64,000 nucleotides of DNA. Origin: Ophelia neglecta. Taxonomy: Eukaryota. The stretch covers positions 63,054,001 through 63,118,000 of the forward strand of contig OZ260661.1 in assembly GCA_965285935.1 (NCBI GenBank), given 5' to 3'. Below are positions 1 to 64,000 of the stretch, one piece after another. Each line of letters starts with the position of its first letter. The stretch's first letter is position 1. A model generated the notes under the pieces. It was given only the letters and a program-made list of their open reading frames with translations, was not told the DNA's origin and ran no database searches. Position numbers and translations under genes: made by a program.

Positions 1-1497
1 CTATAGGGCGCTTAACATCAGTGTATAAAACCCGGTGAGATAAAAACGGCAAGATAGCAAATAGAAGTTTAGATCAAAAAAAAAAATTTAAATCTGTGTA
101 GTTAAAAAATTCAATAGTATGCTAGTTTAAACAGATGGGTCTCAAGTTTGTGGATTTTAGTAATTACATCTGCAAGAAAAATCAAGATGCAAAACGAACA
201 ATACAGAATAAGATTTCGCTTTTGGTTTCCTTGCCAGATTTTATCTAATTGGCTAAAACTCCTCATCCATCGGCCACGTTCTTAACGGATCCATATTTTT
301 TGATTGGCGTCACGGTGCAGTGCTAAAGACCTTTATTAAAACAGGAAGCTATGGATAAAAGGCCATGGCAGGGATGTATTAGTACCTAAGGACAGTCGGT
401 GATCATTCACACCAGCTGTCAACACATCAGGGGAAGTGGAATGAAAGGTCAAGGGAAACGAACGTCTGCTGGAGAGACAAACAATAAAAATATGAAGTCT
501 TACGAGGGAAAAATCCTTGAAGGATCCTTGAAAGGATGTGTATTTTTTTCGCTTGGGAGTGGTTCGCGTGTTGCACGCACATATTGTAGACTATGCCAAA
601 TGTTGATGGAGAAAATCATCAGTTATGCGCAAAAGAAAAATTAATATGCTAGCTGGTAATGAACTAGGGGTCCGTCACTACCTACCGGAGAGACAGCGAC
701 AGGCAAAACTGAGTTGCCCGCAATAATAGATAAGAGAACTCCTTAGATATTTGTCTGTATATAGACTTTCTTGGTAATACTATATAGGCCTAGCTGGGTT
801 GCTCATCGAAACAACTTTATTATATTAAACGCCGACTTACATCATTGAAAGCGGTTGCCTATTTCTCAATGCAGGTGATGTGAGATTTCCTTTTGTTCGA
901 CTTAATTTCGCTAAAATATAATTTACTGTTACTGAACCGCGGGGATCGATGTATAGAAAGCAGCTCACGGTTCTTGCAAGCATTGTGATTTCGGAACAAT
1001 TTAATGGAATATCATTGATCTTGATTAATACTATTTCGAGTTGTCTGTCGGGTATTCACTACCTTTTTATACACAATAGTTTAACTCTGTTTCGGTGCTG
1101 TGATTATCTGGTCTCACTTCTTTCGATTCAGATGAGCATATAAGGAATTGGGCAATTACACAGTCTTACGCGGGGCTACTCTAACCAATTATATATGACC
1201 GAAAAGTTCATGTTTAAAGTTCATACACGTTTCGATAATATAGATTAATTACGAAGACAAAAAATATGAATCATCCGTGATTATCGTGAAGGTGCATCAG
1301 CAATATCATAAGATATTATAATATATCATTTGACATAATATGTTTAAATTACCAAAGGAGCAATACATCTTTCCAAAGTTACATGAAATTATTTCTATAT
1401 AGTAACCAGGCCTTTTTTTCATCTGAGTAGCATTGTAAAATTAATTATTTATTTCTGATCTATCCTTATTTACACATTTTGAATAGTGAAAATCCAT

Positions 1498-1738
1498 GAC
1501 GATGCTCCATTGGTCATGATATTTATCAAATCAGCTGTGTGCACGGAATGAAAGTTACGAGCTTATAGAAAGAAATGATGAAACGGCATCAGCCTTCATC
1601 TTAACAAAACCGGCAAAAATAAGCTGTCGAGCTGCAACGCGACTACCGGCGCTGAGACTGATTGTATATAGCTATGGTAGTAAATTTCATTTGATCCCAG
1701 GCGAGGCTCTTATACTAGCTGACGCTCTCAGCCGAGCA
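1498..1738 (+). mobile_element. Degenerate Ty3/gypsy LTR-retrotransposon pol fragment (RNase H C-terminal part)
   Basis: About 1633-1738 translates as TRLPALRLIVYSYGSKFHLIPGEALILADALSRA, matching the gypsy RNase H end motif (RLxRxxLxLxxY...PGKxxxxADALSR). 1498-1533 reads DDAPLVMIFIKS, resembling the TDHKPLxxIF motif. No intact ORF or LTRs. Confidence 0.5.
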
Positions 1739-4700
1739 GAAAATGTCACATAATGCTAGAATTCTGAACGTTGACGTTATATTCCTGACAAGTGCATTAA
1801 GGAAATGCAGTATCAGAAATACTACGAAAGGCAGGAACTTGTGTCCATATGTTTATTCATACAATATTGCTCAATCGATAGCACTAACAAGATTCCCTGC
1901 TTTCGAAAGGATCTAGCATAGTTACAACATCATAAATAGATATTTTAGACCATAGTACCAAAAACCCATAGTGCTATTATATGTACGTGCCTAATAATAA
2001 ACATATATTTGCTTTCACCAACTTAAAATTCCATTACTAAGCCGTTCAGGTTACATTAGCCCACAAATTGTTTAAAACGGTAATACCATGTTTGTACCCC
2101 AGGGTGCAATTTAATACAACATACATGAGAAGTGGGAAAATCACGGACAATCACAAGTTATTGAAAACTAATACTCTTGGCAATGTGGGCAAGTAATTCC
2201 TTCTTAAAAAGAACAAAGTCAAGCATTCCTGTTACCTCCCGGAGAAAGCATTGTACTGAAAGGGGGATCGATATTCAAATGGTTGTTTAATTAGCAATGT
2301 CACAATTTACGGAAAGGGGACATCGTTTTTATTAACACAGTCCTCGTACAAAGTATTCGGAGACATGTGACTGTTTTAAAATTAGTGATATAGTCTACAT
2401 GTGTATGCAAGACCATTTAGACACGTGTAGGTCAGAATTGCAGAACAATAATCTCTCCTTTCTTAAACAGACCTTGAGTTCCTGCCTTGTCCCTAGACAT
2501 CATAATAGAGCACATACACAATCCCCCTGGTTCCGCGGGCGCTACAGTTTTGTAATCTCTGTAACCTATCAATATTCACAGCAGGCTAGCCCCCCCCCCC
2601 CCCCCCCCCCCCATACACTGACACAATGGTCAAAGTCAGGTTGGTCGAAATAGTAACATGTATTTTGACTGCAGTTAATCCCGTAAAACCTCAAGCAACA
2701 GGTTAGGCGAAAACTAACTACAGAGGGAAGATGGAGACATGACCAAGCTAGTTAAGACAACTTTTCATCGTACATGCAGCCAAGGTATTTACTGTTGTTA
2801 ACTTAATGTACGTTATATTTGGCTTAAATGAATTATCAGTCATTGAATATCGGGGTTAAATTTTGACAAGTACATACTTCCCGACACAGCATTTATGATT
2901 ATGTATAGTCATATGGTTTCGAATTCGGCTGAAGTTTGCTAACAATTATGATAGATACCGCATTATAACTAGTCTGCTACCAATCGAATACTACATTATA
3001 TAAAAGTATAGAAGCATAATATTTGTCGTGAAATAATATTAGTCCCGCAATGTTTAAGATGGTCATGCCCGCTATTCGAAGTTTAATAGAACTTTCTGTC
3101 ATATTTCGGACACCATCATGTTTTCAAGCCGCCAGGTTGGAATTCTGTATGTACTTTGTACAACTGACTATTATAAGGCTGCCTGCTGGCAATATAATTA
3201 TTCTTTACAGGGAAAGTGTGGAGAAAAGTACTCGTAAATTTAAGTCTCACCTGCTACTGCTCAACTCCAAGTTCATGTTGGTTTAGATGTGGTAAAAAAC
3301 CTAACGCTGGATGGCCCTTAAAATAGGACACCCTGCTCGTTTGTCACTCGGACGGAAAAAAACACCTCATCTGCGGCTGCGAGTGGTGACCTCCCTTAGC
3401 CCCCTTCTCCCCATGCTTTCTCTTCTAACGTAATGCATGCAACTGATCCACGGCGTGATATGTACGAGGAAAATGCACGGATATCCTCGCACAATCATAA
3501 CATTGCATCGTCGGCTGCTATAGCTAAAATCTTGAATTTACTCATTTATATTCAGCCATAAAGAGTAAAAAAGGTTAAATATAATTGCTTGTGAAGTGCA
3601 GGAAAAACACTTAGTTATCTAATAAGCTGCCTTAGATTACGTTCTACAATCAGCATGGATGATGATTATCATACTGAAGTTGTCATATCATTTGAGTATA
3701 ATACTGCGAACATGAAAATACAAATATTTCAAAAGATCGGGAATATAGTATATCCACTGTTGACCAAACCACAGAGTTTTCAGATTTATGGAGGAGGCAA
3801 TAAGAAACAGATATATAATACAGCGTATAAAAAGTCCGACCAAAAATAGTGTTGAACAGACACTGTACTCATCCTCACTAACGAGAATAGCATATTGTCA
3901 TATGTGATACACGACGCTTCAATAGGTAAGAGTCACCACCAGATGCTAACGTTACATTCGACGAAACAAAACTGTGTAGTTATCAAATTTGATGCATGTT
4001 TTATATCCATGTCTAAGGGACTACTTCAATATTATTGCTTTGTGTGTATCGAATTCGTTGACGTGGGAGACTTTGGCGTTCACGACGTCTTGTTTTTCTT
4101 TCGTTCTGAGCTTATTTACAGTTAGGGTGCTGGGGATTGATGTTTGTGGGCCTGCAGCAGACTGTTTCTAATGCCATGCGACCGAGTTAAGGAACTAATC
4201 TTAATAAATATTTTTCCTTTGTCTGCCGGATTTGGACTCCCAATTTTCTAACAGTCTGGATACTTCTGGTTAGAAAAGCTGAACGATCATTATTAATTCG
4301 TAATCCTCTTTTTTTTAGATCCTTTTATGAATATTTCTTTAAGTAAATCTTATGCATTTAAATATTTTGTGTGCATTTTTTATAGTCACAATAAGTAGTT
4401 CCAAAGTAGTTCCAGAATTTTATGTTGGTATGAAGAAAATTCGATATCTTGAATAGTCGTTTGTTAAAGCCCAACCAATGATAGAAAGTATGGAGTGCTA
4501 TGATGTATTATCGTTAAGTACCCTCTCCAAAAGCCTACAAGCAAACAAAATCGACAATTGTTGTTGTATGATCGCATATAGTTGTCTCAAAATTATAGCA
4601 AACACATATTAACGCGCTACAATATAGACAAACCAAACAAAGCCATGTACCAAATGTCTATAGTGGAATGATGATATTTCTAATATGAAGAACTACTCAC

Positions 4701-7700
4701 GAAAGGTGATTTTGCAAGATCAGTAGTGTTGGGGAAATCAATGAATCATGGATCTTATGAGGCCAATATTCAGTTGCATAGACCTTCAGTGTGTTAATAT
4801 TGGTCAGGTCAAAGTTCATTGACGAGGATTGGAAAACCATTGCCTTGTTGGGATAATGAAATTGTATTTCCATTCTTCAATTAAAGAGAATTTCGATCTT
4901 ACCTGCTTTATCACGTCAATTTCCCAACTTTTTTTTTATATGACACAAGACCAGATTTTATAATGGCTATTAATTTCAAAAGTAATGCCAATTTCCAGCT
5001 AGAAACTAGTATGGTTTATGCATCCTGACTGTGTGCAATATGTCCTGTGTGTTATAAAAGAAAATGCACTTATTACATATAGCCTATAATTCTTATCGAT
5101 CACTATTGACACTAAAGCCACTACTGTAATTAATAAAAAGCAATGGACACCAAATATGTGGGTATCTTATCTCCACAAAAATGGGCTAAAATAGCCTATC
5201 ATTTTAAACAAAACGATGCCCTGTAGACAACAATAAAATAATCTCAACATGTTGTAAGATTTTTGTTAAATAATACGTTATAATTGTTATTTTCGATTTT
5301 CAGAGGTTAATTATATGTAATAGGTGCGAAAATGTGCCTGTTTTAAACTGAACACTTAAACAATTTATGGCAATTTGTTTAAATTGAAAAATTGCGCAAG
5401 AAACGAGGGTACGCGCGGTTATATGTGGTATTGGTGCAATATACATGTTTTGAAACACATTGATTCAATTGAGCTACCACATGTCCTCTCAGTGTGGGAC
5501 GATAAGACAATATAGCAAAGTGTAGTTTGGAAGGAAGAAACATTTTAATCTTCATTATCGTTTTAGAAAAGGTCATACATATAATAAAACATTTTGGTCG
5601 TTGGCCGTGTTTCAGTTATCCCAACTTGACTCTGACGTCTGTTTGAGCAAGCTGACTTCGCTATGTTAGCAGACTAGGGTAAATATTTACATCACAAACA
5701 ATGAAAGCAGTATTATATGTCATGTTTGTACGTGGTTGTCATTTTACTTATTTCAAAGCACACCCATTATGTGTACAAAGGTAACAGACTTGATACCGAA
5801 AATAAATTGAAATGTAACTAAATGCCAATTCTACTTTGTCCCATGGGTGACTTTTAAATCGAGAAATTTCCTGGCCTGGTGCCAGTGAAAGTTCCTCTAA
5901 ACTTTAATTTTGTATAGGCTATAACTTTGTGTCTTCATTAACAGTATTAGATATACGATTTATATTTATATATTGATTGCATTAGTGTTACTATTTATCA
6001 AAGTATCGACAATTATAAACATGCAATTAATTAATCAACTATATTTGATGATGACTAACTTTGCAAACGACAATATTACAGTACGCAATAATAATTAAAA
6101 CATCTTGTTTAATATTTCCCATTTTTGCCAATCATAGCAAGCAAGTTAGCATTTCCTGGTTTGTAACTAGGACAGGTCAATTTCAAAACGTTGTGCGATT
6201 ATGGTCCCGTTGGATTTTGTTTCAACTTGCACATTGCGTAAAATTATGATCATGTCGTGTATATACCTCCAGCAAACCAACAATCAGTGACATATTCCTG
6301 CATCCTAGAGGAACGATTCAAACCCTATCGTTTTATACGCTGACAATCGAAGAGAAAATTTAAGAGCATTTGTTTAAAAGTATTAAAATTTTGAAAATAC
6401 CCTTAATTTTAAAGGCATGTTAATGATTTGTCTGTTATAAAGCCACTACCTTGTGCGGGTTAGCGGATTTGAAAATGCATTGCTAGTAAAGAAATGCCAT
6501 TTTTTATAAATAGTTTATATTAGATGTATTAGATGAAATGTTCATATGCCAATGATGCCCATATGCATTAGAATCATTGTTTCAATATCCTCCATCCATT
6601 TATCAGCTCCCATTAAATATAAATGGGAAATTCCTTTCGTTGATGAATTAAGGTCGAGGAAATATTTGCTTAGCCCATTACCGATACACCAGATTATTTT
6701 TCCCGCTCTACGACAAAGATCTAAGGACTTGTCGAGGCCAATTGAAACCAATTTCAAGTGCATTGAACATTGACACTCTCTTGTAGTTAACAACTTAGCC
6801 CGTTCTTTGAAGCATTTGTTCGTCTATACTTTCGCAATTATATTAGTCTTATCCGAAACATTGATAATTGGTAAATCAGTGACGGGTTACACGGAATGCC
6901 TGGGGATTAAATAACAAGGCGGTATGGTTGATTTGAAACCTTTGACCGGGTACCCATTATAAATGTTGACTTGACAAACCACACTGGAGTAGGTAAGTGT
7001 TACACAGACAGACAAAACCCATCGTAAGAACACGAGGTAGATTATGGTAGTTGACTTAAAATTTGATTACATTCATAGATCACAAAGGAACCAAGGAATT
7101 TTTCTACCCGGTGATTGCACATCTAAGCCATCTCCTATTTCAAATAGTTTTAGAGATGAGCACCCAACATTTTTATTTGCAGGTAACATTTGTCACATGA
7201 GGCTGGTTGTCGTAGGAAACTTCAAGTGATATTCACTCATGGCAACATACTAACATTGTGTGGCAAGCTATGTGGTTTCAGAACGGCCATATTTGAGTAA
7301 ACATCCATAATTTGGACCCCTTGCCAAACACTGTCCGAGAACTCATCAGGTGAACCGTGCCCAAATACTCGTCTCACAGGTGACTTCACCTTAACAATTG
7401 CGGGATAGCACAATTTCGTTATTAAACGTTTAAAATTTTCTACCAACATACATGCAACATTTTTTCCACCAAGTATACCGTGCATTGTCCCAAGACACAT
7501 ACACAAGTTATTTGAAGTGGGATTATGGAGAATAGAAGTCAAGAGCCTATGTTGTATAATAGTGTTTGGTGAACAGAGATAAGAGCGGCCTGTTAGCAGC
7601 TTTAAGTCTTTCCGCTGACAAGATATCCGTTTTATTGCCTATGTTATGTTAAAGGGGAGGCCCACAGTAAAATGGATTCAGGGTTTTACTAAATCTATGG

Positions 7701-8797
7701 GATATATACGGTGAGTAACATAGATTTAATGATGTGAATTTTAAAGCTAGTTGCTCTTTTAATTTGGACACAATACTTACTGCTTGTTATATGATGCGTA
7801 TTCAGCTTGCAATATAAGTATATTTGGTGCATTGAAAATAAATGTATATAATTATATATAGCATATACCTTACTAAAAGTAAAGATTTGGGATGGAAAAC
7901 TCCACGACTGATCAGCGCGAATAGTTTAATGATAGCTATTAGCCAACTATTACACAAATACGATTTTCTCCAGAAAACTCTGGACACGGAAGTCCGCATC
8001 CTGATGAGTTCGGTATTTAGAATTTTCGATTTTCGCGCTTTATTAAATTGACCCTCTAACTGCATGCAATTTTGCGCATTTTATGTTTTGTTTAATAGAG
8101 CCTCTATGTTTCCTCAGTCATCTTCATTTAGATATGAGTGAGCGATTGCAACAACAAAAAAGTTGTTTGACACTAGGAGCAAGATTTCCAGCAACGCAGC
8201 AACTTGCTTAGAAAAGCCACGTAACCTGCCATATACGGGCCACTTTGATAAATTAGGAATTTTAGAGATTTTCTGCTCGTTTATCGAGACCTGCGTGACA
8301 ATTAACCATTGTGACAAATTGTGATTCAGTCTTTGGAGAATTTAATTATTAGAAAGGATAGAAATGACCGTATAAAAATACAATGGTCCCTTTGTGGCAT
8401 TCTGAAACTGATCCGCATGCATGCAGCTTTAGGCCTTCGCCATATTTACATGTCTCCTTCAACTAACGTGGTATACAATACATTCAATGTAATTAACTTG
8501 TGCATTGGACGCTCTCAGTGGACCCCGAAGATGAAGCATAGTTTGACTTCATTTACATAAGGAGTTGTTTGCAGATTGTCTGCCCCACAAAGTGACTCGA
8601 CTATTATCGATGTTTAGTGAGTTATATTGATTATGGTGTCTTCACCATAGCGCCTGGTACAAACTGTTCGATATTGGTGGCTTTGTCGAGTCTATATGAA
8701 TTCTTTGCTACTGATTTAAGGTGATGACTTTAACTGTGGCCAGGTAGAAGCAACTTGAGTTAAAGACCAGAACTTGGATACCAAGAACGCAGCGACA

Positions 8798-9688
8798 ATG
8801 GAAGAACAAGACTCGTCCTCCTCCCACCTTGGGCCTCCCGCTGCAAGGAAAGGTATGAGCAGTCGCAGATATAGAGGTAATATTTCCCTCAGAGCAGGTT
8901 TATGTCTACCTCATGGAGGAAGAAAGCTCAACTATAAAGGTCCAAAATCGGATTACTATAGATCGTCAAGAGCGATGGAAAGTGATCGAGGTGACTCTAG
9001 TCAACCGCCATTGGCGGTAAGGAGGTATATTGGCGGTTACAATTCTCGTTTGGAACAGTTATCTGGCGACTTCATATACAGACGCGACCCATTTTGCCAA
9101 GCCTTGGAGGACTGTCCTCGAGTCTCAATGGCAGTAGTCGACAAGGCCATCAATCCAGTAGAAATAGTAGCCGAATTTGGAAAGGAAGAGAAAAAAGCGC
9201 TTCCGGCTTATTATTATACGCAATCCGGAAGACAGACGATTAAAAAGAATAAGGGAAATGATTCCTTAAAGGATAGTATTAAATCACCCAACTCATCTGC
9301 CCCTTCATCGCCTAGATTTCAGGCAAAACGTCGGTTTGGTGGTGAACCGCAAGGGGGCTTTGCTAGTCCGGAGAAAAATTTCCAAATATATTTTCTTCCT
9401 CCGAAACAAAACATGTTGAAATTTAATATCAAAGACCCTGCTACAGATTACGCTTACGCTTTGCCACCTCACATGCAGAATTTCATTGTCTCGCGAGAAT
9501 CGACGGAATTTTCGCGCGAAGTGTCGAACATGACATTAAACTCGACATACGGTGAATCAGTGCCAAGTTTTCCGGGAATCATTCATGATCATCCTCGTTC
9601 AGCCAAGTCGCACAATGGATATGGAAGACACCTCGGACACAGTTCGAGTCCATTTGGCCTGCCTGGCAGAGTAGGGTCCTTCAATTAA
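8798..9688 (+). CDS. Uncharacterised intronless basic S/R/G-rich protein, 296 aa (orphan paralog A)
   Basis: An open frame of more than 900 nt in AT-rich DNA, GC-richer than its flanks. ATG at 8798 in good context (ACAATGG), stop TAA at 9686-9688, AATAAA near 9963. Shares motifs with the ORF at 13718-14455. Confidence 0.8.
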   Translation: MEEQDSSSSHLGPPAARKGMSSRRYRGNISLRAGLCLPHGGRKLNYKGPKSDYYRSSRAMESDRGDSSQPPLAVRRYIGGYNSRLEQLSGDFIYRRDPFCQALEDCPRVSMAVVDKAINPVEIVAEFGKEEKKALPAYYYTQSGRQTIKKNKGNDSLKDSIKSPNSSAPSSPRFQAKRRFGGEPQGGFASPEKNFQIYFLPPKQNMLKFNIKDPATDYAYALPPHMQNFIVSRESTEFSREVSNMTLNSTYGESVPSFPGIIHDHPRSAKSHNGYGRHLGHSSSPFGLPGRVGSFN

Positions 9689-12600
9689 ATAGTATAAACA
9701 TATATATGTGACGGACTAGAATTACGGAGAAATACCGACTAGATGTGAAATGTGCTTTATCTTATTTTGGAAAATATGTGCTTAATATTACTCCACATTG
9801 CAACATTTTCAGTTGTACTAGCTTATATTATCATAAAGCCATACCTGTTTGTTACTGACCAATCAGAAGCCACTATCATCTGTACGTGTTCCATTTCTCA
9901 AAAGATGTTTGTGACTATAGTTTGAATAGCCAACGTGGTTGGTCACAATGTAATTTAATGAAAATAAATTGTGTTTGCATTTGAGTGCAAATCATCTATA
10001 TATTCTATAACTTTGAATTTATAATTTGGAATTTGGAATAAAACGAGAAACTCCATGAAAATAAAAAAAAGAATAACAGGACCGCTATGTCGTTGAATGA
10101 ATGCAATATTGTTCCAGCTGTAGGCATTATCAGATGCGTGTGGTTCGCATGTAAAATTACACTTAAATGAAAATTATATATGGTAAAATTCACCAGCATT
10201 TGAGACGTATCAATTTTATAATTTGGACACTTGTGCACAAGGTCAAGCTTTTGAGGGGCTCTAAGGCAGCCTACCGCCCCCCCCCCCCTCCGCACACACA
10301 CACCCACACACCCTCACACACAATCACAAATTGGTTTAATAAAAGGAGGGTGTAATGGGCCTATTTCATTTTCGAATGTTTTTCATAGATCCTGTGTCGA
10401 CAAAGTATGGGAAAGTGTTTTTTTTTTCGTAATTTCAACATCGGAGGACCGACCCCCCCCCCCCCCCCCCGACCCCCTACACTTACACACAAACTGACTC
10501 TTCGGGAACCCGGGCGTGCAATGCATATACACCGAACCTAAGAATCACAAATACAATGTAGGTGCAAAGTCCAATACAACTTTCCATTATGTATAAATCT
10601 CGGACATGATAAAGACAGGAGACGGAAAATTTATGGCCAAAAAGCTCTTCACTTCGGTGCGCATAGTTTCGTTTAGGCCTACAAAGGAATAACAAATATT
10701 GTTCATATATTGAGGTAACATAAACATGTTTAATTTAGTACTTAACCTGTTTTTCTGTTTGACAAATTATTTCTTGTAATCACTAGGCCTATTGCTAATC
10801 TATTATGTTTTAAGAAAATTAAGTGCGATTGAAAAATGATAATTAGGCGTACGTGTAGACGTACTCCTGTACAGCAACGGTATCGGGTCAACCGTTGATG
10901 GAAATGGCTACTGGCAGACCGTAACACGCATCAACGCTTCGAATTCCCTGACTACTTACCAAGAAAGTAAATATTGAACAATCTTTTCAGCCACTTTGAA
11001 AACACTCACCGGGATTATAAGGGTCCCCGTCAGCCGACTCTCATCTTTATAGCAACGTGCTTCATGTCTCTTAAAATCATGACACACGTGATCAATGGGT
11101 TCAGATCAACCACTTTGTTATCAAATATCACTTGGAGCTCATTATCAGGCTTTGATGAAGGCTAGAAAACATGTAAATGGCGTAGTGTTCAAACTCTTGG
11201 GACCAAGTGTCTTCCACCTCAGAATGATCTCAATAAATAGCAACCTCGAGGGCAGAAGCTTTCTTTTACTTGTGCTGTTGTCATGGAGACCTTAATGATA
11301 TTTCATTCAGCTGCACGAGCCTCCGGTCTAAGCTATCGTTAAATTAAATAGTCCCTGACACGACACTCAAGTCGTGCAGGAAAAACAACCAACCAATGTC
11401 AAAGTCTAGATTCCTAATTTGAATGGCCTCAAGAAACTGTAAATCCTAAAGTCGCACTATTGCATGCATATTCGAAAGTGGGTTAGACTCTTGATAGTTT
11501 TAATATTTTAAAGTCTCAAATATTATTTTAAAGTCCGTATTTTAAACCAAGAGATCAGAGACTATGCGTGTTCACGGTTTCTTCTTTGACATATTGATAT
11601 GACAACACACTTGTATCTGCATAGACCTGTACATAGGGGTAAACAATTGGCCCATAACTCATTTCGCTGCCATTCAATTTTGCATGTCAGTCCCCATCCC
11701 AAAGAGGTTCTTTTAACGCGTATTAATCCTGTTATAAACACCCTTGGCAGACACCATTTCATGCAATTTTCAAATAAAATTTCTTGTCCCAACCACATTT
11801 CAATACTTATATAGCTTATCGAGGTTTCAGAGATCATCTTTAGGTATTTAATGTTTCTTTGAAGACAAAAATCAACAGTAAAAGACAAAGCTCGGAAGAC
11901 AGATAACTATAGAAAGAAAAAAAAAATTATTTTCAAGATAAGTTGCTGACATTTACGCCTCAGTAAGCGGGCGATAATAATCGATTTTTGTCGATATAAA
12001 ATATTTTATTTTATCTTTAAAAAACCACTTTAAATAGATACCTAATCTTGTTTAAATTAAACGTTAAAATAGATTTCAAAATATCAGATTACTGGCGTTA
12101 TTGTGATTTCATTGAGTTTTTTTCCATTATAAGAAGGCTACTTCAGTTGAGTTTTTGACAAACAAGCGATTTTATATTTACACAGTAAGCTGAAACCATC
12201 TATAGGAGGCATGAATGTGCACATTTAGGCATACATATATATTTCTTTAATGAAAATTTAACCATGATGCACCATGAGATGGGATATTTCATCTCTAGAC
12301 GCAATCGGAATCAGTTAAATGTTGGCTACAAAATTATTAGGGATAGGGTACAGGTGCAGTGGAATTCTGGTAAATCTTCACTCCTTAATTTTATCCGTCT
12401 ATCACATAAGAACACCGATTTGTTACCAGCATACCTGTGCCAAATAAGTGGTCTTTTGATAAAAAAAAAGAAGATTATTTTTCGTCCTCTAACAATAACA
12501 CAAGACACTAACTCTTGTTTCGAGCACGCTTGTGATCGAGGGGGATATTAATTATGTTGGTCAAAAGCTCGATCACTTGTTGGGTGGTTGTTTTTTCTTA

Positions 12601-13717
12601 ACAACAAGCAGCCTATCATCTACTGATACTCGTTTGCTCTTATAGACTTACGAGTATTAGATCAAGGCTGTCATATATAAAGTTAAGGCTGGAGTGGATG
12701 AGATCATTTTAATGAATCTGGGGGAATCGATGCTACAATTAAAAGGGGAAGAACATAAATAACGTGCAATTCGTAACGTACTTCCGTTCATTGTCACCCA
12801 TATAGGTGTTATGTTTCTTTCCGTCAGTTCAATGTGGAATAGATATCGGCCGATATTTGAACACAAAACATCAATACTAGACAGTACAATACAAAAGCAG
12901 CACTAGAAATTGCTTCTAAATATGGGTCTTTGATAATTAACGTTATTTATAGGCAAATGTGTTGTTTTAGGACGATATTATGAGCGCATATGGGAGAAAG
13001 AGGTCTTATCATTCCACCACAACATAGTAGTCCCCTCCATAGCATGACGTGGACTTTCAACCAGAGGACAAAGCTGATATCCCTCTTCACAAGTGACCAA
13101 AGTTTGCATATGGCCGAGAATTGCGATAGCCTTTCGGGCTTTGTGATTTTCTGTTGGGCTACTTCAACCATCGCCATAAAGCTCTTGTTGGCTGTAAATG
13201 ACCCACACGCCCGATATTCATGAGCGCCACAGTAAACAATAAAGGAGCCTTAACATTTGCATTCTGCGTGGCTGTGTATGGCAACAAGTCGACATCGGGC
13301 GAAGATATCATGAGATAAGAACTCACCTTGTAAAGGATAAGACGAGATACTCTTCAAACTGACAACAAGTGTCGATAGCCAAGCAAACAAACTTTATGAT
13401 TTGAAGTTGCATTATAAATACGTTGCATTATAAATCTACAGCTAAACTGGTCGTTTGCTGTGTTGCTTACACGGAGGATTGCACAAGGGAAAAACAAAGG
13501 ATTCAACACAGGTCGAGTTTGTGCTTTGCTAAACATTCAACGTAACATTTCTATGGTACAGCCTAGGCACCGCTCTTAAGTTACTATATCAACATTGTCC
13601 CTTCTTGACCATCGCTATGGCTGTTGGACACGCCAAAACAGAGAAAGGGCAACCCCAAACTTTGCTACAGTAAAAATGACAACATTGATTGTTTCGACTA
13701 CAACACAGGAAAAAATA

Positions 13718-14455
13718 ATGGAAGGAGAAACATCGGGTCGGGATGGCGATGGATTCCAAGAGGCAAAGGTTATGGTTTCAATACCCGGTAATTCCGGTAC
13801 GACGTTTGAAAGAAATGCCATAGAGAAACTTCGGCTAGAAAACCAAAAAATCCAAAGATTTGTATATCCTCCCGACGTTGAAACACACTTCAGTGCAATA
13901 TTGAAACAGGGACCAAAATTTCTGCAGGCATATGTCGATAGGGCAACACAACAGGATAATTCCCATAATGAATTTGGACGAAAAGCGAAGAGGTCTCTTC
14001 CCAATTATTACTATGTAAACAGTGGGGATCCTGCTAGTAACAAATGGCTAAAGAGTAGAGCGAAATGCCTGAGACCTCACTCTCGTTTGTCTTCAGCGTC
14101 TCCGAGACCAGCCTCCAGGCCCGCAAGTCGACAGAGTAGGCCTACATCCAACCAACTTCCTGGGATGGAAAATCCTAGATGCTTCGCTAGCGAAGAAAAC
14201 AACTTTGAAATCGTAACTTCCCTAGAGTCGCTGTCGATGTCGTATCGTAGCTGGACAGTATCCGACGTCAATTTGCGAAAAAGTCATCATGCGTTTCATC
14301 GATTTCCGGTCATGCGTTCGGTTAGATTCGGCGATATTCGAGTTGATTCCGTGAAACCACAAGAAGCATACAGATCTCTTCCAGCAACTCCGCTGACGTC
14401 TTCACTTAAAGGGGCCACTTCGGGAAACAGTTCACTGCGTCCTCAATCATCCTGA
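13718..14455 (+). CDS. Uncharacterised intronless basic S/R-rich protein, about 245 aa (orphan paralog B)
   Basis: Frame open 13595-14455. Best-context ATG is at 13718 (ATAATGG); an alternative in-frame ATG is at 13676. Contains EFGRKAKRSLPNYYYVNSG and FASEENNFEI, matching EFGKEEKKALPAYYYTQSG and FASPEKNFQI of paralog A. Confidence 0.8.
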   Translation: MEGETSGRDGDGFQEAKVMVSIPGNSGTTFERNAIEKLRLENQKIQRFVYPPDVETHFSAILKQGPKFLQAYVDRATQQDNSHNEFGRKAKRSLPNYYYVNSGDPASNKWLKSRAKCLRPHSRLSSASPRPASRPASRQSRPTSNQLPGMENPRCFASEENNFEIVTSLESLSMSYRSWTVSDVNLRKSHHAFHRFPVMRSVRFGDIRVDSVKPQEAYRSLPATPLTSSLKGATSGNSSLRPQSS

Positions 14456-15005
14456 TGTATAGGCCATTCGGGATTTATGTGAAAATGTTACTCATTTTGA
14501 ACTGTGTTAGAGTATATCTGGCTTTTAACTTCGGCAATATGGAACTGTTGAGAAATGCCAGGTTCAGTGCGTGCTAAGGACCATAGCAGCTACTACCTCA
14601 TTGCATTGATTAGCTCTTTAAGAAAATTTTATTCACACTGTTTATTAAAAAAATAATAGCATACACAGTGAGTTATGATATAGGCCACTGGACGAAACTG
14701 ACTTTAAAGTCAGGATTAAATTTTATGGTAGATTCACAATATTCGATTTATTTCAGTCAACAACTCTGTGTGAAGTTCAGAGTGAAAAGTCCTAATCGAA
14801 TTCAAATAACAAAAGTAACGTTAGTAGTATAGAATTTGGTGCCTATGGGAAATAGTCAAATGAGTATGCTCGCGTTGGCTTTATAAGTCAATGACTTATC
14901 GATTGTTCAACTTAAAACATACATGCATCAGTCAACACCTAGAATACGTTTCAAAATATTTTGATTCCAATTATTGACTTATATCAACTTCACAGGTAAA
15001 CAATG

Positions 15006-15326
15006 TCAGCTCATGGAAGTTGGAATTCCTGACATCAGATGTGACTTCGTCCGTCGCTTGGCACTGAATGGTTTACCAGTAATCGAGTAGGGTAAAAAAC
15101 CTGGCCATGGGTACATTCCGACTTGGCATGGCGATAAAGGATCAGCGAACAAAAATCGGGTAGTTAGAAAGGGGAACAAACGACTCTCGACTGCTTCTTC
15201 CACTACCTTCTTCCGCAGTAAGCGTTTCGACTGACTGTTTTGCTGCCAAGTCCTTGTCATTTTTTTCTGGTCGCTTCTCGCTTTCTTCTTTAATTTCCGT
15301 TTTGCGAGTTTGTGGCCGTAAATCAT
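15006..15326 (-). CDS. Putative small basic protein, 106 aa, or terminal exon of an unknown gene
   Basis: MIYGHKLAKRKLKKKARS...GMYPWPGFLPYSITGKPFSAKRR...; GC-richer island with minus-strand AATAAA signals downstream (about 14627 and 14641). A second overlapping frame (15142-15585) is also open, so the true frame is uncertain. Confidence 0.4.
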   Translation of the reverse strand: MIYGHKLAKRKLKKKARSDQKKMTRTWQQNSQSKRLLRKKVVEEAVESRLFPFLTTRFLFADPLSPCQVGMYPWPGFLPYSITGKPFSAKRRTKSHLMSGIPTSMS

Positions 15327-16499
15327 TTCCGTTAAAACAGAAGATAGAAATGTTAAAACTATTAATATATGTGGTCGACATGTGATTGTCTGAGTAGGCC
15401 TGTCCGCTGGTGCATGCTCTGTCGGTACGAAGCAAATGATATAGAACATATAACTTTGGGGGTTGACCAATCAGAGGCCTGGATTTACAGTGTATTACAT
15501 GTACTAAAAGGTAAAAGGTACTTTGTAAAGCACGGTACAAAATTAGGCGGATACATCTCACCGCCTCCGGCCTAATACCCTCCAATCAATGCATCATTAA
15601 CACCTCCTTACAATTAATACTAATTTAGAGCCTCATAAAAGTTACAAACACGCATAAAGTATTATCTCAAAGAAAATAAGAAATTAAATTTCAAATTAGA
15701 TAGTTTTAGATTAAATGCCAGAGCAAACATACGTAAACCAAGGAGGTGAATAGAGTAGGGGATGTAGTAAACAGAAAGAAGAACATATGACAGAGCCACT
15801 TCCGGTTATCAGGGAAGCCACAACCATCTACAACATTTCAAGCCAAATAAGTCATATTCTAACGTTACATCTAAAATTTTTAGGAATGTTCTAAAGTCAA
15901 TAACATGTGTAATATGCTATTGTGGCCTTATGGCAACATATGCCCATTCAGAGACGTATAAAGTCATCTGACTTTGTCTTCGCATAATATGCGATTTCTC
16001 CTTATGTCTGTTAAAGCTTCAACCGCATTCTGTTATTGCTTAAATAGACATAGAAAATATGTTAAATATTGCTCGTTCTGATTTATTGCACTGCAAGGTT
16101 AGAAGTTTACTCTAGGGTATCGAATATTTTTTCTTTGTATAAGACCGCAGTCAGGCGCTGTAATATCTCCAAAGAGCGAACGCCCTTTGGCCAGTTGGCA
16201 GTGACGCCATAAAAATTTACAAATACACGCGCAAAAATTAAGGGGGTTATTTTTTCTCCATACAAAGGTACAATGCAAATAAGAATGAAAGCGCATGGCG
16301 TAATGACAAGAGGAATCTTAGAGGAAATCAATCTCCCTGTCTCCAGTTTAATCAAGACGTTTCATCAATCTCTCCAATGTGTATTTGGATATTTCAATGT
16401 GTGGTGCCAGGAACAACATCAATACTCTAGAACATGCATCATGATGACGCACCTCTTTCACGTCAGGGTAATTTCATCATGCTTTTGTCACGATATGTA

Positions 16500-17510
16500 T
16501 GTAAACACGAATTACGAGTTCAAACTCGAAATGTCCGCTTTCTAAAACTCGAAAATATGAGAAAAAATGTGAAATTGTAGATTTTTAACTCGAAAGTTTG
16601 TCTCTAAAAAATCTATATTAGCAGTTAAAATCTTGATATTTCGTCTAAGTAAAACTAGAAATTAAGATAAAAATCCAAATTTCAAGGCGAGGGGGGGGGG
16701 AGAAGGGTGAAGTGGTTTGGAAGGTTGATAAAATTTTACCTTTATCAAATGTGGAGTCATCACTTTTCAACAGTTGCAGGATCGTAAAATTAATAATGGT
16801 AAATAAAAGCCATCAATCTATTATTCAAAACTGGTTGGTCAATTCACAGGCTAGCAGCATAAAATAGTGTAATGCTGCAGACTCCGGACAAAGATATTTG
16901 ACTTTGCAAATAACTGGGCCTATATAGCCTAAAACTGTTTTTTTTCTTAGAAATGTACAATTCCTCATTATTATTATTGTGTAACGCATTTTGAGGATAA
17001 AGTTCGTTGAAAATCTCCACCTTGAAAAGAGTCTATATAAAATTCACCCGCTTGTCTGGACAGTAATCTTTATTTTCTACTTATAACCAAATATCAAATT
17101 CTAAATTCTTGCTAGTTTGGTCTGAAAAATTCGGGAAATTTATGAGATATTTATAGAATTTCATTCAGGTCTTGCCCCGCTCTTTGCGCTATAGTAATTT
17201 CGAGTTTTTTCATAATTTTTCGTCTTTTTCGAATCTCTAAATTTCGAAATTTTTATTTATTCGTTATTTGGTGCTTTTTCTCGTGAAAGACAAAAATTTA
17301 GAAGAACAAAATTCTAAACTCGTAATTTGATCATTTTTGTTCGTAATAATTTCCAGTTTGTTCTCGTAATTTCCAGTTTTAGAAAGACGAATTTCGTGTT
17401 TAAACACACTATTTCGTGATTTATCTTGTAAGATAATGTTTTTCCTAGTAATTTCTAGGTTTTTCTCCTAATCATAAGTTTTAAAAACATTAAAATTCGA
17501 ATTTTCTCTT
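16500..17510. repeat. Degenerate inverted-repeat (MITE-like) element with AAAACTCGAAATTACGAG-type subrepeats
   Basis: 16503-16563 (aaacacgaattacgagttcaaactcgaaatgtccgctttctaaaactcgaaaatatgagaa) aligns with the reverse complement of 17361-17420. Many short TTTCGA/CTCGTAATT subrepeats lie in 17190-17510. Confidence 0.55.
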
Positions 17511-20500
17511 CTGGTGCCGGTGGGAGACGTAAAATCTCTGAATGACCGATTCATCGATTGAAACACAGACTATATTGTATTGAAGATATCTGCTTAATTC
17601 AACGTAATCAATTTTTTAAATATGATACTTATATTAGCAAAATTGTGAGCGATTGTAATACTTGTATTTTAATGCACGCAGTGGGATTAAGGAATACACT
17701 TTTAATGTAAAAATATATGGGAAGATATAAAAATATAACAAATGAACCATGTTATTATTACATTCGCCACCAAAATGATACCATCACATTACAAAAGCAA
17801 TTGAAAATAAAATAGCCACATTTATCACGTTGGCACATACTGCTGCATGCCTTCTGAACACTGAAGTATTTTGTTGCATTGGTGTGTGCTTCATATTATT
17901 ATCAACATGTTTGGAAGGGTTATATAATACACAAGTAATTTCTTTATTCAAGGGTAAATTGTACCATTTAGTAATCCAACATCAAAAAATGGAATGAATT
18001 TGCATAGTTGCCAAACCATAGTATGCCGAGTATATCTCTATGAATAAGCAATATGCTGGTCCACGGCGCATGCGTCACCAACGATTTCTATAAAAAAGGA
18101 AATGTGGGATACATAGCGTGTAGCTACCCAACGAAAAAGCCACGGAATATATAGACACTGAAATAACACCTAGATTTAGCAACGTAACATATGCACCAGA
18201 CCTAGTAAAAATATAGTGTATCGGACAGTCTCTATGAAATTAAAACATAAAAAACACATTTTTCACTCTCTGTTGTATAATATATTGTTACTTGCAGCTT
18301 TCCAGGTGTGATTTAAATTAACATTTATCTTTCGTTCTTTTGTGATTGACATGTTTTATATAGCTGGACAAAGTTACAACACTTTGTTTTAGTAGGCATC
18401 CTAGGAATAATGCAGATCCATACAAGGAAAAATATCATTTCTTGTTAAAATTATTATGACGTCATGCATGCATGATATCAATTTGAAAGTAGGTGTTTGA
18501 TAATAATGTTTTTTTTTTTTTATTTCGCAAACAGTGTTCATTAGAAAAACTGTTGTCGTTCGGTTATATCATCCGCTAGATAAATGTGTATACCATGTCA
18601 AACGTCTACAGTGGCCATATATATCTAGGCAATAGAATGAGGTATGTTCCCTTAATTTTCAACTACGACGAGTTCCTGGAAAAAAAGTATTCCTAAATGA
18701 AACAATACAAATAAGTAGGCTAATTAAGAACGTTAAAACATAACAACCAAACAGTACGTTCTGTGTAGGCTTACTTGAAAACTGTGAGATCCAGTCAACA
18801 CATTTTTTCACAGACCAACTCCGCTTATATATCGATCTCTACACAGTGGTTTGACGAGCCCTGACATATTCTCCTTATAGTATCTATAGTATCTATAGTG
18901 CGGTATCTAGTCTACATCTATCTAGATAACATTAGAATGTATTGTTGGTATGTGGAAATATTTAAAATGACTTGGCACAAGGGACATGGTAGAACAGTTC
19001 ACAAACTGTAATTATTCTTAATAATAGTGGGAACACCCAACAAGTTCGCACATTGTGCAACTTTATGTACATAAATTGAATTGCTTTAATTTCTTTAAAT
19101 ACAACCATGAACTGCACCTTATCAATATATATTTGTAGCACTATATTTGAAGCTCTATCGAATGGTACTATTGATTTCTTTGTGTATTTGGGGGAAAATT
19201 ATGGGGACAAGTTTTGAAATTAAAAAGAACATTGCCTTTTATACAGTATCACATAGTGAGTGATTTTGGAATAAGCACTATGGGACGGCGGATACCAGCA
19301 TCATTTTCTATTTGGCAAAATCACGCTAAGACAGGACAATTGGTAACATGGTTTATTCCTTTTGACAATGTATTTCTTTGGCAATCACGTTGACTTTAAA
19401 CTTATTTGCCTGTGCAATTACCAATTTGTGTCATGCTACTTGGCTTTTGTCCCCAGCTTTTCTACCCAGACTCTGACAAAAGCCACAAGACAAAGCTGCA
19501 AAAAGTGCGCGAAGTTAGGCGGTCTTCCCCATATTGTTTTTTCTATTCCTATGTGTTACCGAGCGACGCAGTTACATTTGTGAATGAAAACAAAGCCGTG
19601 ACTGTGTTGAATATGGTTATATTGGAAATATAACAAGTCCTAAATTCACAAAGGTGGGGGAACTTACCCACCACATAAGAGTATTGGTAATATCATTTAC
19701 AGAAGAACATTAATAAATGCACAATTTTACTGCAAATGAGTAGATAATAGTGTTTTGAACAACATACATGCACTTGCAAATTAATATAAATTAAACTAGA
19801 ATAATATGTCATCAGAAATGTCGAAACATAAATACAAGACAGGTGGAGCAGGGGAGGAGGTGGGCAAAATGTACTACCTTCTCTCTGGAGGGTCAGGCTG
19901 AAAAGGACCAACCCAGACTATGTCTGGCACACTTGGCTGAACATGATCATGTGATCATTAACATATACCTTATAAGTGTCTACAGCTGGTTACAAATTTC
20001 ACTGCAGCTGACCACTACAGCGCGTTCCAAAATAACATGCAGTCATCTAGATGGCATATAGCATACAAAACATACTGGAGAATTACAAGGTGATGTATCA
20101 AAGAGTTTTAAATAATAACACAATAATAGAAATTACTTTATTGATACAATAAACTATATATATGGCTGCGCCTGACTCACTGCACTTAGGTAGAAGCTTC
20201 TTTGCAATGTTGTGTCAAACTAAGTAATTTGACTTGAAAAAGGTCATTAACAGTTTATTTTGCAATGACAACTATTATACATAACATAATTATCAGAGCT
20301 GGCTCCTAGCTGACACCATAACATATATAAAGACCATAAAAGCTTATTCTACTACACATTAATACCAAGGAGCCAGCCACCAATTAATTTCACGAAATAA
20401 ATAATACTGGTAAAGATAATTTTGAAAAAACTTACAGGCAAAGATTGCAAAGATGGGGTGAACACCATGCCATAAGGCCATGAAAATTAGCCCGCTCCAT

Positions 20501-21006
20501 GTCATATATGCATGCTAGCTTGTATGCGCTTCACCTTTAATAGTTAATAAATTTTAGGTTCTAAGTCATGGTTAGATACTAACTTTTCCACTAAGTGTCC
20601 AACCGTTGAAGTTTGAATTTTTTTCATGTGACCTGCCTACAAAATAATTACGTTTACGTGCATCCATTTGTGTTCATGGCTCTTTCATAGTTTGTACTTG
20701 TTTTACGTCAATAAATTTTATGATATCTGTTCCTTTGTTGCAAACAACTTTAATAGCGATAAGCCTATTTCTGGGCTTTTATTCATTAAAATTTAGTCAA
20801 TTATTTGTATGAATGTGGAATTAATGACTTGTTCATCTCAATATCTAGCAAGATACCTTCAGGTAATCGCAGTCATGCCATCTACCGAGAGCCATTTGTA
20901 ACATTGTAAACATGGATTGTGGTGTTTGAGACACACACTTGCGGGGGTCAAAGTCCATCAGAGATAAGGACGACCCACATTTACCTGTATCGGCCATGAA
21001 AACAAA

Positions 21007-23018
21007 ATGACGGGCTTCTATGGAGCATCGGAATATGTGAAAACATCGTTTATAATTTTACTTATAACAGGCGTGGTACATATTGTGTCGTATGCCGCGC
21101 CTTATTGGACGACACGGTACGATGGACATGCCGGCTTGTGGTGGGGATGTACGGACGGCGTCTGCTACGAAAGATACAATCTGTGGGTAGAAGGTAAGCA
21201 TCAGAAAGGAGCCTTAACGTTATAATGTAAACAAACTAGAAATGGACACAACATGAACTCTTCCTATTAATTTGTTACGTGTGGTACATGTCATCTTTAT
21301 TCGCAATTTTTATACATAAAACTTAGCTCAGTTCGAAGTAGCGGAAGAAAATTTATCTTAATTTTATGACGTCATTTGACTATTACTTAAAGACTCAACC
21401 CTTAATGAAGCACAAAGCTACGTCAAGTTAAGGTATAATAAGAATTTTATTTTCTTACAAGCTGAGCTGCAATAATGAACATTAATATGGAAGGGTTTAA
21501 CACTAAAACATGAAAAAAAATGCTTAGAAAGCAAGAATGTTGCAAAGGTGCTTTAAGAGATTAAACCGCCGGAAGTTTAATGAACAGGTAAAACCGGAAC
21601 CAAAGGCATAACATTATTCATATTACAAATATGCACTGAATCTCTTAATCCTAAAGGTGTCGCCATTATCGAGCAATGTAAATGATTAAGCCACAATTTC
21701 ATGCTGCAGCTAAGCAGTATGGATGTTCTGCATGAATAACTGAGCATCAATAATCGATGCAAAAAATGTACTTTAAGAGAGAAAAAATGCTTCATGAACA
21801 AATAATATTATAACATAATAAAAGTTAGATCGAAAACAATTGTTTTTTAATGATGCGATATTCTAAGTGAATTATATGATAAGGATTAGGTTCCATAATA
21901 TCGGTCCAGGTATTTTGTCAGTTTTATCCCTTGGAAACATATTATAGACCACTATTGTGTGACAATTGATTTTTCTTACCGGTTACCTGTTTGCAAGCCT
22001 ACATTAATAAACTGGCGTAAAATGGTTAGGCTAACCTTTATCTATCAATTTAAATTTGGCAATTAATCCTGAGATAATAGCAGGGACACGTATGAGGTAG
22101 TAGAATTTTTTTACCCATGCATTTAAACTGGGCCTGAAGTGAGCTAAATCGATAATCACCATGGGATGCGGTGAGATTATTAAGTCCAGGGTTTTGTGTC
22201 AGTCATGGCGAATAAGTGCATAGTTGCCGTTACTTTCCTTACAGAATACTCGGATTTGACGTATGAATACAATTTACTGGGCCATATTTCCAACAAAAAA
22301 AATATACCATAAAAATGTTTTAAACACGATCGATCTTTCCATTAACTTACCAAATATCTACAAGTTTGAGATTGCTGCACTTTGAGTTTAACCATTCATT
22401 TCGTATGCAATATCTCTAGCCATCAAAATAGTTCAAAATATATCCTGGATGACCCTATGCATTTAAATGAATTAAGCTTACGGTACAATTCTGTAATTTG
22501 TTTCAGGGTGGATCAAGGCTGCCCAGACATTTATGACTGGAGCCTTAATCACGTGGTTTGGGGCAATGGTCTGCCTGTTTTACTTCATTTTCCACCGGGA
22601 ATGGGAGGAGGACAGAAGGCTTGTCTTTGTGGCTAATATATGCACATTTCTAACAGGTAAACCCATGATCATCGGTGAAGAAAAATGATTTCCTTTATGT
22701 TCGTATGACTGTATAATTTTAACGTTTTGAATGGTTATAATAAGAGACATATGAAAATTATAAATTAATATCTTTAATGAATATAAGTAAACCCTAAATT
22801 CTATTGACATTGTTTATCTATTATTTCCAGCTTTATTTGTATTACTGACGGTTTTGATCTGGGCTGGCGGTGAATATTTAGGAAGTGGTGAAGCCCTGAA
22901 CTGGCCCTACGCCTTCGCCTGCGCATGCGCCATATCATATTTCATTTGTGGAGTATTCTTATACCTTGAAATGCGGTCACCGGTCGATCATGACAGAGAA
23001 AAATTGTTGACCATTTAA
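21007..23018 (+). CDS. PMP22/EMP/MP20/claudin-superfamily tetraspan membrane protein, 174 aa
   Basis: Exons 21007-21193, 22507-22656 and 22831-23018; GT-AG introns, both phase 1; 525 nt in total. Four hydrophobic segments and the signature PYW...GLWWGC..GVC in loop 1. Confidence 0.9.
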
Positions 23019-26000
23019 GACTAGATATAACCGTTTCCAATGTTTGAGTTTTAGGCCTACCATCAGACTTATTGTTAGGAAGGGAAGTTTGAAAATTGGA
23101 AATTCATTCAGAAGAAAACTGCTAATAAACTTGGTAGGAGCCAATTAAGGCTTACTTGAACTCACTCATAACACTTATTTTCATACATTGAACATATTAC
23201 TAGAACATTTTTCATTTCTTACCCATTTTTTTTCTTAATCAGCTTAGTTTCTCATACATTAAAGTTGTTTTCTCATTTTGTGTATACGTTTTAAGAGGAG
23301 GGGAAATAGGTGTGCCAAGTGAATTTTTGTATGAAAAAAAAACTTGATTGATTTTGATTTATACTACATTTAGTGGCCATTATATAGAATTATATTTAAA
23401 AGACTATTTCTTACATGTATCACTAGGAACAAATAAATCATCGTTCGATAGGTACACTTATGTTTATTTGTCGATTTAATATTTTCTTTTTGGGCTTTTG
23501 TTAATTTTTCATATCTGTGTTGCCACCATGTAAATGTATCATATATATCCCTCATTGAGCTTAAACTGCTAAATGTGGGAGAGACATCCTGACAAAGCCC
23601 CTATGTCATATATATTCAAGTTGATTTTGGACAAGGCAGAATATCTTAGCAGCTGGAAAACCAGATTTATTACACAAATATTTAAAAAGAGGGATTTCAT
23701 TGGCTATATTCAGCTGTGTTAGCAAAATTCCGAACGAAATTGTGTACAAAGTTATTTCATAAGGTATTTCAGGAAACGTTTAAAAAGTAATAGAAAATAT
23801 GCATTAGTACCCATTGTATAGTTTAGTTAAAGACCCAGAAATGCTTGGCAAAGCAATAAATTCAAACACAGGATTACAAAAAGGGAAGTAATCTAAGTTA
23901 AACACTCTCAATTTATGACCAAAATGACGTGACTCTAACTAAACTAAACTCAGTTTCATGAGTTGGTGACTTGGTCCTGATTTCTGGGTCTAGCTCAGGG
24001 TTGCAAATCTGCCTTGACCAATTAGATTCTTATTTTAAGAAGTGCTACACGGTCAATTCAGATTAAATTTTATGCAATTGCGCATCGGAAATGTCAGAAG
24101 TATACAAGAACCTTTTCAGACGAAATTAAAATGTTGAAAACTTACAGTTACGGATCAAAGTTCCTAAAATAAAATTCCGGGCTCTTATCGTCCTACATAT
24201 TATAGCTTTAGTGAAAAAAAGGTCCCCCAATGGCAACATGCGTCGTGGTGATTTTGTTGCTCATACGAAAAATTGGCTGACGCGAAATTCACTCCTGTCA
24301 TTTGGTAATTAGTCTTTCATCATTCTTTATACAGATTATATGACAGAAGTTGTTTGGTAAAAGTGGTAGTATACTGTTTTGATTATAATAAAACAATGGC
24401 AGAATTGATACGAATATAATTTCCAAATTAAATAATACACTGCCTATAGTATGATACACCCATGCCAATGTTTTACTCAGATCACACCTTTTTTTGTTGC
24501 TCAGGTCACCTGACACACCATCATGTGCGGGAACTTCCCGAACAAATTCGTTTTAAAAACACCTCAACAAAATTCTCAAAATTCTCACGTGAATAAAACG
24601 TGATTAAGGAATTATTACAAAAGGTATGAATAATGGGAAGGGTACTTTGACTCGATCCAGGCTCTCTGCGTTCTAAGCCCAAAACGATAATCAGTACTTT
24701 TTGAAAAAATGTGGGATTAAGGGAGGGAAATATAGGAGTGTTGATAAACGCAAAGTCCAAATATACTAAATATATCAGAATTGATATTGAATATTTTAAA
24801 ATATCAAACACGTATATTATTTCCGTTGACCAAATAATTTTAGAGCGTTATCTTTTGTTCTATATTGTCTGTGCCCTTTGTTTGATAGTCGTCTCTTCCA
24901 ATGACAATTAGATCTAGAGATAAGATAAACCTAACTCCAGTATTTATAACGGTCTGTGTTATACGTAGTCGATGACAATGGAATGTGGATTAGAACTATT
25001 TTGGTTTGTTTGTAAACAAAAACAACAAGATATGAGTATGGCATGCACCGGATATCTGTAAATCTGTATAAATGAGACAAGGATATGCTTATAGCATTAA
25101 AACAAACTGTGACGCAGTAAAAGAATGGTATAAAGTATAATATATAACACGGTCCAATGCTCAGTTTGTAAAAGTAACGGTACATTCAGTCCCAAAAGTA
25201 AACTATTGTTTCTATCAACTATGAATTGTTTGGTCCAATTTGACAGAAGAGGAGACGCAAACTTGCTTGTTACACAAGTGTCAGGTTTAAAAGAACTGGG
25301 TCTTATTTGAAATATATTTCAGTTGTTCACAGGCTCAGACAGGCTCATTGAATTGCATATTATTTGGATCACTAGGAATGTGCATTCTTGTGTTTGTACT
25401 TCATCATTCCAATGGAAGATCTTACCTATATGGCCAGCAAGTGGTACGTTACAACAAGTATAATATGAAAGAGCCAAAGGCCATACGGTAGACAAAATGC
25501 AAAATTGGGTTATTGTGTTTGAATTAATGAAAGAAATTTCTATATGCCTACAGCAAATGAGACCCTTTACCCATGTATGGAGTATTATTAAAAGTGAAGC
25601 CACAATTTGTTTAAATACTTTTCATTTATTATTGATTTCGTGGCCAAAAGCCCTATAATAGAATGCATTGAACAGTAAAAACTCTACTAAATCAATTGAT
25701 TCTACTCTTCCTGCTTATTAATAAGTTGCTAAATTTCGGAGGTAGAATGAAGATAAAAATGTTGACTATCCAATGAAAATTTAATCAAATGTTTCAGGCC
25801 TATTGGCCTACATTTTATTTAAAATGAATAATTCGCTGTTATGCCGGTGGATCCTACATACCAATTTACCATAAATAAGGAAGTAAAGGTACATTTTCAT
25901 CATTTAGTTGAGTAATTGTTTATTTTCTGTATTTCAAATGGTACATTGATAACGTCTTGCGGGATTGCCGGCATATAAGTATAATATAATCATTTCCTTT

Positions 26001-27144
26001 TTATCTGGTTCATTTTTTATTTCAGTGTGTTCTGGAGTCTGGCAGAAGTACAGGCAAAAATTTATGAAGTTTTCTGTCTGCTAGATAGCAATAGACTAAA
26101 GAAACAAAATACTACGAATGGAAATTGCATGATAAAACTATCTTGAAGGTTATCACACGTCAGATCTTTACGTCAATGCATACCTCCATTGATAAGGACA
26201 CGTGATAAGTGAACAGAAAAACAATTATTATGACACCCGTACTTGATGACTTTTAATTAATGAACTGTTGTAGTAAGAGACTGTCACTCACAAAAAAAGA
26301 AAAGTTACAGGGTTAACCACACCGTTTATCCCCTCACTGAGTAAAGCTATGATTGGCATCAGGTTTTCAGTAGGCCGTATCACAGTTAATTGTACTAAGG
26401 ATTCTAAATGTTTGTCCCCAATTTTGAATTTTGAACCAAAACGTTTGAAGTATTCATGGACATCGGTAATTCAGAAGTGGCGCTCTCAAATTTATCATAT
26501 ATTGCTTAATAAGCACGCAGAAGCGTTGTTTATTTTAGTTGGTATTTACATGTAAATTCCTAGATGACCTCCCGTCGTATCAATTTACCTGTGAAACTAT
26601 TTATTGGCTATCGTGTAACGGTGACACTTTAAGGAGCGACCAAAGCACGTGGCCCTAGAGTGGCCAGAGATATATAGTTGGTGGATTGAGGGGGCGAGTG
26701 AAAATTACATCAAGCCACAGGAGGCCACACCTGCTCTTTCCCTTATTTGGTCACCCAATTCACAAACAGAAGACAAGCGAGCAAATGTACAAGGCGAACC
26801 TTTACGTGTTTCTTTGTTGTTCACGATGGGACGCTATTTAGGTCATTCCTGCAGGAAAGCGGTATAATTGTAAACCCGTTTCAGGAATTCCATGATGACA
26901 TTTAATGTAACTTTTAAAGAGCTATTAAACCATAAAGTCTTGTTGTGAGATTGGATCCCACCATAAGTTTTTTAATCAACGACGGTTCTTGTTTTATACC
27001 GACTTGTTCATCTTTGACAGAGTTTATCTTGGGACAGGAATCTTATCATTTTATATGTGGATGAACGTAGCGGAAGTTCTCGGTGGACAGGGGGCCCTAT
27101 TCACCTCCAAAACGGCGGGAGTTATCATAAGCCGCTACCCGTGC

Positions 27145-28630
27145 ATGGCTGGACTGAGGTCGGCAACTGTGGGTACGCGAGTAGCCGCTATATTGATGTT
27201 GTTTTCCCTATTCTTTCTTTTGGTGTCGATAGCTTCACCATATTGGATACAAGCCCACAATGAGCTGGGCTCATCTCATTCTGGATTGTTTCACGTCTGC
27301 ATTCTCGGAAAATGCGATGAATTTATTCACCACAATATTGCAGGTAAGCATTTCCCATCCTTCTGACAACAATGGAACTTACTAGTCATCACGAATATTA
27401 TAGTCGTATAATTCCAGTGAACAAGAAAAAGAGACGCGTCACTAATACATGGAAGCTTGTTATATTGCTTTAATTAATACCCAATTATTATTTTCATGAG
27501 TTCAATATTACGACTCGGAATAAATGCAGAAAATACTGATCTAAATAATATATTATGTGCCTATGGTTAGTTCTACCTGAAAAGATACCGGTACATGTAA
27601 TTTTTTTTGTTAATAGGATGGTTCCGGGTGGTCCAGGCATTCATGATACTTAGTGTGTTCACTTGCATAGCGGCCGATGTAGCGCTGGTTCTGTACATCT
27701 TTCTTATAGCTCTAGAAATATTCAGGCGCCGCTTTCTCATGGCGGCATTCGGGTTTAACGTTACGACAGGTATGAAGAACGAAGTTATAGTCTTATAGCC
27801 TATCTAAATATAAAATACACCATTCATAATCCCTTAGTTTTTTTTCGTACGCAAAGATTAGGCCTATTATGTTCCCCTGTTTTTGACCCATGATAGAATA
27901 TTCTCATTCTTCCCTGAAGATACAGCTATAAACAAATTTACAGAATACAATAAATTTACAGATGCGAGTATTGTAGTGGCAGCGTAATGGAAAAAGATTG
28001 ATATTCCTTAAAAAACTTTTAAGTTGTTTTTGTTCCTTCTTCTATTGTTTGTGTGTGTGAAACTGCATAAAAATAATTTCAGAAATACTAAAAAATATAC
28101 CTCATTTTCCTCCGTTTAATTAATTTGGTGCTTACGCATGCTACGATGACAATAATAGAAGCATTATAAAAAGGTTAATAGCTAGGAAAATTACAAAGTT
28201 TTATTTAATTGCAGCTGTGTTGACCCTCATTGGTATAATAGTATATGGAACTGACGAGGGGACAGACATTTCTACATTGTCATGGGGCTTTTACATGGCA
28301 ATAGTCTCGGCATTCTTCAATGTAGCCTCTTCAACTGTTTTGGCGATGGAATTCGTACACAGGCCGCCAAAACCAGTCGATGAACGGATAATATTACAAC
28401 CACAAACTTCCCTGGTGGAAATTAGAGAGTCCAGATCAGCTTCAGTGCTCTCGGTTCTCTCGCCTACTCAAAATCCGGAACAGCGCCCTCTGAACAAAAC
28501 GGAAGTGCGCATGCGCAGTTACTCAAGTAGTGTCGGAAGTCCGCCATCATTTGGCAGCCCACTTGAAACTGTAATGTCCTTGGATAGTGACAATAAGTTT
28601 ACATATGATTCGAAAGCTATTCCAACGTGA
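27145..28630 (+). CDS. PMP22/EMP/MP20/claudin-superfamily tetraspan protein with Ser-rich C-tail, 255 aa
   Basis: Exons 27145-27343, 27617-27769 and 28215-28630; phases 1,1; 768 nt in total. Signature SPYW...SGLFHVC..GKC, then WFRVVQAFM and LSWGFY. Intron positions equal those of the upstream paralog. In-frame upstream ATGs could extend the N-terminus. Confidence 0.9.
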
Positions 28631-29008
28631 AGGAAATATAAAAAGTGGTACTTTTTTATTTAAACTCTATTTTTATTAAATTTCAACATCCGATTAGATG
28701 TTAATGTACATTTATATTTAAATGCACTATCGGTGGAAGATGCTTTATTTATTACAATGTATTCACAAAACACTGAAAATTAAAAACAGTTTCGATTTAC
28801 TAGTATAGCTCTAGTAAAATCTAACTCTGTGCAATGGAGCATGATGTACATTACTCATTAAAATTACATGCTAAATAAATATTTCTCTTTTTAAGAAGTT
28901 TGGTCTACTTTCTGGTTTTAATCTACTTGCTGGTTTTAAACATACCTTGAGGTGACCTATCATACTTATTGAGCAACCAATTGTGGCACAATTACTACAA
29001 ATAATGGG

Positions 29009-32000
29009 TTATCTATCGGCGATAAAGTTTTCAACGCTTAAAGAGTGGGTGCTTCTGGATCGTCGAAGTGGGTGTCCATCGAAATTGGAATACTCTCGGT
29101 AGCCATCTAATCGTTCATTGATTACGAAGCATGTTTCAGACAGGGAACCGGATGAACTAGCATTTCCAAAGGATGCAAAAGTAGCCATAACATTGAAAGA
29201 GTTATCCTTATTGTTAAAGTTGTAAATGTAATCTTCCCAAAAACCTTCATCCAAAAACGAAGAAAGTGGAGCTGGGACACTATCAGATGGGTCTACCGTT
29301 TCGACATGGTCCCCGTGTTCGATCCCAGACGAATCTGGGTGCCCTTCTTTTTTTGCACCAAGACATGATGTTTCAAAGGAGCAAGGCTGCACCATATCAA
29401 ACTGACTTTCGTCCTGAGGATCATGTTCAACTTTTTCTATTTTCATTAGTTTGTGTTTCGCCGAGAAGTTATCGTTATCTTTCCCAATATTAGTACTGGC
29501 ATCATTTATTGTGTTGAGAGGATCGGAAACAACATTCTCAGTGATTAAACCAATCAGCATCTCATTTTCCTCTACTTCAACTTTTGCCTCTAGACTGCTG
29601 GCTGTAACTGTTCCAGACGTGGCATTCGTATAACCGGTAATAGTATCTGACTTGGCACTATTCTCTAGAACAGAAGAACCATTAGAAGGCAATACCACCA
29701 TTGGTATATCACCTTCCTTTATTTCTTCTGTGGTAGTCGTTGAAGACAAGCTGTCTTTTTCCCGGCCAACAAGATAATTCTTTTCCGTGAATATGGTTAT
29801 CTCACTTTCCAAATTATGTATCTCCGTTTCGACACTCAATGCAAACTCATCGACAGCCCCTTGTAGAAGAACTTCATCGTGTGACAGTAGAAACGTTTTA
29901 CTCTCAACTTTCTTTATATTTGAGAAATGACGTGGAGAGCTGCTTATTTTGTCTGACTCTTCCTCTAAAGACTTGGGACAGTTTCCCTCTTTTTCGTTGT
30001 CAATTTCAGATTCAATGTTCATGGCCGTTAAGTCATGAGTATTTTCATTCTCTGTACATACACTGTCTTTAATCACAATGGAATGGTCTTGCTCTAGATT
30101 AGTTGCAAACTTATTATGCACTTCCTCAAATGAGTTGTTTATCATGTTATTTCCTGAGAGAGTTTTCATTTGACATTCATCTAAACTGTAAATCATCATG
30201 GCTGTCTCCAAATCTACTTCTTTTGCGTCGGTAATACCGCAATTGTCTTGACATGGGAAATCCATGCATTTTGGATCGACATAGAGACGCTTGATCATCA
30301 AATATAAATCGCTGACAAAAGCTTCAACTTTTCTAGTAGCCAGCCTACATGATTGCTTTATTTCATAATGAATACTTATTATATCCCATCCATTGATAGA
30401 TAAAGTCAGAAAAAAGAGTGCCGTGGTGTAATAGACTGTGTATAAAATCACCCCTGGCAGGTGACACACTATGCACAGCAGAAACGTATTGACTATAAAA
30501 CCAAAAAGTAGACCACACACCATTGCCTCAGCAAATTGCCAAAATGACAACATATTCCACAGAAGGTTCAACTCATCTAGCGCACTCTCAACGAATTTTA
30601 ATGGTGATTTGGCAAGAAAGTCATACATTTTCCCTACTAATTCCAGGACACATTTGGCTTTAGATAAGTGGAAAAGGCACGTTTCTAACGTTGCATAAAA
30701 TTTTCTGGTGTGTTGATGCTTTTGAATTCGCTTATACTGTGATGCTAAGTATCTCGAAGAACGTCGATAGTATATCTTCTCTCCGTTGCTTTGGTCGATC
30801 TCAATACATATATCACGCCGTTCAACTACTGTATAAAGAGCCAACCAAATCATATTATAGACATTGAAAAAGGACCATTCACCAGATACACCATACGACC
30901 TTTTGCCTTTGTCTCTTTCAATTCCATGGAAAGTCCTGCATTTTGTCAACCCGATGAACATCCTGATAAGGACAACCAAAGCAAAGGTAAAGGAGAAGGC
31001 AACCATAGATATATTGTCTCTGTACGCTTCCAAAACCAGACTGAATCCGAAACCCAATTGAAGGATTATTTCAGAAACTTTGTCAGCCATCCCCACAAAG
31101 CAATACACACTGCCGCATGTTACATTGAGAAATACATCATATAAGAAACAAATCAGTTTTAGTACGAGGCGGACCTCGATAAGTATCCAGGCTTTAAAGA
31201 AGTCTAGCCAACTCATATTTTTATTGAGAGGTTTGGCGTCGAGGACGTCAGTAATAAACCAAATATGCCATTGCAGTAGCCGAGAACTAACCCGCTGAAG
31301 CTTTTGCGGTAGGTCACCAAAAAACTTAACCGCAGAAACACAAATTCTCACGCAGAACCCTAGAAGTTCCCAAATGCGATAAGTTTGCTTGAGGAAGAAT
31401 GTTCTCGATGCTATATCTACTAGCATCTTTTTCTGGGTCAATTGGTCGTTGTTTATCATATGAATTTGCTGCCTTTTCCAACTCTTGAAGTTCTCAACAA
31501 TAGTGCAAAACGAAGACTTCAACCACCTGGCACATGAACATATACCGCTCAGCTCAATTATGTGGCCTGTGAAATAAAAGAAAACATGTAGTCTATTCCT
31601 AGCCCTGTCATGGCTAATTTCATTATGCATAAAGAGAATTTATCTATAGGGCCTATTGCTTTAATGAATAAAAGTGACATGAAACTTGGTTTAAAATGAA
31701 AGCAATGCCTACCACACAAGGGAACACCAAGCCAATTCAATAACTTTAAAAACAGAAGTCCGATCACAATCTGTAAGGCGTCAAGTGAAAAACACATGTT
31801 TTATGCCTTGTACGCTTTAATGAATCATCACCAAACATCCACTAGCTTTCAGAGCAAAGCGTCTCTCTATGTTGTGTAAGATTTCGTTTTCCGTTCGTCA
31901 TCAAAAGATGTGGCTGCTCCGTCAAGATGGCTTTACCCTGGAATCATATAAACCAACATGAAAAAAACTGGTGAATTCTACAAGCAAACTCGTCAAATAC

Positions 32001-34402
32001 CATTTCTAGAGATAAGTTGGAAGTATGCTCGAATTTAGATAGGAAATGGAATTATACATATTGAATTGAATTGAATTTATTGCCATAAAAAGAAACAACA
32101 ATGACATATACAAATGGTATGATATACAATCATATACCAGTAGCCTAATGACATTTCATGACAAAGGGAGAAGGACACCACACTGGTGTATGTACCCCCA
32201 CATCAGATATAACTACTAAATTATAAATGTTTCACCATACAATGTGCAGAGCGAAAAAAAAAGACGAAAAATAACTAGGAATAAACAATAACATTAATAT
32301 AACATAATAAAGGAAATATCCCTCCACCCCCCCCCCCCCCCAAAAAAAAACACTATTTGTAATATCTTATGCATACACCAAAGAACTTGTATGACAAAGT
32401 AAAGACAGTAAAATATTAGTATTATGTCACAAATCACCCTGTACAAGAAGAAAGGCCTTTACATTCTGTTTAAATGATGAAATTTTTATGTCAGGCACTA
32501 AAGATGGCTGATATTATGTTTCAGATAACAACACCCTGATAGCATACACCCTTCTGGGAAGCTGCTAAATTATATTTAGGCACACGCAACAGGTTAGAAC
32601 GACGGGTCTCATATGCATGATAGTCACTATTTTTACAGAATACATCCTTAAAGATAACTGGCAATACATTATTGTGAACTTTATACATGAACAAAAATAT
32701 TTTATACTTGTATATACTGAACAAGTTCAAAAATTTTTATTCCTGGTATATAGGGCCAGTACTTGCCCTGTATGATGAGTAAGATTCCACTCTTAAGATT
32801 TTCTTTTGCAGCTTGACAAGAGGATTCAAGATTTCCTGAGTAGCTCCCCCCCCCCCCACACACACACACACACCTCAATACAATACATAAAATATGGAAG
32901 TATAAATGTATTATACAAAGTTTTAAGAATTGATTTGAGAAGCAATTTCTTTGCCCTACAAATTATCCCTAGGCCTTTACTTATTTTCTTTTTGATCATA
33001 TTAACATGGTCAAACCAAGACAAGGTCGAATCTATAAAAACCCCCAGGAACTTTGTCGAATTCACTTTTTGAACAGTTTCACCACCTATAAATAAATTAC
33101 AATTGTCTGGCATACTCAACCGTTTATAACTGAACACCATATAATGAGTTTTTTTAATATTGATGTATAGCTAATTAACTTCTCACCAAATTACAATTTT
33201 CTTCAATTCCGTGTTCATACTCTCAACCATTTTGTTGATACCCTTGCCAGTAATAAAAACATTGATGTCATCTGCGAATAACACAGGAAATATAATTTCT
33301 GATACACTTGAGATGTCATTTACATATAATATAAATAAAAGTGGTCCGAGAATTGACCCCTGAGGGATACCGCAAGTAATAAATTGGACCCTAGAATTCT
33401 CATTATCATATGATACAAACTGGGTACGTTTGGACAAATAACTTTGAATCCATTCATAGGCTATACCACGTATTCCATATTTAAATAATTTGCTCAATAG
33501 TATTGCATGATTCACTGTATCGAATGCCTTCGAAAAATCCAAGAAAACTCCAATTGCTTCGTCCCCATTATCCAAAGCATTAATTAATTTATCTACAAGC
33601 AACATAAGAGCAAGATTTGTGCCATGCTTTTCCCTAAACCCAAACTGATATTTATACAAGATATCATGTTTGTTTATAAAGGATATGATTCTATTATACA
33701 TTAAACGTTCAAGAACTTTTGAAAACAGAGGCAGTACAGATACAGGTCTATAATTGGAAATTTTTGTTGAACTATCACCTTTGTACAGTGGTATAACTTT
33801 GGCTTTTCACAAACTAAATATATATTAACAGTTCTATATTTATACAACGTGGCATCAACAAAATAGATGTCGGCAAAACTTGTATGGCTATAGTGTTTTG
33901 GTTTTTTTTTTGCACACACACACTCCATGAAAGACTTCTTTGCCTCACGCGACCTTTTTTGTCAGTACCTGGACACCTTTCTTTAGCCTATTGGAAGGAG
34001 CAATTATTTATTTTCACTGTAAATTTTCGTACACATTAAATTTGAACAAAAAAGGCACTGCTGTATGTAATACGAACAGACGATGAAAAAAGAAGAAGAA
34101 AGAAACAAATTATCGTGTTAGTAGTTCTTTACAGGCCCAAGACCCGGGGGCCTAACGAATCGTCCTAGACGAAAACGAAAACCATGCGGTAGTGAGACTA
34201 TAGCTATTGAAAATGTTCCAGCAGGTTCTTATTAGAGCAGTAGAAAAGACATCATATGTTAAGTTGCCGTTGAATTATATATGCGAGTATCTTTACCTGT
34301 AAGAATGGGATGTTGGCTCGTCATGAATTGGTCTGAATTCTTCCTCTTGCCTAGGCAACTTATTAACACGTTAATTGTTTGTTTCAAGAGCATTGTTTTC
34401 AT
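29009..34402 (-). CDS. Uncharacterised protein of about 887 aa: hydrophobic multi-TM N-half and acidic low-complexity C-half
   Basis: A 2.6-kb open frame (29009-31630) with a strong acceptor ttttcttttatttcacag|GC at 31566. Candidate exon 1 is 34402-34297 (MKTMLLKQ...HPILT, donor ACAG|gtaaag). Phase 1 joins in frame to give GHIIELSG. Exon 1 is less certain than exon 2. Confidence 0.75.
32062..33812 (-). mobile_element. 5'-truncated, degenerate non-LTR retrotransposon (CR1/L2/jockey-type RT, ORF2 C-terminal part plus 3' UTR)
   Basis: Motifs AKVIPLYK, NYRPVSVLP, YQFGFREKH, DFSKAFDTVNH, GIPQGSILGPLLFILYVND, FADD, KFLGVFIDSTLSW and HAYETR, broken by stops and frameshifts. The 3' end is AATAAA followed by an (ATTCA)n tail at about 32062-32081. 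Confidence 0.92.
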
Positions 34403-34549
34403 TTCATTCCCTTAATAAGGCTTAATCGTGGTGGCGTCTGCCTAGTTTATTGTTCAATGTAGGAGGAGGCCTGATATCCCGCCACACCGTCCCTAGTTTC
34501 TCTCCTCAATTGATCTCCATCATCGCTCATCCTGTCAAATAATCGCAAA

Positions 34550-34594
34550 TGACGTCATGTCTGATTATCAAGGCACGCGTTACAACTTAGCAAC
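34550..34594. promoter_or_regulatory. Candidate promoter elements of the 887-aa gene: perfect CRE (TGACGTCA) and an RFX-like TAGCAAC half-site
   Basis: TGACGTCA at 34550-34557 and GTTACAACTTAGCAAC at 34579-34594, about 150-190 bp upstream of the proposed ATG at 34402. Confidence 0.35.
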
Positions 34595-35852
34595 ACATTT
34601 GGGCACTATGGAGGTAACATATGAGCAGATGAGGCCATTAGCTCAGGTATGAATTTGCAATCACCAAATGCCGAATGAATAAGTGTTCACTGAAATTAAT
34701 AAAAAACTGAAATCCATTCTTTTCTTAATGATATCGCTTTTATGCTACTTAAGCTACTCGCGTTTCCTCGGCAGTTGACAGAAGAGCAAATGTTAGAGAA
34801 AAATGTTTTCATGCCTCGAACTTCAAGGGCGTGGCGGATGAATCTCCCTTAAAAAAAATTAGCGATTTCATGATAATTGCAAATTTTTTGCTAAAGTGTC
34901 CATCGCATACCTTAAAGTTTAACCAACACAAGGCGAAACTAATAGACAGATTAGGCCTATGTATTGAATTAAAATGGTGGGCACTCCATTGTTTCGTAAT
35001 TCTATTGGCTTTGTACATCGGCGCAAAATACTAGTATTGTGGCTTATTGGCTTATGTATATGTAAAGAAAGTTTGTTTTGGTGTTCCAGTGTAGGTTGCA
35101 TGTGAGCGTGTGTTTGGGTGCGGGGGGTCCCGGGGGGGGGGGGGGGGCAGAGGTTATAACTTGGTAAAAGAAGAATGTAAGGGAATGGCGACGTTTACTC
35201 AGGAGCACCAAGTGTGAGTAAAATCACTGTCCTCCGTGGCTCTACTTCAAAACCATAAGCACCTATAAAGAGAATGTATTTGATGGAGTAAAGTGCAGTC
35301 TCATATTACTAACGATAGAAAATCCCCCACCCCCTCACTCTCACCCTCCCCCGTTAGCCTTATTTGCCCTGTCAACGGCAAATCATGAAATGAAACCTTT
35401 AGCCAACGGTTCGATATTAATTTTATCAAAGTACTGCAACCGATAGATAACAACATTAGAAAATTAACGATAGTTTATATGTAAAAACATTTTGTTGGTC
35501 ATTCAGTTAAAAAAAAAACTAGACTAGCAACCAAGCAAAGATGTTTGATAGTACATAGACGTCGATTGAATAATGTTAATTTAATGTCGTAAGGACTTTG
35601 CTAATTACTGCAGCCAGGTAAATTGAATCCTAAAAGTAAAGAACCCCGATTTGTCAGATAACTTAAATAAATAAAAACCTCATTCACAATAAATAGATAA
35701 ATAATAACTATTGACCCACAGGGAGAGATAACATTTAATCCAAACTTTCACAAAAATGCAATATTTGCCAAAAGATATCTTTTTAAAACTGATCAAAAGG
35801 TTTTAAAATGCTCTCCCTCCCCATCCCACACTTTTTTTGCATATCTGTGATT

Positions 35853-36015
35853 GCGGATTATCTGTAATTGAATAAAATTAGTGGATTATCTGTGATGGAA
35901 TTTAACTAAAGGACTATCTGTGATGGAATTTATCAAGTGGATTATCTGTGATGGAATTTGACTAGTGCATAATCTGTGATGGAATATTGCTAGTAGAATA
36001 TCTATGATGGGAATG
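35853..36015. repeat. Minisatellite, about 28-bp unit (GTGGATTATCTGTGATGGAATTTxACTA), about 6 diverged copies
   Basis: The core ATCTGTGATGGAAT recurs at about 28-bp spacing. Confidence 0.85.
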
Positions 36016-36982
36016 CAATATATATCATATTATATATTTAAATTGAAAGAGTATGTTTGATATTGTTTAAATAATGAATGAATTACTTTTCATTTCACTA
36101 AAAAGTATAATGTTTATAAAAAAAAAACTCTTAGATAGTTTCTCTTTAAACAACATTTAGTGACCTCTTATCTGTGTTCTTGTCGCAAAAATATTACCTT
36201 CAACGTAACGGCAGTTGGAAATCTTTCCAGAGTCATTGATTTTGCAGCGCTGAAAGTGGGGTTGATAAAATATCATTGCTACCAAAATTAAATTAACATT
36301 TTCTAAAAACAATATCTAATATTCTTAATTTGTTGTTTTTTTTTTTGTTAGATTCAGAGGTTTTGCCGTGCATGAACCAATACATTATGCCACACTCACA
36401 ATATCAACAAATTGTCTGTCCATACTTTATTTACACTTGTATACTGTATAGAATTAATTTATTCTTTTTAAGTTCTTCCTCATTAAGACTGTCTAATCAA
36501 TTATGCAAAGGGTAAATAGATTAACTATCCCTTTTCCCAAGTAGGGACCAAATTTTCATGTTATTTTCCCTCTTATGCCTTTTATTGGTTATCAGTTAAT
36601 TAAAATAAGGCCAAGTATTTTGATCTGTTCCTGGACTCATATAAGATGATCATTTATGCTTTATATCAAGATAAATATTCTTGAAACCCTTTTATTTTGC
36701 TGCCCTTAATGTTCATGCTTTGACATAAAAATCAGTTTGCTGCTCTTTTGTTAAGCATATTAGAGGCTTTCACCATATGACCTATAGCTGGGCCTTTAAT
36801 TTTCGATTTTGACCCCACAGGGAAAATAGCAAAATCAGGGGCTCGCTAAATATAAGGGATTAAAAATAGTACATGAAAAGTTTGGATTTCAGGAAATGTA
36901 TTTTACTACAAGCACAACTAAAACCAACCGCCTAGCATAATTTAACAATCTTTATTAAAATACTAATTTACAGAGGTTTCAA

Positions 36983-39900
36983 TCATGTTGATTCCTTTTC
37001 TTTCTTTTTGGAAACTGGTTTGGACGACTCTGAAATAAAATAAAAGTCTGTTAATAGATTTGTAAATCAAGGAGAAAATGTAATAAATTGCAGTAGAAAT
37101 TCACCATGTAAATAATCCGAAGTCCATTAACTTCTGAAAATGAAAAGGGAAAGATATATAACTTTTGAAGGTTTGTGAATTTGACCCCCTGCATCATTGA
37201 TTGACCTAGCATATATCTGAAATCAGTAAACAATTTGTAGGTGAAGGAATACTTAAAAGAACATTATAATTCCTACATTTGCCAGGGATTACCAACAAGA
37301 AGTCTGTCATAAGTTTGAACCCAGAGGTTAAGGCATTGAGCTGTAAACATACAGCTGAGCATCTTGGAGTAGATCTAGCTTTTCTTACATGTCTTTAGTC
37401 ACCAGCAGGAGGAAATTACAGCATAATCATGATCATTCAAGTATATTTTTGTTCTCAAAATTTGAGACATGCCAATATACAGCTTTCCAAATCTCCCTTA
37501 AATTTTCATGTCCTTTAGTTTATCCAGTGAAATCCCAGCCCACACTGCCTCGGCCCAGAGAAGGGTGTGGAGGGATCTACACTTTGTGTAGGCAGTCACA
37601 TCCTTGTAGTATGAGGAGGATTAAACAATAATTGTCATTAGTGGACTCTGACTTCTGGTCTCATACGAAGGGGGCCAGTACCTGAATTACTTTTAATTAT
37701 AACTCGGGAATTCAGGCCTGAAAACAGGAGGTGGAAGACAACAGATAAAACCCCTCATTTCCCAATATACTCCCATAAACCCATCTAAAAAGGTTTAAAG
37801 TCTTGGGAAAGCCAACCCCGAACTAAACCTGGCCACATGTTGGCCATTTAGGGATTTGGCCAACTGTTTTACTTGCAAACTGTTTTCTGATTTCAGCCAC
37901 CAATATCTAACGTGAATTTTGTGTGATGTGTTCCAGCTGTAAATGATGCTTACCGGTATATAAGAATACCTGCAGTATTTCCACAGTATTATGCCTAAAC
38001 ATACAAATAACCAGTACTATATCATTTGCTATGAATAAATAAAGAAGCCTTTAAGTAGTATTGCAGACAAACAACAAGTGTAATTGCATATTTACAGAAA
38101 ATATAATGGTATAACTATTTGTTTTTATACACAGGATACATGTATAATTTCTATTGCATTCCTAAAATCAAACTGATCATTTTTGGTTATTTAAAACTTT
38201 GCCTTGCCATAATTTATTTGAAGAGGGACCTACTTGTGTTTGGACATCAGGTGATTTCTTACAACAGACAAAAACTTACCCCCCCCCCCCAAGGCAAAAC
38301 TGCAACCCCTAACCCCTTTGCATTTTTGCCTTGTTTATTACTTACTCTTATCTTTTTTACTATTCTTTCTCTGACTTTTCTTAGCTTTCTTTATACTAAT
38401 ATCTTCACTTCTTTCTTCAGCCGATAATCTTTTCTTGCTTGCAGACACACCAATTTCAGAAATGTCTGTTTCAAATTGTTCATATTTCGGCCTCTTTTTT
38501 AGTTTCTTTGTCTTCACAACTGGCAATTCAGACCAGAAGCTCTCATCTTCTTCATTATCTTGAAGTGTATTTGCCACTTCCTTTTCATAATGTTCCTTTT
38601 GGGAACCAATCTTGTCTAATTTCTTCATATTGTCCATTGTCCATGATGATGACAGTAAAAGACTATTCAGTCTGGATTTCATGTAAAACTGGAATTGAGA
38701 AACTCTCTATGACATCTTGATATCAAAAAATTACTTTTTAAGCACTTAAATTTCACTGATCTAAAAAATAATTTACTTAAAAAACTAATCTAAATTTGAG
38801 AAATTCATTATTCAAAAGTATCTTGTCGTACTTTGTGAAGGAGGTCTTTTGAGTTGAGGTCATGAATTCTCACAAAACGGTCTAATCCACAAGACACCAC
38901 AACATCCATTGACGGATGGCATTGAACGCATCGGATCCCTCCAGAAAATCCTTTATATTTTTGTACCAAATGACCTGGAATGTAAGGTTGCCACATTTGT
39001 GTAAATAACGCTCAATAAATCCATATCATATTAACCACTAGTATAAAACTGTCTGATGCATAAAACTACCATTAAGCCACAAGTAAAATAATTATTAATT
39101 TTGCCTCTGACCTAATTTTTAAGTTAAAATAAGGCATCTGTGGAGGTTTAATAATACTACTTGAGCAGTTCATTATACACCCCATTAGTGTACCTTTTCC
39201 TCTGATATCCAATAAAGCCATGTTCCCCTGGGTGTTTCCAACAACAACTTGACTGAAATTTACAAAGTTCACCTGGTTTATTTTTAGTTTTATTTGACCA
39301 CTATTAAATCACAGGATTAACAAGTTCAAACAAAATTTGGGACATAGTGTGAGTTTGAAAAACCAGGGAATTGTCCTTACTTTTCTCCAGGTCGGAGGGA
39401 CATGGTTGTGATGGGGTATTCATCAAACTCCATATCTAACACAGGTCTTCTCTGAGGGGTGCTGGGATCATAAAGCCTTACCTACAAACATACAATTATA
39501 TAAACAGTTTCTAATCATCACAATGGTTGTATTGGACAACAAGTAGTCTAAAAAAGGGTATATTACTGTTTGCTAAGCCTGTTTCTGAATTTGCATCCAG
39601 TCAGCAAAAGGAAGGGGATGTGCACTATTGTTCAGCCCCAAACATATTTGAAAATGTATCATGCATTCACCTGGTGATGTCCTGTACAAGTGACGATCTT
39701 TTGAGAATCAGGGACAAAGGCTGCATCTGTCACCCATACTGGTACTCGCAAACACAACCAATCATCTCTCACCTGTATGGAAATATAAATAAAAGTCCAA
39801 AATAAAAAATTAATATGAACACCTGTACACCATAAATGTACAAATTTTGCAAACAAGTCATCAAAACAAAACCAATAAGCTACAGCCCTGAGAGCTACAG

Positions 39901-42811
39901 CCAGGCAACAATGTTATGTGGGAAAAGTATTAAATTTCAATACCATAGGTAAAAACAACACATCATTTATAATCTTACCGGTGAATGATAAGAGGAGTTA
40001 AAAGGACGGGGGAGTTGATATAAAACAGCATTTGCAATTAATATATTTATTTCATTGTCAGATCTGTATAATCAAATTAAAAGCCCAGATTAAAATCATA
40101 ATCAACTTTATTTCAAATAAAAGAACAAAACAAAAATTGATTTTTATAATAACTTAGCCTATGGTTCACATAAGAACTTACATTTTTGGCTTTGAAGACA
40201 GGTTCTTCTGGAGTTGCCAGATCATAAACTTTGAGGTCATTTTCTTTTCCACCAATTGCAAATAAATTTGGCTGCTGAGCATTTTGTCTCATCTTATACA
40301 CATTTTCTCCTACATTAATTTCAACCTGAAATATGTACAGTAGACATATGTTCAAAAAATGATCATTACTTCAATCTTAGATAACTAATTTTCACCAAGT
40401 TAAGAAAAAGACTACCAGTAATCTCATTCACGATATAAAAGATTCTCCTGTGACCAAAATTATGAATCATTTCTTTAATATCTATTTCAAAGTTCCAAAA
40501 GCTATTCACTCTTCAGAGACATCAGGTTTATTAGGTAATTTTGGGGTTTTACGTGGCTTTCAACACTCATCGGTCATATTGCCAGGTAGGTTTATTAGCC
40601 CCAGTCTTCAGAAAGCCTTGAGACTATAGGTGATGGTCATTGGCAATTAACATGTATTTCAAATGGTTGATGCAGTGCACTCACTCTTTGATCTTCATCT
40701 TCTTTCCACAACTTAACCAAACCAGATTCAGTGCAAGTGATGAAATTCCTAGTAAATAGAAAAAGAACTGTAATCTCTAGTTAATAAAAAGAGAATGACA
40801 GAATAAGAAAAAGATGCTTTAGCAAAATATGGTGGTATAAAAATGCCCCAAAGGTACACAAATTATACTATGTATGGGTCATTTCAAAGCTTTTTATTTA
40901 AAAAAAAACATAGAAATAGTATACCAAGGAATATCTAAATTAAAATATTACCCTTCATATTTGTTAAGACCACGTAAAGGGCCTGTTCCGCCAGTAAAGG
41001 AATGTGAAGAAATTAAATTATGGCTGGACACATCAAATATGTTCACTTCGTGGCTTTTTGTACCACAGCATATCTGAAAAATATTGTACGAGTGTTGACT
41101 TTTAACGGTGTTGTAAAAATCAATTTACTAGACATGCCGAGGCCATTGTTTTTTATTGCAATTTCAGACAATTGTAAATATCAATAATAAGCAGGAAAAT
41201 AAACCTTTGGACTGATAATGAATGATATTGTCACAATGAACTATTTGTTTGACAATTTGCATGTAATACAAGAGGATTGGTCTTGTTACTACCTGTGTCT
41301 CTGCTGAATCACCCCAACACATGACATTGATCTCTTTCTCTTTGTTGATCTCTGCCTCATTATTGAAATTAATCCATTTTTTCTTTTCAACACTAAGGCC
41401 TAGAAATGGAAAATAACATGAAATTTGCAAGATTACTAACCAGAATGATAGATACATGCATATATCTGAAACTCACTAATTAAATGTGCCCACATGTTTG
41501 CCTGAGACAGCGAAAATGCAATAAGTAGATTGTCAGGTAATATTCATATGTGTGCGTATTGAATATGGAAAAAAAAGACCCGTATGACATTGATATATGG
41601 TCCTGTACTGTCAAGATTTAGAGGGGGGTTGTTTCCTGCTGGATCAGGCCCCTACACAGTCGGCACCCTAAAGGACTACCTAGACTTACTATATTCAACT
41701 TATTTTAATAAGAAATCCAGTAAACTTGGAGTCTACATATACTTTTTTATATGTAAAAAAATGTCTACATTATTCGCAACATTTTTCAAATTTGTTGCCA
41801 TACAATGGGCGTGTATAACCTATCGTTGAATCAATATAAACAGCATTGTGTTTGCGGCTGGTATTATCACTCAGTGAGGTGCAACAAAAACACATTTGGT
41901 TCTGAAATATATTTCGGTATTATGGATCAAATCCAAGCGGTGTATTTAAAAGGGGCAACCACGGCAAATCAAGGGCAACCACGGCTAAACCACTGGATAT
42001 TAACCAAAAACAGCAAGGTATTAGGGCTGAATGCTTCAGGATTGTAGCTTAAGTTATTTTTGAATAATTTGCTGGCCATTTAGTAGCAAAAAAAGGAGCT
42101 AACTTCTTCGCCCGTTCTCCGGTGTTTACGTTAGATGGCGGCCATGACACCTGCACATCACACGCCATCTGGTGATGATTGCCCCGGATGTGCAGGTGTC
42201 ATGGCCGCGATCATCCGTAAACAACGGAGAACAAGTTAGCTCGTTTTTTTGCTACTAAATGGCCCGATTGCTCAGTAAGTTATTCAAAAATAACTTTAGC
42301 TACAATCCTGAAGCATTTCGCCCTAATACCTTGCTGTTTTGGGTTAATATCCAGTGGTTTAGCCGTGGTTGCCCTTGATTTGCCGTGGTTGCCCGTGGTT
42401 GCCCCTTTTAAATACACCCAATCCAAGGTATAGAAATATAGCAGATATACACAAAAACATTAGCAGGGGCCGAGATGAAGATGTGAAAGGTCTTTAAGGG
42501 GGCCGTGGGTGTAGAGGGCCGAGCACGTAGAGGGCCGAGTTGACCTGTTAACCCCCCCCCCCCCCCCCCCTCCCCTTAATGATAAGCAGAGCTATGAATT
42601 GTTGGCATCACTGTACTTTAACATTACGAAATTCCTATTTTATCGCCCATGATTTTTGTTGGACATGTTCATGGATTAATTACCAATGAAATAACACTGA
42701 ACCCTCCGATAATTTACTCTAGATTTCCCTTAAAACAATCTAAAAATGTGCACCAATACCTTTTAGTAAGCCTGTTTCTGACCCCACAAATATGTTTTGT
42801 TTATCATCCAT
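36983..42811 (-). CDS. WDR74: WD repeat-containing protein 74 (NSA1 homolog, 60S ribosome biogenesis), about 427 aa
   Basis: Exons 42811-42760, 41399-41293, 41073-40952, 40748-40685, 40325-40182, 39772-39671, 39481-39381, 39252-39194, 38974-38832, 38688-38346 and 37029-36983. All GT-AG, phases consistent, 1284 nt. Motifs VGSETGLLKG, GGKENDLKVYD, FKAKNVRDDWLCLRVPVW, VRLYDPSTPQRRPV, SCGLDRFVRIHD and YMKSRLN. AATAAA near 36951. Confidence 0.95.
40524..40598. mobile_element. 53-bp insertion flanked by an 11-bp direct repeat (probable truncated retroposon with target-site duplication)
   Basis: AGGTTTATTAG occurs at 40524-40534 and 40588-40598, flanking gtaattttggggttttacgtggctttcaacactcatcggtcatattgccaggt. 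Confidence 0.5.
41938..42419. mobile_element. 482-bp fold-back/MITE, non-autonomous DNA transposon with 8-bp TSD
   Basis: Near-perfect inverted arms of about 220-230 bp around a loop of about 25-30 nt near 42160-42187. Ends are CGGTGTATTTAAAAGGGGCAACC...GGTTGCCCCTTTTAAATACACCC. AATCCAAG is duplicated at 41930-41937 and 42420-42427. Confidence 0.93.
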
Positions 42812-45592
42812 GCTGTCGACATGTGCGCGGAAGTAGATCTCTAATGACGTGAAATCTGATTGTCGGATTGAACCAAGATCATGGACCGACGTACTCTTGT
42901 CCTTTTTGTCTTTTTCACACAAAAAGATGTACGTTCCATAAGTTTTTAATCGGTTATTGGTGTCCATTCACAGGTCTTGTTTTGTTTTGAAAAGTTGAAC
43001 CAGTTATATAATAATAGCAAAATACGTTACAATAATTCACTAAAACAATTATAAAAGATTTTTAGGTAGAATATATACATCAAAACCATGCATGGGTGTA
43101 GTTGTATGGTGTAGATCAATAACGACGTCCATTGATTTGGATCTCGATGCAGATAATTAACAGGTGCATGCACACATGTATGAACCTAAAACCTATGCAA
43201 CTTAATATAATCTAAACCGAGACCCAGAACATGTGTCTGTACATGTAGCCTCAATATGCACCGACAAGTGCGATATTACTCATTATTGAGTCAATCTCTT
43301 CAAGAGGAAGAAGAAGACTCTTAGCCGTAATTTCAAGCATTTTCATTTTCTCCTGGTCACCGGCCATAAAGGCTACTCAGGTACTCGCTTACATCCAAGA
43401 TGATTTCTTTATCAAAATTGATAAACATTCATTGCAAAATATTAGCAACTTGTCTCAGATTTCATTTGAAGCATTTCAAATTTAAAAAAAAAGCTTTTGG
43501 CACAACCACAAAAATCGTCAATTAAGGGTTTTGCTGCTATAGCAGTTAGTTGTAATAAACAGAACCTCCTACTTCAGAGATACTCTTTACGATGGCAGGG
43601 TTGTTAACTAAATATGTATATTGATCAGGTAATGACAACCCTGTCAGACAGACAGACAGAGACACGCACTAAACCTTTGACCCTGTATCCCATTTGGCCA
43701 CACAGTTTTTGGTATCTGTGATGTGTGCAAATAAATAGATTTATGAAGTAAGTACATGGGCACGCATAAATGATTTATGACAGCAATTTTATTTTTAGTT
43801 GTTCCAGCATTGTCTTCATTTGAATTTGCGAGGTTAGTGGAAAAAAACATCATTTTCCTTGGAAATTCACAGATTTTCCCTGCTTTTCCGAATAATGTAA
43901 ATTTAAATGTTTACCTATTTTTTTTATACAGCAAAAGGCTATTGTAGTCTTTTTTATTTGTAATTCTTATAATTGTTTAACCTACTTTGTGTTTGTACTT
44001 AAGCAGGCTAACAGAAATGTTAAACTACCCCTCTACCCTATGGGGTGCATACGGTTCGAATCGCCTTCAACTTCGGTACTCCCTACAGCTAACGCTCCTC
44101 TGCAGTAGATCTAACTGATTACTGCCTAACAGTCCCGGTTTTCTGTACGTCCGCATGTGGGTGTTTATCTGAACACCAGACGGATATGACGTTTGCGCAA
44201 AATATGTTGAAAGTAAACAAACTTGTAAACTAAGATAAATCTTTTAGAGTTGCACGCACCCCTAGTGCCCTGCAGCCTGTAGTCGCAAATTAGTGAGTAT
44301 TTTATATTAAGTGGTCTACCTCAAATGAATGTGGATTTCGGCCCCAAATATGTTAATTCTCAAGAGCTACCAGCCCTTTACATGTTGACAGGCTCTAAGG
44401 AATAATTGGGTCAGGTCTAGGTCGGGTCACAAGGTCCAATGGTGGTCTGATTATCGACTGAAAAGTCTTGAGTGTCATGTCTTCAAATGCCTTTGATTTG
44501 CGGGATGATGTGCTGATCACCTAATGATGTTATTACTAAATAATCCTCAGGGGTTACTTTAGGACTGTACGGTGTCGACGTTTCTTAAAATTTTGTGATT
44601 GCAGGAGAATACTGACCTGAATATGGGCTTCCGATGCGATTGTTTCTGTTGTTTACTTTCTGAAGTTTGTTGCTGTAACATTAGTATAAGTGCTAATTGT
44701 GTGTTTCAGCCTGTTTTCTAATTGAAGTTTGGTTTCTTAAGGAAACTTTCAGTCGATCATATTTAGCCGAAGAGTTAAGATCTACATGTACTAGTACATG
44801 AGATATTGTATAAGACCCTGTATGAAAGATGTACTGGATAATTACAACCTGCTGAATAGATGGAAAATTTACAATTCAATTTACAGATTTAGGAAAAAAG
44901 GCTTTTGGGATCACTGTGAGCAGGGCAGAATTATCACAGCTGATCACACCGACTCAATTAATAGACTGATGCTGGTCTGAAGTAGTTAATGAACTGAACA
45001 TTAGGGATTGATGGCACACTATTAAAAAGAATATGATTTGCATTATTGTTCAATATCTGGAACCTGTGTCATGTTATTATGGACATAAGCAGTATTGAGA
45101 GTTTCATACTGAAGGTATTTTTATTCCTCGGGGAACATGCCAAGGAGAGAACATCTTACTACACCACAGCCATTCAGCCCCCAAGTCCATACACTGTAAT
45201 TGCAGAGTCGCCTAGGGGACCTCAGTGCCTCCTTTTTTGTTTCATCACTGGTTGGCTATTTGTGATACACTGGGCTAATTGGGTAGTGACAAAAGTTTCC
45301 TCTCTATGGCATCAGCAAAAGGTATATGTATATTAATTAATGTTAATTAAACCAAAAGGGATGTGTATATATTCGTATAGTGTAATTGATTGTGAAGAGT
45401 GAATCTATATGAATGTTGTGAGAGAGTTTTGTTTTTACTGGTTCAAGTAACTACAGCAAAGATAGAATAATATAGAGAAATTTAAGCCAATAATGAATTG
45501 GTAAAATATTAAATTGACACATTTCCTTAAAAAAATATGGTATCCAAAGGTATCCAAAACAATGCTTAAATGTATTTCATATGCATTTACAG
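42812..45592. promoter_or_regulatory. Divergent WDR74/KLHDC3 upstream region (probable bidirectional promoter plus KLHDC3 non-coding first exon and intron)
   Basis: Head-to-head start codons 2.8 kb apart. ETS-type CGGAAGT at 42828-42834 and CRE-like TGACGT at 42845-42850. The first KLHDC3 coding exon is preceded by an acceptor (tttacag| at 45592), so a 5' UTR exon lies in this interval. Confidence 0.55.
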
Positions 45593-45610
45593 TTTTATGA
45601 AGGCGACACT

Positions 45611-48600
45611 ATGCAGAAGTGGACAGTTCATTTGGAAGGTGGCCCCCGAAGAGTAAACCATGCTGCTGTGGCCGTTGGTCACAAAATTTTCAGCTTCGGG
45701 GGTTACTGTACAGGAGAAGACTATGATACTACACGCCCAATGGATGTACATATACTTAATACTGGTATGAATTCAATTCATCTCAAACTAAACTTGCCAG
45801 TTGTGTTCCTATACAGTTCCATTGCCTTATACTATGCTGCCACAGTTGTATTTTAGCCAGCCATTTTGAAGCTTTTACTTTTAGAAATGTCACTAAAGCT
45901 AAAGTACAATAATCAGAATGTTAATGGAGAGAGGTTAGGGAGTACGCATTCCCCAGTCAGTTTGAAAAAAATGCAAATCCCAAGTCGTGGACATGATTAT
46001 ATAGTCTGGTTTTTTGTATCAAAAGGCATTAATTATTGTCCTCATCCCAAATACTACTGTTAAGTTACACTAACTGCATGGTATACTACTTATTGATGTG
46101 AGTACTTTATATTTACATACCACAAGTGTCAATCTTGTTCAATGTGCAATCTCAGATTGAGTGATTAAACCTTGTTTTCAGTGTCATTTAGATGGTCAGT
46201 TTTACCATTACCTAGCAGAGATGATACACAGTACTCATTGACTCCATACCAAAGGTACGGCCACACGGCTGTCGGCCATGAGGACTGCTGCTATATATGG
46301 GGAGGCAGGAATGACAATGAGGGCGCTTGTAATATTCTATACTGTTTCGATACATGTAAGTATACTGCTTATTAAAACAATATGCATATTACCCTATATA
46401 ACTGTAGACATGGACTTTGGTTATTTTCACTGTTTCATTATTTAAGAAGCCACAACATTTATAATTTAGCTGTTCAAAGATGATACTTGTTCCAAATTGG
46501 ACTATGATCATAGATTGAAGACAAAAAAAACTGGAATGGAGGGAACGAAATATTTGCCCTTGTAGTATTGTCTCAGTATTGAATGGGCATATAGCAGACT
46601 TTAAACAAAAACTGGTTCTCAGTAACAACATCAGTAAAATGCCTGGAGGCCATGTCACAGGTGGAATTATGTTTCCCTAAAAGCTCCTTTAAGATCATTA
46701 AAATTGATTATGGGAAGTGGTTTTATGGATAGGCCCTGGTTTAAATACTGTGCCTGCTGTAAGGGGCAAAACTGTGAGGGAAATAATTGCTACAAATGTC
46801 AGGTTACTACAGCTTTACTACAGAAGATTCAACCCACCTTTTCGCAATACATTTTTCACCACAGAAAGACAGAATCATGTAAAATCTAAACCATTCCAAA
46901 TGCACCATCACATCTACATGTATGTTGAGAGAAAGATGATAGTCTTGTTGTGGGATGTTTTCATAGCCTGGATGTAATTTGTACTTTAAAAACTAAACCA
47001 GCACCTGTTTTCTGCATCAAAGTGATAAGATAGATAAAAGTATATGCCTTTGAAGCTGAAACTGCATATATTTGTGTTTCCTGGTGTGTGTATCTCTGGT
47101 CTGCAGTAACACTTGTGTCATTAAATTCACTTTCCCTTTGGCAAGTGTGTTCTTGCCCAGAGGACAACCTGTCATAAGATGGTTGTACTATCGATACCTG
47201 TTATGTATATATTGGTGAGCTGTCCAATGACTGCAGTTGAAATCAGTAGTCCAAAGTCAGTCAACTGTGTAGCTGGGTTGGGCACATTAGTAGTAACTAG
47301 TAAGAGTAGAGCTAACAATCAGTTTTATTGAAAAGAGAAATATAATGTATCCTCTTATAGTCTCTTTGCCTCCATGTTCCCGCAGGTTTATATTTTAGAC
47401 CTTGAAAAACAATTTGTAATTGTTCCCCATGAAATATGAAAAACTCTTTGCCTGAATCAAATATTTATTAATTGGCAGAATCAATGATTGGTAATTAATG
47501 TTATTAACCTGATTCCCAGCACTATTTGAAAGAAAAAATCTTTAAATACAGTCTTCTAAAGGGGAGGTATATGTAAAAGGAACAGTCTCATAAACCAGAG
47601 AATACTAATTCATAGATTTATATATATATACACACAATGAGTATATTTTGAATTAATCGCACTTATGTGTTAAGATCGTAACTTGGATTTGTTCCCATTA
47701 CTAAATTTGGCCATGGCATACTACTCATTGGAAATCTTTTTCGGGCATTTATGTTACAGCAACTCTAAAGTGGTCAACTCCTCGGGTCCAAGAAGACGTT
47801 CCAGGTGCTAGAGATGGCCACTCTGCTTGTAATATACACAACAAAATGTACATATTTGGGGGATATGAAGAAGATGTGAGTATTAAACCTTCAGTCAATC
47901 CTAGGGAAAACATTAAAAAGAGTAGTTTTCGAGGCTTTATATGGTTTAAAGCTTACACCGAAAGTGCAATACTGTGGGATATTGTTTGAAATAACTGAAT
48001 AAACAAAGGACAGGTTTAAGGCTACTTACGGTCGGGGTGAGTGGACCTGCACTAGAATCAGGCTTTTTGAAATTCATAATATCTTCAAAGAGTCAAGGAA
48101 ATAACCTCACTTTTCACAGCTGACGGGAATGTTCGGCAATGTAGTAAAAAACTGAAATGGTTTACCCAACTAGACTATAGGCACTACAGGCCTTGTTGAT
48201 ATGTTTGAAATTCATAGTCTTTTTATCTGAATGAAAATGGTGACATTTCAAAAATTTCTGATCTTCTTATTGTCTTTTGGCCTGAACAACCATCCCAGAT
48301 AAATGGAACATAGCAAGTTTATTACATGTAAGTTGGTCTCACACAATATTAGGATTAAAGTTAATACATGTATATAATATATATCCATACCTGTCAACGT
48401 GCACAGGTATGAGCAATGTGGTACTCATGGCGAGATAAATGTGACCAGGGGTGGTGCCCCCTGTTAATGATAATGATGACATTTAAGTAGTATCAACCTG
48501 GCACATGAGTTCCTCTTTTCACTGTCCTTTGGAGTACTGCAGGTCAGCCTAGGAAGTGTGACTTCCCATACATAGAATCCAAGGCCTTTGTAATGCTATC

Positions 48601-51600
48601 TGCTTTTTGGTTACAAATAAAATAATGCTTGCACTGCTTCAGAGTTAATATTAGGGTTGAAATTCGGTCAAGGCGAACCGCAAAACACATGATATTGTAA
48701 TTTAAAAAGCATTTTTTTATATGAAGAATACTAGTTTAAAGTCCAGATATGGGGATAAACACTTGTTTTGTATATAGCTCTGATTAGCCGAGCTGTCAAA
48801 ATAGTAGGAAAAAGTCAGTTACCAATTTATAAGTGAAGGGTCGAATAACAGATGATGAAAAATTAAGGGTCAAATAGCAGATGATGAAAAATGAAGGGTT
48901 AAATAACAGATGATGAAAAATGAAGGATCGAATGACAGATGATTTATGCAACTTTTAGATGTTATAGTGTCACGACTTGGAAGACATGCCTGTGACCCAT
49001 ATCCCAATAAATCTAGTCTGTGTGCCTGTGTGCAGAGATACAATAACATTGTGTGCACTTTAGTTTGACATGAATTATAGTTTAGGGGCCTAAAAAAATT
49101 CAATCCAGACTGTATGGAAAATTGAAAGAGTCTTAGTTGGCCTGTCAGTTTTGTCAAAATTCAAGGAGTAGGGCAGGTGGGGGAAAATATGACTTGATTA
49201 AGCTGGGTGGGGTGTCTAAAAGTAAAGAAAGGCAGGAGGGGACGGTGGGATATAAAAATACCTTGTGCCCTGCATCTGTACTTCAATATTAAACTTCTTT
49301 TGTAAACTTGAAATCTAGAATTAAAAGATATTGCACAACTTCTGTGAGGGCATTTTTTGCTTTGACATTCTTTGGTTTAGTGCAGTGTCTTATATTGTGT
49401 ATTATAATATTTGTAAATCCTAAAAATATTGACGGTTCTTGCTACCTTTGGCTGTTTGGCAAGACAGGCCGTACCACCAACAAATAAAGTAAACCATTCA
49501 CCAAAGATACCTTGAGTAGAAGCCCATCATTGTCTGAACACTAACTTGCTCCAACAAAAAAGGGTGAGACTTAGCCTGTAAACTAATAGCCATGCTTCTC
49601 AGGGAGCTAATCAGATAGTTAATATCTAAAGTAGCCTTGAACTTAAAGTATAAAATTTCCTTTTCAGGTTGACAAGTTTTCTAATGAAGTTCATGCACTT
49701 GACTTTACAACCTTCACGTGGTCTTTACTCAGGGTTAGGGTAGGTGGATCTTTTACAATAGCATCCTTAGCAATATTAAATACTGTATAATGTGTCTTAG
49801 TTCTGTGATTCACATCCCTATTCATTGATGGCTACCTTATTGGTGGGTCTGAATATAAAGTATGAAAATGTTGTATTTTTTCATGTCTAGCCAAATCCTG
49901 TTTCCAGCTTCCTACCAGGCATAAATATGAGCTCATTACCATGGAGATAAAATTTGGGACAAGCCTACTGCTCCCAGCATCTGTTAACTGTCTTTTTTTC
50001 TGAGGTGGGCTGGCAGCCAGTAGTGACATTGACACAGGCCAGGATGCCCTGTCAAAACTGCTTAGCCATTTTGCCGAGTCTCTTGCATACTGGGCCATGT
50101 AGCCACACAGTTAATGCCAGGGATTGTATCAATTGCAGTAGACAGACATATATAGTACCAGAGTGTTCTAGCATGAAGAAGGAAATAAAAGAATTAGCCA
50201 GCATGACATTTGAAAAAATGCAGTCAGTTGAAAAGTGATCAATGAGATTGCACATTTCATAGCTGTAGTGGAAAGTGGCTGTTTTTTCCTCGTTAACTCA
50301 TTCACTGTTAAATTAGCTTAGGTTTCTGTGTCTGTTTTTGACTGGATATCATGTCCTTGGTGGTTAATGAGATAAATTGTTTATTTGAATCTATTGAAAT
50401 GTACCAACTGGTAAGCTGGTCACTGTTAAGATCTGAATGTTATGAGGAGAGAAGCGTCACAGTAGGTGAATATTTGGTATCACTCAGTTTTGTTCCCAAT
50501 GTAGAGAGCCAGTCCTTCAAGCCATATGTATGAGTATGTGAATCATAGAATTGTATAACAATGTCTTACATGTTAGCTCACTGTACATCATGTCTTGATG
50601 GTATTCTGGACATCATTAGTCAAGCAAAGTTGGCTGGAAAATTCAGTTATCATTAAAACTGTAATCTGTTAGTATATTTAGGTGCTGGATTGTTATACTT
50701 ACTAAATAATCAAACTCGTCTGTCTTATATAATTTAGATTTTGGTTGAAGATGTGCCACATAATAGTAATCAAACAACTCTGCACTAAGTTACTTTGATT
50801 GTAATTTCTCATTATTCCTCTTATTATTCATTAATTCATGGACTCCACTGATTATTGGTACACCTACATGGTACCCTAGTTTGGAGACTATAAATAACTT
50901 ATACTAGTCATCAAAATAATAATAGTTTTGGTGTTGTCTCTAATAACTCATATTGCTGGCATGTAAATTAATTTTAGTTGTCTGAAATATTGGAAGAATT
51001 ACATGTCCAGCACTCCTCTTCAAAAAAGTTGACAATTCAAGCCTGATGTTAATTGAATATAAATTTCTTTAGGAAAGTAAAACATTCAGGGCAACTTATT
51101 CTTATCAAATTACTTTCTTTAGGGAAAGCCAGCTCGGTGGAGAGATTTCCACTCGGCAGTGGGTATTGGCCCAAACATGTACATATTTGGCGGCCGTAGT
51201 GATAGAGCTGGACCTTATCACACTAGTAACGAATTGTACTGCAATGAAATTCAGGTGTTCAACACAGTCAGGAACAGGTGGGATGAACCTAAAACCTGTG
51301 GTAATAAACCAGGGGGTAGGAGGAGCCACTCTGCATGTAAGTGGTTTAGTGATCACCAGATGACACTAGTGTTTCATTTCAAGAACCAGGCCTGCACATG
51401 TTTGGTACCCGTAATGAACAGAATAAGCAGAAACTGACAACCAAAAGCACTAGTAGTGTAATGAATACAATAACTTGTGAATTCAATTTACAGAAGTAGT
51501 ACTCAAAATTTTATAAATAAGTTTGAAACTTAAACTGACGTGCAAAATATCATAACAGGTAATGTTGTATCATTGTAGCTGTCAATTCGCTAACTCAACA

Positions 51601-54600
51601 ATTCGGCCGAACACTTGCCCATAATACAATTCTGCTATGGGCACCATGCCCTCCAAGATTCTTGAAAAAAAAGGCCTTTTATGATTTCTTTTGGTTGTAG
51701 GCTTTGGGCATGCTCTTCCTGTCATTGCTGGTAGCAATGGTGTTCTGGAAATAACTATCAGAATGTAGGATATACATTTACTTGTATACAGTAATGTAAT
51801 GTATAGGTCTATAAATGGTGCTGTACTTTATATGATGTAAATAGCCAATAAGCTCTATTCATGCATAATTTGGGATAAAAATATATTTTGAATTTTCAAG
51901 ATAGCCATGGTAACAACAAATGAATGTCAATACAAATCTTGTAAATTGTATCTCCTTTGTTAAAGAACAATACTGGAATTATATGAAAATATCCTAAAAA
52001 TGGCTAAATGGTGTTACCTAAACAAAAAACAGATGTATGATACCTAAAATAAGTTATCAGTTAAAGCATGATCACTTTATTACCTGTGACTCGTGAAGCC
52101 TCCCTCCATCCAACAACGTCTCATAAATTTGGATATACCGTAATGCATCTCCTGCAAGCCTACTATTATATACTATGCGTGCTTCTAAAGTGTTTAGAAG
52201 AAAGGAAATCCTGACGAAGACATTATCTCCCAATAGTCTGATAGGGCTGGCTTTATGAAACATGAATAGAAAACATGAAAAAAAACTAACAGCATAGGGC
52301 CCTGCTTTACTTAGTTGTAATTTCCTTATTATCTGGAAGTGTTATGTACAAGTTGCACATTTTCATTTTCTATTGCACATTAACATGCAATATAGTGATA
52401 TAATTACTGAATGAGAGATTCATGGTGAACAATACAGACAAAATAACACCTAATAATTTCCAGGTTAGCTGATATAGATATCTTACTATAAAGTGGTTGT
52501 TATACTCCATTGATTGTTATTGCTCCCCACCTTTTTTAACAAGGCTACAGTATATGTTTTGAGCCCTGAGGTTGTCTGATAGACAACTGCCTCCGCCACT
52601 GTCGCATGGAAAATTTATGTCTTTTAAAGTCAACAGGTGTAACAGAAGTGTTGACTACTCCTGCAAATAACTTGGGGGCATGCATTTCTGAATGCAGTTT
52701 GAGCTTTTTTTGTTAGTTCAGTATTAAATAAAAAACACTTTTACTGTTAATACCAACAGCGGATTTCCTTCGCACTCATATCAGGAATGTTGATATATGT
52801 TGTTTGCCAAAAGTTTATTACTTGCCTATCATCAAGCCATATGTTAGTAAAAAAAAAATGTGTTAGCCAAACTTTTTCCTTTACACTTGATACTTATTTT
52901 GCCACTTTAATGGCAGAATGTACTTGCTTTTTGAGGAAGCAGCTACACAAATGTTTCAGTTAGAAGGAAGTTTAATTTACAATTGGCTATCCATGGTAAT
53001 GAACAAAATGCAGGTACAACTTGTGCATTAGAATATATCCTTTTTGAGAATGAGTGACATGAGAAAATGAGAATTTTCTGAGCAAAAAAAAGCCCTTAAT
53101 GACAGTAAAAATGTATCAGACCTGCAAAAATTGACCACAAAGATTGGGGTAATTTTTCCAAGACCACTGGTGTAGTGTTGCAAAACTGCTGATTTAATGG
53201 CAGTGTGGTAAAATCTACCAGTAAACAGTGTGAGAAGCATTTGTATAGGTATAGCTGTAGCTACAGCCACTTTCAAAATCAATCAATAACAGGGGTTTAA
53301 GACAGTTTCTTCACTGATATTTCCAGAAAAAGGAAGTTAAAAGGGGAGGGCAGCTGTGTCAACTGCCACAGCAGCAGAGGAGTGGCTTGAGTTACAGATC
53401 CAAACACATAATGATTAAGGACATAATCTTTATATCTTGATATACTTGAATGTTACATTTATTTTCAGTTGTATATAAAGAAGAACTATACATCTTTGGA
53501 GGATACAATGGTGTATATGATGTCCACTTTGGGGATATGTTTAAATTTAATCCTGGCAAGTTACATATACATGTATTTTTTATTGATCCTTGTTTTGCAC
53601 TTTGGTATATATGTGTGCCTGTCAATTAGCACTGTGATCTTTTATTCAGCGGTTTGAGACATATTATGAACATTATTATCCCGACCTTAAGAAGAAAGCT
53701 GGGATTTTGTCATCAGGCCCAAGTCTGTGTGCATGCACGTGTAATGTGTAACTTGAAACTTTGGGATATTATAGGTCTAATACCAAGAGTGTGCAAGACA
53801 CTTTTCAAGTTTAATCTGTAGCCCAAGGGTGGGACCAAGGGATGGGAGAGGAGGGTATATGTGCTAAATGAAATTCTTTTAAATATGGTTTTGTAGCATA
53901 TGTACCAAATGTACCAAATGATGAGCAAAGTTCACTGCATGAGCATACCTTACCCTTCATCAAATTGGGGGTTCTGATTGATCCAAATTTAGTATTTTGG
54001 TGATTGGGAACATGCTTTAGTTTGACTCAACCCAGACCATTGCAGATACCAACTTGTAAATCTGAGATATTGTACACCTATGATCAGGGGTGGCACGACC
54101 CGTTCCAAATATTGCTCAAACCTCTGGGGGCAGGGCCAGGTGGGTGAAATAGGGGTCAACATATATACTTTTTTCTTCGAAATGCAGGGATAAAGATAAA
54201 AAAAAAAGTTTGGGCGATTCCCAAGTCATTGAAAATTCAATATAGAATTCTATCCAAATCTGTTAAGTCAGGCCCTTAAACAATATAAATTCTTCACCAA
54301 ACGTGAAGAGAATAGTCATAAAGTGTACTAAAGGGATTTAAGGCATGGTTCATGCTATCCTTGCCCCTCCCTGATGTGATTACTTGTGACTGACATTGTA
54401 GTGTTTTAGGGCTGATCAATCTCATCCAAGTTCTACTAGAGTGAACAAATTTGAAACTTTCTTTGGGTGTGATGAGACTTTCTCTTTTAAAAAAAAACTT
54501 AAGCATATCAGATGCAAAATAATAACATTTCAGTTCGCTAAAAAGCCTATTTGAATGATATGACAGGTGAGGATGATGCATTGATTTATCTGTTTTTTAA

Positions 54601-57600
54601 ATATTATGACTGATATTTATTAAGCAGAATAGCAGTGTTGAACTAAACAACAAAAATAGTTGCCACACCCTATGTTGGATTTTAAGTCAGAGAGATTATT
54701 AACAAAAGTAAATGCAATTTAAAGGTTACAATTATCTGAACTTGAAGGGATGTCTCTTGTTCCCTGAATTGTGAACAGGTAGGATTTAACACTTGATATT
54801 TACTACTAATTCGAGGCTCTATAGAAGTGGCTAGCTTGTATCTTCTCTTATACTAGGGTAACTAGAATCTTGTCACCGACGTCAATTCAAGATAATATGA
54901 CACTTTTTATAATATCCTGAGAGCTTTATTTCGAAATGGAATTCTACCTGAGAAACTGATACACCTGCATTGGATGACACAAAGAAACAGGACGCAATAT
55001 CATTCTCTTCAAGTTCAATTGTTACTCATAGTGAATTGAATCTTATTTGGTTATTTCGGTTTATATGAACAAAGAGCAGGCGTTTAGAAAACTATGGAAA
55101 TCTGCATCTAATTCATTTTAATTTTCACCTTATTTACAATAGTATCATTACCCTTCCCTAATATGGCTCCTCTTCTAAATTTGAAAATATATTTTCATAT
55201 CTTAAATAACTCTATATTAATGAAAAATAGCCTTCATTGTGTCCTATTAAGATTAGGATCACATTATTAGACTCTATACAAATACTAAATTTGTTTCACA
55301 TTTGCTTCATCCGAGAATGCATTATGCAAATCTTTTATAAACACATATATACTGTACTTTTGAGCTTTTGGGAAACTATAGGGTACAAGCACTGCCTGGT
55401 AATTAATACCACCCAGTGAATTATATAGCAATTAGTAGCTATCTGATACTAGCATCATTATTTTGGATGCTATGCAGGCTTTAGTCAAGAAATACAATAC
55501 AGGATTACCCATAGAGCCTATTAGAAAATTCATCTGCTGTTACTGTATCACCAAAGACCTATTGAATTGTTATTGTTTGACTGTGAGCTGCCATGGATGC
55601 CTACAACCACACTCTTGGTCATCCTAGAAAAGCCTTCTAATACCTGCCTGACCATATTTCATACTAAGCTAGACAGACTGGCAACCAGTCCGGATTTGGG
55701 CCCATACTTTACTGCTTAATAGTGTAGACATTTGGGTGTACTCCCATCATGCTAGGCCAGGACTGCATGGCCTGGTTTAATACTTAGCTGTTTTGATTAA
55801 TGATTGCATCATGTTCTTTCAAAACAGCAGGGTTATTATTCATGAGTATAATAAAGCTTATTAGATTTTTTAAAGTCACTAATTTTAGCCATTAAAAAAT
55901 AGTATTGAGTCAATAAAAACACATTTTAACAAATAACTATCAATTTGGTATCTAATGCTTATCATTTTTTGTCTCTTTATAGTAAAAAATGAATGGACGC
56001 TTCTTAAAATAAAAGGACAGGCTCCTTGTCCACGAAGAAGACAGTGCTGCTGTGTTCTTGGAGAAAAAGTATTCCTTTTTGGTGGTACAAGGTGGGCACT
56101 ATTGATGTTTTTTGATATCATTCATAATAAAAACAGCTGTCATATGAACTCAGGACAAGCAGTTAGATCACAGAACAACAGGAAGTACCATCATCATAAT
56201 GAATGACAAGACTCTGAAGTGAAACCACTGAACCATGGTGGTATTCACTTTACAGATCGCTGTCACGATAGATATGCATGATAACTAGCCATTGTGGTGA
56301 TATTGCCACATAGAATATAGCAAGACAATTCTAGAAGATTCAGTCATAATATATAGAATATAAATGAGATTGGTATTGGGTTTAAGCCATGAGATGGACA
56401 AAATAATAGTTACAAATTAGTTAATGATTGCTATAAAAGTAATTTGGCAAATTTTCATCTTTGTATAGCAGCAGTCTAGAACATCTATGCATACCAGAAG
56501 TTATACATAAATGTATGTATCTTGCAACATGGCTATTAGGTAGTTAAGTATGTATGAATATGCTACAGTTTGGCACAGGTCCCAGCCGAATAAATATTTT
56601 GATACTTTTCTGTAGACTGGCATGTTCTTGATAATAATTAATGGGCCAACACTTTCATACATAGATAATGATATTCACTGTGTATGGATGTAGATATTAT
56701 CAAAAATGGGAGGTTTTCAGTGAAACACAACTAGTTGACTTAAAATTGACCAACCTTTCACCATATCTGAATGATGCTTTTTAAATTTGCCATAACCCAT
56801 TTCTGATAGAGGTATCATTAAAGAGTTTTTCAATATGGAAAACAAAACAATAGTTTTTTTTTCTGGTTTTTGGCTTAGTCTGGATAAAAAGACCTGGAGC
56901 AGCCTAGACTGTTTATTGTTAGTTACAAAATTGAGGAATTAATATAGAAAAGCATATTTAAAGTCCCTTTTTGTCCAAAAAGAAGGATTTTAATTCTGAC
57001 TCAGTGTGTTTACAATCATATTTTGCTTCTTATATAGATGATCTTCAATAATATTAAAATATCCTGGTCTAACCCTATCTATCCATTTTATTATGTTTTA
57101 GTCCCTGTCCAGTGCCTATGGAAGGAACAGAATTTGATCTGATGGATCACTCAGACCTTTATGTACTAGACCTAGGTAAGATCTGTTTATGAAACATACA
57201 TTATTTAAGCTCAATATATGATGAAATAAGGACTTATACATGTTGTTTTGAAAAATTAAACATGTACTTATATTACATATCACAATTCGTGAAATACGCT
57301 TTTGCTTCAGTGTTCTATTTATACTCTAGTGATACGATTCAAATATCAGTCATACCCTACGAAGTCCTTGCAAATGTCATAGCATTATTTCGTTATTTTC
57401 ATTTAAATCTTCCAGCCCCGTCTTTGAAAACCCTGTGTATGTTATCTGTGCTGGAGCTAAATATAGATACATCATGCTTACCAAAAGATGTTAGGTCAGT
57501 CTTCACATTGGTTATATTATATTAAAAGGTTCTAGTTAAGTACAAATGGAGTATTAGATCTATATGACACATGCATTCTATATCAATATTATGAATCAAA

Positions 57601-57898
57601 AATAATATTATTGACAAGTTGAATTCTTGAATATTGCATATGGAGGTTATATCAGTGGGTGCAAAATTATTTTAAAACTGAACTTGATAACCTACTGTTG
57701 AGATGATTGCTATTTTGAAAAGAAAAAAACAAGGCAATGCATGTGTAGAAAGGTTACTGATGAAAATCAGTTGAAATAGGCTCACAGGCATTAAGTGTTA
57801 CAATTTAGATACATCCTGGCCACTTTTATTTCAGATGGGAACTGACGGCAATGACAACCAACAGTAATATAAGTCGACCGCTGAATACATCCGGATAA
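45611..57898 (+). CDS. KLHDC3: Kelch domain-containing protein 3 (CRL2 C-degron substrate receptor), 380 aa
   Basis: Exons 45611-45764, 46182-46355, 47760-47875, 49668-49739, 51123-51336, 53469-53555, 55983-56091, 57102-57175, 57416-57494 and 57835-57898; 1143 nt, phases consistent. N-terminus WTVHLEGGPRRVNHAAVAVG, kelch motifs RYGHT, RDGHSA, RDFHSA, RRSHSA and RRRQCCC, BC-box PSLKTLC, C-terminus WELTAMTTNSNISRP. Confidence 0.97.
48834..48943. repeat. Minisatellite, 29-bp unit (TGAAGGGTCGAATAACAGATGATGAAAAA), about 3.8 copies, in a KLHDC3 intron
   Basis: Direct tandem copies with few substitutions. Confidence 0.9.
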
Positions 57899-59628
57899 AG
57901 ATTGGATTGAAACCGGCTCATTTAACAAGCTGTTACATGCAGTTTTTCACCTCAGTTGTTTCAAAACCAATAATACCCAGTTTGGTAATATGCTATAACT
58001 AGTAGGTTTTCCTGTTTGGTCCTCTTTTGTAAGATTATTTGGATGGAAGTGTGATGTTAACCTATTCAATAATGTTAAATACCTGTTTATAGGCATAGAC
58101 ACTCTAGCCCACAGTTGGAACAAAAAGGTTTTACCCACCAGAATGTATTCATGGTGTTTACCATATTCATCATGTTAAAATGATTCCATTATTTTTATTT
58201 TCAAATGTTTATGGAAAGTTCACAACATTATGATTTTAACTTTTGTTTTTATTAATTTATTTTAATCATCAAACCACCAATATAATGTGTTGATGTTTGT
58301 TTTTTTGGGAAGAAAGTATTCAGAAGAATCAATTTGGCTATTCATGAATATGTTTTATCTTGCAACTTCAGTTTGGATGACTTCCAGGATATTATTTTTA
58401 GGCTAGTGCAATCATACTAGTATATGTGCCAATGTATGAATACGTAAAGGCTTGCTCACTGGTACAAATACATGTGTACAGTATGATGTACTTGATTGCC
58501 AGATACTTGCATACAACATCTATTCCCATTTGGTGTTGTTACAGTGGCAGGCTATGACAACCAGGATGTTTCAATCAGTCAAACGTTTTGTCACAGGCTA
58601 TGGATTGATATCAGATATAAAATTCATCCCTACATCAGTGATTAGGTGTTTATGCTAACTATGTGCAAGCAGATCCCATATGTACTGGTTCATTGTAAAG
58701 CAACATAGATTGTCAAAATACCAACTGGTGTTATTTAAAAACTTGAAATATCCCACATCCTGGTAAGAATAAAATACTGACTGGTGAAAGAAAATTCTGA
58801 ACCAATTCAGCATTTGAACAATTTTTGACTTAACAATGGGAACTTTGATGAGAAACACCAGACAAATGCTCTGCAATAGGAGTCTCTCTCCTCAGGAGAT
58901 AAAATAGCCAGAATCTGTAAAATACATTAAAAACATGGACCCATGCTAATTTAAGGCCAGTAACAGGGCTCTCAAGTACAGGTGGCCAAAAGAAAGATGG
59001 AATCTCAGAAAGAAAATATTGGGCTCTTCATGTAAATACCAGTACCTGTATTTAAATATGCAAAGTGCAACTGTCATGTGTGCTGTGTAAAATGTGAAAA
59101 GAATATTTATTGTGGCAAATATGTAGTATTAAGTTGTGGTTTGATCAAAGCATGCAGCCACATGGAACTGTGCATAAATTCTTTCTCAAATTGGAATTTG
59201 ATAGCTTTATTAATTGTTTGATAAGCATTGATTGTGTATGGTAAATATTACCAAATTGATATTTGTAATGTTCTGTTATTAATTCATTCATTGAATTCGG
59301 ATAGTTTTGTTAAATCATAAGGGGGACTACTGACAGGCAACATACATCATTATTATTTAAATTTGGCAATTTCAACTGTTGCAAGAATATCAGTAGATTT
59401 CTAAACTTTGTCTCGGTATGCTAGTGTTCACCAGAGAGTTCTTTTTGCAGGGAAAGGTTTCACAAAAATCCTGTTTCACACAGTTTTTGGGCATTTTACT
59501 TTATTTGCATTCAAGAAGGCATTTGGTATATTTTTTGTACTGTGGGCATTTCTTTTAACAATCAATTCCAATAGTGTGCAGTTTACCATGATTCAATGAT
59601 TCTGTCATTGCTGTTTTGTTTTTCTGGT

Positions 59629-59655
59629 CAATAAAGAATACAATTGATAAATAAA
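59629..59655 (+). terminator. Candidate KLHDC3 polyadenylation signals
   Basis: Two AATAAA (about 59630 and 59649) followed by U-rich sequence, about 1.7 kb after the stop codon. Another lies near 60929. Confidence 0.4.
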
Positions 59656-62600
59656 TGAATTTTGGTCATTTTTTGCTTGGCATGCATATGTCAGAAACAA
59701 AGTTGTGATTTGAGAAACACCTTTTAGTAATTTAAAATAAAGGTTACAATAATTACTATGGCTGCAATATTTTGTTTTGTCAACAGAGAGAACATGAAAT
59801 GATAATGGTTTCTTTCATGCTGGCCATGAAAATATAAAATGTAGCTGTTAAAGGGAAAGACATTAAATGAATTGATGTACTGGGGAGTGCTATGCTGGTA
59901 TAAACAACTACATTGGATGGGAAGGGAAAGTTTTGGCAGAGGGTATTTTGGAACTATGGGAAGAAAATTGAATATAGAGATAACTCATTTTATATGTAAC
60001 TTCACAGAATCCAATATAGAATACTGCAAGTTTTCTTTTCAAATGTAAATTTTAATGTTAACAGGATGTTCAGTGTGCAATTACAGCAAATGGTTTTTCA
60101 CAATGCATAATAAGTTTTCTCAGCTACCACAGCAAGCTGTCTCGCTCCAGTTTGGGGTTAGTTTTCTTAAAAATGATTAAATTTCTGCAGTTATTTCTGT
60201 TGTATAAAAATTTCTCATCTCTGGGATGAAGCGATCTCATGAACCCTCTAAAAACAGCAGGAAAGGTTTGTTTTTTAATTGTTGGGAAGCTCAGACCCAA
60301 AGCATTTCAGGCATTTAGAGAAAAAAGGGTATAGTAACTTAATATGATCTCATATATTACAAGCATTGGGCTGAGTCTTTTAAACAGTTTTGTCCACGTT
60401 TTGTGAAGTGAAAAAGAGTGATGTTGCATCAGGTTTTGTAACAGAGTGGCCAATGACTTTTGTTTTTCTCCTGTCATTTCTAATGCCTAAAGTCTCTTGA
60501 ACAGACTTTTCTACTTTACAATTATAATGGCCCCCCAGGGAAATATTTGGGGGGATATGTATTGGGCCTTGTCTTCTGCTGCCACTGCACTTCAAATGGC
60601 TATAACTTCCCAACCCCTTGAGCCTCAGACCTCATATGCCCAAATAATGTGACAGCTGTTGCCTAGAGAGTATTTGACTCCCTTGGAGACAAACTGTTTT
60701 GACATGATGCTCTAGACTCTAGATTATAAAAGTGTGCTTTAAATTTGATGAGGATGTTGGAGTATGGTAGATTTGCTTGCATTTGTGCATGTAACTATGT
60801 ATATACCAAAGACATTTTGTGTAGAGTTTATTTTTTTGACCAGCTAGACTACTTAAATGTATTGGAAATTTATTGGAAATGATACACTGTTTTCGTTGGC
60901 ATGGCCAATTGTTTTCAATGTCAAATCAGAATAAAATTGGGAAACATGATTTGTGTGCACGCATGTTTACAATATGATATAGCAAATGCTATTAAATAGC
61001 ATGTTATTATATTGAGTGGATAAGTTGGGTGGCTAGAAGGGAGGGGAGGGGGGGGGGGGGGGGAGGTTTGAAGGTTTTATATCAAATAAACAATCTTATT
61101 CTTGCCTGTTCGTATGAGTATAATACTTGGGAAGTGATATATAAATAATAGCATATTGCTATTTCTTAACAGCACGAGTATGTGCATCCATAGGGTTAAA
61201 AAACAGAAACCCAATCCAAATAAAGCGACTTTAAGTATGAGGGCGTCTATCTTCAGACAAACATTCTGGCTTAAGTTTGCAAGTTGTAGAAAACAAGTCC
61301 GTCATTTTTTGGGAAAAACATGCATAAGTTTTGTTTCGGTCTTCTTCTTTTACAGATGTTTTACGTTTGTGCCTAACATTAAAAATTGCATCAGATTTCT
61401 GACGACTAGTAAATTCAAATTAAATTGGTTTTCCCTTGATTTGTATTCTTATGTCAACCGTTTTAGTTTATAATACATATAATATATTAAACAGTTTGTT
61501 TTTTAATTCATTTGTGCTTTGTAACAATGTTCGGTGATGTTTTGGGCAAATAATTCCATAGCTACCATCAGATAGATTAGTCCCATCCTCATCAGATGAC
61601 ACCCAATAATAAATTACAAAAGGCCTACGCCAATTACTCAATATCGAAGTGAATAAGCCACACTAAGGCTTTAAATTCCTAGAAAGGTTCCTAAATAACC
61701 AAGTACCCAGTGTATCCCTTTACTTAATAAAAAACACACATCAATTCTGATGTATTATTGTAAAGCTCAATTAGTCATGTTTTATGTTTTAAAACTAAAA
61801 GAGTTCACGGTATGGAAGTATTAGTATAAAAAAATTGTCTTTACTGTGTTGTTATTTTACGGACTGCCTGACTGTGTAAAGTGGTGAATATCTAACCCGG
61901 ATATCTTAAAGGTTAACAGGACTTAGGACACGCCACGGTTGGTTGAATTCAGTTAAAGCTGATGGATCTCTACAATGAACGGCTATAATGTTTCAACAAC
62001 AGATAGATAACAAGATATCGTTTATTTTTGCCCCGTTTGGTGATGCCAGCCTGCCTGCCTTTCATAATTGAGCTATGGAAAACGGGTCACTTCCTGTTCT
62101 AGTGTCTATCTTAATAAAAGAATAACAAAGTATATAAATTTGTTATGAATTGGAGGAAATGATGTCGGGCCACAGATACGGATATGGCAATGACATAAAT
62201 TATGTACAGCCAATTATGACTTATGTTCAGGCTTGAAAGACAAATTGAATGCTACACATGTCAAAACAATTTCCGCCGTTTTAACGGAAATTGTAGGTAT
62301 ATACTGAACTCAAAATGAGGGCGGTGAAAGTTTTCAGCCCCAATCGACGAGGCCATGGAGGTGAGTGAGAAGTGACGTAGTTCCGTCATATAAACTATAC
62401 TTGCTTCACCAGTAAAACACATGTAGAGAAAAAAAACATGAAAAAAAGTGTTTTACCAGGCTAGAAGCAGTGTAGGTACATGCCTTATGTTTGGTTTGTT
62501 CATTCATGTTGTTATGATTACCTCTATACACGAATTGTTTAAAAAAAACTTACATCTTAAGTCACATTTTAATAGTACTCTCCAGTCAGAATTTGTCTGA

Positions 62601-64000
62601 ATTCACAAAGCAAATAGCAGACGGGGCGCAATTATAGTTAGAATGACTATACAATATGTGTATATTTGACTTTGCATGCACCCTTTCTAAGCCGATTATG
62701 ACATGATCTTTTGTATATTGAGAAACGTGCAAGTCCTATGACAACATTTGTCAACTCAAGTACATTAGTTGAGATCGGGGATAATGCAGATTTAAAAGTA
62801 CCTTTAAGGCGACCAAACTGGATCTATGTTAATAAGAAAGTGTTGATAACAAAATTTTGTAAGCACACCTATAGCTATAGACCAATGATTGTGCCTGACA
62901 CTATTTTGATCTGTATGATATGCAGGGAGCAAGGTGCGAGTGTCAGTACTATCCCCTATGTCTAGGGGCAAATGACTACACACAATGTAAGAGAATCGTA
63001 TTTCACCATCGTTCCCTCAATGACAGAAGACATTGCCAAGCGTTGCTTGATCATGACGTATTTGATTTGTAGTAGATCCTAACCAATTTTTACAACTTCT
63101 AAAAACTTTTTAATATAATGCCTTCTGACATATATGATGAAATGCATGCTTTAATTTAATGAAAGTGTCACGATTACTACATTCGTTTCATCCTTCTTCT
63201 CTTATTATTACTATTATTATTATTTACGTTCACGGTTTGATTTTTATGCTTGCACTAAAGAGTCTATGGTGATGTTTTGAATACAGCAATGTGCTCTGGT
63301 GTTCTACCAAAAGACTTGGAAAATATTGCTTCCTTTGATGATATATATTTCATGACTAGGCCTATTTACTGTAAAAAGAGCAATTGCTTCGTCAATCACT
63401 ATACATCGTCAATGATTGGTGCTGTACCACATGAAACCTGCCAATGTAAAAATTACACCCGGTCATATGGGTCATTAGAAAATTATATGTAAATTTAACC
63501 CCAAATGTTTACCTCGCGTGCAATGATGCCCAGATGTATTCAGTTTGTAGGTAGGCCTACCAAAACTAGCAAAGAATAGTGATTATATGTAGGCAAACAC
63601 CTTGCGCAAATATTTAGCCCTTTGCATGGTTGATTGTGTGAATAGTAACTACATGCAGTTACCTTTAAGAGTTCTTGCGGTCTAGAAAGAGGTTGAAATC
63701 AGTGAAGCTCAACTTAAAATTTATGATTCGCCGCCTTGTGCCGATTTTCTTCAGATTCAAATCGCACCATCCTATCCGTCATCAGTATGTACTGGGTGAG
63801 TCAACATGGTGACCTTCTAAACAGCTATGAAACAATTAATTAAGCGGTTTGTCATAACAAGATGAAAGAACCCCTCGCCTATATGCAATAGTGGAACATG
63901 AAAGGAGGGAATGAAAAGTTTATATTCGAAGTGGTAGGGATGCCAATATTTTCCTCATTTATAAATTTCACTGACAATTAGGCTCCCCCATTTATCGGGA

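Follow-up and report, generated by a model that had tools for sequence, protein, structure and literature searches.

Protein phosphatase 1 (PP1) owes its specificity to its regulators, most of those known being from mammals, flies and yeast. Among PP1-interacting proteins, PPP1R15/GADD34, PNUTS, RRP1B and spinophilin are disordered and carry RVxF/PhiPhi motifs, and an arrangement of RVxF plus PhiPhi[xF] has been described, with the caution that predicting motifs this short from sequence is almost impossible (PMC9813921). The RVxF consensus has been given as [K/R]x(0-1)[V/I]x[F/W] (PMC6406801). Two genes, A and B, were analysed here in a 64,000-nucleotide stretch of DNA from Ophelia neglecta (contig OZ260661.1, hereafter the window). 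Their family resembles these PP1-interacting proteins in its predicted disorder and in the canonical RVxF motif of B and four other lineages. However, homology was not found (Pfam and PDB gave no match), and the A/B family differs in having a novel conserved core upstream, no SILK motif and many members without RVxF. The family can also be compared with the microtubule inner proteins of cilia and sperm, which are likewise small, often basic and disordered with short aromatic motifs, and whose motif families include PYG, GFG, SNYG and NWE (PMC10973386). In the A/B family, however, these signature motifs are missing or unrepeated, and TEX33/CIMIP4, one of these inner proteins, is encoded by a distinct gene of the O. 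neglecta genome. Additionally, the core can be likened to the fold-on-binding build of the Cip/Kip CDK inhibitors.

Both A and B are real coding genes, on the + strand and at the coordinates that the sequence-only reading had given (Table 1); B has an alternative start at a second ATG at aa 15 (13718). A has an ortholog, P0005, with 44% identity across 99% of its length, and B has two, P0003 (69%) and P0004 (63%). Among the allelic changes listed for A, 8 were synonymous and 3 were replacements (pN/pS ~0.11; binomial p 0.0005-0.003, varying with transition bias), a listing that leaves outside it 6 further differences over A in the run X3 contig and in which the three runs represent at most one sample. 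All 3 listed replacements map outside the A core, and all of the indel rows listed (9/9) fall outside both ORFs. The suggestion that these are likely real genes is thus borne out by cross-species conservation together with the synonymous excess in A. The same evidence effectively refutes the idea that A and B are non-functional ORFs or that their similarity is due to chance, which is extremely improbable and for which no supporting point was found. The description of the genes as intronless is supported for the coding part only, where homologs are collinear with A over 99% of its length and with B over 98%. Both proteins are basic (pI 9.7-10) and rich in S, R and P.

Table 1. Positions in the window of genes A and B, their motifs and nearby RFX-like sites.
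Feature	Position	Strand	Basis or remark
Gene A coding ORF, 296 aa (P0001)	8798..9688	+	ortholog P0005, listed alleles
A core motif, aa 92-140 (FIY..DP..CP+V..VV..FG..K+.LP.YYY)	9071..9217	+	alignment with P0005
A block 2, FASPEKNFQI, aa 188-197	9359..9388	+	
A degenerate RVxF-like NMLKF (NILKF in P0005)	9410..9424	+	about the same distance from block 2 as [RK][CS]VQF in P0006/8/15
A C-terminal LPGR motif	9659..9670	+	[LAN]PG[KR] near the C-terminus in 10/35 family proteins
RFX half-site ATGGCAAC of the sequence-only reading	13278..13285	+	5 copies in window, left X-box half missing
Palindromic X-box-like site GTTACTATATCAAC	13580..13593	.	83 nt before first ATG of B
Gene B coding ORF, 259 aa (P0002)	13676..14455	+	orthologs P0003, P0004
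B core motif, aa 62-113	13859..14014	+	alignment with P0003, P0004
B block 2, FASEENNFEI, aa 170-179	14183..14212	+	
B canonical RVxF, RSVRF, aa 214-218, predicted PP1-docking site	14315..14329	+	ortholog invariance, family enrichment

The alignment of shared blocks between A and B proposed earlier was confirmed. The two proteins are identical at 40 of 129 positions (31%; BLASTP E 8e-8), and their Smith-Waterman score of 102 was equaled by 0/1000 shuffles (mean 37, maximum 61). When the window was compared with itself by blastn at E 1e-5, no A-B match was present at the DNA level, indicating that the duplication is old. The ortholog identities point the same way, since A-P0005 (44%) and B-P0004 (63%) both exceed the A-B value. 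Together with the synonymous excess, this agrees with the earlier proposal of an old tandem duplication kept by selection, and A and B are best read from their sequences as long-diverged tandem paralogs. The ENA contigs carrying P0004 and P0005 are both 104,571 nt long and therefore probably one and the same, and the A and B orthologs are apparently neighbors in another species too.

The earlier description of A and B as orphans proved wrong. In addition to the orthologs, a profile search found 27 relatives at E<=1e-3 among 1.84 billion proteins. Only two of these relatives are species-named, both annelid: Capitella teleta ELU07651.1 (E 2e-9) and Paralvinella palmiformis KAK2158882.1 (E 4e-9) are true homologs annotated as hypothetical proteins and uncharacterized, and a literature search by these identifiers returned nothing. 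A word-based search with the core profile scored 7996 candidates and added one member (P0035). Five single-protein searches of the O. neglecta genome found nothing beyond A and B, and an extra weak locus there (C5) was dropped as the core HMM gave it no support. This wider family and the RVxF motif did not figure in the sequence-only reading. Pfam assigned none of A, B and P0003-5 to a family; in the 24 more distant relatives it gave five matches, all below threshold, unrelated to one another and confined to one protein each. PDB sequence profiles gave 0 matches with profiles A2 and A5, and IgG and p27 matches at E 0.11-1.3 with profile A4. In keeping with the earlier reading, which did not recognize the family, no described family matched in the libraries searched.

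The family core is about 50 aa long and ends in FG-x3-KR-x-LP-x-YYY. It is followed by a variable linker, often a second block (block 2, FA-x3-NN), and then RVxF or, in some members, a terminal LPG[KR]. The spacer previously written as EFG-x5-LP reads EFG-x6-LP in the sequences. The A core is identical to that of P0005 at 38/49 positions compared with 9/47 in the linker after it, and the B core is identical at 44/52 positions to P0003 and at 35/52 to P0004. [ST]P[RK]-like sites often lie upstream of block 2. A literature search for LPxYYY strings found antibody papers only. AF2 models of A and B had pTM 0.25-0.29 with short helices only and no globular fold; in the core, the models show a pair of short helices, then FG..KR in extended form, and a short helical turn (a 3-residue helix) at LPxYYY. 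This is consistent with flanks that are probably disordered, as had been suggested, but makes the word "domain" an overstatement. Foldseek gave no match at E<=0.001 and the best Z of the VIA fold search was 2.1; because the models are of low confidence, these null results are no evidence for a new fold. In summary, A and B belong to an unnamed animal family of proteins that are predicted to be mostly disordered.

Downstream of the core, the RSVRF of B matches the RVxF consensus, is invariant across P0002, P0003 and P0004, and is shared with P0013 as FP..RSVRF. In A and its ortholog P0005 no match to the consensus was found, only the degenerate NMLKF/NILKF. Scanning with the PMC6406801 consensus, with Pro barred at the second x, placed an RVxF after block 2 in 11 of the 19 members that have this block (shuffle mean 1.5, maximum 7), and once in their N-terminal flanks. 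Counted by lineage, the motif followed block 2 in 5/8 lineages including B (4/7 if P0012 is merged with P0010/13/35, the lineages being drawn from a weak tree and judgement), a level reached by 0/5000 shuffles and by 1/5000 frequency-matched decoy motifs in a test devised post hoc, after the motif had been seen and several other motif types considered. Its distance from block 2 takes two ranges, 11-15 and 36-53 aa. Among members without block 2, 0/11 have an RVxF after the core; overall it is missing there in 19/30 non-redundant proteins, which suggests that the core functions independently of RVxF. In each of the 24 distant profile matches, the aligned part stops at profile position <=220, which by estimate lies before the RSVRF of B, so the motif is probably not what selected these proteins. 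The tail of B matched that of P0013 beyond chance (25/1000 shuffles), but not those of P0035 (647/1000) or P0012 (217/1000). P0013 and P0035 continue as RVxF-x5-YV-x-F, resembling the RVxF plus PhiPhi[xF] arrangement (PMC9813921). A canonical SILK was found in none of the 35 family proteins. B aa 203-222, which span RSVRF, have pLDDT <50 in the AF2 model, i.e. are predicted to be disordered. When B aa 52-232 was co-folded with PP1c of animal type (L043), without alignments or control folds, the score was 0.17 where the mark was 0.34, a result that counts neither for nor against binding. The O. neglecta genome showed no intronless PP1, and a literature search combining RVxF, annelid, PP1 and sperm found nothing. 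Taken together, the sequence evidence makes it probable that RSVRF of B binds the RVxF groove of PP1.

It was also considered whether A and B are structural proteins of the axoneme or sperm tail, with the core and block 2 gripping microtubules or a ciliary scaffold and RVxF being incidental or secondary. The basic, S/R/P-rich, disordered character of A and B and their short aromatic motifs would fit such a role, as would an ESM Atlas lead to CIMIP4/TEX33 at 0.76 (best scores 0.76-0.78, with UNC119_bdg another lead). However, a third of shuffled proteins score higher than that lead, the genome has a separate TEX33 that fails the family profile (hhalign P 0.51), and the TEX33/CIMIP4 domain PF15400 was not matched by Pfam in the members scanned. 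A simple pattern scan found SNYG or NWE in 0/35 family proteins and PYG- or GFG-like triplets as single copies in a few members, never repeated; for Mn repeats, ELLEn and DM10, coverage came from the scans of Pfam and PDB only. Additionally, at least 9/35 members are acidic (pI<6). The RFX-like half-site at 13278, offered earlier as weak support for a testis or ciliary role, is at chance level. The palindrome upstream of B is a better RFX candidate but not a significant one, as the window holds 12 X-box-like matches where 7.3 are expected and 10/100 shuffles reach 12. A structural axonemal role is thus possible but doubtful, and it would be compatible with PP1 binding if PP1 were delivered to the axoneme. 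Sperm or cilia, as suggested earlier, are a reasonable guess for where the family acts, which the present results neither support nor contradict.

Two proposals concern the core itself. It could be an inhibitor that docks a kinase or cyclin in the manner of Cip/Kip proteins: KR-x-LP would serve as the RxL site for a cyclin, and a tyrosine turn at LPxYYY would plug an ATP pocket. The sole meaningful-looking PDB profile match is to p27Kip1 (profile positions 35-57), where the end of the core resembles the LPEFYY segment, and the modeled helix at LPxYYY and the [ST]P[RK]-like sites are in keeping with this. However, the match is at chance level (E 0.93), Pfam CDI (PF02234) matched none of the members scanned, the genome's true CDI gene (C7) fails the core profile (hhalign P 0.35), and the core has neither the N-terminal RxLFG nor the WNF.F of that gene, nor the WNFDF of p27Kip1-type inhibitors, making this proposal very unlikely. 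Little more probable is that an amphipathic helix (SMAVVDKAI in A) docks PKA-R or another D/D-type dimer, as in AKAP-like kinase/phosphatase scaffolds. The model does place a helix in core-model residues 21-40 (pLDDT 88-90) with the hydrophobic i, i+4/5, i+8/9 spacing of AKAP helices, but this helix has only ~11 residues and is bounded by Pro, whereas AKAP helices are 14-18 residues long. A resemblance to the Inhibitor-2-like motif KRxLHY was rejected because the spacing differs and Pfam and PDB gave no match.

The reading slightly favored from the sequences is that the family consists of disordered adaptors in which the core engages a partner and B-type members recruit PP1. The ~50-residue core would fold onto a partner protein as a fold-on-binding anchor, and the downstream RVxF would likely bring PP1 to B-type members. 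After the duplication, A and B may have split these roles, B keeping PP1 recruitment and A a degenerate site and the LPG[KR] tail. A bolder and rather unlikely version is that the core and FA-x3-NN block form an undescribed fold-on-binding module clamping a conserved enzyme or ciliary scaffold; short core-only proteins would then compete or inhibit, and the long members with RVxF would deliver PP1. If this is true, invertebrates would have a new class of PP1 holoenzyme that brings a targeting module of its own and might serve sperm or ciliated cells as a PP1/kinase switch. A and B clearly illustrate divergence following an old tandem duplication, and even without the PP1 link a new family profile can be built on the core. 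If the adaptor reading is true, an unannotated invertebrate family would provide PP1 with an additional targeting module, in which RVxF is combined with a conserved anchor of a new kind.

Genes A (protein P0001) and B (protein P0002) lie about 4 kb apart in a window of animal-type DNA (contig C1, 63,054,001-63,118,000) of the 762-Mb Ophelia neglecta assembly G000. When their proteins were aligned, 40 of 129 positions were identical (E 8e-8), a score matched by none of 1,000 shuffles. The shared motif described in the sequence-only reading was right overall, except for the spacer, which is x6. Upstream of the window there is a 483-bp tandem satellite (C1:63014001-63040833, loci L006-L004) of at least 55 copies with 97% matches, which ends about 13 kb ahead of it.

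Genes and repeats in the window
Feature	Position	Strand	Remarks
ORF A	8798-9688	+	296 aa
ORF B	13676-14455	+	259 aa
Claudin/PMP22-like gene 1	20968-23015	+	multi-exon, in tandem with gene 2; Pfam matches sub-threshold
Claudin/PMP22-like gene 2	26929-28627	+	multi-exon; Pfam matches sub-threshold
Single ORF, 873 aa	29009-31630	-	hydrophobic N-terminal half, acidic tail; no Pfam match
LINE reverse transcriptase fragment	32829-33806	-	RVT_1 E 8e-31
Gene presumed WDR74/NSA1-like	38341-42967	-	head-to-head with kelch-repeat gene; no Pfam support
480-bp near-palindrome (81%), MITE-like	41939-42418		inside span of WDR74-like gene
Kelch-repeat gene, presumably KLHDC3-like	45518-57522	+	head-to-head with WDR74/NSA1-like gene

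Orthologues of B (P0003, 69% identity, 98% coverage; P0004, 63%) and of A (P0005, 44%, 99% coverage) were found. P0004 and P0005 were each traced to an ENA contig 104,571 nt long, which we infer to be one and the same, so the tandem arrangement is probably conserved in another species. The old tandem duplication proposed earlier is supported by this probable conservation and by a protein identity of 31% with no DNA match left between A and B at E 1e-5, and it appears to predate the species split. Conservation between A and P0005 is block-wise: identities amount to 38/49 in a core of about 50 aa and to 19/25 around a second block, FA-x3-NN (block 2), against 9/47 for the linker. In three contig sets, of unrecorded type and representing at most one sample, A shows at least 11 differences; those listed comprise 8 synonymous and 3 replacement changes. 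The list accounts for all 15 differences in run X2's contig over A, and 6 of the 17 in run X3's fall outside it. The synonymous excess among the differences listed was significant (P 0.0005-0.003), and none of the three replacements was inside the core. B had at most one difference in the compared contigs, and all nine indels listed were outside both ORFs. Orthologues, block-wise conservation and synonymous excess bear out the claim that A and B are real coding genes.

The genes had also been called orphans, a label that does not survive a five-sequence profile search, which found 27 proteins at E<=1e-3; near-duplicates P0030-P0034 and also P0035 were added through cluster look-ups and one further search. 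Of the 24 distant matches 20 were looked up and a species was attached to two; these are hypothetical proteins of the annelids Capitella teleta and Paralvinella palmiformis. A search of G000 for further members returned A and B only. The core consensus is F-x-Y..DP..L..CP[KR]V[TS]..VV...P......FG...KR-x-LP-x-YYY, with F, P, L, Y and Y invariant in 27 aligned rows, and it is followed after a linker of 30-60 aa by block 2 in 19 of 30 non-redundant proteins; 10 of 35 family proteins end in [LAN]PG[KR]. Seven non-redundant members terminate within about 55 aa after the core. Some of these may be true short forms (P0017 and P0018 have a common C-terminus), and others may be truncated gene calls. 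AlphaFold predicts two short helices meeting at the conserved Pro, followed by an extended stretch, and places a helix of three residues at LPxYYY. With only short helices and pTM values of 0.25-0.29, the models indicate a motif module rather than a globular domain.

The tail of B contains RSVRF, a match to the RVxF docking motif for protein phosphatase 1 (PP1) that is invariant among B orthologues. Among members with block 2 plus at least 40 residues beyond it, 11/16 carried RVxF versus 1.35 expected. A second count, from which the 5 near-duplicates and the 11 members lacking block 2 were excluded, gave 11 of 19 block-2 members and 5 of 8 lineages, these being drawn from a weak tree (4/7 if P0012 is merged). 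Five lineages were reached by 0/5000 shuffles and 1/5000 frequency-matched decoy motifs in what was a post hoc test. RVxF occurred in 1/19 N-terminal flanks and after the core in 0/11 members without block 2; it is absent from A and P0029 and present in 1/5 of the P0019 group. It lies at two separate distances from block 2, and in P0013 and P0035 YV-x-F follows five residues past it. No SILK motif was found in the family proteins scanned. P0011 and P0014 have no tail RVxF but do have KVTF or RVTF within the core at P[KR]VT, which is probably coincidental because F is rare at that position.

Phosphatase sequences were also observed elsewhere. A tandem cluster on G000 contig C9 (33077134-33095463, minus strand) has about nine metallophosphoesterase copies with long frames, some of them interrupted by in-frame stops. 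In IMG/VR, 15 viral-collection contigs (L017-L031) encode PP1-like sequences that match a PP1 exon at 63-78%. Several of these contigs are giant-virus MAGs, and L017 carries an intact 318-aa ORF.

RVxF docking in the PP1 groove is described as established for most PP1 regulators (PMC6406801, PMC9813921), and the RVxF of B would quite probably dock there. The core, which all members share whether or not they carry RVxF, would be the primary binding module of the family, and block 2 may be a second contact. Core binding and RVxF docking together would therefore allow B-type proteins to bring PP1 to whatever the core binds, and A would act at the same target with weak or no PP1 recruitment. B would work like RVxF-type PP1 regulators, yet it belongs to no named family.

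A ciliary or sperm structural role is made plausible by the build of the A and B proteins. However, signatures of microtubule inner proteins (motif families named in PMC10973386) are absent from the 35 family proteins scanned, TEX33, which served as a control, is a separate gene in G000 (L112:1501-1842, contig C8), and X-box evidence, including the RFX half-site upstream of B, was at chance level. This role is unlikely. The core resembles p27 (E 0.93) but does not match the assembly's own Cip/Kip (CDI) gene (L007:1444-2016, contig C7), used as a control, and a Cip/Kip-like core is very unlikely. An AKAP-like helix, after the helix pattern of AKAPs, would be a very unlikely alternative. Core-anchored proteins with B-type members recruiting PP1 is the reading that we lean toward slightly. 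No described family was found in Pfam, with PDB sequence profiles or in the open-access library searched, though sperm or cilia proteome tables could list members under other identifiers. The A/B family is real and previously unannotated, and it comes with a testable PP1 hypothesis.
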